From contig JALVYU010000007.1 in the NCBI GenBank assembly GCA_027022365.1, positions 96,001 through 160,000 of the forward strand: 64,000 bases of DNA, given 5' to 3'. Shown one piece after another: positions 1 through 64,000 of this stretch. Position numbers and translations under genes: made by a program. This DNA comes from Desulfurococcales archaeon. Its GTDB lineage: Archaea > Thermoproteota > Thermoprotei_A > Sulfolobales > Desulfurococcaceae. The first letter of the stretch is position 1, and each line of letters opens with the position of its first letter. A model generated the notes under the pieces. The model worked only from the letters and a program-made list of their open reading frames with translations, was not told the origin of the DNA and did no database searches.

Positions 1-2
1 AT

Positions 3-329
3 AGACATATCGATGAAGTAATGGGTTTAGTGGCCAATAGAGAGATCGCAAAAGAAGCCATCCCCGAAATACTCTCTTATCTCGCCAAAAATCCTGAAGC
101 AAGTGCACGGGAAGCTGCAAAAGCATTAGGGTTAGCGAGGATCAGTGAGGAAGAACTAGTCAGGATAATTGATGAAGCAATCAAAAACAACTGGGAAAAG
201 ATAAAAGCGAAGCCCCAGAAAGCCTTCAACATAATCATGGGCATAGTCATGGCTAGGGTTCGTGGTAAAGTAGATGGAAGGACAGTCGCTAAACTGGTGA
301 GGGACAAGCTTAATTCTGTCCTGGGATAA
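3..329 (+). CDS. gatE: Glu-tRNA(Gln) amidotransferase subunit E, C-terminal part (5' truncated by window)
   Basis: Frame is open from position 3. YqeY-like tail 'IAKEAIPEIL...IMGIVMARVRGKVDG' is typical of GatE. Confidence 0.85.
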   Translation, partial: RHIDEVMGLVANREIAKEAIPEILSYLAKNPEASAREAAKALGLARISEEELVRIIDEAIKNNWEKIKAKPQKAFNIIMGIVMARVRGKVDGRTVAKLVRDKLNSVLG

Positions 330-339
330 CTTTTTTCAA

Positions 340-395
340 GGCGATGAAGAGTACTCCCGACAATGAAGGATGATTAGAAGGCATTTGTCGGAGCC
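340..395 (+). ncRNA. Candidate box C/D sRNA
   Basis: C GATGAAGA 343-350, 12-nt guide, D' ATGA, C' ATGATTA, 12-nt guide, D-like CGGA 389-392, terminal GGC/GCC stem. Confidence 0.55.
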
Positions 396-404
396 CCATT
401 TAAC

Positions 405-461
405 GATGATGAATATCCCCAGTATGACCGTTAGTGAATGATATGAACACGAGCGTGCTGA
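405..461 (+). ncRNA. Candidate box C/D sRNA
   Basis: C GATGATGA 405-412, guide ATATCCCCAGT, D' ATGA, C'-like element, guide, D CTGA 458-461. Confidence 0.65.
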
Positions 462-549
462 GTATTAAATACTCTTCTAAATCATAGATTATTCTTGGAT
501 GTTGAGTTTTGGCCGCTGCCGAGCCTATAGCTTGGGGGCTGTGAGGAAA

Positions 550-927
550 ATGGTAGCCGCTGAACATGATAAGCTTAGTAGAGCCTTGGGTAAACTCCTT
601 GAAAGCAGAGGTTACAGGGTAAGAATACAGAGTGTTACCGAAATGAACCTCATGGGTGAAAAGAACAGGCTCTATGTTATTCATGCGGTGTCAAGTGATG
701 AAAGAAACATAGTGACAATAAGAATACATGAGAACAATATAAATAGGTTAAGGGTTTCTCTGCGTAGACGTAATGAGGGGCTAAGACATACCCTAGCCGA
801 TAAGCTCGAGGAGGCAGGATTCAGAGTTACGGTAACCGAGGAGGAGGTTTCGGGTAGTGTAACTGGTTGTGGAGAGCACCTAATAGATAAAATGAGGAAT
901 GCACTTAACATAATCGAAAGGTCTTAG
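550..927 (+). CDS. Hypothetical protein
   Basis: ORF 499-927. ATG at 550 follows SD-like GTGAGG. No family recognised. Confidence 0.6.
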   Translation: MVAAEHDKLSRALGKLLESRGYRVRIQSVTEMNLMGEKNRLYVIHAVSSDERNIVTIRIHENNINRLRVSLRRRNEGLRHTLADKLEEAGFRVTVTEEEVSGSVTGCGEHLIDKMRNALNIIERS

Positions 928-930
928 CAT

Positions 931-1818
931 ATGCTTCCTGAACAGAAAGAGCTCCTCGAGCTAATAGTTGAAAAACTAAACAGTGGAAGCACCCAGGCAG
1001 AGATCGCTTCTCAGTTCGGCGTCTCTAAGGTAAAGATCTCGAGGATAGTTAATGCAGGGCTTAAAGAAGGAATCTTCCATAGAACATTCGGTGTTTATAC
1101 ACATTGCTTATTGAAGCCGTCATGGATAATGATCTCCACGGTGAGAACTGGAACTATCAATGTTAATGAAATCACGCCTAAACCGGACCTTATCTACATG
1201 TCAATATTCCCTGTACCAACCTTTTTCATGTACTTTTTCAGAACATTAGAGCCCAAGATCCATACTGGCAGTGTTAAAGTCATTGAATTAAGCAAAATAG
1301 TTGAATCCTTAATAGTTTATGAGCTTACATTTTCGAGACGATTAAGGCTCGATGTATGTGAAAAATGTACTGTTTATGACGATATAGATGAACTCCTTGC
1401 TATAACGATTTTGAAGGATATACATTTTTCCAAATATGATATTGATCTGTATACCTTATGGAAAAAAGTGGGTTTAACAAATATTCATAGTGTAAAATAT
1501 CACTACTATAACCATCTGCTCAATAATCTCGTCTATAAACGATACATTATACGGCCTCGAAACTCTATGCGCGCAATACTGAAAGTCTCATCGCCGTCAA
1601 TGGCTAAAGCTGTATCTTTTATACTCAAACTTTACCATGAAAAAATACTCGTTGGAGTAGATATTTTTGACATAGTATATCATGATCCATTTAGGGCATA
1701 TCTGGTTGCGTGGATAGATCCTATATGTGCTTGGGAAAAACTCTACTCGATCGATCCGCCGAGCCATGTTAAAGTTGAAATATTTCCTGCTAAACTAGTT
1801 TATCCAGTTCAAGAATAA
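931..1818 (+). CDS. HTH transcriptional regulator (tandem wHTH, crenarchaeal Lrp/AsnC-like)
   Basis: N-terminal HTH 'QAEIASQFGVSKVKISRIV'; second HTH-like segment ending 'VKYHYYNHL'. Confidence 0.6.
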   Translation: MLPEQKELLELIVEKLNSGSTQAEIASQFGVSKVKISRIVNAGLKEGIFHRTFGVYTHCLLKPSWIMISTVRTGTINVNEITPKPDLIYMSIFPVPTFFMYFFRTLEPKIHTGSVKVIELSKIVESLIVYELTFSRRLRLDVCEKCTVYDDIDELLAITILKDIHFSKYDIDLYTLWKKVGLTNIHSVKYHYYNHLLNNLVYKRYIIRPRNSMRAILKVSSPSMAKAVSFILKLYHEKILVGVDIFDIVYHDPFRAYLVAWIDPICAWEKLYSIDPPSHVKVEIFPAKLVYPVQE

Positions 1819-1838
1819 TTTCCAAAAACAGTACGTGG

Positions 1839-2777
1839 ATGGTGCTCGTATTGGAAGAAATAGAGTTCAGCAGTCTAGTAATAAACACTATGTCCGATTT
1901 CAAGGAAATAATTAACTTAATCATAGATGTTGCAGATAAGATCGATAAAACATATAGTGGATTAGTATATCGTCCTCCAGGCCTTATTGAAATAACCGAT
2001 TATGAAGAACTATATGTGATCGGCGACCTTCACGGCGATTTCGGGACTCTTCTGGACATTCTATCCTCAGAAGAGCTCCTTGATAGACTAGAACATGATA
2101 ACGTTAAGATTATCTTTCTCGGCGACTATGTTGATAGAGGAGATCAGCAGTTAGAAGTGCTAACAGCAGTGCTTTATCTAAAATTACTGCATCCCGAGAA
2201 AATTGTGGCCTTGCGGGGCAATCACGAAGCGCCACCCCTACTATTGCCATATCCCCATGATTTCTCATCGATTCTGAGAGGCGTATATGGAACAGAAAAG
2301 GGAATATTGATATACAGATTATTCTTTAGGCTTTTCCAAAGACTCCCTGTAATAGCAAGGATTCCGGGAAAAATATTGTTTCTGCATGGAGGCCCGCCAT
2401 CCACTGTTCTTGAAGCGTATAGCTTTGAAGAGGCATTCTCGGTTGGTGTTCCTAGTATTGATGACAATACCCTTGAGGAGATCCTATGGAACGATCCCGT
2501 TGAATCCGATATCACGGTTCAGGAATCACCACGTGGGGCAGGATACATGTTTGGGAAGAAGATCACGGAGAAAACGTTAGAATTATCCGGTACGAGTTAC
2601 ATTGTTCGGGCGCACGAACCATCTTATTATGGTTATAAGATAAATCATGATGGAAAGGTCATTACATTATTTGATGCTAAGATACCAGCTTATGGTATTT
2701 TAAGTGCTGCATACCTGAGGATCAGTAGGGATGCGGATTTAGAGAAAGGGCTTGAAAACTACATCGTTACTATATAA
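1839..2777 (+). CDS. Ser/Thr protein phosphatase, PPP family
   Basis: GDLHG, GDYVDRG, RGNHE, HGG, LWNDP, SPRGAG and RAHE motifs. Confidence 0.92.
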   Translation: MVLVLEEIEFSSLVINTMSDFKEIINLIIDVADKIDKTYSGLVYRPPGLIEITDYEELYVIGDLHGDFGTLLDILSSEELLDRLEHDNVKIIFLGDYVDRGDQQLEVLTAVLYLKLLHPEKIVALRGNHEAPPLLLPYPHDFSSILRGVYGTEKGILIYRLFFRLFQRLPVIARIPGKILFLHGGPPSTVLEAYSFEEAFSVGVPSIDDNTLEEILWNDPVESDITVQESPRGAGYMFGKKITEKTLELSGTSYIVRAHEPSYYGYKINHDGKVITLFDAKIPAYGILSAAYLRISRDADLEKGLENYIVTI

Positions 2778-3078
2778 CCCAGAAAATCCTTGATCCTTTT
2801 AGCTCGAGCGTTAAAATACCATTCTTTAATGTTTTCTTTATCTTAGTGATCTTAAACCATAATTTATACGACATACTATAGATCTCTCCATTATAATCAG
2901 AAGCATATACATAAATGTATTTACCATCCGTTTTCACTGTAATATTCTCTGGATCAAAACCCTCGACAAACACAATTATTTTAGCCGAGTGAAACCTCTT
3001 CTCTACAATCTCGAAACGTAGCCTATTAGACCATTTAATAATAGGTGAGAGACTCTCCACCGAAACTATCGCCCCCAC
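2770..3078 (-). CDS. Small Hsp20/alpha-crystallin-like protein
   Basis: 'GFDPENITV' and 'LKNGILTLEL' match the ACD signature. Confidence 0.55.
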   Translation of the reverse strand: MGAIVSVESLSPIIKWSNRLRFEIVEKRFHSAKIIVFVEGFDPENITVKTDGKYIYVYASDYNGEIYSMSYKLWFKITKIKKTLKNGILTLELKGSRIFWVI

Positions 3079-3210
3079 TATATTATGTTAGTATAATAAT
3101 CCCCTAAAACTATTTCATAGTTCAAAAAACTCAGTTAATCTACAAACTCTTTAAATAGGAGACCAATTTATAAGGACGCTAAAACTTACAGTGGTCAGCG
3201 AGAGTAAAAG

Positions 3211-3510
3211 GTGTTTGGAGTGGATGCGGAAATAGCTTTGCTCGAATATCTGGTTGATCTAGCCGAGCAATATCTTGGCGATATAATTGAGGAGGTTATC
3301 GAAAAATACTATTCAGATAAGATAGACCTATCTGAGAGGTACGTGGACGTCCTCGAATTTATTACGGAAAAAATCATCGATGATAGTCTAAATGGTGACG
3401 AAAACCCGGAAAGATTTAAGAAGATTGTGAGAAAACTGGCCGCCAGACCTTACATTGCTAAAATGCTGATTAGTTATTTAATATCAGAATATATCGAGAA
3501 CTATGACTAG
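3211..3510 (+). CDS. Hypothetical acidic protein
   Basis: 99-aa ORF with TATA-like TTTATAA upstream. Confidence 0.6.
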   Translation: MFGVDAEIALLEYLVDLAEQYLGDIIEEVIEKYYSDKIDLSERYVDVLEFITEKIIDDSLNGDENPERFKKIVRKLAARPYIAKMLISYLISEYIENYD

Positions 3511-3611
3511 ATAGTTTATGGAATCATTAGATACGAACATTACCCGCTTTATTCTTTCCCCATCTTTATTATCTGTTTTCAGCGGGGTGAGCCATAGTTC
3601 GAAAAGCAGAA

Positions 3612-4361
3612 GTGAAGAAGAAAAGAACTCGCAGGAGAAAGAAGAAAAAGCTCGATATAGACGCGTATGCAGAGGCTATTTTCAAAGACATAGCAGAGTA
3701 CCTAGGACTAGATACTCTGGATATAGATGAAAAGATACAGCACGAAATAGTCAAAGAGGTTATGCATACGATTATCACTAGTTTGAGCTATAAGCCTAAG
3801 ATAGATGCATTGATCAAAAGGATCAATAGACACAGACGGATAATTAACATGATCATTGCTGTTAAAATGCTAGAATCAATACGTAGTCCAACTCCTGACC
3901 AATTAGAATTTATAGTTACTCATGGGGACAGGGCCCTCATTCCAGAGATACCACGTCTATATAGGTTAGCCAAGGATATGAACAGGGAAGACTTGATAAT
4001 AATGTTGAAGAGCCTATGGGAGAAATACGGGCGCCCATCTCCCATAGAGTGCCCGAAATGCGGGTTCAGAGCGATTATGCCGGACCTTACATGTTATGTT
4101 TGTGGCAACATAGTATCTGAAAAATATATCAGAGAGAAACTTAGTTTTGAGGAAAAATTTGAAGAATATGTGAAAAATGCTAGCCTGGCCGAACTAAATG
4201 ATGTAATGAACCTAGGTTTTGTTCTATTGAGTGAAATCGATATTAAAAGTCCCAGATACAGAATAGAGGCTTGGAAGCAGATTTATTATCCAATAAATCT
4301 GCGTCAATCCGACATCGAGAAAATAGTCGAAGAAATGAGAAAGAGGAAACAAGAATATTAA
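3612..4361 (+). CDS. Conserved crenarchaeal Zn-ribbon protein
   Basis: CPKCG...CYVCG and a very basic N-terminus. Confidence 0.7.
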   Translation: MKKKRTRRRKKKKLDIDAYAEAIFKDIAEYLGLDTLDIDEKIQHEIVKEVMHTIITSLSYKPKIDALIKRINRHRRIINMIIAVKMLESIRSPTPDQLEFIVTHGDRALIPEIPRLYRLAKDMNREDLIIMLKSLWEKYGRPSPIECPKCGFRAIMPDLTCYVCGNIVSEKYIREKLSFEEKFEEYVKNASLAELNDVMNLGFVLLSEIDIKSPRYRIEAWKQIYYPINLRQSDIEKIVEEMRKRKQEY

Positions 4362-4395
4362 GGCCGTAGGTGACACACTCAACAGGTGTACGGTA

Positions 4396-4746
4396 TTGAT
4401 AGAGATAAACGCAAGAGATGATTTTGTTAGAGCAATTAAGGCTAATCGAGTAGTGATCGTTGAGTATTTTGACCCAGACAATGAGGATTCAAAAAAGTTT
4501 TACCCGACAATGAAAGATGTTGAAAAACATGTTGATCCGTCAATACTTGTCCTCAGAATCAATATTAAGAAAGCACCAGAATTATCTAATGGTATTCATA
4601 CACTTCCTTGCATAAGAGTCTTCCTAGACGGGAAAATAGTGTTTGAACAACAGGGTGTATTCGGAAGAAGAGAACTTGATCTAATGGTGTTGAGAAGAGG
4701 TATTAGAAGCGTTCTCAGGAGCAAGAATGTTTTGTTAAAAATTTAG
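4396..4746 (+). CDS. Thioredoxin-fold protein lacking CxxC
   Basis: Trx pattern 'VVIVEYF...LRINI...GIHTLP..VFLDGK...G'. Active-site position reads DNEDSK. Confidence 0.7.
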   Translation: MIEINARDDFVRAIKANRVVIVEYFDPDNEDSKKFYPTMKDVEKHVDPSILVLRINIKKAPELSNGIHTLPCIRVFLDGKIVFEQQGVFGRRELDLMVLRRGIRSVLRSKNVLLKI

Positions 4747-5084
4747 ACTTCTAGTTTCTCGAATTTATCCTCCCTGAATAATCTGCGAGAGAGATCTAGT
4801 GCTTCCTTTATATCATTGGGCGATTCTGCGTTCTCAAGTATTCCGAACAACTCCATTACGTAGAGATTTATTTCTCCGCCCACATCTACAATTGCATCCC
4901 TTATTTTCATGGCTATATCTCTCAATTCATTTAGTTCTAGTTTACCCGTGTTTGCTAGGTGTGCTAATAGCTCACCCACTAGTGCTAGGAATCTATTTGC
5001 GTTATATATATCGAGGTCTTCATCGAAATATTTCCTGTAGATGTCCAGTATGGTGTCCAGCTCAATCCTAATCATTTGTGACAC
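4743..5084 (-). CDS. Hypothetical protein
   Basis: 113-aa helical ORF filling the gap. Confidence 0.65.
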   Translation of the reverse strand: MSQMIRIELDTILDIYRKYFDEDLDIYNANRFLALVGELLAHLANTGKLELNELRDIAMKIRDAIVDVGGEINLYVMELFGILENAESPNDIKEALDLSRRLFREDKFEKLEV

Positions 5085-5143
5085 CCGTGATCGATTTTCC
5101 CATTTTCGCCTATTTACGTGATCTAAATATTAGAGATTCCCAA

Positions 5144-5157
5144 GTAAAATTTATATA
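5144..5157 (+). promoter_or_regulatory. BRE/TATA promoter of the thermosome gene
   Basis: Purine-rich element followed by TTTATATA (5150-5157); SD GAGGTG before the start codon. Confidence 0.6.
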
Positions 5158-5216
5158 GAAGCGGTTCCCTCAATACTCAAGGGAAATGTATCTAGAGAAC
5201 CTGACGTGAGAGGTGC

Positions 5217-6869
5217 ATGAGCATGAGCCTTTATGGAATGCCTGTACTTATCCTCAAAGAAGGAGCCCAGCGAACCACCGGCCGTGAAGCTCTCAGAGCA
5301 AACATCATGGCAGCACAAGCACTAGCAGAAGTCCTGAGAACGAGCCTAGGACCACGCGGACTAGACAAGATGCTAGTAGACAGCTTCGGCGACATAACAG
5401 TAACTAATGACGGTGCAACAATTGTTAAGGAGATGGAAGTCCAGCACCCGGCCGCCAAGCTACTTGTTGAAGTGGCGAAGGCCCAGGATGCCGAGGTTGG
5501 AGATGGTACGACCACAGCAGTAGTATTTGCGGGTGCTCTTCTAGGTAAGGCATTGGAGCTTCTGGACCAGAACATACACCCGACCCTTGTAATCGAGGGC
5601 TATATCAAGGCGATGAAGGAAGCACTAAAGATAATCGATGAGTTAGCTATCAAGGTAAACCCGAAGGACAGGGCAACGCTGAGGAAGATCGTAGACACTG
5701 CTGTGTCGAGCAAATATATTGGTAAGGGAAGCATTGAGGAGAAACTAGCCAACATGGCTATCGACGCGGCCCTAACAGTCGCGGAGGAACAGCCCGACGG
5801 AACATTAAAGTTCAGGATTGACGATGTAAAGATCGAGAAGAAGAAGGGAGGAAGCATCCTAGACTCAAAATTAATTTACGGCATCGTACTTGACAAGGAA
5901 GTAGTTCATCCAGGCATGCCGAAAAGAGTTGAAAACGCCAAGATCGCGCTTCTAGACGCGCCTCTCGAAGTGGAGAAGCCCGAGATAACAGCAAAGATAA
6001 ACATTACTAGTCCAGAGCTGATAAAGGCCTTCCTCGACGAGGAGGCGAAGATGCTGAAGGATATGGTTGAGAAGATTGCTTCGACTGGTGCTAATGTTGT
6101 GATTTGTCAGAAGGGTATTGATGAGGTTGCCCAGCACTTCCTCGCCAAGAAAGGAATACTAGCAGTAAGAAGAGTAAAGAGAAGCGACATGGAAAAACTA
6201 GAAAGAGCAACAGGAGGAAGAATAGTAAGCAGTGTCAGAGACCTAACACCCGAGGATCTAGGAGAGGCAGAACTAGTTGAGGAGCGCCGCGTAGGAAACG
6301 ACAAGATGGTGTTCATTGAGGGATGCAAGAACCCCAAGGCGGTGACGATCCTTATCCGCGGAGCAAACGACATGATTCTTGACGAGGTAGAGAGAAGCCT
6401 CAAGGACGCGCTAAATGTCCTCAGGAACGTAATGAGAGAGCCTAAGATACTACCTGGTGGCGGCGCTGTAGAAGTAGAACTAGCGCTTAAGCTAAGGGAC
6501 TTCGCAGCAAAAATCGGTGGTAAGGAGCAATTAGCAATTGAAGCGTTCGCCGCAGCACTCGAAGAGATACCGATGATCCTAGCAGAAACTGCAGGACTAG
6601 ACCCGCTTGAGGCACTCATGAAGCTCAGACAGCTACACAGCGAGGGCAAGGTATATGCTGGTATCGATGTGATTAACGGCAGAATAGTCGAGGACATAAC
6701 GCAGATCAATGTAGTGGAGCCCTCTATAGTTAAGAAGAATGTGATAAAGAGTGCGACCGAGGCAGCGACGACGATCCTCAAGATCGATGATATAATCGCG
6801 GCGAGTCCGCTAAAGAAGGAAGAGAAGGAGAAAGGTAAGGGCGGTGCTGGAAAATTTAGCTTCAAGTAA
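5217..6869 (+). CDS. ths: Thermosome (group II chaperonin) subunit
   Basis: [17 protein letters not shown] and GDGTTT motifs. Confidence 0.97.
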
Positions 6870-6881
6870 GGGAAACACCTA

Positions 6882-6900
6882 TTTTTAGAGCAACTTTTTT
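6882..6900 (+). terminator. Oligo-T terminator after thermosome gene
   Basis: TTTTT and TTTTTT tracts just after the stop. Confidence 0.45.
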
Positions 6901-6980
6901 AAAAGACCTATATCATCCCTATTGTCTAGACTTAAAAATGCTTTCTACATGTTATCGAATTAGTTGATGGGCTGATAGGT

Positions 6981-7292
6981 ATGAATAATGGTGAGCAAAA
7001 CATTTGGCCTAAACGTTTAACTCGATATGAGATCGCTAGATTGATCGGTGCTAGGTCTCTACAGTTATCTCTTGGCGCCCCGCCTCTGATTGATCCAAAT
7101 GAAGCCCCCGTTAAGGATCCTGTTGCAATAGCAATAGTAGAATTATTAAGAGGCCTATTACCCATGACTATTCTCAGGATGAGGCCTGATGGAAGCAAGC
7201 AAGCAATCCCAGCAACTAAGCTCCTCGACGAGATTAATAGAAGATATCTTGAAACCACTCTTAAGAGCTGGACTCTCCATAGAATTTATTAA
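6981..7292 (+). CDS. rpoK: RNA polymerase subunit K (Rpo6)
   Basis: 'LTRYEIARLIGARSLQLSLGAPPL' motif. Confidence 0.95.
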   Translation: MNNGEQNIWPKRLTRYEIARLIGARSLQLSLGAPPLIDPNEAPVKDPVAIAIVELLRGLLPMTILRMRPDGSKQAIPATKLLDEINRRYLETTLKSWTLHRIY

Positions 7293-8313
7293 TGAACAAA
7301 CTATCAGGGGTACACGGGTTATAGATGTATATGTCAACAGGAATTTAGATGAAGACGAATTTAACAAGATTTATCGCGTCTATGTATCAAAATACGACTA
7401 CATGCCTATCCAGATAAAATACGATCAACCAATGATACGTCTCCTAAAAATCAACAAGAGAAAGAGAAGGATAGTCCAGTTGTTTCTCCTATTAGTAACC
7501 TCTATCACTGTTTTCCTGACAGGCCTGGCATTATCAGAAAGTATATTTGATGCTGCAGTCTATACAGCATGTTTCTTAGGCGCACTCGCACTTCACGAGA
7601 TGGGACATATGATTGCTAGCAGGAGATACGAGGTAATTATTGACGGTCCTTTCTTCATACCGGCTCCCCCAGCCCAGCTAGGATTTATCGGAACCCTTGG
7701 AGCAGTTATTTCAATGAAAACACTTCCGCCTAACAGAAAAAGCTTAGCTGTTATTGGAATAGCAGGCCCGATCTTCGGATTTATAGCGGCGACAATAATT
7801 GGAGGAATAGGGGTTTACCTATCTCAGCTAATAACAGTCGAGCATGCGGCGAAGCTCATACAGGCAAGACAAGCGGCTGAGCTCTCATTCATGCCATTAA
7901 TGCTTCAAATATTAATAGCACTGAGAGGAGTACCTCAGGGATACACTATAATGCTTCACCCGCTGGCCTTTGCTTCCTTTATATTGTTTATTGTAACTTT
8001 TCTCAACCTACTACCTATAGGGCAACTGGATGGAGGCCATGTAATTAGGTCTCTAACGAGTCCACGTACACATAATATGATCTCTTATCTGGTAATAATA
8101 GGCGTACTACTAATTGGGGCAGTATTGATAGAAATGGGCTACACGTCTTTAGGATACTATTATACGTTCCTAGGTTTTATACTGATCCTGTTTAAACTAG
8201 TATTTGGCAGGGGCATTCATCCGGGCCCAGCAAACCAGCTATCATCTAAGAAGCCGTGGTGGATACTACCATTATATCTAGCTATATTAGTATTATCAAT
8301 GCCCGTAGTGTAA
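7189..8313 (+). CDS. Site-2 protease (M50) membrane metalloprotease
   Basis: HEMGH, IAGP and NLLPIGQLDGGH motifs; multiple TM segments. Start is uncertain. Confidence 0.9.
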   Translation: MEASKQSQQLSSSTRLIEDILKPLLRAGLSIEFINEQTIRGTRVIDVYVNRNLDEDEFNKIYRVYVSKYDYMPIQIKYDQPMIRLLKINKRKRRIVQLFLLLVTSITVFLTGLALSESIFDAAVYTACFLGALALHEMGHMIASRRYEVIIDGPFFIPAPPAQLGFIGTLGAVISMKTLPPNRKSLAVIGIAGPIFGFIAATIIGGIGVYLSQLITVEHAAKLIQARQAAELSFMPLMLQILIALRGVPQGYTIMLHPLAFASFILFIVTFLNLLPIGQLDGGHVIRSLTSPRTHNMISYLVIIGVLLIGAVLIEMGYTSLGYYYTFLGFILILFKLVFGRGIHPGPANQLSSKKPWWILPLYLAILVLSMPVV

Positions 8314-8322
8314 GGGATAGAT

Positions 8323-10494
8323 ATGCCTGCAAAGACAATACTTGATTACCTGAAAAAACATGGTGGAAGGCCTCAGGAGCAGATAAAGTCTGTTAAAGAG
8401 AAAGAAGAACACCGAGAAAAACAAGCGTCTCGAGAAAAAATTGTGTCTAGTAGGCGGAAACCTGAATGGAAGATCAAAATCTGGGATTTAAGGGGAAACA
8501 TCTTAGTCATCGCTGAGAAACCTAAGGCTGCAAGCAAAATAGCGTATGCGTTATCATCTAGGTTCATGAGGAATAGATGGAAAGGAATACCTTATTACAC
8601 GATAAGAAGTAATGGAGCCAATATAATTATTGCTAGTGCAGCTGGACACCTATACGGATTATATACGGATAAACGGGGCTACCCGATTTTCCAATATGAG
8701 TGGAAACCATTATACATCATAGACCAGACAGCTAAGCATACGAAGAAATTCATTGAACTACTCGAGAAACTATCGAGAAATGCCGACTACTACGTAAATG
8801 CTTGCGACTATGATATAGAGGGATCGGTGATAGGTTATCTCATCATAAAGTTCATGGGAGACCCGGATAGAGCCTACAGGGTAAAATACTCTAGTCTAAC
8901 ACCAGCCGAGCTAAAACAAGCATTCAGAGAACTCACAGGACTAGACTATGAAATGATAGAAGCAGGTCTTTGCAGACACGAACTCGATTGGATATGGGGG
9001 ATCAATATCAGTAGAGCACTAATGGACGCAGTGAGAAAGACTTCGGGCAAAAGAACAATCCTTAGCGCGGGAAGAGTTCAGACACCAACACTAAAACACG
9101 TTGTAGATCACGAGATCGAGAGAAATCTTTTCATACCCCTCCCGCTCTTCATACCCGATGTAACAATCATCAAGAATGGAGAAAAAATACATCTAGAATA
9201 CATCTCTGGCTCTCTCGAAACAAGGAGAAAGGCAGAAGAGATCATTAAGAGCATAAAGAAAGATGGATACCTAACTGTGACCGAATATACAGAGAAGACT
9301 ATATGTCTTAACCCACCACCAGCATTCAACTTGGGCGACCTACAGGAAGAAGCCGCGAGAATCTACGGTTTCAGCCCATACAAAACCCAGAAAATAGCAG
9401 AAAAACTCTACCTCGACGCGCTTATAAGCTATCCTAGAACTAATAGCCAGAAACTCCCTCCCACACTGAATTATCGGGGAATAATGGAGAAGCTCGCGGG
9501 GATAGACAGGTATGGTTCTTTAATTGATAGACTTCTGAGGGAGACACGAGGAATACTTCAGCCTGTACAGGGCAAAAAGGACGACCCAGCACATCCAGCC
9601 ATTTATCCCACGGGGTTAAAACCGGGTAAGCTGAGCAGCGACGAATGGAAGATCTACGACTTGATAGTCCGTAGATTCCTGGCGGCGTTCGCTGAGAAGG
9701 CATCGTTGATCCAGCAGCAGGCGCGCTTCATGACTCGTGAAGGCTACGAGTTCCGCGTATCGGGGCAGAGGATAGGCAAGCTTGGATGGCTATATTACTA
9801 CTACTTCTCTAAGCCGAAGGAGAAAAGCATACCAGTTTTTATCAAGGGCGAACACGTACCCATTAAAACAGCTAGGCTACGAAGAACATATACCAGACCT
9901 CCCGAGCGGCTCACGAAAATAAAGATACTGAGATGGATGGAGAGAGTCGAAATCGGTACCGAAGCCACTAGGGCGAGAATAATAGAGTTACTGTTCAGAA
10001 GAGGATATCTTGAGGCGAAGGGAGGCAAGGTAAACGCAACAGATCTTGGGCTAGGAATCATAGAGGTATTGACTAAGTATTTCCCACAGATAACCAGTGT
10101 TGAAATGACCAGGTATTTCGAGGCGAAGATGGAGGCTATCAGATACGGTAGGGCTGAACGCGAAGAAGTAGTTGAAGAAGCTCGCCAAACAATAGTTAAG
10201 CTACTACAGGAATTTGACAGGGTCAAGGACAAGATTGGATACCTCTTATCGATAAGACTGGGGTACATTTCTCCGCACAGAAAATGCCTGGTATGTAGTA
10301 GGGAGGAATACCGCTTGGGGCTATGCTATTACCACTACATGGCATTAGAGAAAATAAGAGAAGCATATAATGAGTGGAACAGGAGAGAAGAGACAACGTT
10401 TGAAAAATTCATATCATCAATCAAGAAGCTGAGATCAACGGGTAAATGGATAACAGAGATCGTAGGGAATGATGAAGTTCTAGCCAAGCTATGA
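8323..10494 (+). CDS. topA: DNA topoisomerase type IA
   Basis: AEKP, DYDIEG, SAGRVQTPTL, ISYPRT (catalytic Tyr), AHPAI and IGTEATR motifs. Confidence 0.95.
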   Translation: MPAKTILDYLKKHGGRPQEQIKSVKEKEEHREKQASREKIVSSRRKPEWKIKIWDLRGNILVIAEKPKAASKIAYALSSRFMRNRWKGIPYYTIRSNGANIIIASAAGHLYGLYTDKRGYPIFQYEWKPLYIIDQTAKHTKKFIELLEKLSRNADYYVNACDYDIEGSVIGYLIIKFMGDPDRAYRVKYSSLTPAELKQAFRELTGLDYEMIEAGLCRHELDWIWGINISRALMDAVRKTSGKRTILSAGRVQTPTLKHVVDHEIERNLFIPLPLFIPDVTIIKNGEKIHLEYISGSLETRRKAEEIIKSIKKDGYLTVTEYTEKTICLNPPPAFNLGDLQEEAARIYGFSPYKTQKIAEKLYLDALISYPRTNSQKLPPTLNYRGIMEKLAGIDRYGSLIDRLLRETRGILQPVQGKKDDPAHPAIYPTGLKPGKLSSDEWKIYDLIVRRFLAAFAEKASLIQQQARFMTREGYEFRVSGQRIGKLGWLYYYYFSKPKEKSIPVFIKGEHVPIKTARLRRTYTRPPERLTKIKILRWMERVEIGTEATRARIIELLFRRGYLEAKGGKVNATDLGLGIIEVLTKYFPQITSVEMTRYFEAKMEAIRYGRAEREEVVEEARQTIVKLLQEFDRVKDKIGYLLSIRLGYISPHRKCLVCSREEYRLGLCYYHYMALEKIREAYNEWNRREETTFEKFISSIKKLRSTGKWITEIVGNDEVLAKL

Positions 10495-10983
10495 TCAGAT
10501 AATGTTATGGAACCATATAGACATATATCCAAGGTATGGAATCTTGAATACTGCACCATTTACATCGAAGACTTTCCCAACAACTCTCTGGTATGGTACA
10601 CCGGGACCTGTAAATTCGAAGTAATCCTCAATAGGATTATTGTCGCCTTTCGTAACATAATAATATTCTCCATCGCGTACTACAACCTTTATAACTCTGT
10701 GTATGATGAGCTCCCCATCTATTCCACGATAAATAATAATATCACCAACATGTATGTCTTGGGGCGGACACTTATACGAGAAAACTATGTCACCCATTCG
10801 AAGAACAGGAAACATACTATAACCATCCACGACTGCGATAGGAGCCTGTGATCCCGTTACAACTGCGAGGATAGGTCTGGAGAAAATAGATAGAACAAGC
10901 ACAGCTATTATGATCGCGTCCTTTATTACCTCGGCCCTGATAATCTTGTTTTCACCGCTCTTTTTCTGGGAATTATTTGACAT
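10495..10983 (-). CDS. Signal peptidase I (ER/Sec11 type)
   Basis: GYSMFP, GD, IIHRV, TKGDNN and KIPYLG motifs. Confidence 0.9.
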   Translation of the reverse strand: MSNNSQKKSGENKIIRAEVIKDAIIIAVLVLSIFSRPILAVVTGSQAPIAVVDGYSMFPVLRMGDIVFSYKCPPQDIHVGDIIIYRGIDGELIIHRVIKVVVRDGEYYYVTKGDNNPIEDYFEFTGPGVPYQRVVGKVFDVNGAVFKIPYLGYMSIWFHNII

Positions 10984-11001
10984 GGTTTCGCCTTCGCATA
11001 T

Positions 11002-11307
11002 CTAGTCGAGATCATCTATATCGATCACTATTTCTTTAACTCTCCTTTCTTCATGTTCTCCCTCACCGCCTAGAACTTTTTTACCCTTAGTACCTTCGAC
11101 TTCGATGCTTGTGCCACCGACCTTTAATTTGCTAACAACCCCTCTCCACTTGTAGCCGCAATCTTTGCATTGAAGAGAGCCCATAACCGTAATCGTTATG
11201 CGTCCTTTCTTATCCGGTAGTGGTGCTACTAATTGCCATGTCTTGATTACTTCTATATTCCTAGAGCCGCACCGTGGGCATTTGAGTTCTTTCTTTTTTC
11301 TCGGCAT
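11002..11307 (-). CDS. Zn-ribbon, Cren7-like small protein
   Basis: CPRCG...CKDCG flanking 'KTWQLVAP...ITVMG'; acidic tail. Confidence 0.6.
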   Translation of the reverse strand: MPRKKKELKCPRCGSRNIEVIKTWQLVAPLPDKKGRITITVMGSLQCKDCGYKWRGVVSKLKVGGTSIEVEGTKGKKVLGGEGEHEERRVKEIVIDIDDLD

Positions 11308-11324
11308 CTATCAACCCCTCATTG

Positions 11325-11666
11325 TCAACATATAAGCGGGGTTATTATCGTGATTATCAATAGTGACGCGGGAACTATAAATGTATCATATCTCTTCAAA
11401 TCGCTTAGCACGGCTTTAGCTATGTAATAGGAATCGATAATCAGAACAATAAGCAGAATGAATATGCCGATTAATGTGTTGATTATTCCTGCTCTCACGA
11501 TAAGGGTAATGTCAAGGAGAGAAAGAATAATGGTGCAGAAGAGAAGGAACAACCAGTGTCGTTTAATCCTATATGATACGCAGGCATAGTACACAGAAAG
11601 GATAACGAGTCCTATTATCGCCCAAAAACTGATCCAAGCATACATGTTATTATCATCTCTACCCAT
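11325..11666 (-). CDS. Hypothetical membrane protein
   Basis: Four hydrophobic segments. Confidence 0.5.
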   Translation of the reverse strand: MGRDDNNMYAWISFWAIIGLVILSVYYACVSYRIKRHWLFLLFCTIILSLLDITLIVRAGIINTLIGIFILLIVLIIDSYYIAKAVLSDLKRYDTFIVPASLLIITIITPLIC

Positions 11667-11691
11667 ACTTTTGTATCTAGGTGTATGGGAT

Positions 11692-13011
11692 ATGACGTAC
11701 TATAGCTTTACCGCGGTTCCCGATGAGATATTCAAGATAAAAACAGTTCGCGCCAGAATGGTTCTCGATTCTAGAGGAAACCCAACAGTACAGGTAATGG
11801 TGATAACGGAGGCCGGCGGGGTAGGCATAGCTAACGCACCTAGTGGCGCCTCAACGGGAAAACATGAGGCAGTAGAGCTGCGTGACGGTGGAAAAGAATG
11901 GCATGGTAAAGGTGTGAGCAAAGCTGTCGAGAACGTCAACACCGTCATAGCTGAAGCCCTTAAAGGGATGGATGTACGTAATCAGAGAGAAATCGATATG
12001 AAAATGATCGAGATAGACGGCACACCCAATAAGAGTAGGTTAGGGGGAAACGCTATTGTAGCGACGAGTCTAGCAGTAGCAAAAGCGGCTGCTGCGACCC
12101 TTGAAATACCGCTCTATCTCTACCTCGGCGGTAAATATGCTGACACCCTTCCTGTCCCAATGCTCAATATCATTAATGGAGGTGCGCATGCCGGCAATAA
12201 ATTGGACTTTCAGGAGTTCATGATAGTCCCTGTAGGTTTCAAGAAATTCAGAGACGCGATCAGAGCAGCTGTCGAGACTTACCATGAGCTGAAAAAACTG
12301 CTTAAACAAAAATATGGGCCCAGCGCAGTCAATGTCGGTGATGAAGGAGGCTATGCTCCACCCATGGAGACGATTAGAGAAGCCCTTGACGCCTTAGTTG
12401 AAGCGATAAAGGCGGCTGGCTATGAGCCTGGAAAAGACATAGCGCTAGCGATTGATGCTGCCAGTAGCCAGTTCTATGACGAGAAGCGCGACGTATACCT
12501 TGTTGAGGGCAAGGCGTACAAGAGAGATGATATGATCAGGCTATACAAGGAACTAGTAGAAGAATACCCGATAGTGAGCATAGAAGATCCCCTGTATGAG
12601 GAAGACTTTGAAGGATTTGCGGAAATAACGAAAGCGCTGGGCAACAAGGTATTGATCGTTGGAGACGACATTTATACCACAAACCCAGAGAGATTCAGAA
12701 AAGGCATCGAGACGGGCTCATCAAACGCTATACTTGTAAAGGTAAACCAGATCGGTACATTGACCGAGACCCTAGAAGTAATAAAGATGGCCCACCGTAA
12801 AGGACTAAGAACAATAATCAGTCACAGAAGCGGAGAAACCGAAGATACAACTATCGCGGACATTGCTGTAGGCTTTAACGCTGGATTGATCAAGACCGGC
12901 GCTCCTGCTAGGGGAGAGAGAACCGCCAAGTATAATAGATTGCTCGAAATAGAGCTAGAGCTTGAATCACCGTATTATCCGGGAATAGAGATGTTCTTGA
13001 GGAGATTCTAG
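11692..13011 (+). CDS. eno: Enolase
   Basis: DSRGNPTV, PSGASTG, GDEGG, SHRSGET and KYNRLL motifs. ATG 11692 follows SD AGGTG. Confidence 0.97.
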   Translation: MTYYSFTAVPDEIFKIKTVRARMVLDSRGNPTVQVMVITEAGGVGIANAPSGASTGKHEAVELRDGGKEWHGKGVSKAVENVNTVIAEALKGMDVRNQREIDMKMIEIDGTPNKSRLGGNAIVATSLAVAKAAAATLEIPLYLYLGGKYADTLPVPMLNIINGGAHAGNKLDFQEFMIVPVGFKKFRDAIRAAVETYHELKKLLKQKYGPSAVNVGDEGGYAPPMETIREALDALVEAIKAAGYEPGKDIALAIDAASSQFYDEKRDVYLVEGKAYKRDDMIRLYKELVEEYPIVSIEDPLYEEDFEGFAEITKALGNKVLIVGDDIYTTNPERFRKGIETGSSNAILVKVNQIGTLTETLEVIKMAHRKGLRTIISHRSGETEDTTIADIAVGFNAGLIKTGAPARGERTAKYNRLLEIELELESPYYPGIEMFLRRF

Positions 13012-13083
13012 ATTATTTCATCGAAAAACTTTTTTATAACAAACCATCCGGTATAAGCCACTGGTTTCTTAAAACACACCAGG

Positions 13084-13347
13084 TTATGGTAGTATTATGC
13101 CTATCACTATTAGTGCAATAGCGCTCAGCACTACAACTTTTAGAAACTGCGAAATAGTCATATTAGGCAACTCCCTAACGAGACGCACTAGTACATATAT
13201 ACCGAACCCGACACCCATTACAAGCAGTATTCCTATACCAATAAGTATCAGCGCCGTTCCAATTCCCTGCAATGATGCACCACCAAATATACCGGATAAC
13301 GCCTTCGCAGCACTAGCCAGAGCCTCTAACCCCATGCTAATCACCAT
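13084..13347 (-). CDS. Small hypothetical membrane protein
   Basis: Two TM helices. Confidence 0.6.
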   Translation of the reverse strand: MVISMGLEALASAAKALSGIFGGASLQGIGTALILIGIGILLVMGVGFGIYVLVRLVRELPNMTISQFLKVVVLSAIALIVIGIILP

Positions 13348-13400
13348 CTATTTAATCAAACTTGGATAACTAGATAAACCCCAAGACCCATAGCACACGA

Positions 13401-13476
13401 ATGATGATGAGGGTTAAAAGCGTGGTAGCCCCGTGATCTTTTGTAGGCGGGGCAATGCCAGGTGCCAGGCTTCTGA
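13401..13476 (+). ncRNA. Atypical box C/D sRNA upstream of cdvA
   Basis: C ATGATGA, element GGGTTAAAAGC, GCCCCG/CGGGGC hairpin (13428-13453), D CTGA 13473-13476. Confidence 0.65.
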
Positions 13477-13549
13477 TTTGTCCATTATTTTTTAAGCTTT
13501 CCTTGAACCCATAGACTCTTGGAAACTCATTTGATGGAGGGGTTCCCGG

Positions 13550-14239
13550 GTGTCAGATCTGAAGGTCGAGAATATAGAAAAATACCTTGGCAAACCAGTA
13601 AACGATCCTTACGGTAGAAGACTAGGTCACATAGTCAGCTTCTATAGCGATGCTGATGGGAATGTGACGCACCTAGAGGTAAGCCTTGGAGAGATAGAGT
13701 TTAAACAGATCCCTATAGACAGATTCGTTTTCAAGGATGGCGAGGCGATCCTGGTACCTGAGTGGGAGTATGAAGCCAAAGTTGTTGAAGGAAGACTCGA
13801 GAGGCTAAGGAAGAGGAAGATCGCACTAGAAGACCTATATGCTAAGAAGGAGATACCCCGCCACGCCTACGATACCTTCAAGAAGAAGCTGGAAGAGTCT
13901 CTAATGAAGGCTAAGGATGAGGCCAAGAAGGTAAAGGAACTACTAAAGAAGAGACAGTATGAGCTCGAAGACATTATCCTAGAGCTAGAGAAGGCAATGA
14001 CCAGCCTCAAGGTCAGTTACATGGCTGGGGAGATACCGGATAAGGCATACAAGACAGCAGCAGATCAAGTTAGGAAGCATCTGGACCATACACAGCTAGA
14101 GAAGGAAAGCGTGAAGAAGCACCTAGAGAAGATCGAGGCATTAGAGAAGGAGCCAATAGATATTGGGCCAGTCAACAAGAACGAGGAGCAGGTACCATCA
14201 TCGGAGCAGCCTCTACCAGTAGTAGTGCTGGAAGGATAA
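13550..14239 (+). CDS. cdvA: Cell division protein CdvA
   Basis: PRC-barrel N-terminus (DPYGR), coiled coil, C-terminal 'PLPVVV' ESCRT-III-binding strand. Confidence 0.93.
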   Translation: MSDLKVENIEKYLGKPVNDPYGRRLGHIVSFYSDADGNVTHLEVSLGEIEFKQIPIDRFVFKDGEAILVPEWEYEAKVVEGRLERLRKRKIALEDLYAKKEIPRHAYDTFKKKLEESLMKAKDEAKKVKELLKKRQYELEDIILELEKAMTSLKVSYMAGEIPDKAYKTAADQVRKHLDHTQLEKESVKKHLEKIEALEKEPIDIGPVNKNEEQVPSSEQPLPVVVLEG

Positions 14240-14331
14240 GGTATTTTCCAGGTAGTACCTTGTCAGGTGCTTAAAAACATGTTTTTGAACCACAAGATAA
14301 ACGGGTTCAATAACACGAGGGGTGCAATATA

Positions 14332-15135
14332 GTGAGCCTAGCAATACGGAATGTCAGGGGTTTATTCTCGCGGATATTTGGGTTCAGAGGCAGTAGCGAT
14401 CCTGTAAGGAAAACAATAGCGGAGGCCATTGCACAGATAGACAGGATGCTCCTCGATATAGAGGGTACGATCAATAATCTCAAGGAAATGCAGGAAGAAC
14501 ACAGTAGAAAAGCCGAAATGTTTGCAAGACAAGGCAAGAATGAATATGAGAAAATATTCCTGGACGAGCTTACTCACATAAGTAAGCTTCTCTCAATATT
14601 CGATCTTGTAAGAATAGATCTTGTTCGTGTGAAAGTCAGGCTTAAGACTCTAACCCATGTAGAAGAGCCTCTAAAGCATTTACCCGAAATAATTCAAGAG
14701 CTCGAGATGATAAAGCCAAAGATTGAGAAGATAGCGCCTGATCTAGCGATGGCCGTGATGGAGATTGAGAGAAAGGTATCCAGTATAATGACAAGCACTA
14801 ATCTCACAAATTCTCCATTACCCGGAATCCATAGCTCGTCCCCAATCAACTCTGCGATGAAGGAAGCGGAGCCGGTGAAGAAAACGCTGCCTCCCCTACC
14901 ACCGGAGGGGGAGCCCATAGGAGCAGCTCAACTAGTCATAGCCCCCAAAAGGGCATCAATGAATGCGAGAGCCTCAATAGATCTCATTAAGACATGGCTT
15001 ATCGAAGAGATAAAGTCAACTGGTGGTGTACTAGATATATCTTCGTTCTGTAAGAAGTATGGTGTCACAAGAAGCCAGGTCTTCATGGCTCTACAGATGC
15101 TTGAGAGAGAAGGTAAAATAAAGCTTTCCAGGTGA
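14332..15135 (+). CDS. cdvB: ESCRT-III cell division protein CdvB
   Basis: Snf7-like helices, Pro-rich MIM2-like 'LPPLPP', C-terminal winged helix; lies between cdvA and cdvC. Confidence 0.88.
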   Translation: MSLAIRNVRGLFSRIFGFRGSSDPVRKTIAEAIAQIDRMLLDIEGTINNLKEMQEEHSRKAEMFARQGKNEYEKIFLDELTHISKLLSIFDLVRIDLVRVKVRLKTLTHVEEPLKHLPEIIQELEMIKPKIEKIAPDLAMAVMEIERKVSSIMTSTNLTNSPLPGIHSSSPINSAMKEAEPVKKTLPPLPPEGEPIGAAQLVIAPKRASMNARASIDLIKTWLIEEIKSTGGVLDISSFCKKYGVTRSQVFMALQMLEREGKIKLSR

Positions 15136-15191
15136 GATTTTACCCAATAGTTTTCTCGCCTTAACAATCATCTAATGAGGTAGATGATAGT

Positions 15192-16334
15192 ATGCCTTCA
15201 CAGTATCTAATAGAAAAAGGAACCGAATATGCTCATTTGGCTGTGGAAGCTGATAGGAAGGGTGATTATGAAAAAGCGATCAAGTACTATAAGGCAGCTA
15301 TTGAAATGTTTGTGAGATTCCTTAGACTATATCCTGATAGTTCTATGGCGGACTTCTACGCAGCCCTTGTTAAAAAGTATAGGTTAAGGATCAGGAAACT
15401 GGAGCAACATATACAAAAAGTTAGTGTGGGAGGGAGGTCAAGGGAGAAAGAAAATGCTGACGATATAGAGGTGATTTATCCGAATCAAAGAAACCCGATT
15501 AGGTTCAATGATGTCGTGGATCTTGAGCATGTGAAGCTTGCTCTGAAACGCGCAGTGATAATACCGACTCTTCATCCCGAATTATTTCCTCTGGGTTGGC
15601 CCAAGGGAATACTGTTGTTCGGTCCGCCGGGCTGCGGAAAGACACTTATTGCGTATGCTCTTGCAAACGAGATCAATGCTGCGCTGATAGATGTTAGCCC
15701 GGCGACTATAATGTCGAAATGGCTTGGTGAGGCCGAGAAGAACGTGAAGAGAGTGTTTGATAAAGCCCGCCGGATAGCGTCGGAGGGGACGCCTGTATTG
15801 ATTTTTATTGATGAGGTTGATGGCCTTCTGCAGCAGTATAGTGATGAGGTCGGTGGTGAAAAGCGTGTGCGTAACCAGTTTCTAATGGAGATGGATGGGC
15901 TTAAGGAGAAGCAAAACAACCGTGTACCAGTATTCGTTATTGGGACAACCAACAAGCCATGGCAACTCGACATCGGATTTATCCGGAGATTCGCGAAAAG
16001 AATCTATGTCCCGCCACCAAATAAGGAGGTTAGGAAACAGTTGTTCCAGCACTACATAACTAAACTTGCAGCAGTATATGAGGTAGCTGATATTGATCTC
16101 GATAAACTAGCTGAGCTAACAGAGGGATATAGTAGCGCCGATATTGAGACAATAGTTAAAGAAGTACAGTTCAATATAGCCCAGGAACACTTCGAGAAAA
16201 ACAATGGAATAGGGAAACCACGCCCCATTACACTTGATGACTTCATAAAGGTGATCAAAGCCCATAAGCCGAGCATAAGTCCGGAGATGCTCAAAGCATA
16301 CGAGTTATGGAACGATAAGCACGGGACAACATGA
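15192..16334 (+). CDS. cdvC: Vps4-like AAA ATPase CdvC
   Basis: MIT domain, GPPGCGKT, FIDEVD and SKWLGEAEK motifs. Confidence 0.93.
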   Translation: MPSQYLIEKGTEYAHLAVEADRKGDYEKAIKYYKAAIEMFVRFLRLYPDSSMADFYAALVKKYRLRIRKLEQHIQKVSVGGRSREKENADDIEVIYPNQRNPIRFNDVVDLEHVKLALKRAVIIPTLHPELFPLGWPKGILLFGPPGCGKTLIAYALANEINAALIDVSPATIMSKWLGEAEKNVKRVFDKARRIASEGTPVLIFIDEVDGLLQQYSDEVGGEKRVRNQFLMEMDGLKEKQNNRVPVFVIGTTNKPWQLDIGFIRRFAKRIYVPPPNKEVRKQLFQHYITKLAAVYEVADIDLDKLAELTEGYSSADIETIVKEVQFNIAQEHFEKNNGIGKPRPITLDDFIKVIKAHKPSISPEMLKAYELWNDKHGTT

Positions 16335-16350
16335 GAACGAGGCTATAAAC

Positions 16351-16460
16351 CCGGGAGCCCCGATGATTATCTTGGGGCCCCGGCCCCGATGCAGAGAGTC
16401 ATGCCAGAACGAACCACGGATGTGTTTACCCCCTGGGGTAGCTTGAGGGTCCGGGGCCCC
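16351..16460 (+). ncRNA. GC-rich structured RNA candidate (C/D-like core in a long terminal stem)
   Basis: Perfect 10-bp inverted repeat 16374-16383/16451-16460, degenerate C/D-like boxes, rRNA-antisense-like tract. Confidence 0.45.
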
Positions 16461-16571
16461 TCCATCAGCTTCATCCTATCCTCTTACATCATTTCTTCCG
16501 TCATGATACCAATACCTAAAAATCCGTAGATAGATATTGTTAATTAGCTTGGTAAGTAATTTGGTGAAAAC

Positions 16572-17366
16572 ATGCTCATACAGAGACCTATTAGGAGTAT
16601 TAGCCTAGATAGAATCATTATACATGAGTATTATAACCCATATGAGGAGCCTACCCCAAAGTACCTTGTCCTAGGCCTGCCGGACGCCGGCTTGGTGGGA
16701 GCTATTGCCAGTAGATACTTAGTGACTAGCAAGAACATGAAACTCGTCGGAGAGATAGATTCTCCGACGCTATTCCCGCCTGTTACGGTGGTGCACAAAC
16801 ACACGCCTATGAGCCCAATACAGCTATACATGAGCGATGACAGAAAAATATTGGTACTGGTCAGCGAAGCCCCCATACCAGCGCCAGCAATATATCCACT
16901 CTCGTACGCTATAATAGAGTATGCCCGGGAAATAGGTATACAATACATTCTCAGTCTATCAGGAATAGCTGTGCCAAACAGACTACAAATAGCTAAGCCT
17001 AAACTCTACTACTTAGCGAGCAATGACAAGTTGGCCGAGGAAGCGGAAAAACTAGGATTCAACAGGCTGGAAGAAGGCTTCATCGCAGGACCCTACGCAG
17101 TCATAATGAAGGAGTCGAGGAGAAGAAATATCAACAATCTCGCAATATTTTCTGAGAGCTTCTTTGACCTACCGGATCCGGAGGCAGCGGCAACAGCATT
17201 AACAGGGTTATCAAAATTCATAGGGATAGAGATCAATGTTGATAAACTACTCGAAGAAGCAGAGCTCCTAAAACTACAGACCAGAGAGCTCATGAGACAA
17301 ACCAAGAAGGCTATGACGGAGATGCAGAAACACTACGAAAAACAGATGCCCCTCATGTATCAATAG
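16572..17366 (+). CDS. PAC2-family proteasome assembly chaperone
   Basis: GLPDAGLVGAIA and PDPEAAA motifs; C-terminal HbYX 'MYQ'. Confidence 0.88.
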   Translation: MLIQRPIRSISLDRIIIHEYYNPYEEPTPKYLVLGLPDAGLVGAIASRYLVTSKNMKLVGEIDSPTLFPPVTVVHKHTPMSPIQLYMSDDRKILVLVSEAPIPAPAIYPLSYAIIEYAREIGIQYILSLSGIAVPNRLQIAKPKLYYLASNDKLAEEAEKLGFNRLEEGFIAGPYAVIMKESRRRNINNLAIFSESFFDLPDPEAAATALTGLSKFIGIEINVDKLLEEAELLKLQTRELMRQTKKAMTEMQKHYEKQMPLMYQ

Positions 17367-17368
17367 GG

Positions 17369-17785
17369 GTGAGAAACATGAGCTTCGAAGAATTCTTCGA
17401 AAAAATTAGGAGGCGGATGAAGGAAATATTTGAGGAAATGGAAGAGGAGCTATCATCAACAAGGACGATGTGGAGCCCCGACGGAGTACTAGAACCGCTT
17501 GTATCTTTCACTGCTTATCCCGAACACTACGAGTTAGTTGTGGACTTGCCATATGGTGATCTAAATGCCCTATCAGTAGAGGTTAGAGATGGCTTGTTGA
17601 CTCTAAGATGCCAGCTTAAGCGTGAAATACGTTTTGAGAAATGGGGTGTCTTCAGAGAAATAAAATTTAGGAGATACGAGACGTGCGTTAGACTACCACC
17701 AGACGCTGATCCTTCTGGTCTACGTGTTGAGCGTGATCATACGAGGAACATTATAAGGATAATCATACCCCGCGTAAGAAAGTGA
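17369..17785 (+). CDS. Small heat shock protein Hsp20
   Basis: EPLV..., VDLP and VRLP alpha-crystallin motifs. Confidence 0.8.
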   Translation: MRNMSFEEFFEKIRRRMKEIFEEMEEELSSTRTMWSPDGVLEPLVSFTAYPEHYELVVDLPYGDLNALSVEVRDGLLTLRCQLKREIRFEKWGVFREIKFRRYETCVRLPPDADPSGLRVERDHTRNIIRIIIPRVRK

Positions 17786-17792
17786 ATGTTTT

Positions 17793-18962
17793 TTACCCTT
17801 TAACATGGATCTCAACAATATCGCCATCTTCCAGTATATGTTCAAGCCCTGTTCTTTCCCCAGGATACTTTGCGGAAGGTCCCCAGATCTTAGCGTACTT
17901 AAAGTTTTTCACGAAGCTCTTATGGATTAGACGGGCAACGTCATATACAGTTGATCCTCTAGGAAGAACGAGAGGCTTATCTGCAACTGGGCCGTTTGGT
18001 TGCTTAGTATACACTCTTATAAGATCAAGCAGTTTGAACAATATTTTACCTAGATCTTCAAATCCTTTTCCAAGCTTTGCTGAGCCTATAATTATCGGTG
18101 TTGAGGGTGTGATCTCGTGAAGCCTATATGCTGCCTCCCTTGCCCTCGCTAGATTGATATCTGCCTTATTGATTATTATTATGCTAGGCTTATACACTCT
18201 GCTCTCGAAGATCGCTTGTTCGACGTCGTCAAGCGATACTTCGCCATATATTTTGACATGAGCACTATATATCCTGTATTCCTCGAGTAGTTTCCGCACA
18301 TCATCTATTGTTCCATCCAATAACCGGCCCATCAGTGTAACTCTTATGCCTGTCTTCCCAAGCCTTTCTTTTTCTATGACGACCCTGCCTCGAGGCTTGT
18401 AGAGGAGTATTCCAGATTCCTCAAACATTCTTCTGAGCTCCAAGTAGTCTTTGACAGGATCACGTGTTACATCCAGCACTATTATGACGGCGTCAGCATT
18501 CCTCACAAGCCCTATGACCCTGTTGTTCCATGGCCCCCCATTGCTCATAATCGGCGGTGTATCGACGAGCTGGAAATATATATCCTTATACTGGAGCATG
18601 CCGGGCACAGGAAACCTTGTTGACATAGGATAATCCGCTATGCGTGTTCTGGCACCAGTAAGTGTTTTGACGAGGAGACTTTTCCCGGTATTTGGCGGGC
18701 CAACAATCACTGCTTGTGCAGCACCTTCCTTTTCGACGAAGAAGCTGATTCCTCTACCGATCTTCTTCCGTCTCCTCTCTTCAATCTCTTCTCGGAGCTC
18801 CGCAAGTCTCCTCGTCGCCCATAGCCTGAGATTAGCTGTTCCCTTGTGTTTAGGCACAGCTGCGAGAAATTCCTCAAGAGCCCTGATCTTCTCCTCGGGG
18901 GTTTTCGCCTCCATAACCTTTATCCATTTAGCTCTTGCCTCTGCAGGGAGATTAGCGGGCAC
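17793..18962 (-). CDS. DRG/OBG-family GTPase with TGS domain
   Basis: PKHKGT, GPPNTGKS, DTPP and NKAD motifs; TGS tail 'LEDGDIVEI'. Confidence 0.92.
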   Translation of the reverse strand: MPANLPAEARAKWIKVMEAKTPEEKIRALEEFLAAVPKHKGTANLRLWATRRLAELREEIEERRRKKIGRGISFFVEKEGAAQAVIVGPPNTGKSLLVKTLTGARTRIADYPMSTRFPVPGMLQYKDIYFQLVDTPPIMSNGGPWNNRVIGLVRNADAVIIVLDVTRDPVKDYLELRRMFEESGILLYKPRGRVVIEKERLGKTGIRVTLMGRLLDGTIDDVRKLLEEYRIYSAHVKIYGEVSLDDVEQAIFESRVYKPSIIIINKADINLARAREAAYRLHEITPSTPIIIGSAKLGKGFEDLGKILFKLLDLIRVYTKQPNGPVADKPLVLPRGSTVYDVARLIHKSFVKNFKYAKIWGPSAKYPGERTGLEHILEDGDIVEIHVKG

Positions 18963-18986
18963 TCAGATCACCGATTCCCATCCTTA

Positions 18987-19718
18987 TTATTGTCTCGGGA
19001 TAATGTAGTCGAGAATGCTTTTCTGGGCTGTTTTCTCTCTTAGAGGCTTGGCCCGCTTCTTAATAAACCAGGAAGGTGCTAATGAGCTTAGCGTCGTCCA
19101 GGTCCGCCTAACCATTCTAGGTGGCGGACTCTCTTTGTTCTTATATTCTATGACTATCCATTCTCTGGTTTTAGGATCAGATGGGTAGCCGCTGCCAAAA
19201 TCACCTAATAGTCTACGGGCTGGCTTAAGGTTTAAATCTCTAATATATTTGGCAACTATACTTGCGGCCGATACGACGATGTATTTCGAGTCAGCCCTTG
19301 GCTCGACAATTAACTTGGCGTTTGGAGCTATCTCCTTTATCTTTCCGGAAAGGACTTTCTGCCAACCCTTTATTTCATCTATAATAATACTTGTGATCTT
19401 TTTTCCTCCTATGATTAGTGATATGATCTTGAGGAGATAAATTATTCTCTCAAGGAGGAGCTTGTTCAAGTTAAAACTATCTATTTCCTCCGGGGTTATG
19501 TGGCTGGACACTATAATTACACTATTTTCGATTATCGGGAGAAATAACTGAGCCCTTATATGGGGATTAAGCTCCTTGCTGTCCTTAACCCTCAGCTCCT
19601 TGAGTTTTTCAAGAGCTTGGTTTTCAAACACTGCTGCAACGAGGATCATATCTCCTATTATTGGTCCTCTTCCAGCCTCGTCTATTCCCACGATCAGGCC
19701 ATGTATATCTTTGCCCAT
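18987..19718 (-). CDS. rnhB: Ribonuclease HII
   Basis: GIDEAGRG, DSK, AASIVAK and GSGYPSDP motifs; C-terminal PIP box QKSILDYI. Confidence 0.95.
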   Translation of the reverse strand: MGKDIHGLIVGIDEAGRGPIIGDMILVAAVFENQALEKLKELRVKDSKELNPHIRAQLFLPIIENSVIIVSSHITPEEIDSFNLNKLLLERIIYLLKIISLIIGGKKITSIIIDEIKGWQKVLSGKIKEIAPNAKLIVEPRADSKYIVVSAASIVAKYIRDLNLKPARRLLGDFGSGYPSDPKTREWIVIEYKNKESPPPRMVRRTWTTLSSLAPSWFIKKRAKPLREKTAQKSILDYIIPRQ

Positions 19719-20551
19719 GAAATTGCATCACCAATATTCTTAGCAATAGTGTTCAAATTAACCCTCAAATTTTTGCTTCTAAAAACTTCAAATACTATGT
19801 TTTTCGGCCCTAGTTTCGATATTATTTTAAATACTTGTTTAAAGTCAAGAAATCCTTCTCCTATAAGCAGGTGTTCACGGCCGTGTTCGTCAACGTCATG
19901 TACATGTATAACGGGCACACTGATCCCGCTAATGGACTCTACAACATCTTTTAGATAAGTATAGAAGTCGTCATAATATCCTGAAAGATACCTCTTGTAC
20001 CTACTTGCTAGATGACCTATGTCTAGACATAGTCCAGCATGGTCAAGGCCTTCAAGGGTTACGGCTAGATCTCCTGGTTCAGCACCTATTCCTCCAGCTA
20101 GGTTTTCGACAACGATCATTACGTTATGACTACCGAGATTTAGCCTCCGTGTGAGCTCCTTTATGTTTTCTCTGAATCTAGTTAATGCTTCTTTTCGGTT
20201 ATCAGATATGTCAAGACGTTGCATAGTTAGAGGGTGAACAACTATATACGATGCTACCTCGCTGACTAGATCACTAACTGATCTTAATACAACTTCTATC
20301 GATGCTTTACCTATTTCTTCATAAGGTGACGCTAGAATAATATCTCTCCACGGTGCATGGAGATTAATATGCATGTTATTTTGTTTTGCCAGCGCAATCA
20401 TCTTCTGTAGCTTGCACGATTCTTTGAATGGCCACGGATAATCAATAGAAAGTTCTATCATGTTAACTCCATGCGCTAGGAGACTGTTGAGACCACTAAC
20501 TAGATCCTCGCTTATGTTGCCTAACCAGATAGGTACACCGACGTCGATCAA
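19694..20551 (-). CDS. Sugar phosphate isomerase/AP-endonuclease-2 TIM-barrel protein
   Basis: LHAP, VEN, DIGH, HVHD, HLLIGEG and FE motifs. Confidence 0.8.
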   Translation of the reverse strand: MIDVGVPIWLGNISEDLVSGLNSLLAHGVNMIELSIDYPWPFKESCKLQKMIALAKQNNMHINLHAPWRDIILASPYEEIGKASIEVVLRSVSDLVSEVASYIVVHPLTMQRLDISDNRKEALTRFRENIKELTRRLNLGSHNVMIVVENLAGGIGAEPGDLAVTLEGLDHAGLCLDIGHLASRYKRYLSGYYDDFYTYLKDVVESISGISVPVIHVHDVDEHGREHLLIGEGFLDFKQVFKIISKLGPKNIVFEVFRSKNLRVNLNTIAKNIGDAISWAKIYMA

Positions 20552-20559
20552 CGGTTTTA

Positions 20560-20898
20560 TTACACCACCCTTTGTATTTTGTTCTTCTTAGCTATACGTA
20601 GTATATATTCAATAGGCTTAGAATTACCAATAACGATTATTCTGTCAGGTCTATTCAATACAAAGAGTTTCAGAGCATTTTCTTCAGGGAAATTCTCGTT
20701 GAACACATAATACCTTATTTTGGGAGCTACTTTCCTTAAAGCTCCGACCATTCTGCCTACACTCGATGCATTGATTCGATCCGTTATCACTATTATTTCG
20801 GAATTTTTATGTGACAGTATTACTCTCTTCAACTCATCATTAACGTTCTTCCCACCTATCAATACCATTATTATCTTTCCGTTCATACATATCATCAC
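20560..20898 (-). CDS. Hypothetical protein
   Basis: 112-aa ORF co-oriented with its neighbours. Confidence 0.55.
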   Translation of the reverse strand: MMICMNGKIIMVLIGGKNVNDELKRVILSHKNSEIIVITDRINASSVGRMVGALRKVAPKIRYYVFNENFPEENALKLFVLNRPDRIIVIGNSKPIEYILRIAKKNKIQRVV

Positions 20899-21006
20899 TC
20901 AATCGATTTTCCTGAACAACATTATATTTAAAGGAACGTTATAGGGGATAGAAGTAATCTTTAATAAAACTCATTCTACCGAAGAAACAATTAAGGGGGG
21001 AGAGCG

Positions 21007-21387
21007 ATGATAGACGAGCTCATAAAATTCCTAAAAGATAAGGACTTAGAGGTAAAGAAGCAGAAAGGAACTATCAGGGCTACCCATCAATCACTACCTG
21101 TAACATTAGTTATAACGCTACGTGAGAAAAACAGGACTGCAAAGATATCGATCGAACCTGGCGATGACCTATCAGACGTTCTTGCTGATCTTATTGAAAG
21201 CGGTGAAGATGTAGAAATACTTGTAGACGATGTTTTGAGCGAGATCAGGGACATAGCAATCGAGGCAGGACAGCTACTGGAAAAGATGGGATATAAGGTT
21301 GAATGGGCGCTAAGAGAAGGCGAGAATGATGTGAGAGATGCTCTTGAAGATGTGCTTGAAGAATATGAGTTCGAAGAGGAAGAATAG
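21007..21387 (+). CDS. Hypothetical acidic protein
   Basis: 126 aa; TATA-like element and SD upstream. Confidence 0.7.
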   Translation: MIDELIKFLKDKDLEVKKQKGTIRATHQSLPVTLVITLREKNRTAKISIEPGDDLSDVLADLIESGEDVEILVDDVLSEIRDIAIEAGQLLEKMGYKVEWALREGENDVRDALEDVLEEYEFEEEE

Positions 21388-21527
21388 ATGTAGATAGTGT
21401 TTTTAAGACTAGTATGTTTTCGCAGTTCAAAATATCCTATACTGTGAGTCATGTTTTTATTGGTAAATACTATGATATACGACCTTGGTAGTAGCGATTC
21501 TTGTTTAAAACACTTACTAAGGGGTGA

Positions 21528-22907
21528 ATGATCATGGGAAAGCTTTTCGGAACAGATGGAGTACGTGGAATAGTTAACAAAGACATGACGCCAGAACTAG
21601 CCCTTAGACTAGGACGTGCTATAGGGACGTTCTTTGGTCCTGGGAAAAAGCTCCTTGTCGGCAGGGACATTAGGGTAGGCGGGGAAATGATAAAGGCTGC
21701 TGTGATCTCTGGCCTTCTAAGCACTGGTGTCCATGTATACGATGCTGGCTTAGCGCCCACGCCTGCCATACAATATGTTGTCAAAAAGAGAGGATTCGAC
21801 GGTGGAGTAATAATAACGGCAAGTCATAACCCACCAGAATACAATGGTATAAAAGTGATCTGGCATGACGGAATAGAGCTTCCACGAGATAAGGAGAAAG
21901 AGGTTGAAGAAATATATTTTGAGGGAAGATTCAATAGTGTCTCATGGCGGGAAGTGCCCCGCGAAGTAAAGATATTCCCGTATGTCAACGACATATATGT
22001 TGATGCGGTCGTCAAACATGTAGATGCGGAGCTAATAAGGAAAAGAGGCTTCACAATAGTTATTGACCCCGCAAACAGTGTCGGAGCACTAACATCTTCT
22101 AGAATAGCCCAGAAGCTAGGTGTGAAGGTAATCACAATTAATGGGGATCTCAACCCATTATTCCCCGGGAGAAAACCCGAGCCTACACCAGAAAATCTTG
22201 AATCAACCGCTAAAGCGGTAGCATCTATGGGTGTGGATTTCGGTCTTGCTCATGATGGTGATGCCGATAGAGCAATAGTTATCGACGATAAGGGCAGGGT
22301 CCAATGGGGCGACAGAACGGCAATTCTACTAGCTAGATACCTGCTCGAGAAACACCCCGACTTTCCAAGGAAAGTATATACGGCAGTGTCTTCAAGTACG
22401 TTGATCGAGAATGTTCTGAGACCCTATGGCGTAGAAGTCGTGTGGCTAAAGGTAGGCGCCATAGACATTGCCAGAGAAATGCAGAGACGTGGCGACGCGC
22501 TTTGTGGATTCGAGGAGAACGGCGGATTCATGTATCCGCCGCACCAGCTTGTAAGAGATGGTGGAATGACGCTGGCTCTGCTTCTCGAAATGCTAGCCAA
22601 GGATAAGAGAAGGATATCAGAGCTATACGACGAGCTACCACAGTGGCACTTGATAAAGACAAAGATACATATGGATAGACAAACAGCGCTAAAAGTCGTG
22701 GAGAGGGTGAAAGAGCATTTTAAGAACTATAGGCTCATAACGATCGATGGAGTCAAGGTAATTGCGGATGATTTCTGGCTATTAGTAAGACCGAGCGGGA
22801 CGGAGCCTTTGCTGAGAATAATGCTTGAAGCAAAGAATAAAGAGTTAGCTGAAGAACTACTAGAAACGGTTAAATCATTGATCGGTGAGGTGCTTGGAAA
22901 ACAATGA
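21528..22907 (+). CDS. glmM: Phosphohexomutase (phosphoglucosamine mutase / PMM-PGM)
   Basis: FGTDGVRG, TASHNP, DGDADR and RPSGTEP motifs. Confidence 0.88.
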   Translation: MIMGKLFGTDGVRGIVNKDMTPELALRLGRAIGTFFGPGKKLLVGRDIRVGGEMIKAAVISGLLSTGVHVYDAGLAPTPAIQYVVKKRGFDGGVIITASHNPPEYNGIKVIWHDGIELPRDKEKEVEEIYFEGRFNSVSWREVPREVKIFPYVNDIYVDAVVKHVDAELIRKRGFTIVIDPANSVGALTSSRIAQKLGVKVITINGDLNPLFPGRKPEPTPENLESTAKAVASMGVDFGLAHDGDADRAIVIDDKGRVQWGDRTAILLARYLLEKHPDFPRKVYTAVSSSTLIENVLRPYGVEVVWLKVGAIDIAREMQRRGDALCGFEENGGFMYPPHQLVRDGGMTLALLLEMLAKDKRRISELYDELPQWHLIKTKIHMDRQTALKVVERVKEHFKNYRLITIDGVKVIADDFWLLVRPSGTEPLLRIMLEAKNKELAEELLETVKSLIGEVLGKQ

Positions 22908-23329
22908 TGCGCTACTGGGCGCTAGACCTTATACGGTGCCTTGGCTGTAAACACTATCCTTTGGAAATAATTGTTTTCGAGAAAGAAATTCAAGAGAATA
23001 TTGATACTTCCGATATTGAGAAACCTCTCTGTAAGAACTACTGTGCATATAAGAGACAACCAGTAAAACCGGGCATGGAATACCCTTGTGATGAATGCTT
23101 GAAAATAGGGATAAAGACCGGCATTATCTATTGTCCAAAATGCCTTAGATGGTACCCCATACGTGATGGCATACTCATAATGTTGCCTGATAGGAAGAGA
23201 AAGAAAGCATCTGATATCGAGTTCCTACGTGCATATGCTGACAAGATACCGAAATATATTCTCCGAGAAGGAAAACCGTATAATCTATTATCCGAGACAA
23301 GTGTTGCCTCGGATGAAGGAACCCAATAA
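22904..23329 (+). CDS. Trm112-like methyltransferase activator
   Basis: 'LDLIRCLGCKHYPL' and 'GIIYCPKCLRWYPIRDGILIML'. Confidence 0.85.
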   Translation: MMRYWALDLIRCLGCKHYPLEIIVFEKEIQENIDTSDIEKPLCKNYCAYKRQPVKPGMEYPCDECLKIGIKTGIIYCPKCLRWYPIRDGILIMLPDRKRKKASDIEFLRAYADKIPKYILREGKPYNLLSETSVASDEGTQ

Positions 23330-23376
23330 TTCTTTTAAAGTATACAGAATAAGAAATCTATTATCAAAAATCGTTC

Positions 23377-23781
23377 GTGGTGCAAATAATGAGTGTGCCT
23401 TTCCAAAATCTTGAGGCATGGGTTAAGAGGCAGAAGGAGATCATTGAGAGCTTCAAAAAAGCTGAGCAAGGATATGAGGAAGCGGATAGACTTGAGCTAA
23501 TAATAATGACGAGACAAGCCTTTCAACACATGATGAGAACGGTTCAGGCATTCGATCAGTGGTTACAGGAGCCGATGGTTATCAGTCATATGCCTCGTGA
23601 AATGCTTGTGGAACTATGGAGTACTCTGAGGAATATATTCTATGGTCTCTTGGAACTAGATGTTAAACATACATCTGAATTTGCGGAACATATCAAAAGA
23701 TTGTCTGAGGAAGGAAAGCTCAACCCGATATTGACGATCGGGAAGTCGGAGGAAAGGAGATTCTATCCGACATCGATATAG
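23377..23781 (+). CDS. DUF2153-family protein
   Basis: 'DRLELI..RQAFQHMMRT..AFDQWLQEP' motif. Confidence 0.8.
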   Translation: MVQIMSVPFQNLEAWVKRQKEIIESFKKAEQGYEEADRLELIIMTRQAFQHMMRTVQAFDQWLQEPMVISHMPREMLVELWSTLRNIFYGLLELDVKHTSEFAEHIKRLSEEGKLNPILTIGKSEERRFYPTSI

Positions 23782-23870
23782 CCGTTGTTGATTAAAACAA
23801 GATTTATTAGAAATATGCAGGAAAGGGTATGCTGATAGACTAATAATGATTATTTAACACAGTTCTAGCG

Positions 23871-24347
23871 TTAGAAAAGCCTCCTCCTTCTCCTACGAGG
23901 CCTAGACATTAACTCTACTTCGGCATCTATTGGAGCTATCTTGACTCGAAGCTCTTCAACGAGTTTTCTAATTTGGTCTTTTTCATCATCATTTATGTAT
24001 TTGCTTCCCTCTTTCTCTAAGAATTCCTTACCTAGACTTGTTACTACTAGTTTTCTTCTGGGATTTGTCTCTAGGAGGCCTACGTATCTCAGCGCCAAGG
24101 TATCGTTTAGAATTTCTTTGCTTGATGGTACTGTTCCAAGCATCACGAACTTGTATCCTAGATCATAGCCTTCCTCTTTCATGTAGTAGAGAAGATACTG
24201 GAGAGCTTTTTCGCTTATTCCGCCAGTGACGCTTATTATGTATAGGAGCTTCACTTTTCTCGGGTCTTTCTTTATATCATCAATCGTTATCACGTGTCGT
24301 GTAATTATCTTGAGTTCTTTAGATTTTGAGGGTTTTGACATCTTCAC
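23871..24347 (-). CDS. Conserved winged-helix-like protein
   Basis: 'LGYKF...VPSS..L..L...GLL...VTSLGKEFL' pattern; Arg-rich tail. Confidence 0.65.
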   Translation of the reverse strand: MKMSKPSKSKELKIITRHVITIDDIKKDPRKVKLLYIISVTGGISEKALQYLLYYMKEEGYDLGYKFVMLGTVPSSKEILNDTLALRYVGLLETNPRRKLVVTSLGKEFLEKEGSKYINDDEKDQIRKLVEELRVKIAPIDAEVELMSRPRRRRRRLF

Positions 24348-24416
24348 ACCCCATAAGCAAATCGCTTAGTCTTGTTTTAGTGATTAACCGGATTCTATAA
24401 AGATATTGTTCAAGGT

Positions 24417-25358
24417 TTAAATAATCCCTTTCGAAAGATTTTTTGCTTTGCTTATGAGGCGATTATATAGCTCGTTAATAACATCATCGCGTTTCTTCCC
24501 GTTCATAACCATAACATTAATCTTGTACATCAGGAGTTCTTTCCCCTTATCACCATAGAGTTTGGTAAAGTACTTGATTAGCTCTTCTAACTTGGATTTA
24601 AGCTCGGGCGACTCTTCACTCATAGTTATCTCCTCATGGATTTCCGTTGCTTCCTTTATGATATTCTTTATTCTTGCTCTGTTATATTCGGAGGATGAAG
24701 TCCTTATAATATTATAATATGAGAGGCTCACTGCTAGTAGGAGGAAATATATTATGCTTGAGTATATGGTCTGGCTCGATTCATTTAATGGGTATAGTAA
24801 GTCTAACCATACACCTATGAGCCCCCCTAGTATTAGGGAATAATATGCGAGTTTTAACCGGATAAATGAGAGTATAAATGTAGATGAGGCTAAAGCTGCG
24901 AGGAAAACAACGGGTAGAAATTCTCGACTCAACACTAACCTAGACAAGGCATCTGCTGCAAATATGAATACACCGGTATAAATTGGTGTGAGAAGACCGA
25001 TCATTGTCTTTAGTCTTTCCTTCTTGGTAACGGATTTATATTCGACGAGTAACCGCTTAATATCAGTCAAAAGAGAGAGTATTTCATCTACACCGAGGCT
25101 TTCTGACTTGACGATATATATTGTATTATTTATTTTTGCCAGAGTCCTAACTAAAACATCTATATACGGCCTAGTTATAACGAGCGGAGGACGTAGAAGT
25201 ACGAGTTCCTTATGGATTTTGAGAAGCTCATTTTTTGAGGCTCTCAATGAAGGGCTCCGAGAAATAAAGTCGTCAAGTAGTTTCAAGAGTTCTCTAGATT
25301 TATCTATCAGGAGTCTATGTATATACTCTAGATCGTCTGCCAGTCTCAATAATAACAC
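24417..25358 (-). CDS. Hypothetical membrane protein
   Basis: Four central TM segments flanked by soluble helices. Confidence 0.65.
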   Translation of the reverse strand: MLLLRLADDLEYIHRLLIDKSRELLKLLDDFISRSPSLRASKNELLKIHKELVLLRPPLVITRPYIDVLVRTLAKINNTIYIVKSESLGVDEILSLLTDIKRLLVEYKSVTKKERLKTMIGLLTPIYTGVFIFAADALSRLVLSREFLPVVFLAALASSTFILSFIRLKLAYYSLILGGLIGVWLDLLYPLNESSQTIYSSIIYFLLLAVSLSYYNIIRTSSSEYNRARIKNIIKEATEIHEEITMSEESPELKSKLEELIKYFTKLYGDKGKELLMYKINVMVMNGKKRDDVINELYNRLISKAKNLSKGII

Positions 25359-25435
25359 CTGTTGTTAATCAAGTAGTTATTCTGTAGAAATAAGCAATGA
25401 TATTTATTTCTGGCTAACAGACATGCTAAACTACG

Positions 25436-25505
25436 GATGATGTTGAGAGTTTTTGGGTCCGAGGCCTTAGGGGCTGGGGCCTATGAGGTATTCAGCGGCG
25501 ACTGA
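25436..25505 (+). ncRNA. Candidate box C/D sRNA
   Basis: C GATGATGT, D' CCGA 25459-25462, GGCC hairpin, C' ATGAGGT, guide, D CTGA 25502-25505. Confidence 0.55.
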
Positions 25506-25584
25506 CACTCAAATACATAGATTAGCTTCTCATAGATGAACCTCTTAAACCTCGATTGTTTTAGGATATATAGGGGGCGGGACA

Positions 25585-26934
25585 ATGTCGATCGAGATTA
25601 GAGTCGAGAGGCCGAAGAGAATAGGTGCTCATAGCCATATTAGGGGCCTTGGTCTAGATGAGAATGGTAAAGCGATCAAGGTTGCAGATGGGCTTGTCGG
25701 GCAGCTGAAAGCGAGAGAGGCTGCTGGAATAGTTGTAAAGATGATAAAAGAGGGCCGGATTGCTGGCCGAGGAATACTGTTCGTCGGCCCGCCCGGTACC
25801 GGTAAAACGGCCCTAGCTATAGCCATTGCTAGGGAGCTCGGTGAAGATACGCCATTTGTAGCTATGAGCGGATCGGAGATCTATAGTAGTGAGAAGAAGA
25901 AAACAGAGATTCTCATGGAGGCCTTGAGAAGAGCTATTGGTGTACGTGTTAGAGAAGAAAGGACGGTCTACGAGGGAGTTGTGGCATCAATAAAGGTTCG
26001 AAGGAGGAGGCACCCCCTCGTTCCCTACATGGCTATACCAGCAGAAACCAAGATCACTTTACGCACGAAAGACGAAGAACTCACACTCACTGTTGGCGAA
26101 GAAATAACAAGGCAGATCCTCGAGCTCGGTATCAAGAAAGGAGACCTTATATGGATAGACGCCGAAACAGGTAGAGTCTATCGAGTTGGCCGGGTGAAGG
26201 GAATAGAATCAGCCAGGTACTATGATATAGAGACATACAAGTACGTCGAGATGCCGAGCGGCCCAGTTAAGAAAAGAAAAGAAATAGTGCGAACCTTTAG
26301 CATACATGACCTGGATCTGGCAGTAGCCTCCCAGAGAGCACTAATAAGCTTCTTCACTCTAGGGGTTGAAAGAGAAATACCGCCCGAAGTTAGGAAAGAA
26401 GTAGATGAAATGATAAAGAAATGGGTCGACGAGAAAAAAGCAGAACTAGTTCCCGGAGTACTATTCATAGACGATGCACACATGCTCGATATTGAGGCAT
26501 TCAGTTTTCTCTCAAGGGCAATGGAGAACGAGTTCTCACCAATAATAATCCTAGCTACGAACAGGGGAATAGCAAAGATCAGGGGTACCGATCTAGAGTC
26601 GCCGCATGGAATGCCGCTTGATCTATTAGATAGGTTATTAATTATTCCGACAAAGCCCTACGAACCCGATGAAATAAGGGAAATCATAAAGATAAGAGCT
26701 AGTGAAGAAGGCATAAAGCTCGATGAAGGGGCGCTGGAAGAACTTGTCGCTGTTGGGAGTAAAACCAGCTTAAGATATGCCGTGCAGCTCCTTGAACCAG
26801 CGCGAATAATCGCTGAACGTAAAGGAAGAGACACCGTGAAGGCCGAAGATGTCATAGAGGCCAGAGAACTCTTCATAGACCTGAAGCAGAGCGTGAAGTA
26901 TCTGAAGGAATACGAAGAGAAGTTTCTAAAGTAA
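25585..26934 (+). CDS. TIP49/RuvBL-family AAA+ ATPase
   Basis: AHSHIRGLGL, GPPGTGKT, GVLFIDDAHMLD, ATNRG and SLRYA motifs. Confidence 0.93.
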   Translation: MSIEIRVERPKRIGAHSHIRGLGLDENGKAIKVADGLVGQLKAREAAGIVVKMIKEGRIAGRGILFVGPPGTGKTALAIAIARELGEDTPFVAMSGSEIYSSEKKKTEILMEALRRAIGVRVREERTVYEGVVASIKVRRRRHPLVPYMAIPAETKITLRTKDEELTLTVGEEITRQILELGIKKGDLIWIDAETGRVYRVGRVKGIESARYYDIETYKYVEMPSGPVKKRKEIVRTFSIHDLDLAVASQRALISFFTLGVEREIPPEVRKEVDEMIKKWVDEKKAELVPGVLFIDDAHMLDIEAFSFLSRAMENEFSPIIILATNRGIAKIRGTDLESPHGMPLDLLDRLLIIPTKPYEPDEIREIIKIRASEEGIKLDEGALEELVAVGSKTSLRYAVQLLEPARIIAERKGRDTVKAEDVIEARELFIDLKQSVKYLKEYEEKFLK

Positions 26935-26951
26935 GGAATATCCCTACAAAT

Positions 26952-28127
26952 ATGAATATAAGGCGGCCGTTATTGAGAGAAACAGAGATCATTCGAAAGC
27001 TATTGGAAATATACAATAAAACGCCAAAACATGATGATGGATACATACTCGGCTCAATGACCACTAAACCCGATAATATCGCTGTCTACGCATACAATCT
27101 TTTTATCCATACAAATGCTGGAGACACAAAAATCTTTCCTGCAATAGAGTACTTCAGCAAAGAAATCATAGATTTTATGTCTAGATTATACGGTAGATGC
27201 GCAGGCTTTGTTACAAGCGGTGGAACCGAATCGAATATAATAGCTCTCTACGTAGCGCGTGAGAAGACTAGAAGAAAAATCGTAGTAGCACCGGAAACCG
27301 CTCATCATTCTGTTATTTGGGCAGCTCATCTACTGGGTATGGAGATAAATAGTGTACCGGTCAACGATAACCATGTAGCAGATGCAATGCTGATCAATAG
27401 AATAGTGAAGAGTAAAAAAGATAAGATAGCGGCGATAGTATTAACGGCGGGAACGACTGAATGGGGAACAATTGATCCAATCGAAGAAGTTGCCAATATA
27501 GCACATAGGTACGGTATATACATGCATATTGACGCGGCTTACGGCGGGTTGTTTGTTCCTCTCCTTTATAAGAAGGGTTATATCAAAACTAATCTCAAGT
27601 TCTTCGATGGAGTTTCGAGTATATCTGTCGATTTCCATAAAAATGGGCTTTCCCCAATTCCTTCGGGTCTTATACTGTTTAAAGATGAAGAGCTATTGTC
27701 CTATGCTAGAAGAGAACTACCTTATACTCTCGGTAAATACCAGTATGGTCTTCTAGGCACGCGTCCAGGAGGCTCGGTAGCTGCAGTATGGGCTGTGATC
27801 AAGAAGCATGGTTTAGAAGGATATACCAATATTGCCAAGAGATGCCTCGATAACGCACTATACCTGTACGAAAAACTATCAAGAATCAACGATGTCATCG
27901 TATGGAAGCCCGTCCTACCCATAGTTGTGTTTAAACACAAAACCATTGAGTCGGAGGACTTACTTAACAATCTTCTAGTACACGGCTATTACATCTACAG
28001 GGCTCCCAGCATTGATGGGCTCAGAATAGTTGTTATGCCGCATGTTACCAGGGAACATATTGATAGATTCACCGAGGCCTTCATGAAGATCTTAAAAGAG
28101 AAAGCTGAGCAGGATAATAAGGGTTAG
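26952..28127 (+). CDS. mfnA: PLP-dependent group II decarboxylase (MfnA-type tyrosine/aspartate decarboxylase)
   Basis: ILGSM, SGGTESN, HIDAAYGG, DFHK and GTRPG motifs. Confidence 0.8.
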   Translation: MNIRRPLLRETEIIRKLLEIYNKTPKHDDGYILGSMTTKPDNIAVYAYNLFIHTNAGDTKIFPAIEYFSKEIIDFMSRLYGRCAGFVTSGGTESNIIALYVAREKTRRKIVVAPETAHHSVIWAAHLLGMEINSVPVNDNHVADAMLINRIVKSKKDKIAAIVLTAGTTEWGTIDPIEEVANIAHRYGIYMHIDAAYGGLFVPLLYKKGYIKTNLKFFDGVSSISVDFHKNGLSPIPSGLILFKDEELLSYARRELPYTLGKYQYGLLGTRPGGSVAAVWAVIKKHGLEGYTNIAKRCLDNALYLYEKLSRINDVIVWKPVLPIVVFKHKTIESEDLLNNLLVHGYYIYRAPSIDGLRIVVMPHVTREHIDRFTEAFMKILKEKAEQDNKG

Positions 28128-29216
28128 CACGACTACTGTTACGAGAAGACCCACAAGATTAATGCCTATTATACGGTTCTTTGAAGCTGTATAGATATCA
28201 AAATAGTAAATGAGCAATGGATACATGGCAAGAGTACTGATAATACCTATGAATGCTGAACCGAATATTACCAGTTCTTCAAGTGCACTATGGCCTACGT
28301 AGGCTATTATACATGACAGTATAAACATGAAGGCTACCACTGAGTAGAATACCTGGCTGATCTCCGATACTCTTGTCTTTAATACTTTAATGGATCCAGA
28401 AATAATTCTGCCAACCGTAACAAAGATGGTCGACATAGCTAAAATAGTGGTTGATATGAGGCCGATAACGACAAGATACGAGTAATAATAGTCTTGTGAT
28501 GTAAGCGCTAATGCTCCTATGATGCTTGTTCGAATGTTAGTTATAGACGCTATTCCACTTATTGAGAAACTGATAATTATCGAAACAAGTAGTGATAAGC
28601 TTAGATCACCTAGATAATCATCGTCCTCTTGGACTAACATTGAATAGGGACTAGAAGCGGCTCCCCAAAGAGCAATTATCATCAGGAGAGACGGAGTACT
28701 ATAAGATAACATCCTATCTACAGAGCCGTGAAACAAAGAAATAATGAAAGCCACAAAGTAGATTAAAAGAAATAATGACAAACCAGCAAGTATTTTCTCT
28801 ATTGATCTACCGATACGTGAATTGCCTGGAATAAGTGATGCAACTAGAACTACCAGTAGCAGGTATGGTAGCCAGGATCCACCAAATAGATTACTTAGAA
28901 GCACAGAGATTATGATCGCGTTTACAAGCAGTACCAGAATCGAGCCAAAATATATTGTAACCAGGTAGAAAACACCTGTCTTTCTCCTGTGCCTGAGGAG
29001 ATATGATGATGGTGTCGTGCCGTAAAGTATCTTGGGCACAGTTATTGCTTCTTGGACGAATATCATTGGTATAATACTTATTGTGACAAGTAAAACTCCT
29101 ATTAATCCATATAATCTCCCAAACAACATGTACATAAACACGTTTGTTAGCTCGATCCCCGATAAAACAGCTATAAAACCGGGCCCAAGGTTCTTCATTA
29201 TTTTCTTCATACACAA
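28092..29216 (-). CDS. Divergent NRAMP-like transporter
   Basis: 'LGPGFIA..SGIELTN' and 'WGAASSPY' motifs; about 11 TM segments. Confidence 0.55.
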   Translation of the reverse strand: MCMKKIMKNLGPGFIAVLSGIELTNVFMYMLFGRLYGLIGVLLVTISIIPMIFVQEAITVPKILYGTTPSSYLLRHRRKTGVFYLVTIYFGSILVLLVNAIIISVLLSNLFGGSWLPYLLLVVLVASLIPGNSRIGRSIEKILAGLSLFLLIYFVAFIISLFHGSVDRMLSYSTPSLLMIIALWGAASSPYSMLVQEDDDYLGDLSLSLLVSIIISFSISGIASITNIRTSIIGALALTSQDYYYSYLVVIGLISTTILAMSTIFVTVGRIISGSIKVLKTRVSEISQVFYSVVAFMFILSCIIAYVGHSALEELVIFGSAFIGIISTLAMYPLLIYYFDIYTASKNRIIGINLVGLLVTVVVLTLIILLSFLF

Positions 29217-29260
29217 CCCGTAAATCTATAACATGCGTATGGATTAAAAACGCAGGGCTC

Positions 29261-29509
29261 TTACTTGTTTGAGAGAATCCTCATTATCTCATTGATCTTC
29301 TTGTCATCTATCTCTCCCATGACGACAATTATTCCGTTGGAGCGTGGCCGAATACTTTTAGACCTAGTTCCGGAATCGGCCTTGTTTTCTGCAACATGTC
29401 TTCTTGAACTTGCTTTTATCTTCGTATGATTAAACAGAAGTGGTATTGCTAGTATCGTCATGTATGTAGTGATCATTATTATGCCGATCACATCTATCAT
29501 TAGCAACAC
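29261..29509 (-). CDS. Small single-TM hypothetical protein
   Basis: N-terminal TM segment with a soluble tail. Confidence 0.5.
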   Translation of the reverse strand: MLLMIDVIGIIMITTYMTILAIPLLFNHTKIKASSRRHVAENKADSGTRSKSIRPRSNGIIVVMGEIDDKKINEIMRILSNK

Positions 29510-29677
29510 CGCTAACCACTGCTTATCCGGTATTTAAATCGCCTATAGCCGGGTTTTTAAATGGGGGATAGGATATTAGCGGGATATATCAAGAGTATAT
29601 AAGTGTTTCTACACTCCAGTAATACAGAGTTAATCATAAAGTATCTAGAAAGAAGATTATACTTCCATGGTGATTTA

Positions 29678-30574
29678 ATGGTAAAGATCGGGCTAATATA
29701 TAAGCAACTAACACCACGAGACATTAAGGTATTAAATAGTATAGAGAGAGGGATGAAGAGATACGAGTATGTGCCATTAGAACTTATCGAAAAATACTCA
29801 AAATTACCCGAGACACACATTGTCCTGATTCTCTCAAAACTCCACAGACTAAAACTCGTTAAACGCAAAACAATTGCTGGATATAAATCGTTCCGATTAA
29901 CATATTTGGGTCTCGACATGCTTGCATTAAACACGTTTGTCCGCATGAATGTGGTCGAGGCTATAGGCGATAAAGTAGCTGTGGGTAAGGAGAGCGAGAT
30001 ATTCTGTGCTCTAGCACCTGGCGGTAAACAGATCGCTGTGAAATTCATGAGGATCGGTAGGACAAGCTTCCATATGACTCGCCGAGTAAGAGAGTGGGCT
30101 GATAATCCTCGGTTAGACTGGTATAAGCAAGCCAAGATCGCCGCGGAGAGAGAGTACAAGGCGACAAAGGAGATCTACAGAGAGGGCGGCAGTGTTCCAT
30201 CACCGATTGCATATAACAGGCACGCAGTCGTCACTGAGTTTATTGAAGGCGTTGAACTGTATCGGAAGCCTGAAATACATGATCCCCACGCCGTTCTGGT
30301 GAAAATCCTTGATACCGTACGTATCGCTTATACAAAAGTCGGGATCGTACACGGTGATCTAAGCGAGTACAATGTATTGGTCGATCTCACGAACAATAGG
30401 CCCTATATAATAGACTGGCCCCAATATGTTTACAAGGAGCACCCCCAATCGGAAGAACTATTGAGGAGAGATATAGAATATATAATCAGATTCTTCCGTA
30501 AGCAATACAGGGTAGAAATAGACACTGCTAAAGCTCTCAAATATGTGCGGGGAGAAGATGAACAAATCGAATGA
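29678..30574 (+). CDS. rio2: RIO2-type Ser/Thr kinase
   Basis: N-terminal wHTH, GKES, GRTSF, HGDLSEYN and IDWPQ motifs. ATG 29678 follows SD GGTGA. Confidence 0.93.
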   Translation: MVKIGLIYKQLTPRDIKVLNSIERGMKRYEYVPLELIEKYSKLPETHIVLILSKLHRLKLVKRKTIAGYKSFRLTYLGLDMLALNTFVRMNVVEAIGDKVAVGKESEIFCALAPGGKQIAVKFMRIGRTSFHMTRRVREWADNPRLDWYKQAKIAAEREYKATKEIYREGGSVPSPIAYNRHAVVTEFIEGVELYRKPEIHDPHAVLVKILDTVRIAYTKVGIVHGDLSEYNVLVDLTNNRPYIIDWPQYVYKEHPQSEELLRRDIEYIIRFFRKQYRVEIDTAKALKYVRGEDEQIE

Positions 30575-32603
30575 CCGAGGAAACATGGTCATAGCGGGAG
30601 TAGACATACTTCCCGGCTATAGCCCTTCATCATCTAATAAACAACCTCATTATGCAGTAGTATTCCTCAGAAATGGTGAGGTCATAGACAGCTACGAAGA
30701 CGTTAGTTTTGCACGCATGATAAGACTACTCTGGGAATATAAACCCGATATACTGGCAATAGATAATGTCTTCGAGCTGAAAGAGACAGTTAGCGGTCTC
30801 TCCAAGCTGCTCACACTCTTCCCGCCTAACACTAGAATCGTCCAAGTAACAGGGTGGGGTCCCGAAGCAGTTAATATCAAGACTGTCGCCCGAAATCTCG
30901 GGATAGATGTCCATGGCAAACTATCTCCTCTTAAAACAGCTTACTTGGCAGCAATGATTGCATGGAAAGGTGGAGGAGCAACCCTTCGCCTCCTAGAAGA
31001 GAAGACAAAGATCATAGTCACGAAGGGTAGAAGCGTAAGCCACGGAGGCATGAGCTATAATCGGTTCATGAGAAGTATAAGAGCCTCTATCCTAGCAACA
31101 ACTAAGGAGATCAAGCGGATACTTGATAAGAACAAACTAGACTACGATGTAACCTTTAAGAAAAGCATGGGAGGCCTCGAAAGAAGTGTCTTCGTGGTGT
31201 ATGCGCCGCGCGAGAAACTCTATGGACTAATAAAACCCATTAAGAACAAAAGCGTCCGTGTTATCATTAAACCGATATATCGGGAAAAAATTGTTCTCGA
31301 AACACCACATAAAAAGCCTGGCAAGAGCCGCGGAATAATTATAGGGTTAGACCCTGGTATCTATACTGGTGTAGCCGTTATAGATCTTGATGGAACCCCT
31401 CTTCTGGCATTCAGTTCTAAGAACCTTGATAGAGCAGATATCCTCGGAATGGTCTCAGGGCTTGGAAGAGTAGTAATGGTGGCCACGGATGTCTCTAAAC
31501 CACCCGCCAATGTTAAGAAGCTAGCGTCAACTCTAAATGTACAACTTTTCACTCCTGATAGAGATCTTTCTACTGAGGAAAAACAGGAGATAGTACGAGA
31601 CATCAGGGCCAAATATCCATGGATCGAGATAGATGATACTCATGAGCGCGACGCATTAGCTGCCGCGTACAAAGCATACCTTACCATAAGAGATAAGATG
31701 ATACAAGCCGAGGCCAAAGCCTCTGAAATGACATTTCCAATTAATATTGATCGGGTCAAGATAATGGTTGCAATGGGTGCTAGCATAGCAGAAGCAATCG
31801 AGCACGAGATAGAGACGGCCGTTGCAATGGTCAAGGAAGAAGTGGAAGCCCCCAGGAAGAAGCCGAGAAGGACACAATCGTTTGGTGAGAAGGAGCTCAT
31901 GGATAAAATAGATAATCTATCCCGGAAAATCAAGGTGCTCGAGGCCGAGAAGCGCAGGCTTTTGGATCAGCTTGAACAATATAAAAGACGGGTCGAAGAG
32001 CTTGAACTAGAGCTCAGAACACTGAGGCTCAGCCGCAGCGATAATGATGAGTTTGCTCGTCGCATCTATATATTGGAGCAAGAAAATAGAGACTTGTCGC
32101 AGAGACTGAAAAAGGCTCTTGAAGAACTACATCGTACTAAGAAGGAGAAGAAGAACCTTATTGAGATAGCGAAAAAGATAGTTCGTGGAAACTATGTAAA
32201 CGTGCTCTCCACGGAAATATTCAGTCCCAGCCTGATCTCATTGGTCCGGAACAGTGACTATCCTCCATTAATTCACGTACGTAATCCCGGAACATTATTG
32301 GCCGAACATATATTGTTGCTTAAACAGGAGAGGATAGGATTACTCCTTGAAAAACCCATTAGTATTAATGGAGTACCCGTTCTCGATCTCAATAATTATG
32401 ATCATGCATTTCTGGAAGATGAATTATTCGTCGAATCACGAGTTATCGGGGACTTAGAGAATGCGTGGGAGGAGATCGTAAGAAGAGAGGAGGAAGATAA
32501 ATTCATGAAAATGGTCAAGTTGATCGAAGACTACAAGAAGGAAAGGATGAAGAGATTGGGACTAAAAAAAGAACCGAGTCTCTGGGAATTCGACAAATAT
32601 TAG
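30543..32603 (+). CDS. DUF460 RNase H-fold coiled-coil protein
   Basis: GVDI, GGMS..RF.R, GLDPG, ATDV and [10 protein letters not shown] motifs; coiled coil. Confidence 0.85.
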
Positions 32604-33838
32604 TATAGCGTCTCCTTGCCTTCCAGTATTAGGTTAGTTATCTTCGTTATATTGGCGAGCTCCTCATCGGCTATGGCTACGGCCTCAGATTTAATGTGAG
32701 CTGGTATTTCGTCGGTGTTGTTTGGCGGTATGATCTTTATGCTAGCCATGAGGGGTTGATCGATGGGTTTACCTATCTGGCTTAGTAGCTCAACGTAAAC
32801 ATCTCTGGCATAGTCGAGCTCCTTATATATTCTCTCAGCTATTCTCCTGGCAACAATATTGTAGATCTTACCCACATGGTTCACCGGGTTCTTGCCAGCT
32901 GTTGCCTCGAGGCTTATAGGCCTCATTGGAGGGATTAAACCATTGGCACGGTTTCCTCTGCCTGTCGCACCGTCGTCTCCATGCTCGGCCGATGTACCAG
33001 TGACTGTTAGGTAAACAATGCCTTTCTCAGGCATATCAGCAGTATTTACGTAAACCTTAACATCGTAGTCGGGGACGATTTTGGATGCTAGGTCTAGTAC
33101 GTCGTTGACTATTTGTTCTTTTACGCTTAGGTATTCATCCAAGTCTTTGACCAGCGAATCGATTATGGCCGCGGCAATCGTTAGGACTATACTCTTTTCC
33201 CTACGCAACCCCATTACTTTTATGTCTTCGCCAACAGCAGGGTTTTTCTTCTTGTACTCGGGGGAGTTCAGGAGCTTCTCAGTATTATAGACGAGTTTCT
33301 CGAGAGGGGATAAGGGGGCGTATCCGACCCCGATGCTCGTATCGTTTGCAAGGGGGGCGCTTGTTCCTGCTTCGAATACAGAAACAAGGTCGGCGCTTCC
33401 TTTGCGTACTTTATAATCAATAATCACGTGAACGTCTGGATCGAGGAACCTCATGTTCTTCTTCAGCCAGTTTCTTACAGCTTCAACAATTATTCTACCA
33501 TAAGGTATCTTCAATACACCGTCTTCCGTTTTTACCTCTGTTGTTGCTCTACCGGCAACGACTATGTAGATTGGTTCAAGTACAGTGCCTCCACCAAATC
33601 TTGGATTGGCTTGTCCTCCAACCAGCAATGTCTTGTCGAGATTATGGTGGAGGATTACGCCGAACTCTTTCAAATAGTATTTGCTTAGAAGCCTCGACGC
33701 TTCTTCGCTTGCTGAATCGGCAATGTAGTCGGGATGGCCGAGTCCTTTGCGTTCCACCAGCTCTACCTTCATATCGGTTACGCTCTCGAACTTTAATGCC
33801 TCGACAACAATGTTTCTTTCAACCATGTTGACCACCAT
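32600..33838 (-). CDS. mat: Archaeal S-adenosylmethionine synthetase
   Basis: [27 protein letters not shown] and [10 protein letters not shown] motifs. Confidence 0.96.
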
Positions 33839-33991
33839 CAGCTTCTAGTCTAAATACATATGTTCTTAGAATTTTCTAGTATGTAGAAAGTAATTTTAAG
33901 TGTATTTATCCATCCCTTATTGTTCCCACTGATTGAAATTAACATATTTTGTTTGAAAATAAAACTAAGAGAGCACTAATTTATTGTTTTT

Positions 33992-36001
33992 TCAATTATT
34001 ATAAGTATCTCCTTTACCAGCCTTTATTATGCGGGATGGCCCTGGGACTCTATACATGATTTCCTCGCTGGTAACAGACAAGGTAGTATTTGCTCTATTT
34101 CTAAGCACCGCCATGATCTTATCAGCTAATTCTTTTCCACGGTGTTCACCCGGTATAAGTACTACATATGCTAGGCTTCGCTGCCTAACTAGGTGTTCGG
34201 GCCCAATAATAACTCTCTGATACACACCATAGATAGGATCATCTATTTCCTCGATCCCTAGGGCGAGTTTCATCTCCACCCTAAGAAACTGTTTCTTGCC
34301 GTAAACCATGAAGGCACCCTTAGCGAGATATTCACCGCTTGGAGGCGATTTCGATACCTGATCGCCCCTCACCCAAAACACATCGAGGGCCCCCACGCCC
34401 TCCTTCCAGCCCCTCGAATAACACGCCGCTATAACTGCTGCCTCCTCGATACTTTTAATACCTGGATTCTTTCCCTGGGTCTTGATTACTGTGGCGGGAC
34501 CACCGTGTATCTCCGCGTGCAAGAATATATCTTCTGGCGACAAGTATTTTCTCACAATGGTCTCGTTTTGTCCTGCGTCCCTTCCGCCGATGACGAGGAA
34601 TCCCTCGCTGGTTATAAGCCAGTGATATTTCTCGTACCAGTGCCTAGGCCTTATCCCCTTAGTGATCCTGGTCTCAATTTTAGATCTCTTCTCCTCAAGC
34701 TCCCGGATTCTTTCCAGAAGTTTTTCCGCCTCTTTCTCCGCTCTCCTTGCTTTCCCGCGTAGCTCTCCTGCTTTCCTCTTCATTTCTAGGATGTTTTTCC
34801 ACGCATCAAACCTAACATTTATCTCTACAGGTTCACCGCGTACTTTCACCAAAACTTTGCCTTCACTAGGATTAACTGAAACTATCCCTGGACATTTCTC
34901 CCTAACTTTCTCCCATCCACCCTCTTTTCTGGTCCGATCTATACATTCAAGTAATTTTTCAAACAACGGGTAATTCGCCTGTAGTATATCGGAGATCTTT
35001 TCCAGTTTTTCAGCCTTCGCCTTATACTCGCCAATAGTTTTATATAATTTCTCATATGATTTCTTGAGCCTGCTAATTTCACTCATTATTCTTAATTCTT
35101 CCTGCTTTTCCGCAAATCTTCTCTCATATAGGGAGAAATACGGATCTAGGGCTTCATCAAGGGTATTCATTTCCTTGATTTCGGCCTCATATAGCATAGT
35201 GTATAGGATAGGTTTGTATGCAGTTACTAGTTCGAGTCTATTATCTATGTAAATGAGGTAACCTCTTCCTTGATAAGCCTCATCAAGTAGTTCGCTCAAC
35301 TTATCTTTTAATACAGCGACATCGCTGTCCGAGATTTTGCTGGGTTTAGCGGATTTAGAATCGTATAGTCCCGCGCGGAGCAGTATTTCCTCAGCAATAT
35401 AGCCCGGCAGCCCCCATCCCTTTACGATGCCGCGGACTAGGTCTTTTCCCCGGAGAAGCAGGCCCCGTAGCTCGTCGGTGCTCATAGTAATTAGGCTAGG
35501 CCTTAATGGTGGTGGGCGATATATTTGCCCCCTCTTGATCTCTCTATCTCTTAGTTTTTCAAATCTATTTGCATATAGGATCTTGTTATCCTCATCAGTT
35601 ATAACGAGGAAGCCACGAGGTATGATCTCATTGTAAATCATTAGTACTCTATCACGGCACTCAATCGTAAGTCTAACTATTCGTTCCCACCAAGGCATAT
35701 CGATTTGCCTTATTCTACATCCACGTATGTATTTCCTGAAATAAGCAGCGATGCGGTCGATTCCTTTCTCTCTCGGTTCAACCCTTGATAGGTGTATTCT
35801 CACACTTGGCTCTATTTTGAGCAGCGTCTTCCCCCTATTAGGACATCTAAGCTTAAATAGCCAGTAGTGACCGCACCAGTAGATATTCTCGATTCTACAT
35901 CCGCTCAGACTTTTTCCCGTATTTGTACACCAGCTTATTAGGTCGATTATGTCCATTGATTTTTTGATCAATAATATACACCCATTATCTGGATGCGACA
36001 C
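33992..36001 (-). CDS. rqcH: Ribosome rescue factor RqcH (NFACT/Rqc2)
   Basis: NFACT-N, HhH, coiled coil, GGRDA.QNE, HAEIHG and PPSGEYL..GAF motifs. Confidence 0.92.
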   Translation of the reverse strand: MSHPDNGCILLIKKSMDIIDLISWCTNTGKSLSGCRIENIYWCGHYWLFKLRCPNRGKTLLKIEPSVRIHLSRVEPREKGIDRIAAYFRKYIRGCRIRQIDMPWWERIVRLTIECRDRVLMIYNEIIPRGFLVITDEDNKILYANRFEKLRDREIKRGQIYRPPPLRPSLITMSTDELRGLLLRGKDLVRGIVKGWGLPGYIAEEILLRAGLYDSKSAKPSKISDSDVAVLKDKLSELLDEAYQGRGYLIYIDNRLELVTAYKPILYTMLYEAEIKEMNTLDEALDPYFSLYERRFAEKQEELRIMSEISRLKKSYEKLYKTIGEYKAKAEKLEKISDILQANYPLFEKLLECIDRTRKEGGWEKVREKCPGIVSVNPSEGKVLVKVRGEPVEINVRFDAWKNILEMKRKAGELRGKARRAEKEAEKLLERIRELEEKRSKIETRITKGIRPRHWYEKYHWLITSEGFLVIGGRDAGQNETIVRKYLSPEDIFLHAEIHGGPATVIKTQGKNPGIKSIEEAAVIAACYSRGWKEGVGALDVFWVRGDQVSKSPPSGEYLAKGAFMVYGKKQFLRVEMKLALGIEEIDDPIYGVYQRVIIGPEHLVRQRSLAYVVLIPGEHRGKELADKIMAVLRNRANTTLSVTSEEIMYRVPGPSRIIKAGKGDTYNN

Positions 36002-36064
36002 TATAATAATTATAAATATGTTTTATCTAGTTGTATTCCCCTAGAAATCCCTGGTGCTACAGCC

Positions 36065-36352
36065 TTGTTTAGCTACAATAGAATAGATGATGAGATCGTT
36101 AAGATCAGGGGATTAATAGGCTTGTTTTACGGGATCACGGCCTATGTATTGTATAGGATCGGTTTGTGGAGTAATCCGCTGTTATCCAGTATTGTATGGA
36201 TGCTATCGGTGATTGTGTATATAGGCACGATCTTGTTTGTAGCTAAAAAACTTGGTGCCAATGACTGGTTCCACGGGTTCTTCAGAGGGATTGTTACTTA
36301 TTACTGTACATGGCTATTAGTTCTATTCATCCTCTATGACCTCATTGGATAA
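36065..36352 (+). CDS. Three-TM membrane protein, EMC6/Rab5ip-like
   Basis: Three TM segments; C-terminal 'RGIVTYYCTWLLVLFILYDL'. Start is uncertain (ORF opens at 35993). Confidence 0.55.
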   Translation: MFSYNRIDDEIVKIRGLIGLFYGITAYVLYRIGLWSNPLLSSIVWMLSVIVYIGTILFVAKKLGANDWFHGFFRGIVTYYCTWLLVLFILYDLIG

Positions 36353-36943
36353 TATTTCCTTCAAAATATGATCTGGCACCCGCTTAGATAGGAGATACTC
36401 TTTTAGTCCTGGAGCCAATACAGGCTTGTTATCCCTGATAGGGTATCGGAACGGTAAGAAGACGTGTCCCTCCCTAGTATTGATCTTCACACCATCAACA
36501 TATTTGAATTCATTCATAGAGCCGTGCTTCCATAAATACATCACATAATAAACAGTTCCGTCAATACTGTACTGTCCCTCCCCGATGTTTCTCTTTTCAG
36601 CTCTAGGTGCTCTAGAGCTTAGCAGTTCCTTAGTCCTGCCACGTGGCGGGTAATCACCTAGTATTCCACCTACTACTATATATTTGCCGAGGAGATCATC
36701 ATATGTCAATGGTTTTTCAGCCTGGGGATCAAGGATTACGATCTTCTCTTGCGGCACAAGCTCTAATATACTCTTCTCATATACTCGGCCATATTTGCAC
36801 AATATCCTCTTGTACCTTGCTGGTATATTTGTAAACCAGAGCATGCCCCTGTCTCCGACTATTAGGCCCGCATGCCTGTATTCAAGAAGTATCCATAAGC
36901 TCATCTCAGGCTCAAGATGCTCGATCACTATGGTGGGCTTCAT
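36323..36943 (-). CDS. Sfm1-like SPOUT methyltransferase
   Basis: IEHLE, LEY, LDPQAE and GGILGDYPPRGRT motifs. Confidence 0.85.
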   Translation of the reverse strand: MKPTIVIEHLEPEMSLWILLEYRHAGLIVGDRGMLWFTNIPARYKRILCKYGRVYEKSILELVPQEKIVILDPQAEKPLTYDDLLGKYIVVGGILGDYPPRGRTKELLSSRAPRAEKRNIGEGQYSIDGTVYYVMYLWKHGSMNEFKYVDGVKINTREGHVFLPFRYPIRDNKPVLAPGLKEYLLSKRVPDHILKEILSNEVIEDE

Positions 36944-37836
36944 TTATTGTCCCTCCAAAGCTCTTTTCTCCGGGCTTCAAGCTGCTCTACTGGTTGCCCC
37001 ATATACTCGGCGGCCGTCAATACTTCTGCATTACGAATTGCGGCAATTTCTATGATGTCTATGATCCTGTCTTTATAATCTAGGTCTCTCAGTAAGTGAT
37101 GATCTACAATGATGGTTCTTGGTCCTTCAGCATTACCCGCTATTCTCATTAGATTGTACAAGCCCTTCTCTATGTCTTCCCGTCGCATCTTCTTCCCCTC
37201 AAAATAGGTCGGGGGACCGCTAATGATCAGTATATCGGGTCTTTTCTCTAGAATCCATTTGAGGGGCGCCTCGCTTATTGGGCCCTGTACATCGCTGGCG
37301 TGAAGTATTCTATACCCGTTTATATCTATGAGAGTCATTATTACCCATCCCAGCCTGGTATCGTCGGGTCCATGAGGCATTGGCGGTGAGAATACAAGCC
37401 TAGCACCATCATCTAAGACATATGAGTTCCCATCGGAATAGATTATCTTTCGGGCTATACTATGTACCCCCATTTTCTTCAACAATATATAGGCTCTAAC
37501 CCTCTGGCTGTGATTGATCATTTGCTCCGGGTGTTTTATGTAGAGTATCTTTCCACGGTAAAACTCCTGTTCTCCTTCACGATATAAGTAGTGGTCTCTA
37601 TGGTAATGGCTTATGATAACTATGTCTGCATCGTACATCTCATCATGTATAATCTCCAAGTGCTTCTCCAACCTCTCAAGCTCTATAGGATGTGGGGGCA
37701 ACCCATATCTTCTAGGGGCGAAACTAACGCCTGGATCGATGAAGATCTTATGTGACCCAATATCAATTACTGTAGCCATCCCCCTAGTACCCATGCTATC
37801 GAAACCGATCAGCTTTATCTTGGCCCGCAAATACAT
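36940..37836 (-). CDS. MBL-fold metallohydrolase (UPF0282-like)
   Basis: DSMGTRGMA, IDPG, SHYHRDH, SDVQG and DHHLLR motifs. Confidence 0.87.
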   Translation of the reverse strand: MYLRAKIKLIGFDSMGTRGMATVIDIGSHKIFIDPGVSFAPRRYGLPPHPIELERLEKHLEIIHDEMYDADIVIISHYHRDHYLYREGEQEFYRGKILYIKHPEQMINHSQRVRAYILLKKMGVHSIARKIIYSDGNSYVLDDGARLVFSPPMPHGPDDTRLGWVIMTLIDINGYRILHASDVQGPISEAPLKWILEKRPDILIISGPPTYFEGKKMRREDIEKGLYNLMRIAGNAEGPRTIIVDHHLLRDLDYKDRIIDIIEIAAIRNAEVLTAAEYMGQPVEQLEARRKELWRDNK

Positions 37837-37900
37837 CCTTCCCCAGAGCTCTTCATAGTGAAAGAATTATTTCCATGCTTATTTACTTAGTTCTAAGCGG

Positions 37901-38704
37901 TTGCGATGGTGTAGCGGCTTGAGGCTAGAGATCATAGAGAAACCGAGCCTAGAAAAAGCATTATCATGTATCAAGAAAGCGTTAAACAGCAGGGACTATC
38001 TGGTAGTCTTTGGAGAATGCTACGTAGAGTACGAGGGCAGGGGCTCGTCAAGGCTGACCAGCGGTGAACGAATGCTAATAGTTAAGCAAGATGGAGCGGT
38101 CCTCCTACACAGACCGGAGGGTTATTCTCCGGTCAATTGGCAGCCCTCAACCTCAAGTATTGAAGTAAGGCTTCTGCATGACGGCAAACTATTAATAACG
38201 GCCATTAGGTCTAGGCCACGCGAAATACTGAGAATATACTTCACGAACATCGAAGCAGTGATAAAGGGGCGCCTTAACGATAATGGAGAATTCGTTATGT
38301 ACCTCAGCGAAGCCGAGATCAGGGACATAATCTATGATAACCCAGAAATACTTGAGAAAGGCCTCCGAATAGTGGAGAAGGAGAAACCCATAGATATAGG
38401 CTATATCGACCTATTTGGATACGATATTAATGGAAACCCCGTAATCATAGAGCTAAAAAGAGTGCCCGCCTCCAAGGAGGCGGTGAGACAACTCTATAAT
38501 TATATTGTTCAATACAAGAAAAAGTATGGTATTAGACCGAGAGGCATACTTGTTGCACCGACATTCTATAAGTCGGCAATAGACGTTGCTGAAAAAATGG
38601 GTATTGAGTGGAAAGAGATCAATATACAAAAGCTGTGGCGTACGAAGAAAAAGAGCCGCGAGAAGGAGATGAGCACGCTTGACCGGTTCCTTAAGCGTCG
38701 ATGA
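37901..38704 (+). CDS. nucS: Mismatch-specific endonuclease NucS/EndoMS
   Basis: YEGRG, K.DG.VL.H, PVNWQP, ID...IELKR and QL..Y motifs; PIP-like tail. Confidence 0.93.
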   Translation: MRWCSGLRLEIIEKPSLEKALSCIKKALNSRDYLVVFGECYVEYEGRGSSRLTSGERMLIVKQDGAVLLHRPEGYSPVNWQPSTSSIEVRLLHDGKLLITAIRSRPREILRIYFTNIEAVIKGRLNDNGEFVMYLSEAEIRDIIYDNPEILEKGLRIVEKEKPIDIGYIDLFGYDINGNPVIIELKRVPASKEAVRQLYNYIVQYKKKYGIRPRGILVAPTFYKSAIDVAEKMGIEWKEINIQKLWRTKKKSREKEMSTLDRFLKRR

Positions 38705-39305
38705 ACTATACAATATAACGTCACGTTCTTATGACACGCTTTATCGGGATGAGCAATACCGAAAGTATAGAACTATCTTTAAGATACTCGGCCAAAATAG
38801 TCTCAACATTGTTGCCGATATAGGATGCGGGACAGGCCTCTTAATAGATTATCTAAAGGAAAATAACATACGTTTTAATGAATACGTGTGTATGGATATT
38901 AGTGAAGGCATGATACGGGGAGCACGGGATAAACACAGCGATAACCCCAGGATAGTCTTCATATTAGCAGATGCTGAACAAATGCCTTTCCGAGACACGG
39001 TTTTCTCCGAGATCTTTATGATAACTGTCTGGAATAACATCGATAATAAGAAAGAAACATTAAAGGAAATATTCAGGATTATGGCTGGGGAGGGATCGGC
39101 TGTTGTAACCATCCTTAAAAAAGCCAAGGATATAACTCCCGACATGATAGATGAAAAATTCAAAGCAATAGCGGAAGATATTGATATCATATATGTTTAT
39201 AATAAAAAGGAGTCAATCAGACAATTCTTAAATACACCTAACTATATCATGGTAAAGCAGACCGGGAAAACCACTGAAGAGGATGAACCCCATGGTAGCC
39301 GCTAG
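38679..39305 (+). CDS. Class I SAM-dependent methyltransferase
   Basis: DIGCGTG, DIS and ADAEQMPF motifs. Confidence 0.85.
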
Positions 39306-39570
39306 AACCACTAGACCCTCAACGCCGCTCAAATACCTTAGGAGCGCTGTGAACCAGACCGTACTAATCAAGCTGAAGGACGGCTATGAATATATAGGCA
39401 CACTAGAGCTCGTAGACCACACTATGAACGTTGTGCTAAGCGATTGTGAGGAGTACGATGATCAGGGCAACAAGGTCGCCCGTTATGGAAAAGTTCTGAT
39501 TCGTGGTAGCCACATATTATTTGTAAGCATAAACTATGGACAGGTAGCACCCGAAATAGCTCTGGGCTAG
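39283..39570 (+). CDS. Sm-like archaeal protein (SmAP/Lsm)
   Basis: Sm1 'LKDG.EY.GTL...D..MN' and Sm2 'IRGS' motifs. Confidence 0.92.
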
Positions 39571-39580
39571 GTGTCAAGCT

Positions 39581-40009
39581 TTGGCCTACACGTTAAGAGC
39601 CCAAGACATAATGGTTCCCGAGCTAAGATACGTGGACAAGAACACGACGATTAAAGAGGCTGCTCAACGCATCATAAACGAGGGAATAGGTTCTCTCATC
39701 GTAACGGACCAGGGAAGCCCTGTCGGGATCGTTACGAAGAGAGACATAATTTGGGCGGTACTTTTCGAGAAGAGAGACGCCGAGAAAGAAACAGTTGATA
39801 AGATAATGTCCTCTCCACTGATAACAGTTAATGCCGATGATGAAATAGAAGTAATATTAGAGACTATGCTTAGGAATAACCTGACACATTTACCTGTGAG
39901 GATGGGGAATAAATTAGTCGGTATTATAACAGATAATGATCTGGTAATGCTCCTACGTGATCTCCTCGATATTGTCAAAAAGAAACTATCATCAGAAGAA
40001 GAGAAATAA
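39581..40009 (+). CDS. CBS-domain protein (one pair)
   Basis: GIVTKRD and GIITDND CBS motifs. Confidence 0.88.
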   Translation: MAYTLRAQDIMVPELRYVDKNTTIKEAAQRIINEGIGSLIVTDQGSPVGIVTKRDIIWAVLFEKRDAEKETVDKIMSSPLITVNADDEIEVILETMLRNNLTHLPVRMGNKLVGIITDNDLVMLLRDLLDIVKKKLSSEEEK

Positions 40010-40132
40010 TCGTTTTATATAATTTGACAATGTAACATGTTGTATCGCAGGACTTGAATTATTGGTAACTGTTTGTTCTTAGGATAACTAGTTAATCCTC
40101 TATAGACAAAGTATTAACCTAGAGGTGAGAGC

Positions 40133-41083
40133 TTGTCCAGGAGAGGATTAGGGCCGTCAAGGGGGGTACCCCGTAGACCTGAGAGACACAGATGGCTTCG
40201 AAGCGATGGAAAACCGAACTTTGAAGACCGGATATACAAGACCACCGAGGAAATGGAGATATTAGCCAAGAGACCCGTAGAGACAATATCTCCGCAGTCA
40301 CCGATCCTTGAAGCAGTCGAGAAGATGTCTAAGGGCTACAGAAGCCTCGTAGTAGAACAATCTGGATATCTTCGAGGTTTGCTCCTTCTATCACACATAA
40401 TCAACTACTTAGGAGGCGGCGATTATTACAACATAGTTAAGGAGAGATACAACTACAACATATACCAAGCGCTTAACAAAGAGAAAGTCGAAACACTTAT
40501 GATAAAAGACCCTATAGTGGCCTACATCGATGAAAAAATTCCGGATGTGCTGGAGAAAATGGTTCTTAATGAAGTAGGTATTATACCAGTCGTGCTCAGG
40601 GACGGTAAAGTATACGGTATCATAACGGAGCACGACTTACTAAAGTACTTCATAAGCGGGGTCAAAATAGGCGTCACGGTGTCCGATGTAATGTCGTCCC
40701 CCGTCATAACGATAGAGTCCGGCTCGCCATTAATAGATGCGATGAAGAAAATGATCAAGTACGGCTTCAGACGTATCCCCGTCGTGGGAGGCAACGTCGT
40801 CCTAGGCATAATCACAGCCATGGATGTAGTAAAGTACTTTGGAACCCATGAGGCATTCAAGCATGCTCCCTCCGGCAACATTGAGGAAGCCCTATCGATA
40901 CCTGTTGATGACCTAATGGTCAGAGAACTAGTGACGGCCAGACCAGACGAGGATCTGGGCGATGTTGCCCAGAGAATGGCTGAGAGGAATGTGGGCTCGG
41001 CCCTCGTGGTTAACGATAAAATGGAGCTCATAGGCATAATAACAGAGCGGGACATACTCTACGCTGTAACGGCTAAACACTAG
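40133..41083 (+). CDS. CBS-domain protein (four CBS repeats)
   Basis: Four CBS repeats; Arg-rich N-terminal extension. Confidence 0.88.
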   Translation: MSRRGLGPSRGVPRRPERHRWLRSDGKPNFEDRIYKTTEEMEILAKRPVETISPQSPILEAVEKMSKGYRSLVVEQSGYLRGLLLLSHIINYLGGGDYYNIVKERYNYNIYQALNKEKVETLMIKDPIVAYIDEKIPDVLEKMVLNEVGIIPVVLRDGKVYGIITEHDLLKYFISGVKIGVTVSDVMSSPVITIESGSPLIDAMKKMIKYGFRRIPVVGGNVVLGIITAMDVVKYFGTHEAFKHAPSGNIEEALSIPVDDLMVRELVTARPDEDLGDVAQRMAERNVGSALVVNDKMELIGIITERDILYAVTAKH

Positions 41084-41103
41084 TTTAGCCGGGTGGTTCA
41101 TCT

Positions 41104-41946
41104 ATGGCGAGAGTAGTTAATGATCTAATACGAGAAGACGTACCACGCATAGATAAGAACGACACACTCTATCACGCTTTTAAACTAATCGAGAAAAGCG
41201 GCATCGACAAAGTCATTGTACTAGAGAACAGGATTATAACGCCCGGCAAAGAGGTGAAAACGCTTGCCGGTATTATGACCAGTAGGGACATTGTACTCAA
41301 GCTGGCAACCCAGAGGCTAAGCAGAACTACGCCTGGTAGACTACATGTTGCGAGCTTTATGAACTCGCCAGCCATAACAATCGGGCCAGATAAATCCGTT
41401 TTGGAGGCCGCGAACCTTATGATTAGCAAGAAAATCGGTATCCTACCCGTCGTGAGCGGAGGAAATGTCGTTGGCGCCATACTAAAAACAGATATAGCCA
41501 GGCTACTCGAGCAAGACGATACAGAGGTAAGAACAATAATGGACGCATCACCAGTACTTGCTAGAACAACTGATAGGGTAGTGAAGGTCAGGCAGGACAT
41601 GCTAGCCACAGACACCAGCTTTGTACCAGTCCTTGACGAGAACGATGAACTAGTGGGATACGTAACGATATATGATCTAGCATACGCCTTCATGAAATTT
41701 GAAGACATTGTTCCCTCGAAATACAAGAAAGAGAGAATAACACACCTCATCATCGAAGATATTATGAGGTTCCGGCCGCCAAAACTTAGACTAACCGACA
41801 CGGTATCACAGGCTGTTGCAGAAATAATGAAGAAGGATAGCAGAGGAGCCGTAGTCATAGACGAGATTGGTAAAGTTGCTGGTGTTGTCACGATCGACAT
41901 ACTGCTGAAACACTTGGTAACTAATAAACAAGAGCTCCTGAGCTGA
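41104..41946 (+). CDS. CBS-domain protein (four CBS repeats)
   Basis: GIMTSRD, GYVTIYD and GVVTID repeats. Confidence 0.88.
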   Translation: MARVVNDLIREDVPRIDKNDTLYHAFKLIEKSGIDKVIVLENRIITPGKEVKTLAGIMTSRDIVLKLATQRLSRTTPGRLHVASFMNSPAITIGPDKSVLEAANLMISKKIGILPVVSGGNVVGAILKTDIARLLEQDDTEVRTIMDASPVLARTTDRVVKVRQDMLATDTSFVPVLDENDELVGYVTIYDLAYAFMKFEDIVPSKYKKERITHLIIEDIMRFRPPKLRLTDTVSQAVAEIMKKDSRGAVVIDEIGKVAGVVTIDILLKHLVTNKQELLS

Positions 41947-41997
41947 TCAGACTCGAATGCTTCTTTTCTAATAAACATATAGCTCCGAGGTAATATT

Positions 41998-42522
41998 TTG
42001 GAAGAAGTTAGATTCATCGTCGATTCTATGCTTGGGAACGTTGCGCGATGGCTACGCATGCTAGGCTATGACACCTTATATAACAGAGCATACAAGGACT
42101 GGAAAATACTGTATCTCGCCGAGAAAGAAAATAGGATAATAATCACTAGGGACAGAGGGCTTCATCACCGTGCCGTTAATAGGGGCCTACGGAGCCTGTA
42201 CCTCTATATGGATGATATGGCTGAAAGACTAGCATATATTGCGTACCATACAGGCATTAGGCTCTACATTGATCTAGACAAATCCCGGTGCCCAGTATGC
42301 AATGGTGAGCTAAAGAAAGTGAACAAGGAAGCCGTCAAAGGCCGTGTCCCTAAGAAGGTCTATGAACTACATTATGATTTCTGGGAATGCACCAGGTGTG
42401 GGAAAATATATTGGGTTGGCGGGCACTGGAAAGGAATAGAGGAAACACTGAAGAAAGCCCGGCAGGTTCTTGAGAAAATGAAAACTGGTGGAGTTTCCTG
42501 TTTCATGGAGGGAATAATATGA
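41998..42522 (+). CDS. Mut7-C (PIN-like) RNase domain protein
   Basis: [26 protein letters not shown] and C..CGKIYW.G.H motifs. Confidence 0.9.
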
Positions 42523-43202
42523 CCTCCCCCGTACACCCACGTGAGCTAAGCCTCGAAGAAGGGATATACGCGGTAAAGCTCGCGAGAAGAGCGATTAGAG
42601 AGAAGCTCGTCAACAACAGAGTAATAACTCTACCTCCTGATGCGCCATTAATTTTCAAGAGGCCCGGAATGGTATTTACAACAATAGAAACTTATCACGG
42701 AGAAAACATGACGGAGCTTCGGGGATGTATAGGTTTCTTAGCGCCTATATATTCGCTAGGCGAAGCCATCATTAGATCGGCTATTGAGGCCGCTATTAAT
42801 GATCCTCGTTTCCCTCCGATGACGAGTGAAGAATTAGACCATGTAGTTATAGAGGTCACGGTATTATCTGAGCCTCTTCCCTTCGACGTCGAGGATCGGA
42901 GGGAACTTCCTAAACACATAATTATCGGTAAACATGGTCTTGTGGTGGAAAAAGCGTGGTTTAGAGGTACGCTCCTCCCTATGGTTCCGGTGGAGTATTG
43001 CTGGGACGAGGAAACCTTCCTTGCTGAGACATGCATAAAGGCGGGATTAGAACCTGATTGCTGGCTGGACAACTCGACAAGGGTGTATTATTACGAAGGA
43101 AGAGCTTTCAAGGAGCTAAGACCTGGTGGTGAAATTATTGAGAGAGATTTAAACCGCGAATATATAGAGCTATGTAAGAAGAACTCAAATACTGGACGAT
43201 AA
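42519..43202 (+). CDS. AMMECR1-family protein
   Basis: LRGCIG, DPRFPP, G.HGL, LLP.V and C.KAG motifs. Confidence 0.92.
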
Positions 43203-43961
43203 TAAGCAGACCGAGCCCTTATGGAGAATCCTATATTTTATGCCCGATAATTTTTCAAGTAGTACTCTTATGAACTCGCAATAAGTATCGCTTGGACAAC
43301 CACATGTTATCTCAACGAATTGGGTACCCTTGTCGTACCATTTCCTGATAACTTTGCCAAGCCCAAGAACCGTTATTGTATCGATCAGTAGATCTCTGTC
43401 CTTAACATCCATTCCTAGGCGATTCTTGATTAAATCGACAAGTGAATCAATAATAGCCCCTGCATAATCCGAGTCTATTCTGCATAACGTCTTGAGAGGA
43501 ATTAATGACATAGTCTCTCTACCTATCTCTATAGGAAAAAGCCAGGGATTTACGATGTAACCGCGGCTCGAGGGTTCGGCGGCTTTGAGTACATCGATGT
43601 ATAGAAGATCGTTGAGAGACACAAGTTTATCTGTTAAAGCCCATATACTATCTTTGTTTTTAGACGACAAAATGCATGTGAGGTAAGGGCTTGATTTAAA
43701 ACGTATGTAACAATCGATTAATCTTGTATTTTCAGTATCATTTATCATCTGTATTGCATTGAGTAGAGTCTCGATCTTTCCTACTAAGCGAATGCAGAAT
43801 AAATTTTCATTACTCATTAGTAAGGGCGATGGTTTTTCAAAATATGTTGGCTTGTAAACTGTTTTTCCAGGAACACCTCTAAGCCTTCTCTCCAAAAGTA
43901 GTGATTCAACATAGTCCTTAAAACGATGAGTAAATATGCCCTCTTCACCCATACTGGGCAC
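43185..43961 (-). CDS. Hypothetical protein (possibly degenerate ACT + V4R)
   Basis: 'LGLGK...C....CEFIRVLLE' resembles V4R; weak match. Confidence 0.5.
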
Positions 43962-44093
43962 CTTGTCTCAGTATTTATAGTTATGACATAGGTTATGCTT
44001 AAGTATAATTTTTGTTTCTTAATGTGCAGAGGCTATTATAATCTGTTCACCTCATATTATCACCATGATACTATATACTGGGGTGTGTCTGAA

Positions 44094-44921
44094 TTGAAGC
44101 TCTCAATCAATGCATTGCTTACTTTTCCCGTAGAGAGAACAATCACCGAGATCGCCGAATTCATACGAAGATATGTTGAAGCCGCTGGTGCTGACGGTGC
44201 GGTTGTTGGTGTTAGTGGAGGCATAGACTCCTCAGTGGCTTTGGCATTAGCGGTCAAAGCTCTTGGAAAAGAGCATGTGACCGCTCTAATTCTTCCCGAT
44301 AGAAGGGCAACACCCAATCAAGACGTGGACGATGCACTGACTCTGGTGAAGCTTTTCGATGTAGGATATCATTTGATCTATATTGATGATATCGTTGATG
44401 CATTCTCCAAAATACCGTTCTTCGACCCCGACAACAATATAGCTACTGGAAATCTTAGAGCAAGAGTGAGAATGAATATTCTTTACTATTTTGCTAATAG
44501 ATTCAATAATCTCGTTTTGGGAACGGGTGATAGGAGCGAGATATTGATCGGTTATTTCACCAAGTATGGAGACGGCGCTGTAGATCTATTACCCCTCGCG
44601 TGTCTATACAAGACCCAAGTTAGACATATAGCGCAATGGTTGGGCGTGCTTGAGCGCATAATAAAGAAGCCTAGTAGCCCGAGACTCTGGCCTGGCCATC
44701 TAGCCGAAAAAGAACTTGGCATGAAATATGAGGATATAGACCTAATTCTCTATGGATTATTCGATCTAGGATTAACAGAGGAACAATTATCGGAACTTGC
44801 AGGTATACGTCTAGAACTTATTGAACGTGTGATAACTCTTCATAGGAGGAGTAGACATAAGCGTGGATTCCCGCCATATCCTAGGTTAACTTGGATCAGG
44901 GAACCATTGAAGGAGCTCTGA
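44094..44921 (+). CDS. nadE: NH3-dependent NAD+ synthetase
   Basis: SGGIDS, GNLRARVRM, GYFTKYGDG and PSSPRL motifs. TTG start chosen after SD GGGGTG. Confidence 0.93.
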   Translation: MKLSINALLTFPVERTITEIAEFIRRYVEAAGADGAVVGVSGGIDSSVALALAVKALGKEHVTALILPDRRATPNQDVDDALTLVKLFDVGYHLIYIDDIVDAFSKIPFFDPDNNIATGNLRARVRMNILYYFANRFNNLVLGTGDRSEILIGYFTKYGDGAVDLLPLACLYKTQVRHIAQWLGVLERIIKKPSSPRLWPGHLAEKELGMKYEDIDLILYGLFDLGLTEEQLSELAGIRLELIERVITLHRRSRHKRGFPPYPRLTWIREPLKEL

Positions 44922-44954
44922 TGTGCCAAAGTTTTTCATAACTACAAATCACAA

Positions 44955-45497
44955 CTACAAACTGGTTATTTTGATTTTCATAGTATTCTTATCCTGGAAG
45001 ATATCTAGATTTGCTCTCTCGACATACACCCATACTGCGGGAAAAGGCCATGTAATAAGGTTTATAATTGATTTTACATTTACTGTTATTACCGCCCTTT
45101 CTGATCTTATGTTTAAGTTATCATCTATGAATATTTGTACACCATCCTTATCTCCCCATATTCTCAATTTTAAGGGAATTAATACGGCTTTTACCCTGTC
45201 TTTTTCCTTATTTATTTTCTTGAAAGTATCGTTGATTATCTTCTCATCTACAAAATTCTTATCATAGACTACTATGGTTCCGTTCTCTTCACGTATTACT
45301 GGTAACTTGTCGAACCAGGCATTTAGACCTAAACTATCACGGTAGATCTCTATAAGCGCCCTGTCACAGCCCCTTAGGTATGCATGACTAGTGTGATAAT
45401 CACGCCCAGCTACGCTAATTCTCCCTTTCTCAACCCTTACGTTTATACTGGCTTCCTCGATTTTCTTCGGTAGGAATTTCTTTTTCACTCTTGCCAC
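44955..45497 (-). CDS. Hypothetical protein
   Basis: 180-aa ORF; no family recognised. Confidence 0.6.
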   Translation of the reverse strand: MARVKKKFLPKKIEEASINVRVEKGRISVAGRDYHTSHAYLRGCDRALIEIYRDSLGLNAWFDKLPVIREENGTIVVYDKNFVDEKIINDTFKKINKEKDRVKAVLIPLKLRIWGDKDGVQIFIDDNLNIRSERAVITVNVKSIINLITWPFPAVWVYVERANLDIFQDKNTMKIKITSL

Positions 45498-45562
45498 CCC
45501 GAATAGATTTGTAGTCTAGCCTTAATACTCTATTCTACATTTCACTAGATAAGGGGAGCACT

Positions 45563-46225
45563 ATGAGAATTTTAGCACTAACCGATATACATGGCAGGAT
45601 TTCTAAGACTAAAAAGATTCTTGCCTCCGTTAGAGAAGTAGATATAGTAATAGTGGCTGGAGACATAACTCATTTTGAGCCATGGGAAAAAGCCGTTGAA
45701 ATACTCGAGATACTACGGGAGTCTTCTAATGCTACAGTACTTTTTGTACCTGGTAATTGCGACGATCCAGAGCTTCTAAATTATGAGGACAAAGATAATG
45801 TGATTATAAACATTCACGGCAAATCCTATGGCTTAAACAACTATATTGTGTTCGGTATAGGTGGAAGTAACCCGACACCCTTCGGTACACCTATCGAGTT
45901 CCCTGAGGAAAAAATCTCGGAAATACTCGACAAGTTTGAAGAAGATACAAGCGGACGTAGCATCATTATGGTCACCCATGCACCGATCCATGGTATCAAT
46001 GATAAAATTATGGATGTACACGTTGGCTCAAAAGCACTCCGTGATTTTTTAGAAAAGCATTCAGATAAGATAAGCCTGTGGATTACTGGTCATCTACACG
46101 AATACAGGTATGCTACAAACTATAATGGTACGATCATAATTAACCCGGGGCCTGCTATGCATGGATATTATGGATTAATCGAAGTAAGCCGTGAACGAGT
46201 AAAAGCATATCTAGGCAGTATATGA
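45563..46225 (+). CDS. Calcineurin-like metallophosphoesterase
   Basis: DIHG, GDIT, GNCD, THAP, GHLHE and NPG motifs. Confidence 0.88.
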   Translation: MRILALTDIHGRISKTKKILASVREVDIVIVAGDITHFEPWEKAVEILEILRESSNATVLFVPGNCDDPELLNYEDKDNVIINIHGKSYGLNNYIVFGIGGSNPTPFGTPIEFPEEKISEILDKFEEDTSGRSIIMVTHAPIHGINDKIMDVHVGSKALRDFLEKHSDKISLWITGHLHEYRYATNYNGTIIINPGPAMHGYYGLIEVSRERVKAYLGSI

Positions 46226-46238
46226 GTAACAATTTGTT

Positions 46239-47024
46239 TTAACCAAAGAGCTCTGGATAATCATTTATGAATGAATACAGATCCTTGGCTACATATGTCG
46301 GCATATAAGGCGATGATTCAAGATCCTCCGGCTTCGAAGTGCCTGTCAGCACTAACAACGTATCCACACCAGCACGGTTGCCCAGGGCAATATCCGTGTC
46401 CAGCCTATCACCTATAACTAGGACTTCTTCTTTGTTTGTAGATTTAATCGCGAGATCGAGTATCCAAGTGTTTGGTTTGCCAGCGTTAAAATCCGGTTTT
46501 CTACCAGTAGCTCTTACTATCATCTCAACTATTGACCCGGCACCAGGATCAACCCCATCTTCCACGGGTAGTGTCGAGTCAGTGTTTGCAACAACAAATA
46601 CTGCTCCTCCGCTAATCATTCTTGAGGCTACTCTAACTTTACTATACGTCACGTGCCTATCAAGACCCACGATGACGTAATTGGCTATCATATCCTGTGA
46701 AACAGGGATCAATTCGTTGACTACTGCTTCATAATAAAGACCTGCTTCGCCTATGATGAACACGAACCTGCCACCTTGTTCGCTTATCCATCTGGTTGCT
46801 GCATAGGCGGAAGTAATAACGTCGTCTATACTGGCTTGCAGACCTAGTTTTCTAAGAATTTCCACGTATTCTGGCCGCGACTTGGTTGCGTTATTCGTTA
46901 GATACTTTACCTTAACGCCTCTGGCGATCAGTTGATTCAACGCCATTATGTTCTGTTTTAATGGTTTACCCCCTCTCCATACTACTCCATCGAGATCAGT
47001 TACGATAAGTCTATATTTTCTCAT
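46239..47024 (-). CDS. HAD-IIA (NagD-like) phosphatase
   Basis: DLDGV, TNN, GKP and GDRLDTD motifs. Confidence 0.9.
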   Translation of the reverse strand: MRKYRLIVTDLDGVVWRGGKPLKQNIMALNQLIARGVKVKYLTNNATKSRPEYVEILRKLGLQASIDDVITSAYAATRWISEQGGRFVFIIGEAGLYYEAVVNELIPVSQDMIANYVIVGLDRHVTYSKVRVASRMISGGAVFVVANTDSTLPVEDGVDPGAGSIVEMIVRATGRKPDFNAGKPNTWILDLAIKSTNKEEVLVIGDRLDTDIALGNRAGVDTLLVLTGTSKPEDLESSPYMPTYVAKDLYSFINDYPELFG

Positions 47025-47311
47025 AGAATGTTCGCCTCTATTTTCATGAGAATCTTCTTCGCTAGGACTTCAGTGTTTTCTCCAAAAGCGTATAGTCCTC
47101 TCGGATCATATTCGAGCATTCTACACTCCATTGCCGGCACTTTATCTGCTTTCATGATCTTCGCATAGGGTGCTTTACCTGTCAGGGAAATACATAAAAC
47201 ATAGTCTTCGCCGGCATACCGTGCTATGCACATAATGTATTTGCCCTGGTCCTCGCACAAGATTTTGTCAAAATATTTTGATAAAACAGTCCTGATACTC
47301 ATAAGGATCAC
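47021..47311 (-). CDS. Hypothetical protein
   Basis: 96-aa ORF in an operon-like run. Confidence 0.6.
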   Translation of the reverse strand: MILMSIRTVLSKYFDKILCEDQGKYIMCIARYAGEDYVLCISLTGKAPYAKIMKADKVPAMECRMLEYDPRGLYAFGENTEVLAKKILMKIEANIL

Positions 47312-47328
47312 TCGTAGTTAGAAAAACA

Positions 47329-47568
47329 TCAGGCAAGATAGAGTTTCTTCCTCACTTCATCAGGTACGTCGTCTTCTCTCAAGATATAGTGTGATAGTGG
47401 AGCTTCCTTTGTTTTAGGTCCGACGACCACATATCTCGTCGGATCGTTTATATCGAACGATTCCTCTTTCTTACCCTTCTTTTTGAGCCTTATGTTCAGT
47501 ACTCTTACCTTGACATACCATCCATCCTTCCTCTGTATGTAGATATATTTGCCGTGTTTACCGCCCAT
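47329..47568 (-). CDS. Small basic crenarchaeal protein (DUF5622-like)
   Basis: 'MGGKHGKYIYI.R.DGWYVKVRVL' pattern; SD GGTGA upstream. Confidence 0.65.
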   Translation of the reverse strand: MGGKHGKYIYIQRKDGWYVKVRVLNIRLKKKGKKEESFDINDPTRYVVVGPKTKEAPLSHYILREDDVPDEVRKKLYLA

Positions 47569-47635
47569 TAATAATCACCCATTCTTTCTGATTGGAGAAA
47601 AAGTGTTCATAGGCGAATATAAGGATTTATTTCCT

Positions 47636-48589
47636 CTATTTCTTCCAGGTATAGAATCTCCCTATCAAGTAGTTCAGAATAAATCCCGCAAGTATTCCAA
47701 AAGCAGCACTAACAATCACCTCGAAATGAAGTATACCTGTGAGTAGACCCATGGTTGCAGACTGGGCTAATAGGCTCCCGAGACTGGCTACATGATACTT
47801 GAGCCACCGCTTTATCCTCGATAATAGGCCTCTCTCCAATTCCAGGTCTCTGAAAGTCCATAGTTCGTGCAGGATGAAGTTCCAGGACAAGCTTATCTCG
47901 AAACCTGTATACGCCATGAGAAATAGGCCTAGCGGAGATGCGAGGAGAGCTGGATAATGTGTACTCAGGAATTGTATTGTGCCGAGATTAACTATTGCGC
48001 CTGAGAAGCCTACGAGGCCGAATTTGATAATGCGTAGCGGCTCATGTAGAGCTATTAGAAATGTCTTCGGTAGTCTGCCATATATAGTCAGTACGTAGTC
48101 ATATAGTGGTACATCGTATAGTACCTCAGCTATCCTTGTAGCCCTTTCTAAAAGATCATCGAGACTTGTTACATTATTGATTTTCTGGAGAAGATCCTTC
48201 CTAATAATCACTGCAAGGCTTGACTGGAGCTTACCACTCTTTAAAGGAATGGGGGATTTAGACAATGTAAGTAAGAGGCGTGAAAATGGAGACTTAGGCT
48301 TTCCTATCACGATGACTATGTCGTTGTCCTTAAACTCCTCGGCAATGCGGAGAATATCTCGTTTGTATGGGTAGAGTATGTCGGGCAGTATGATGTAGTA
48401 GTCAGCGTTGGCTTCACCTATTACATCATAAATCTCAGCAGGATCAACAGCATCCCTGTATTTCTTAAGCCCAAGTTTGCTCGTAAAATCCGATTTAATA
48501 ATGATCATCTTGTACATCATCGGTCTAAGTGGCACCTCGTAGTCTCTTATATTCTTCTCGCTACCATAAAATTTTCCTGTGATAAACAA
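47636..48589 (-). CDS. GtrA-domain membrane protein with divergent N-terminal domain
   Basis: 'KFGLVGFSGAIVNL', 'WNFILHELWTF' and 'NYLIGRFYTW' GtrA motifs. Confidence 0.75.
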   Translation of the reverse strand: MFITGKFYGSEKNIRDYEVPLRPMMYKMIIIKSDFTSKLGLKKYRDAVDPAEIYDVIGEANADYYIILPDILYPYKRDILRIAEEFKDNDIVIVIGKPKSPFSRLLLTLSKSPIPLKSGKLQSSLAVIIRKDLLQKINNVTSLDDLLERATRIAEVLYDVPLYDYVLTIYGRLPKTFLIALHEPLRIIKFGLVGFSGAIVNLGTIQFLSTHYPALLASPLGLFLMAYTGFEISLSWNFILHELWTFRDLELERGLLSRIKRWLKYHVASLGSLLAQSATMGLLTGILHFEVIVSAAFGILAGFILNYLIGRFYTWKK

Positions 48590-48598
48590 ATACTGTTA

Positions 48599-49282
48599 TT
48601 GGTGTCCACGAAGTTGAGACTAGATAACAAGAATTGTTCTGAGGAATGGTATAGGATAATTGAGGAAATCATGAGATGTACGAAGTGTATGCTTCATAAA
48701 ACTAGAAGGAACCCGGTGCCGGGCGAAGGTCCATGTAATGCAGAGATAATGCTTGTTGGAGAAGCTCCTGGCAGTAAAGAGGATGAGACGGGACGACCGT
48801 TTGTCGGAGCCGCTGGGCAATTCCTTACGGAATTATTGTCGATGGCTGGGCTCAGAAGAGAGGATGTATTTATCACGAATATCCTAAAATGCAGGCCTCC
48901 AAACAATAGAGACCCCGAGCCCGACGAGATAGAGGCGTGTAAGCCTTACCTGGTAAGACAGGTCAAGCTCGTCTCGCCTAAGATAATTGTCACCCTGGGA
49001 AGATATGCTGGTAAAACATTGCTAGGTGACGCTGGGATAAAATGGAGTAGTATGAGCAGAATGCATGGTAAGGTGTTCTCGGTAGAGCTATATGGGGTAA
49101 AGCTCAAAATTATGCCGACATATCATCCCGCAGCTGCCCTTTACTATCCTAAGCTTAAACCCGTTATAATAAAAGACTTCAAAGAAATCCTTAAAGGGCT
49201 TGTCGAGGAAATTGAGGAAGAAAAAGAAAGTACGGGAAGGAGCAAAAAGAGACATACCATTCTTGATTTTTTGAGCGGTTAA
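48599..49282 (+). CDS. udg: Family 4 uracil-DNA glycosylase
   Basis: C..C, GEAPG, GRPFVG, KCRPP.NR and HPAA motifs; PIP-like tail. Confidence 0.93.
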   Translation: MVSTKLRLDNKNCSEEWYRIIEEIMRCTKCMLHKTRRNPVPGEGPCNAEIMLVGEAPGSKEDETGRPFVGAAGQFLTELLSMAGLRREDVFITNILKCRPPNNRDPEPDEIEACKPYLVRQVKLVSPKIIVTLGRYAGKTLLGDAGIKWSSMSRMHGKVFSVELYGVKLKIMPTYHPAAALYYPKLKPVIIKDFKEILKGLVEEIEEEKESTGRSKKRHTILDFLSG

Positions 49283-51043
49283 TTAACCGTAATACTTCTT
49301 AATCGAGAAGCCAGCGAGAAACGCCCCCATCGATATGAGAATTATGGCTATAACATAAAATATCATCTGAGAGACCGGAGGAGACGTTGTTTCCGATCCT
49401 TGTAATAGGTGAATAGTTGAACCACCACATGATATACACGAATATACAGGCACCATATATAACGCCTTGTACATTGTTAACAATGTGAGCTCTGATGTTA
49501 GGAGACCATCTATCGTTGTAAGGTTCTCCATTTCAACAGCATATGTTCTGCCAATATCAACCGTTGTTAATGCCGATAGAATAGGTGTTCCTGACTCATA
49601 TAAAAGATAATTGGCGACCCTTGAAACAGTCTTGTTAAGTTCAACAACGTATTCTGGAGTCAAGTATGGCGAGAAGACAGGGGGTTGTAGGGAAAGAAGA
49701 TCCGATATTAGTATATACTGAATGTAGGCTAGCTTAGCCAATTTGACGAGAACATTGCCTATGTGGTTGATTGTGGATAGAACGTTTATTGTTTGGTTGC
49801 TGATATACTTCATGCTCATAAAGTAGTTAATTGTAATATTTGTGAAAGTATGCAGGGTCTTGTAGGTAGACAACAATGTATTGTAACTGATCATTTTCTT
49901 CTCTATTGATGGAATGCTAGCCCATTGTTTGGCTGTTATGATTCTTGCTAGGGCGAGCACTATTTGAAGGGGAGAACCTGTTGCTTTATATAGTTGGTAT
50001 GCATTCACCGCTATGGAGTATCTAATGAAAGCATTAATGTATATATCGATATTCCAAAGATTTAAATGTCTATACGTGTAATTGCCTAGTTTCTCCAGAT
50101 CCTTGATCGCTTGGGTATAATTTCCGTCGTACCATTTCTCGAGGTGTGCAAGTAGCTCCTTATACTTCGTAGGCGCTCTTTCTTCGAGATAAATGGCGTA
50201 TGCAGATAATGCGTCAATATATGATCTAAAGCCGTAGCTGGCCGCAGTATACCAGTCCCCTTTGTTGGAGTATTTTTCGCTTAACCTGTAGAATTTCCAC
50301 GCCTCACTAGCATATCCTGCAGGGAAAAGAGATAATATATTTCTTGTCAGGTTCAGAAACTCCTTTGTTGCATTAACAAAGAATGATTGATAATTAATTG
50401 TTCTCGGTACAATGATCTCCTGGGTAGAGCCTAGAAGCTTTGTTTTTGTTATGGTATTGTATGCCTCGTAAGCAGTTATAACAGGTATGTAGTTAGTGCC
50501 CGGTATCTTCTCTATGTAGGGTCCAAGAAATAATTGTATGTTCCTCTTAGATGTCGCCTCGTACTTTAGATCAATACCTGAGACATTTCCTACAATAGTA
50601 TTTGGCATCAATATGCCTGTTGCTGAGAAGTCTTCTGGAATAGGTGTATTGGTTAATATCGCTGCGAAGACCAGTGTAAAGGGTAATGTTGCACTTGTCC
50701 CAGCAATATCAGTGTCTTTTGGGAAAATTATCTCGTAGTTATATGAGGATTTTTCTCTCCCCGTCATAATCGATGCAAGACCTAATGCGTACTTGATCGA
50801 TAAGACTGTTGATACAGAGACTTTTCCACCAGGATCAACGATCCGAATATTACCGTTGCCGGGAAATACCTTGATTGTTACCGGAATTACGATCCCTGTG
50901 TTATTGCTGGTTACTGCAGCAAGGTACAGTTTCTCTATACGAATCGGGTAAACATTGAGCGATGATACCATGGTGAATGGTGTCAGCATTGATAGTATAA
51001 GGAGAAATGAAAATATGCATGAAAACATTGTAGGCATTCTCAT
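49283..51043 (-). CDS. Secreted/membrane-anchored Lon-like S16 protease
   Basis: Signal peptide, GTSA (Ser), 'ATG......VG.VSGI..K' (Lys), C-terminal TM segment. Confidence 0.75.
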   Translation of the reverse strand: MRMPTMFSCIFSFLLILSMLTPFTMVSSLNVYPIRIEKLYLAAVTSNNTGIVIPVTIKVFPGNGNIRIVDPGGKVSVSTVLSIKYALGLASIMTGREKSSYNYEIIFPKDTDIAGTSATLPFTLVFAAILTNTPIPEDFSATGILMPNTIVGNVSGIDLKYEATSKRNIQLFLGPYIEKIPGTNYIPVITAYEAYNTITKTKLLGSTQEIIVPRTINYQSFFVNATKEFLNLTRNILSLFPAGYASEAWKFYRLSEKYSNKGDWYTAASYGFRSYIDALSAYAIYLEERAPTKYKELLAHLEKWYDGNYTQAIKDLEKLGNYTYRHLNLWNIDIYINAFIRYSIAVNAYQLYKATGSPLQIVLALARIITAKQWASIPSIEKKMISYNTLLSTYKTLHTFTNITINYFMSMKYISNQTINVLSTINHIGNVLVKLAKLAYIQYILISDLLSLQPPVFSPYLTPEYVVELNKTVSRVANYLLYESGTPILSALTTVDIGRTYAVEMENLTTIDGLLTSELTLLTMYKALYMVPVYSCISCGGSTIHLLQGSETTSPPVSQMIFYVIAIILISMGAFLAGFSIKKYYG

Positions 51044-51052
51044 GGCTCATCC

Positions 51053-51108
51053 TCAGTGTAACACTGATTAATCATAGCACGGCTCATCTTTGCCGGGTGT
51101 CTTCATCG
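51053..51108 (-). ncRNA. Candidate box C/D sRNA
   Basis: Minus strand: GATGAAGA, guide CACCCGGCAAAG, ATGA, C' ATGATTA, guide ATCAGTGTTACA, CTGA. Confidence 0.65.
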
Positions 51109-51238
51109 GTCTAAAATAGTTGTAGTATTTTCTAGCCTTTATAATAACTTCCGCTAAGATGTTGCTATGATCATATAAATTTGTCCTTTGGAATAACACC
51201 TCTTTCTTTTATGGGTTGAAAAACAAGAATAATAATAG

Positions 51239-53068
51239 GTGAGCTTAATGGCCAGTGAGAAAGCGGTGTCCGCAGAGAGCGATATGCCATTCATGATACT
51301 AGCAGAGACATTCGAAAAAATAGAGGTCATATCCTCGAGAACCCAGATGACAGTTCTGCTTGTCAATTTATTCAAGCAGACACCACCAGCTATCATAGAT
51401 AAGGTTGTCTATCTATTACAGGGCAAGCTTTGGCCTGACTGGTACGGTATGCCGGAGCTCGGCATAGGAGAGAAGATGCTCATAAAGGCGATAGCCCTAG
51501 CAACCAATTCTACCGAGTCAGAAGTGGAAAAGCTCTATAAGACCCTAGGCGATCTAGGGAAGGCCGCCGAAAAACTCAGAGCTAAAGCTGAGAAGATAAT
51601 GTCAAAATCCTCGATCCTAGCCTTCGTATCGGTACGTCGCGAGCTCACGGTTCTCCGTGTATATGAGACGTTGTCAAGAATAGCTATGGCTCAAGGAGAG
51701 GGGAGTAGGGACATCAAGCTAAAACTGCTTGCGGGACTTATTAGCGAGGCCTCACCTAAAGAGGCTAAGTACATTGTCAGATTCGTCGAGGGAAGACTAA
51801 GGCTCGGCATAGGTGACGCGACAATAATGGATGCCCTCGCTATTGTCTATGGTGGAGGAGTTCATGCTAGGCCGGTCATTGAGAGGGCATATAACCTCCG
51901 AGCAGACCTGGGTAATGTCGCTAAAATACTTGCAACTCAAGGAATAGATGCATTGAAGAATATAAAGCCCCAGGTCGGAATACCGATCAGACCCATGCTC
52001 GCCGAGAGGCTTAACAACCCGGTGGAAATGCTCAAAAAAGTAGGTGGAAAAGCCTATGTAGAATACAAGTATGATGGTGAAAGGGCTCAGATCCATAAGG
52101 ACGGCGACAAGATCTGGATATATTCTCGAAGACTAGAAAACATAACGAGACAATATCCAGACGTTGTGGAGTATGCGAGAAAATACATAAAGGCTAAACA
52201 AGCCATCGTTGAGGGAGAAATCGTAGCATATGATCCGGAGACAGGCGAGCTAAGGCCTTTCCAGGAGCTAATGCATAGGAAGAGGAAACACGACATACAC
52301 ATAGCGATCAAGGAATACCCGGTAAAAGTATTCCTCTTCGACCTACTGTATGCTGATGGTGAAGACTACACTACGAAACCGTTGCCGATCCGTAGAGAGA
52401 AGCTAAAAGAAATAATCGAGGAAACAGACGTGTTCAGACTAGCTGAATATATCGAGACAAGCGATCCTGAAGAGCTAGAGAAGTTCTTCCTCAAGGCTAT
52501 CGAGGATGGCGCCGAAGGAGTCATGGTGAAAGCCCTCCATGAACGCTCCATATACCAGGCTGGTACAAGAGGATGGCTCTGGATAAAGTATAAGCGGGAC
52601 TATAAGAGCGAGATGATAGACACAGTAGACCTAGTGGTCGTCGGCGCGTTCTACGGCAGAGGTAGAAGAGGAGGAAAGTATGGCGCGCTCCTCATGGCAT
52701 CCTATAATCCCGAGAAGGACGTGTTTGAGACAGTATGTAAGGTTGGAAGTGGTTTCAAGGACGAGGATCTAGACAGGCTGCCCGAGATGCTCCAGCCCTA
52801 TATTATCGATAGAAAGCATCCCCGAGTCGTATCTAAGATGCAACCCGATGTATGGGTTACTCCGGCTCTTGTGGCAGAGATCATTGGAGCCGAGCTAACA
52901 CTTAGTCCTCTGCATACTTGTTGTCTCGACAAGGTAAAACCTGGTGTGGGCATATCGATCAGGTTTCCAAGATTCATAAGATGGAGACCGGATAAATCGC
53001 CCGAGGATGCAACAACGAGCCAAGAGCTTCTAGAGATGTATAAGCGCCAGTTAAAGAAGATTATATGA
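51239..53068 (+). CDS. lig: ATP-dependent DNA ligase
   Basis: [25 protein letters not shown] and RFPRF motifs. Confidence 0.97.
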
Positions 53069-53172
53069 ATAATTTTTGATATAATATTAACTCAAGCACA
53101 TCATATAATTTTTCACCAAAATATCACTTCTACACAGAGAATATCAGCGAGACAGACAATCCAAAAATATGG

Positions 53173-53955
53173 ATGATAACCATGACATACATAGTGGTCT
53201 TCACTGGACCGGCTGGATCGGGAAAAACCACGTTGACAAAAATATATGGTGAATGGCTAAGAACCACTATGTTCTTGAACGTATGTCAGGTAAATATGGA
53301 TCCAGGAGCAGAGATCTTACCCTATAGGCCGTGCCTGGATATACGCGAGTTCATTACCATAAAAGACATAATGAAAGAGCATGGCCTAGGCCCAAATGGC
53401 GCGTTCATGAAAGCTGTCGAACTAATTTCTAAGATAATGGACAAAATAATGAGAAATAAGCCATTCAATGAACCTGAACACTGGGATGTCATAATAGTCG
53501 ATACTCCTGGGCAGCTGGAAGCGTTTATTTTCAGGCCTGAGACTCGTGAAATACTGGAAAGACTGCAGGAGATAGGGAGGACGGTTATAGCGTACCTGAT
53601 TGACTCTTCTATGATAAGAACCTCTACTGATGCTATTACAATGTGGTTTCTAGGAATACTACTTCAAGTTAAAATAGGCATTGACGTGATCCCCGTAATT
53701 ACTAAAGCAGATACACTTAGTAAAACAAGAGAAAACATAGTAAGAAGATTAATAACAAGTCCCGAGAAGCTACTGGAAGACATTAAGGATTCTGAAGGTA
53801 TTGTATCAGATATTCTCCCGGAACTTATCTCAATAGCAGTAAAGACGCGTGGTGCATACCGACCTGTACTTGTATCAATTAATAACCGGGAAAGCATCGA
53901 AGATCTCCATTTTGTGCTTCATGAGGCTGCATGTTCATGCGGTGATCTGACATGA
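53173..53955 (+). CDS. GPN-loop GTPase
   Basis: GPAGSGKT, NMDPG, GPNG, DTPGQ and TKAD motifs. Confidence 0.9.
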   Translation: MITMTYIVVFTGPAGSGKTTLTKIYGEWLRTTMFLNVCQVNMDPGAEILPYRPCLDIREFITIKDIMKEHGLGPNGAFMKAVELISKIMDKIMRNKPFNEPEHWDVIIVDTPGQLEAFIFRPETREILERLQEIGRTVIAYLIDSSMIRTSTDAITMWFLGILLQVKIGIDVIPVITKADTLSKTRENIVRRLITSPEKLLEDIKDSEGIVSDILPELISIAVKTRGAYRPVLVSINNRESIEDLHFVLHEAACSCGDLT

Positions 53956-54069
53956 ACGTGTTACTTAATTATAATTCAACTCCGAATGCATTAGGAACTT
54001 TATCCATTCATAATAAATGATAATAAGCACTATAAATACTCGAATACTCACTAGAAAAATGGGTGGGAA

Positions 54070-54141
54070 CCCCCTTTGACGAACACCCGTTACGGGACAT
54101 GGGGATGATAAGGGGGGCCTTGCGGCCGCCAATACTACTGA
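54070..54141 (+). ncRNA. Atypical C/D-like sRNA candidate
   Basis: TTGACGA, CCCGT/ACGGG hairpin, ATGATAA, GCCTTGCGGCCG (antisense to conserved 16S), CTGA 54138-54141. Confidence 0.45.
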
Positions 54142-54165
54142 AGTCAGTGATGGTGTGAAGCAGAG

Positions 54166-55833
54166 TTGGTCTACAAGCCAAGAACAGGGCTCGAAAAATA
54201 CTATGCAGTTCTCTTCAGGCTTCCCGGCATACCCACTCTTGTAGCAGTAACACTCCTAATCAACATCGCAGCCTATCTAGTCAATAAGCGTGTCTTGTTC
54301 CCAGCTTTCCTCCTCTACATCCTGACGGTTTCTATCATACTCATTTACTCGAAGCTTTTCAATGGCCCATTAAGATACGCCAACAGAATACTCATGGCAG
54401 GTCTACTTATAGAGATATACTCATTGGTACTAATGTTCGTACTTGGTATTAAATATGGCTTAATAGCATCTAGTATTCTCTTAATAATAATAGTTTTAGG
54501 TATAAATGGCACGTCTATTCAGAACTATATCGTGGCAGTGATCCCAGTAATCATTACGTATGTCGTATATTATGGATTTGAACCGATACTATTTATTGGT
54601 ATTACGATCGCCGTACTATTGGATTTCATTATCTACAAGATAATGTCAATTCATAAACTAGCGGGGTACCCAGCCCCCGATCTTGGAACTCTTTTCGTAA
54701 AGAACTGGCTAGATAGGGACAGAGCGATCGAACAGGTATTCAAAGAGATTAGTTCTGAACAACAAGTGAAGCCAAGGATCCTGAAGCTTGGAAACGGGTT
54801 TGTCGTGTACACTGATATACATTATGGGCCGTTCTCAAATGTTGGGAGCAGTATGTTTCCAAGAGTGCTCGAGGAATTATTAAGATATCCCGTTATAGCC
54901 CTTCATGGGGCTGGAAGCCATGATAGGGATGTACCGTCTTTTGATCTCTCTAGGAAATACGCTGAGAAAATAGCGCAGTGTATAAATGGATCATGCGAAT
55001 TTCATGCGTTGAGAGGATATAGCCCATTCAGTATCAAGATTGAGGATGGATGGAAGTTTCTTGTTATACCGTTTGACAAGCTTAACTTAGTGCTCATATC
55101 TAGATCTAAGGGTATAGATGATCTGCCATATGAGTATCAGACTTGGGTCGGGAAAATATGTGAAAATAAACGCCTTCCCGACACGATAATTGTTGATTGT
55201 CATAATCATGAAGTAGAGGAGCCCATGAATTTCGATGTATTGAGAAAAGGCCTAGAACAAGTGATCGGAAGAATAGAAGAGGTCACAACAACCAGTGAGC
55301 CCAAAGAGGTTTTGGGGAGAATAGTTGTTGTTGGAAACATTAGATCACTAGGTGTCATAGGAGATAAAATTTATGGAGTAGACCTTGTCTGGCCTGACGA
55401 GGGTCACCGAGTCGTACTCGTATATATTCCAGGCAATAATATGGAGCCGGGATTATGTGAAAAGATACGTAGAAGAGTAGCTGATCAGCTAAATTTGGAT
55501 ATTAACTATGTTGAAGTCCTAACTAATGATGAGCACACAGAAACAGGTGTTTATTCGTCATCAACATATTATCCGGTCATAGAGACGAGGGAGCTTCTGA
55601 GAGGAATAGATACACTTATTGAGAAGTTGAAAGCGCAGGGTAGCGAATACCATGAAGTCAAATATGCTTTCTTCAAATACACTGTTCCCCTGCTTAACGA
55701 CTCAGCTTATAAACTCGTTGAAATAGTTAAGAAAAATGTCCCCTTATCATCAGTTCTTCTTCTAGGCTATCTGTTCCTAGGACCATTTCTAGTCGGTTAC
55801 ATGACGAGCCTCATAGACTACTTTATTCATTAG
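54166..55833 (+). CDS. DUF2070-family membrane protein
   Basis: N-terminal TM segments; HYGPF..VGSS, HGAGSH, DCHN, GNNM and TNDEH motifs. Confidence 0.8.
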   Translation: MVYKPRTGLEKYYAVLFRLPGIPTLVAVTLLINIAAYLVNKRVLFPAFLLYILTVSIILIYSKLFNGPLRYANRILMAGLLIEIYSLVLMFVLGIKYGLIASSILLIIIVLGINGTSIQNYIVAVIPVIITYVVYYGFEPILFIGITIAVLLDFIIYKIMSIHKLAGYPAPDLGTLFVKNWLDRDRAIEQVFKEISSEQQVKPRILKLGNGFVVYTDIHYGPFSNVGSSMFPRVLEELLRYPVIALHGAGSHDRDVPSFDLSRKYAEKIAQCINGSCEFHALRGYSPFSIKIEDGWKFLVIPFDKLNLVLISRSKGIDDLPYEYQTWVGKICENKRLPDTIIVDCHNHEVEEPMNFDVLRKGLEQVIGRIEEVTTTSEPKEVLGRIVVVGNIRSLGVIGDKIYGVDLVWPDEGHRVVLVYIPGNNMEPGLCEKIRRRVADQLNLDINYVEVLTNDEHTETGVYSSSTYYPVIETRELLRGIDTLIEKLKAQGSEYHEVKYAFFKYTVPLLNDSAYKLVEIVKKNVPLSSVLLLGYLFLGPFLVGYMTSLIDYFIH

Positions 55834-55886
55834 ATATTCAGGAGTATTCTTCTAAGTGCTTAGTGCTTAATTAATTAAATGAGGAA

Positions 55887-55934
55887 GGGAGACCGGCCGG
55901 TATCCGCCGCTCTACCAGGCTGAGCTACGGGCCC
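55887..55934 (-). tRNA. Split tRNA-Lys(CUU), 5' half (exon 55904-55934, trailer 55887-55903)
   Basis: Minus strand GGGCCCGTAGCTCAGCCTGGTAGAGCGGCGG (tRNA positions 1-30), then ATACCGGCCGGTCTCCC. Confidence 0.93.
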
Positions 55935-55967
55935 ATAAGCTCAACCGTATTCTAGTCCCAATTCTGG

Positions 55968-55974
55968 TTATAAA
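55968..55974 (-). promoter_or_regulatory. TATA box of the 5' tRNA half
   Basis: TTTATAA on the minus strand about 33 nt upstream of G1. Confidence 0.6.
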
Positions 55975-56002
55975 CGTATCGACCATTGTTTTTAAGGGAG
56001 TA

Positions 56003-56010
56003 TTTATAAA
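56003..56010 (+). promoter_or_regulatory. TATA box of tbp
   Basis: TTTATAAA about 36 nt upstream of the ATG. Confidence 0.55.
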
Positions 56011-56046
56011 CCATGAGATTGTTTTTAAAAACGGGGGATTTATAAA

Positions 56047-56631
56047 ATGAGCGGGCTAGAAGAGGAGATCTCACTTAATCCTACGACTAAGATAGAGAAT
56101 ATTGTAGCTACAGTAATACTTGACCAGACTCTCGATCTAAATCTGATCGAGAGTCGTGTCCCTAACGTAACCTATCAGCCAGACCAGTTTCCAGGACTTA
56201 TACTTAGACTAGAACGTCCCAAGACAACTGCCCTTATCTTTAAATCAGGCAAAATGGTCGTTACTGGAGCTAAGAGCACAAGCGAGCTCATAGAGGCTGT
56301 TAAGAGAATAATCAAGCTCCTCCGCAAGCATGGGATCAAAATAACATCGAAGCCCAGGATACAGATCCAAAACATCGTGGCGAGCGGGGACATCAACGCG
56401 ATGGTAAACCTTGAAAGAGCGGCATATCTCCTCGAGGATAGTATGTATGAGCCGGAGCAGTTCCCCGGTTTAATCCACCGTATGAGGAGCCCCAGGGTAG
56501 TGCTCTTAATATTTAGTAGCGGTAAAATGGTCATAACTGGAGCAAAGGAAGAAAGAGAAGTCGAGGAGGCTGTTAGAAAGATAGCTCAGAAGCTTCTCGA
56601 ACTAAAATGTCTGTTTCCGAGAAGAGGATAA
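56047..56631 (+). CDS. tbp: TATA-box binding protein
   Basis: Two repeats: NIVA, Y.P.QFPGL and LIF.SGK.V.TGAK. Confidence 0.97.
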
Positions 56632-56670
56632 CCAGGCTAATAAATCCCTTTACATAAATCCTTTTCTTTG

Positions 56671-56732
56671 AATGATGACGTGGGCAGCCTGAGACCCTCC
56701 TACGGGGGATGAAGACCCTAGTCTCACACTGA
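56671..56732 (+). ncRNA. Box C/D sRNA
   Basis: C ATGATGA 56672-56678, guide CGTGGGCAGC, D' CTGA, hairpin, C' ATGAAGA, guide, D CTGA 56729-56732. Confidence 0.8.
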
Positions 56733-56757
56733 CAGGTCCTTCTCGAAGGTGACCTAG

Positions 56758-57192
56758 ATGTTTGTCGAAGGCGTAATCATAGTAGCAGATCTCGATAGAT
56801 TCGACGAGTTTGTTGAAAAACATGGACTCAGCCGATATAGACCTAATATTATCACCGGGACACTGACTCATTTATTCTATAACTTCACCAATAGGTGGCG
56901 GGGAGTTGTTGTTTACGGTCTAGATTTTGGAAGGGGTACTGAAGAAATCATAATAGAGATCCCTATGCCTGATGAGTTGGATGGTATTCTTAATGAGCTC
57001 AAACGAATAAAGAGGACTATTAACGAGCTTGGGGCCTCAATAACTATAGTGGTCGTAAGGGACTATGTGCCATGTAGACCTGCTAGGAATCGTAGGGAAG
57101 CGTATTATGGGACTCCAGGCAGAAGGAGGGCAATCCGCCTCTTAAAAAGTGTCAAACGTAAAGGAGGAAACACTATTTATATTGAGGTGTAA
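56758..57192 (+). CDS. Stand-alone cyclase/GGDEF-like palm-domain protein
   Basis: 'IVADLDRF...EKHG', 'RGTEEI' turn, C-terminal 'L..VKRKGGN'; SD AGGTGA. Confidence 0.6.
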   Translation: MFVEGVIIVADLDRFDEFVEKHGLSRYRPNIITGTLTHLFYNFTNRWRGVVVYGLDFGRGTEEIIIEIPMPDELDGILNELKRIKRTINELGASITIVVVRDYVPCRPARNRREAYYGTPGRRRAIRLLKSVKRKGGNTIYIEV

Positions 57193-57231
57193 GGAAACAA
57201 TATTAGTTTTCCATAATTAATGAGTTACGTA

Positions 57232-57293
57232 GATGATGAGGCCGACATAGTCGGATAAATCCCATAGATTATGAAGAGGGGTCGATTGGCTGA
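57232..57293 (+). ncRNA. Box C/D sRNA
   Basis: C GATGATGA, guide GGCCGACATAGT, D' CGGA, C' ATGAAGA, guide GGGGTCGATTGG, D CTGA 57290-57293. Confidence 0.75.
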
Positions 57294-57466
57294 AAATAAT
57301 TTGTCATTCCAAGTTTCAAGTAATAGTCCGTGTACTCTATATAGATCATGAGTATAATGTTTTATATTGCGAGCAAAATATTGAATGGTAGGTATTAATA
57401 ATGAATTAGAATAAATACCGCCTTGGAACAAAGATGTTTAAGTATTTAATATTTATGGTGTAGATT

Positions 57467-58477
57467 TTGTCTGGCGAAGAGCTAGTTGAGATAAAGGTTC
57501 ATGAAAGACTTGACGAGTTAAGCAAGAAAATTTCTTCAAGTTCTTTTGAGGCCCACATCACTCTTGAAGGCATATTTCAGGGGATCGAGAGAGTAATTGG
57601 TGATAAGATACCACATGTTTTCAAAATGCTTGCGGAAAGATCAAAGGATACATGTATTTTCGATAGAATAAATCTGAAAAGGAGAACAAGTAGTTGGGAC
57701 GAAGTTGTATTACTTCTGTGTAATGGAGTAGTTATCGGTGCACATGGAGAAATTAACGGTCAGAGACTTTATGGCTACAAGCTTTTGGAGCAGCTTTCCT
57801 ATAACGTAAATAATAATGTGTATTCTCATATAATCATAGAAGAGACGCTTCTGCCCTCCGAATTTGTGAAGAAATACCTTAATCTCGAAGGCTTTGAAGC
57901 AAGGAAACAAACGCCCAAACCTGAGGAACGGGGAGCGAAACCAGCCAAGCCCATTGTGAAAGTAGATGCTTATGCTAAAACAACTCAGCTCAATATACCG
58001 ATAGCGTCAACTATTCCTGTCGAAACATCGCTTGATAAGACCAAAGTACTTCCTAGAAGACCGATACCGCCTGGTTTCGTGCCTCCTAAGTTTATCGCTA
58101 TGACGGATACACAGAAGCATGAGGCTGAGGAAGAAGATATAGCCGGATCCAAAAAACCGATGACCATTTACTTAGTTATGAGTCTATCCGACAAGGTATT
58201 GGATCTAAGTAATCGCTTGGTAGAGTTGGCCGAGACCGAGGGCATAGGAGTTTCTTATTCTTCATTATCATATAACGGGACAGCTTACATTCTCGAAACA
58301 AATGTTACAAGAGTTGGATTCATTAGAAAACACGAGAAAATACGTAAGATCGCGGAAAAAATAGCGTCTATCCTTATAGAATGCATGGAGGATTCTCCGC
58401 TAAGGTTTGATCGTGTGATTGTCATCCTTCGTCACGGTTTCGATACTGTTCGTGTTGTGAAAAAAGTATACAGCTAG
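57467..58477 (+). CDS. Hypothetical protein (DUF2226-like N-terminal domain, Pro-rich linker)
   Basis: 'VLLLCNGVVIGA......LYG...LEQL' pattern followed by a Pro/Lys/Thr-rich linker. Confidence 0.6.
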   Translation: MSGEELVEIKVHERLDELSKKISSSSFEAHITLEGIFQGIERVIGDKIPHVFKMLAERSKDTCIFDRINLKRRTSSWDEVVLLLCNGVVIGAHGEINGQRLYGYKLLEQLSYNVNNNVYSHIIIEETLLPSEFVKKYLNLEGFEARKQTPKPEERGAKPAKPIVKVDAYAKTTQLNIPIASTIPVETSLDKTKVLPRRPIPPGFVPPKFIAMTDTQKHEAEEEDIAGSKKPMTIYLVMSLSDKVLDLSNRLVELAETEGIGVSYSSLSYNGTAYILETNVTRVGFIRKHEKIRKIAEKIASILIECMEDSPLRFDRVIVILRHGFDTVRVVKKVYS

Positions 58478-58731
58478 ACAAAGTAGTCGCCATGCTTGTA
58501 TTTCGGGTATTTGTGGAACTATGAATGCTCATATGGGCTCCTTTATCGTAGGATAATGAAGTATAGTGGAAGAGGAGAGAATATGTGATATATCCAACTC
58601 AAGAAATACTGGGAAAAACCAAAGGAATTCCGTGGAAGAAAGGCAAAAGGTAAATAGTAATAATAGAGACGGAGCGGCTTCCCAAATGCTACTAGGTTTT
58701 CGCAATGCCATTAACGTTTAAATAGTCTCAA

Positions 58732-59649
58732 CTATACACCGCATAGTATTAACGCTGTTACTATATCAGAAAAGTCAAGCATTATTACTCTCCTTGTCTC
58801 AAAAATGTACTCCTTAAGACTAAGAAGATCAGATGAAAGTGATAGAAGAGGCGTTTTTAAGGCCTCCTCTGTGAGTGAGCCTTCATCATTAGATAACCAT
58901 GCTACCGGTTTTCCCTGCTCGATTACACAGTACTTCTTAATTATAGGAGATAAGTATTCGGATGCTGAAGGCGTAATAGTAGTTCCTGACTGGTAGGGCC
59001 CGATCGCTGGTACGACTATGACGTAGTTATCTGTTCTGGTTGGGATGAATAAGAATGATGGAAGCTTATATGTACCGAAACATCTCAGGCTCGGATGTTC
59101 GTGGCCGATGATCACAGCATCATATCCAGTTATATCGACGTCTACATGCCCATGTGTTACGAGTATTTTTTCGCTACCTATGTCAATCTCCAATTCTCTT
59201 TGGAGCTCTAGGCCATAATCTCTCAATATCATTCTTAGGAAATTATCGTGATTTCCTCTTATAATCTTTAGATCTTTGATACCTAGGTCATTGAGGATGA
59301 ATTCTAGGAGTTCCCTCGTTTCACGCCGCTCTTGACGTAATAGCCTGTCGAAGGCGTGTTTAAGGTCGCCATTTATGATGATTCTTCGAGGCTTAACTAA
59401 ATTATATATGTTCCTTAAACTTTCCTTGATCTTTTTCAGCTGTATCCTCGGAACAATCATTCCTGGAAAATACTTTGCCGCTTTATCGGAATAGTCCAAG
59501 CCTCGTGCAAGGGCTTCTTCAAAGCCTAGATGTAGGTCATTTATGATAATAGCATCGTATTTGCTGATATATAGTGCTGGCTCACCCGGAATTATGTAAA
59601 TACTCTCGAACGGTATATTCCTAGGTTTGTAGAGCTTCTCATTCATCAT
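58732..59649 (-). CDS. ICC-like metallophosphoesterase
   Basis: DLHLG, NGDLKH, RGNHD, THGH and GHEHP motifs. Confidence 0.88.
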   Translation of the reverse strand: MMNEKLYKPRNIPFESIYIIPGEPALYISKYDAIIINDLHLGFEEALARGLDYSDKAAKYFPGMIVPRIQLKKIKESLRNIYNLVKPRRIIINGDLKHAFDRLLRQERRETRELLEFILNDLGIKDLKIIRGNHDNFLRMILRDYGLELQRELEIDIGSEKILVTHGHVDVDITGYDAVIIGHEHPSLRCFGTYKLPSFLFIPTRTDNYVIVVPAIGPYQSGTTITPSASEYLSPIIKKYCVIEQGKPVAWLSNDEGSLTEEALKTPLLSLSSDLLSLKEYIFETRRVIMLDFSDIVTALILCGV

Positions 59650-59753
59650 TAAATCGGCACCATATATTCATCTAGCAATATATTGCTACATGGTTTGACG
59701 CCTAAGCATTCCCGTAATATCCTCGTGTTCCGTGATAGAAAAGTATGGGCGAG

Positions 59754-59819
59754 CGGGCCCGCCGGGATTTGAACCCGGGACCTACGGGTTAAGAGCCTCG
59801 ACTACCGGCCGGTCTCCCC
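59754..59819 (-). tRNA. Split tRNA-Lys(CUU), 3' half (leader 59797-59819, exon 59754-59796)
   Basis: Minus strand leader GGGGAGACCGGCCGGTAGTCGAG, then GCTCTTAACCCGTAGGTCCCGGGTTCAAATCCCGGCGGGCCCG (positions 31-73, anticodon CTT). Confidence 0.93.
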
Positions 59820-59845
59820 AGGCTCTTCTAGGTATCCCTTCTGGA

Positions 59846-59860
59846 TTATTAAATCTTTCC
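59846..59860 (-). promoter_or_regulatory. BRE/TATA of the 3' tRNA half
   Basis: GGAAAGA-TTTAATAA on the minus strand about 26 nt upstream of the leader. Confidence 0.65.
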
Positions 59861-60903
59861 TATAGCCTCCCTATGGTTCTCCCGATCAGTAGTCCATCTT
59901 GATCCTCAGTAACGTATGCGGCCACAATATCTCCCGGTTTGAGCCTACCTCTCCTGAGGGTTATGAGCCATTCTTTACCCATCGTTACACCAATATACTC
60001 GCCCCTGAATACGCCTCTTGATAGCACCTTTGCATAGACTCTATCACCTTTTTTGAAAGGGGCTGGATAGCGACGTGCTTTCCTCATTCCCCATTCCTCC
60101 AAGCTCCACCTGAGCTTCACTCCGAGTCTTGCCTCGAGCTCCTCTATTTTCTCCCAGAAACAACGCCAGCTCAACGGCTTCACTCCCGGTAGTTTTCTCC
60201 CATACTTATGGGCGTTGTACTTCTGGATCGTCACGGGAGGCCATCTCTTTCCAGCCCCTATCCTTATAGCCCATTTGATAACCTGGACGACATCATCATC
60301 GTTCACGCCGGGAATCCAGACAGGCGTCACATGAAGGTCAATATTTGTTTCTCTGACAAGGTATTCCGCCATCTCCATGACACGTTTAACGTTATACCAA
60401 GGTGTGCCCTGGAGAAAGCGGGCCTTCTCCGGGTTTAGCGTATCTATGCTTAGGTTGATCCTATCGAGGCCTGCATCGTCAAGCCGATCAATAGTTTTTC
60501 TTGTAAGGAGAGCGCCGTGTGTTTCAAGGGCTACACTCGAAACGTATGGACGGGTCTTAAGCTCCTTAATGAGACGTGTTATCCACGGATACGTTAGTGC
60601 TTCGCCAATAGTATCGATGAGCGCCTCTATACTTGTCTCCTTGTACCTCGCCACAATGTCAACAGTATTCAGCAGACCCTCGAGCCCGACAATGAACTCG
60701 GCCCACCTATTAATGGATAATGGACCCGCGTCTACGCTGCAGAAAATACAGCTGAGAGGACATATGGTCGTTGGTCTTACCTGTAGGACATTTGTTCCAC
60801 GATCAATTACTCCAAACCCTATATACCCCAGTAGCTTGTCGCCCTTTACAAAATATAGTGGCCTTCTACCCCAAAGCAGCGTTCTCTCCACGACCTCTAT
60901 CAA
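59860..60903 (-). CDS. Radical SAM protein with C-terminal TRAM-like domain
   Basis: CPLSCIFC cluster motif; 'FGVIDRGTNVLQVRP'. Confidence 0.88.
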   Translation of the reverse strand: MIEVVERTLLWGRRPLYFVKGDKLLGYIGFGVIDRGTNVLQVRPTTICPLSCIFCSVDAGPLSINRWAEFIVGLEGLLNTVDIVARYKETSIEALIDTIGEALTYPWITRLIKELKTRPYVSSVALETHGALLTRKTIDRLDDAGLDRINLSIDTLNPEKARFLQGTPWYNVKRVMEMAEYLVRETNIDLHVTPVWIPGVNDDDVVQVIKWAIRIGAGKRWPPVTIQKYNAHKYGRKLPGVKPLSWRCFWEKIEELEARLGVKLRWSLEEWGMRKARRYPAPFKKGDRVYAKVLSRGVFRGEYIGVTMGKEWLITLRRGRLKPGDIVAAYVTEDQDGLLIGRTIGRL

Positions 60904-61459
60904 GTCTCACACCCATCTGCCTAGCAATTATTTTTGGACAAATAGGCTTTAAAGACAATATAGATGCTTTCGGCTCGCTTAAACCTCTAATGTAAAGGAA
61001 GATTGTCCTAATGATTCCAGCTTCATCGATTATTCTCTTGACAAGCACTGGAGTCCATGACTTAATCGGGAAATCAATAGTTATGATCCGCGTTCCAAGG
61101 GCGAGTTCTCTTTCAAGCTTAGGGGCTAGAGCTTCATTAATGGATGGATAGAGGTATTGATACACTATGGTTGCATTGCCGAGGTATACATCGTAGAAAC
61201 TGGCTTCGAGGACGCCGATACGGTCTCTTAAACCAAGCTCCTCAGCCTTATACCTTATCAGCATGGCTAGATCATGCTCTATCTCCACGGCAATAGCGTG
61301 TGCCCCCATCCTCGCAGCCTCTATTACTACGCGCCCATCGCCTGCCCCTAAATCATACAGTACATCTCCCGGCCCACACCTGGATATTTCAAGCGCCTTC
61401 CTAACAACACTAATAGGTGTCGGTATAAACGGTGGTTTCTTCAAGCTCATTAGGGACAC
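60866..61459 (-). CDS. Class I methyltransferase (protein-lysine MTase, aKMT/FAM173-like)
   Basis: PFIPTP, YDLGAGDGR and YL.P..N..L.PKL..EL..G motifs. Confidence 0.8.
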   Translation of the reverse strand: MSLMSLKKPPFIPTPISVVRKALEISRCGPGDVLYDLGAGDGRVVIEAARMGAHAIAVEIEHDLAMLIRYKAEELGLRDRIGVLEASFYDVYLGNATIVYQYLYPSINEALAPKLERELALGTRIITIDFPIKSWTPVLVKRIIDEAGIIRTIFLYIRGLSEPKASILSLKPICPKIIARQMGVRLDRGRGENAALG

Positions 61460-61583
61460 CGCTGATCTTCATAGTTTCTATTAATAGAATCAAGTTTATA
61501 AAAGAGAGTCCATAGTTTTACTACGGGGATAAAGAAAGAATTGTATTGCGTACTTGTCACTCCCTCTAATGGGGTGTTTATGA

Positions 61584-62552
61584 GTGTCAGAGACATTGCT
61601 AGAAGTGAAGAACCTGAAAACATATTTCTATACCACTAAGGGTGTCGTTAAAGCCGTTGACGGTGTTTCTTTTAAGCTCAACAAGGGCGAGGTCCTGGGC
61701 ATAGCTGGCGAGTCGGGATGTGGTAAGAGCACTACTGCTTACTCTCTCATCAGATTGGTACCTCCACCCGGCAAGATCGTTGATGGAGAACTAATATTTG
61801 AAGGACGCGATATACTGAAGCTTAGTGAAGAGGATTTCAGGAAGCAGATCAGGTGGAAGAAGATATCAATGGTATTCCAGGGAGCAATGAACGCGTTAAA
61901 CCCAGTATACACCGTCGGTGACCAGATAGCAGAAGTGCTGATGCTCCACAAGCATATGACCAAGGAAGAAGCAATGAAGGAGGTTTACAAGCTCCTAGAA
62001 ATGGTAGGCATAGATCCCAAGCGCGCCAAGAGCTATCCACATGAGCTCTCGGGCGGTATGAAGCAACGTGTAGTAATAGCAATGGCCCTAGCGCTAAGAC
62101 CGCCTCTAGTAATTGCGGACGAGCCGACCACGGCTCTCGATGTCGTTGTCCAAGCACAGATCATGAACCTGCTCAAGAGATTGCAGCGTGAGCATCAGAT
62201 GTCGATAATTCTGATCACCCACGACCTCAGCCTCATTGCGGAGATGGCTGAGAAAGTAGCGATCATGTATGCTGGTAAAATAGTTGAATATGGTACTGCG
62301 GAGCAGGTATTCCTTAATCCGCAGCATCCGTACACCAGAGGTCTACTGGCTAGTATTCCGAGGCTAACGGGTGATATACACAAGCTGGAATTCATACCTG
62401 GCGTACCACCAGACCTATCGAATCCACCGCCTGGATGCCGTTTTGCCCCGAGATGTAAGTTCAAGTTTGAGCCCTGTGATAAAGAAGAGCCGCCCGTAAT
62501 AGAGGTGGAGCCCGGTCACTATGTGTCTTGTTGGCTCCACGCAAAGAAATAA
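61584..62552 (+). CDS. oppD: Oligopeptide ABC transporter ATPase
   Basis: GESGCGKS, LSGGMKQR, ADEPT, HPYT and C-terminal Cys domain. Confidence 0.92.
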   Translation: MSETLLEVKNLKTYFYTTKGVVKAVDGVSFKLNKGEVLGIAGESGCGKSTTAYSLIRLVPPPGKIVDGELIFEGRDILKLSEEDFRKQIRWKKISMVFQGAMNALNPVYTVGDQIAEVLMLHKHMTKEEAMKEVYKLLEMVGIDPKRAKSYPHELSGGMKQRVVIAMALALRPPLVIADEPTTALDVVVQAQIMNLLKRLQREHQMSIILITHDLSLIAEMAEKVAIMYAGKIVEYGTAEQVFLNPQHPYTRGLLASIPRLTGDIHKLEFIPGVPPDLSNPPPGCRFAPRCKFKFEPCDKEEPPVIEVEPGHYVSCWLHAKK

Positions 62553-62565
62553 AGGGTGACCATGT

Positions 62566-63708
62566 ATGCCCAACATATATGTTCCCAAGCCTAGTAGTGA
62601 CACCGTCGTATACGTTAAAGACCTGCGCACATGGTTCCCTGTAAGAAGAAGCTTCATCGACGTCATTAGGAGACGTCCTCCCCTCTACGTACACGCCGTT
62701 GATGGCGTATCCTTCGACATAAAAGAAGGTGAAACCTTTGGTCTCGCCGGAGAATCCGGATGTGGTAAAACCACAACAGGTAAGACTATCCTCCGCCTCG
62801 TAGACCCTGTCGGGGGAATAATCGCTTACAGGCCGCGTGAAAGGCTCTTAAAGGAGTGGGAAGAGATAGGCTATCATCCAAAATTCATCGATCAGTACAA
62901 GAGCGTTGACATCTCAAAAATACCTAGCAAGTATCTGAAACCACTACGTAAAGAGATGCAGATGATATTCCAGGATCCGTACGGCAGTCTTAACCCGAGA
63001 TTCACAGTCTACAAGATACTCGAGGAACCACTTGTTATACACGGCATCGGTGAAACTAAGGAGGAAAGATACGATCTAATTGTGCGTGTACTGGAGCAGG
63101 TAAAGCTGACACCACCCGAGGAGTTTCTGAACAGATATCCACACATGCTCTCGGGTGGCCAGAGACAGAGAGTAGGTATTGCCAGAGCATTGCTGCTACA
63201 GCCGAGATTCATAGTAGCGGACGAGCCCACCTCGATGTTGGATGTGTCAATACGTGCAGAAATACTCGAGCTAATGATGGAGCTGAAGGAGAGGTACAAG
63301 CTGACCTATGTGTTCATCACACACGACCTCGCATTGGCTAGATATATCTGTGACAGGATCGCCATAATGTATCTAGGCAGAATAGTCGAGATGGGTAATA
63401 CACGCCGCGTTCTGGAGAACCCGTTGCACCCATATACAAAAGCTTTAATATCAGCGATCCCGGAGCCTGACCCGAGATACAGGAAGATCCTTAGAGAGCT
63501 TCCGATAAAGGGCGAAGTACCTAGCCCTATCAACATACCACCGGGATGTAGGTTCAGGCCTAGATGTGTAACATATGATAAGACAACCGAGATACAGAAG
63601 TACTGTGAGACAGAAGAACCGCCGCTGATAGAAGTCGAGAAAGATCATTACGTATCCTGCTGGCTATATGGTACACCTGAGGAGGTACGGGAGCTAATAA
63701 AGAAGTAA
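62566..63708 (+). CDS. oppF: Oligopeptide ABC transporter ATPase
   Basis: [18 protein letters not shown] and LSGGQRQR motifs. Confidence 0.92.
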
Positions 63709-63717
63709 TCTTCTTTG

Positions 63718-63999
63718 CTAAGTATACTCATATTTTTGGGTAGATACAAGATACAACAAGTTATAGCTCTTGAGGCACGGTTGTTTCTTCTTTTGACCAT
63801 ACGGAACCTTAGTTAGCGTGTACTGCACTAGTAATTTGAACATCAGAGCTAATGATACTAGTGCAGCTATCATTCCCGGGATCGCTAGGAATGATAGTTT
63901 GTGCTCATAGCCACTAATGTATATGGTAATATTAACTGTGCAGTCTCGGCCAGTAACTGATCCGATAGTTATGACCGAGTCGAGCGACGATATGGGATA
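63718..63999 (-). CDS. C-terminal part of a membrane protein (5' end outside window)
   Basis: Open frame of 93 codons with TM segment 'LAIPGMIAALVSLALMF'; stop at 63718-63720. Confidence 0.5.
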   Translation of the reverse strand, partial: YPISSLDSVITIGSVTGRDCTVNITIYISGYEHKLSFLAIPGMIAALVSLALMFKLLVQYTLTKVPYGQKKKQPCLKSYNLLYLVSTQKYEYT

Positions 64000-64000
64000 C

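Follow-up and report, generated by a model that had tools for sequence, protein, structure and literature searches.

Split tRNA genes are rare and are overlooked by gene finders, and whether they are ancestral or derived has long been debated. A split tRNA-Lys(CUU) has been described in Staphylothermus marinus and S. hellenicus (Chan, Cozen and Lowe, 2011, Genome Biol 12:R38, PMC3218864). As reported there, and as at the locus described below, the exons measure 31 and 43 nt and meet at a 30/31 junction inside an hBHBh' motif, the upstream half on the shared strand is the 3' one, and each genome has a single split tRNA. In the portions of that paper drawn upon here, the experiments concern Aeropyrum tRNA-Asp and none concerns the Staphylothermus Lys tRNA. 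The same isoacceptor is split in Nanoarchaeum equitans (Randau et al., 2005, taken from the citation and table in Chan et al., 2011), which according to that table shares with our locus the 30/31 junction, the BHB and the complementary leader and trailer, but has its halves about 70 kb apart on opposite strands, in a reduced genome of another phylum that has six split tRNAs in all. Permuted tRNA genes, as summarized in the same paper for Cyanidioschyzon merolae and Thermofilum pendens (iMet, Tyr), also place the 3' part upstream on the same strand and are processed at a BHB, but they are expressed as one transcript of <150 nt with a 59/60 junction and a circular intermediate (PMC3218864), whereas the parts here are separated by protein genes on both strands. 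Finally, cis-intron tRNA-Lys(CUU) genes of relatives and other Thermoproteota have the 30/31 interruption and the 3' BHB strand G-N-C/U-G-A-G before G31 in common with our locus, yet form a single transcription unit with normal exon order. Among 80 loci fetched from a collection-wide scan, 66 carry an interruption of 13-35 nt.

The initial annotation of the window, the 64,000-nt stretch of a Desulfurococcales archaeon genome analysed here, proposed a split tRNA-Lys(CUU) with its halves in reversed order, and this observation is confirmed. Both halves are encoded on the minus strand, with the 3' half lying upstream of its 5' partner and about 3.8-3.9 kb between them. The 5' exon (55904-55934) comprises 31 nt, corresponding to tRNA positions 1-30 with one extra D-loop nucleotide, and the 3' exon (59754-59796) comprises 43 nt, corresponding to positions 31-73, with the anticodon CUU; the discriminator G is included in this length and CCA is not encoded. 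When the exons were joined by coordinates in a script, ARAGORN called a tRNA-Lys(ctt) with the full cloverleaf that had been claimed, in which the acceptor stem has 7 bp and the anticodon stem 5 bp, one of them G-U. In the unjoined window, ARAGORN found no tRNA and Rfam likewise missed the locus, so that an automatically annotated genome would appear to be without tRNA-Lys(CUU).

The two exons are flanked by complementary sequences. The 5' exon is followed by an 18-nt trailer (55886-55903, minus strand) made up of a bulge nucleotide A (55903) and a 17-nt intermolecular-helix strand (55886-55902), which includes TACCGGCCGGTCTCCC (55887-55902). The 3' exon is preceded by a leader (59797-59819, minus strand) with a helix strand at 59803-59819, which includes GGGAGACCGGCCGGTA (59803-59818), followed by GTCGAG (59797-59802), i.e., the H2 strand GUCG (59799-59802) and the bulge nucleotides A and G (59797-59798). 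A script check returned the reverse complement of the trailer as identical to the leader over 16 exact bp, as had been asserted, and the helix reaches 17 bp with a terminal G-U pair between 55886 and 59819. This 16-mer occurs once per strand in the whole 1.74-Mb genome. Pair-by-pair inspection gives H1 as AGAG/CUCU, H2 as CGGC/GUCG with one G-U pair and H3 as the 17-bp helix, with a 3'-strand bulge AGG cut as AG^G31 and a 5'-strand bulge GGA cut as G29 G30^A. Every pair in the three helices is standard, and the resulting helix-bulge-helix-bulge-helix motif places the junction at 30/31; the canonical BHB and the cut position given in the initial annotation are thus both upheld. ViennaRNA at 37 C gives -80.3 kcal/mol for the minimum-energy dimer versus -68.0 kcal/mol for the BHB conformer, i.e., the BHB conformer is not the minimum-energy structure.

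The initial annotation is right that Staphylothermus has a reported split tRNA-Lys(CUU) (PMC3218864), and the published gene is a direct ortholog of the window locus. In two genomes of genus g17 (G033 and G034), the coordinates of the halves are identical to the published ones of S. hellenicus and S. marinus, respectively, and a 3'-half query aligned to both at 92%, starting at leader position 5. By tblastn synteny, the genes around and between the halves agree, and a 12-bp helix core is homologous and in equal register. The pre-halves also correspond in size, with about 49 and 66 nt predicted here and about 48 and 65 nt reported for Staphylothermus. Differences are found in the host genus within the family (g1 here versus g17), the spacing of the halves (3.9 kb here versus about 4.8 kb), the helix (16-17 bp versus 13 bp) and H2, which contains a G-U pair here and a G-C pair in Staphylothermus, as in the other split genera with a GCCG leader. 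In addition, hyp144 (described below) is on the other strand than in g17, and about 1.4 kb of extra DNA in g17 is missing here. The window locus is a further member of the case described in Staphylothermus, to which it adds one more genus.

The gene order at the locus is ATP_bind_1, DUF2070, 5' half, TBP, hyp144, hyp336, phosphoesterase, 3' half, radical SAM, hyp197 and ABC, and the order from ATP_bind_1 to ABC is shared with G033 and G034. The intervening genes encode a TATA-binding protein (TBP; 56047-56631, plus strand; Pfam TBP, E 6.8e-64), a conserved hypothetical protein of 144 aa (hyp144; 56758-57192, plus strand) that has no Pfam match and is 58-92% identical in relatives, a hypothetical protein of 336 aa (hyp336; 57467-58477, plus strand) that has no Pfam match and is syntenic in relatives, and a calcineurin-like metallophosphoesterase (58732-59649, minus strand; Pfam Metallophos, E 1.6e-6). 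The TBP gene adjoins the 5' half in all split relatives examined, and the phosphoesterase gene follows immediately downstream of the 3' half and shares its strand.

The initial annotation assigned each half its own TATA box, a claim with good support at the 5' half and moderate support at the 3' half. The TATA-like element of the 5' half, GTTTATAACC (55966-55975, minus strand), was read from the upstream sequence rather than picked by matrix and begins 41 nt upstream of the mature 5' end; tRNA genes elsewhere in the genome have the same type of TATA word (TTTATAACC) at the same position, with a median of -39 among 45 other tRNA genes. The matrix itself scores highest at another site of the 5' half, at -63 (10.6). 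At the 3' half, the TATA-like element GATTTAATAA (59846-59855, minus strand) lies between the radical-SAM gene, whose TAG stop codon (59860-59862) is 4 nt ahead of it, and the leader, which follows at 26 nt. Its score of 1.4 on this crude matrix beats only one of the 45 tRNA promoters, and read-through from the radical-SAM gene is therefore possible. The element is nevertheless AT-rich, suitably spaced and invariant in all five aligned species of the window's genus, and the region upstream of the 3' half is better conserved than the adjacent coding sequence. Putative transcription stops, suggested by the sequence, are a T-rich stretch after the trailer (55865-55885, minus strand) and the T-run CTTTTCT downstream of the 3' exon (59737-59743, minus strand).

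Since the two halves share a strand and the 3' one comes first, the locus could also be regarded as a long-range permuted gene, in which one transcript would run from the 3' half through 3.9 kb to the 5' half and be resolved through a circular or lariat-like intermediate, as in Cyanidioschyzon or Thermofilum. The phosphoesterase gene that follows the 3' half on the same strand is consistent with such a transcript, as is a promoter of the 3' half that is well positioned and low in score. We nonetheless consider this very unlikely, given that three of the four intervening genes (TBP, hyp144 and hyp336) are on the opposite strand, that a T-run follows the 3' exon, that a separate, well-positioned TATA box precedes the 5' half, and that the halves in relatives are 3.6 to 15.7 kb apart with varying intervening content.

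The genome (1.74 Mb, 44 contigs, 99.97% complete) was searched for an intact tRNA-Lys(CUU), a finding that had been named as part of a possible refutation, and none was recovered elsewhere. ARAGORN made 46 calls genome-wide, with Lys represented only by Lys(ttt), an RF00005 search of the genome gave 45 matches, none of which is another Lys(CUU) locus, and BLAST of the 3' half against the genome matched only itself and the UUU gene. A regular-expression search found a single Lys(CUU) anticodon arm plus T arm, which is that of the 3' exon. As the assembly is in 44 contigs, an intact copy could in principle reside in a gap. The tRNA-Lys(UUU) gene (contig C26, 528685-528759) and the joined tRNA differ at about two bases, and tRNA-Lys(UUU) might read AAG, so that the split tRNA may not be essential.

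An alternative reading is that a rearrangement broke the tRNA gene and left the halves as dead remnants, with AAG decoded by tRNA-Lys(UUU) alone. The presence of the UUU gene fits this reading, while the codon usage does not, as AAG is the majority Lys codon, with a 57% share across 412 long open frames. The comparison with relatives is likewise at odds with decay. The 31-mer of the 5' exon is identical in all split relatives, and both exons are identical across at least six genera, whereas the leader and trailer vary in a compensatory manner. Across 12 genomes from six genera, the homologous 12-bp helix core is paired in 144 of 144 cells, and double-sided (compensatory) changes are found in five of the 12 core pairs, which argues for function; the helix has been under selection. 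The BHB is also retained in every split relative whose sequence was compared. Taken with the conservation upstream of the 3' half, these observations make dead remnants extremely improbable.

A metagenome-assembled genome in 44 contigs also raises the matter of whether the separation of the halves is an assembly or binning artefact, with the real gene being contiguous or bearing a normal short intron. In favor of an artefact, contigs from public runs break within both tRNA exons, and the word depth jumps 10- to 70-fold at these positions. On the other hand, DNA contigs from four runs in four studies cover the stretch to either side of each half and link each half to the same flanking genes; none of the runs listed as carrying this stretch is an RNA run. 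The same arrangement is present in four other genomes of the genus and, at the published coordinates, in two single-contig g17 genomes, and the leader and trailer make sense for a split gene only. The likelihood of an artefact is accordingly close to negligible.

Judged from sequence, the locus is thus very probably a split tRNA-Lys(CUU) gene that functions by trans-splicing and is an ortholog of the Staphylothermus gene. Two short RNAs would be transcribed from the minus strand, each from its own promoter: a 3'-half RNA of ~66 nt (23-nt leader and 43-nt exon) and, from 3.8 kb further downstream, a 5'-half RNA of ~49 nt (31-nt exon and 18-nt trailer). The leader and trailer would anneal over 16-17 bp, bringing the exon ends together in the helix-bulge-helix-bulge-helix motif, and a heteromeric crenarchaeal splicing endonuclease would then cut both 3-nt bulges, after G30 and before G31. 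Ligation of the exons by RtcB would be followed by CCA addition. Genes for these enzymes are present, with two EndA-family frames (PF01974; 104.5 and 40.6 bits) and two RtcB genes (PF01139) in the genome; from what is known of Crenarchaeota, the two EndA frames presumably form an alpha2-beta2 enzyme.

Within the window's genus (g1), the locus is conserved in five of six genomes, the sixth (69% complete) having yielded the 3' half only, and the leader of the 3' half is 99-100% identical in all six. The split is present in 11 of the 22 genera of the family, and in an outgroup-rooted RpoB tree g1 branches off before all other split-bearing genera. Nested among the split lineages of this tree is a clade that has intact genes and retains the split-type gene order, which suggests that the split is old and was later repaired. 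In g19, a genus of the intact clade, the split-type gene order is still there and the 5' half, on this reading, has been lost. Introns of 35 and 32 nt are present in the family's genera g3 and g7, respectively, at the same locus upstream of the phosphoesterase gene. One family presents, at one syntenic locus, a graded series that runs from an uninterrupted gene through a short intron at 30/31 and halves separated by ~300-400 nt to permuted halves at distances of 3.6-15.7 kb.

We give an even chance to a history with a single origin of the split from an ancient intron at 30/31, placed at the base of a large clade within the family, in which the window's genus would be the first of the surviving branches to diverge. 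At least 10 genera would have kept the split, and a nested clade (g14, g18, g19, g5 and g20) would later have regained an intact tRNA-Lys(CUU) where the 3' half used to be. Repair could have proceeded through gene conversion, with the near-identical tRNA-Lys(UUU) gene as donor, or through recombination with a copy of the spliced tRNA. If this history is true, the splitting of tRNA genes is reversible and the Staphylothermus-type split is not recent. With this graded series and the candidate for a split gene made whole again, the relatives are more informative than the window locus itself; they bear on whether split tRNAs are ancestral or derived and offer concrete genomes for testing. The adjacency of the tRNA (or its 3' half) and the phosphoesterase gene is kept in every locus examined, covering 21 of the 22 genera; the phosphoesterase gene is downstream on the same strand except in g18 (G035 and G038), where it is divergent.

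Both pieces of the proposed tRNA-Lys(CUU) gene are found on the minus strand. The 5′ half comprises a 31-nt exon (55904-55934), a bulge nucleotide A directly after it (55903), and the trailer TACCGGCCGGTCTCCC (55887-55902). The 3′ half has the leader GGGAGACCGGCCGGTA (59803-59818), followed by GTCGAG (59797-59802) and a 43-nt exon (59754-59796) that ends in the discriminator G and does not encode CCA. The prediction in the initial annotation that the halves form a cloverleaf is borne out by ARAGORN, which calls the coordinate-joined exons as a complete tRNA-Lys(ctt). In the unjoined window ARAGORN returns 0 tRNAs, and an Rfam cmscan of 50000-64000 (E ≤ 1) yields only an 18-nt T-arm-like match to tmRNA (59762-59779), as would be expected of a split gene. 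A script confirmed that trailer and leader are exact reverse complements over 16 nt, as had been noted from the sequence; this 16-mer occurs once per strand in the whole 1,742,253-base genome, and the helix reaches 17 bp once a terminal G-U pair is counted.

The annealed halves can be drawn as a canonical bulge-helix-bulge (BHB) motif. When the version first proposed was written out and checked pair by pair, all of its pairs proved to be standard. Helix H1 joins AGAG of the 5′ exon to CUCU (positions 32-35) of the 3′ exon, H2 joins CGGC (positions 25-28) to GUCG of the leader with one G-U pair, and H3 is the 17-bp leader/trailer helix. The 3′ strand carries the 3-nt bulge A-G-G31 and the 5′ strand the 3-nt bulge G29-G30-A. 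In archaeal BHB motifs, the cut falls after the second nucleotide of each bulge; thus, the 5′ exon ends at G30 and the 3′ exon begins at G31, which places the junction at 30/31 as originally assigned. The lowest-energy dimer predicted by ViennaRNA is a register-shifted variant (-80.3 kcal/mol), with the BHB conformer at -68.0 kcal/mol.

The host genome (44 contigs, rated 99.97% complete), in which the window corresponds to C7:96001-160000, was searched for an intact tRNA-Lys(CUU) gene elsewhere, and none was found by ARAGORN, BLAST, or a regular expression. The 46 ARAGORN calls, whose anticodon assignments are unreliable for intron-bearing archaeal tRNAs, include Lys(ttt) and do not include Lys(ctt), and RF00005 gives 45 matches. 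By BLAST the 3′ half matches only itself and the UUU gene in its own genome, and a pattern for the Lys(CUU) anticodon loop and T arm has its single match at the 3′ half. In 412 long open frames, 57% of the lysine codons are AAG (8332 AAG vs 6302 AAA). The genome also encodes two RtcB genes and two frames of the EndA family (C26:594618-594869 and C26:391845-392081, scoring 104.5 and 40.6 bits), and the two EndA frames would fit a two-subunit crenarchaeal endonuclease. Taken together, both the observation and the interpretation in the initial annotation were right: the locus is a real trans-spliced tRNA-Lys(CUU), and, judged from its sequence, it is almost certainly functional.

Several other features of the host genome were seen along the way. 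One RtcB gene (C26:388867-390171, minus strand) lies about 1.7 kb from the weaker EndA-family frame on the same strand (C26:391845-392081), with a tRNA-Pro gene nearby (C26:393520-393631), and the second RtcB is found at a contig end (C29:2021-3283). ARAGORN reports a tRNA-Phe with a 666-nt intron (C26:324429-325169) and a “tRNA-Stop(tta)” with a 21-nt intron (C26:586448-586544), and it does not call His, Glu(ctc), Ala(tgc), or Gln(ttg) in this genome.

Each half had also been credited with its own TATA box, a claim that holds well for the 5′ half and probably for the 3′ half. Upstream of the 5′ half, GTTTATAACC begins 41 nt before the mature end, a typical place given that words of this type have a median position of -39 among the 45 other tRNA genes. 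For the 3′ half, GATTTAATAA follows the stop codon of the radical-SAM gene by 4 nt and precedes the leader by 26 nt; its matrix score is low (1.4, above only 1 of 45 tRNA promoters). This matrix, built from 45 upstream regions, is crude and, in the case of the 5′ half, preferred another site at -63, so its scores are weak evidence only. The spacer before the 3′ half is nearly invariant in all five aligned species of the host genus while the upstream coding sequence varies, and this conservation makes it likely that the 3′ half has a promoter of its own.

The earlier statement that a split tRNA-Lys(CUU) is reported in Staphylothermus agrees with the available parts of the original description, which covers S. 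marinus and S. hellenicus (Chan, Cozen & Lowe 2011, PMC3218864). There, the halves have pre-/mature sizes of about 48/31 and 65/43 nt, are ligated at 30/31, and form a canonical hBHBh′ motif with 13-nt trans pairing. They share a strand, the 3′ half lying upstream, and are separated by 4.8 kb according to the coordinates of Table 1 and by 4,500 nt according to the text; the experiments described in those parts concerned Aeropyrum tRNA-Asp (PMC3218864). In the host's order, the portions available of later reviews, a coverage that excludes subscription journals, list no species with a split Lys(CUU) other than these two (PMC4390854, PMC8450103, PMC7080975). Each half was searched against 63 genomes from the 22 genera of the host's family (here g1-g22, the host genus being g1). 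In two single-contig genomes of g17, a genus distinct from g1, the coordinates of the halves are exactly those published. Within g1, the 3′ half and its leader are present in all six genomes at 99-100% identity, and the 5′ half lies 3.66-3.87 kb downstream on the same contig in five, the sixth genome being 69% complete. By tblastn with nine window proteins, g1, g17, and g8 have in common the order ATP_bind_1, DUF2070, 5′ half, TATA-binding protein (TBP), hyp144, hyp336, phosphoesterase, 3′ half, radical SAM, hyp197, and ABC (the hyp genes encode hypothetical proteins). In contrast to the host, g17 and g8 have hyp144 on the other strand, and g17 holds about 1.4 kb of additional DNA. Because of this common gene order and the match of g17 to the published coordinates, comparison of sequences identifies the host locus as an ortholog of the Staphylothermus split gene. 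What is new here is a Staphylothermus-type split in another genus; the kind itself is already known.

The exons are identical across all split genomes compared, whereas the leaders and trailers vary between genera. The continuous helix extends over 17 bp in g1, 16 in g10, 17 in g8, 14 in g4, and 22 in g16. For g17 and g12, the anchored helix finder gave 2 bp owing to a small internal loop beside the BHB, and g17 was judged instead by a 12-bp core and by the 13 bp of the published figure (PMC3218864). In 12 genomes from six genera, this 12-bp core is paired in 144 of 144 cells, in a register picked by maximum pairing and thus biased towards it, and 5 of its 12 pairs have changed on both sides. 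The register is identical in all 12 genomes and ends 9 nt before the exon. These paired changes are the strongest argument that the halves would pair in vivo.

Across the family, the state of the gene was classed from half searches, locus sequences, synteny, and pattern matches (63 genomes, 22 genera; g9 is unclassified and outside the locus comparison). Eleven genera are split. In six of these (g1, g4, g8, g12, g16, and g17) a single contig carries both halves, the 3′ half lying 3.6-15.7 kb upstream of the 5′ half; g10 and g21 have them on separate contigs; and g6, g13, and g22 are classed as split from a 3′ half and homologous leader alone. In g15 and g2, the halves are in normal order, 299 nt apart in genome G030 and about 400 nt apart in G001, and these loci could contain an exceptionally long intron at 30/31 or consist of two transcription units side by side, an arrangement that looks like an intermediate between intron and split. 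The G030 halves occupy 4568-4950 of G030:C1:854000-863000, with a leader/trailer helix of 23 bp including one G-U, and those of G001 about 4257-4700 of G001:C13:12000-21000. Short 30/31 introns of 35 and 32 nt are found in g3 (three of four genomes) and g7, respectively. In the fourth g3 genome, G005, the gene is intact; since its three congeners keep the 35-nt intron, this indicates that the intron was lost recently and precisely. The gene is intact in g5, g11, g14, g18, g19, and g20; one g18 genome (G037, 99% complete) has no match to the Lys(CUU) anticodon-loop/T-arm pattern.

At every locus compared (21 of 22 genera, all but g9), the tRNA or 3′ half adjoins the phosphoesterase gene, upstream of it on the same strand except in g18 (G035 and G038), where the two are divergent. 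The TBP gene (56047-56631, plus strand) lies between the halves in the window and adjoins the 5′ half in every split relative compared; in g2, g3, g7, and g15, unsplit members of the intron and adjacent-half clade, it follows the phosphoesterase, downstream of the tRNA. One genome, G060, keeps ancestral flanks, with hyp336 before the 5′ half (contig C82) and the 3′ half before phosphoesterase and TBP (contig C16), and its helix is 20 bp; in another, G002, the 5′ half on C23 is about 200 nt from the contig end. In both genomes, halves are located at contig ends or close to them. These two cases may reflect another split, independent of the first, or an intron that contains a repeat or mobile element.

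A wider view came from a collection-wide scan for Lys(CUU) 3′ exons without the normal stem base before them, which gave at least 119 matches, 80 of whose loci were fetched. Among the matches listed, 66 of 80 loci have a 13-35-nt interruption at 30/31 accompanied by the conserved 3′ BHB strand, and the record titles of interrupted loci include Bathyarchaeia, Sulfolobales, Desulfurococcales, Thermofilales, and others. Also among the matches listed, the interruption in one Pyrobaculum locus is 541 nt, the 5′ half is downstream in 3 of 80 loci, 9 of 80 have no 5′ half in the locus (two being bacterial chance matches and two at contig ends), and one was rejected as a false match. The spread of interrupted loci over many lineages argues that the 30/31 intron is old and widespread, and the split is thus best seen as derived from it. 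In two records, L098 (Desulfurococcales archaeon) and L103 (Thermoprotei archaeon), the 3′ exon follows unrelated G+C-rich leaders with no 5′ exon within 6.1 kb and 2.7 kb upstream, respectively, and these may be further independent split genes.

An RpoB tree (one gene, quick LG+G4) covers 41 of the family's 63 genomes, with 20 genomes of 12 other families as the outgroup; of the 22 absent, four had no match at E ≤ 1e-20 and 18 were left out, 11 of them g20. The intron and adjacent-half genera form one clade with g11 and g21 (support 99), and all syntenic split genera fall inside a second clade of 29 rows (support 100). In the latter, g1 branches first, then g22 (93), then g17 with g8 (97), and last a split group of g16, g13, g6, g4, and g12 that is sister (99) to an intact-only clade of g14, g18, g19, g5, and g20. 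When the 13 syntenic split rows, a group named after the tree was seen, are constrained to a single clade, the log-likelihood drops by 403.6 units (p-AU 0.00025). Four independent, identical splits could be proposed for these lineages, a reading that fits poorly with their shared leader and trailer. The pattern would be explained most simply by a single old split that was later repaired once, a reading to which we give about an even chance because it draws on one long gene, a short one, and a single case of synteny. The short gene is the phosphoesterase, whose unrooted tree has a weak backbone and, having no outgroup, serves as a consistency check only; here too, the split lineages fall between the clade with the intron and the clade with intact genes. 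The synteny case is G040, an intact g19 genome with the split-type order ATP_bind_1, DUF2070, TBP, hyp144 ... phosphoesterase (minus), tRNA (minus) at 2749-9890 of G040:C1:188000-207999. Its intact gene stands at the place of the 3′ half, its 86-nt DUF2070-TBP spacer holds no 5′ half, its clade is nested within split lineages on the RpoB tree, and it is a candidate for a split tRNA gene made whole again. In unsplit relatives of the other clade the order is hyp336, tRNA, phosphoesterase, TBP, and hyp144, all in one direction, and a change from this to the split order would need either a block interchange with an inversion or three inversions. If true, one old split with repair would contradict the “relatively recent” origin proposed in 2011, as given in the available parts of that paper (Chan et al., PMC3218864). 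The comparative series around the locus is the part worth following up.

The stretch is also represented in 16 public runs, none of which is listed as RNA. Exon-exon joints with other letters between them, seen in run contigs at 90% likeness, have much higher depth and fit the tRNA genes of other community members, and they are uninformative on the host. Run contigs break within the exons; word depth increases 10- to 70-fold there, since the exon words also occur in other tRNAs of the community. In ten of the runs, which come from four studies and are hydrothermal-vent metagenomes where labelled, 50% or more of the words sampled from 55700-59950 are present as near-identical DNA, and in four runs, each from a different study, contigs tile the stretch, with each half joined to the same neighbors.
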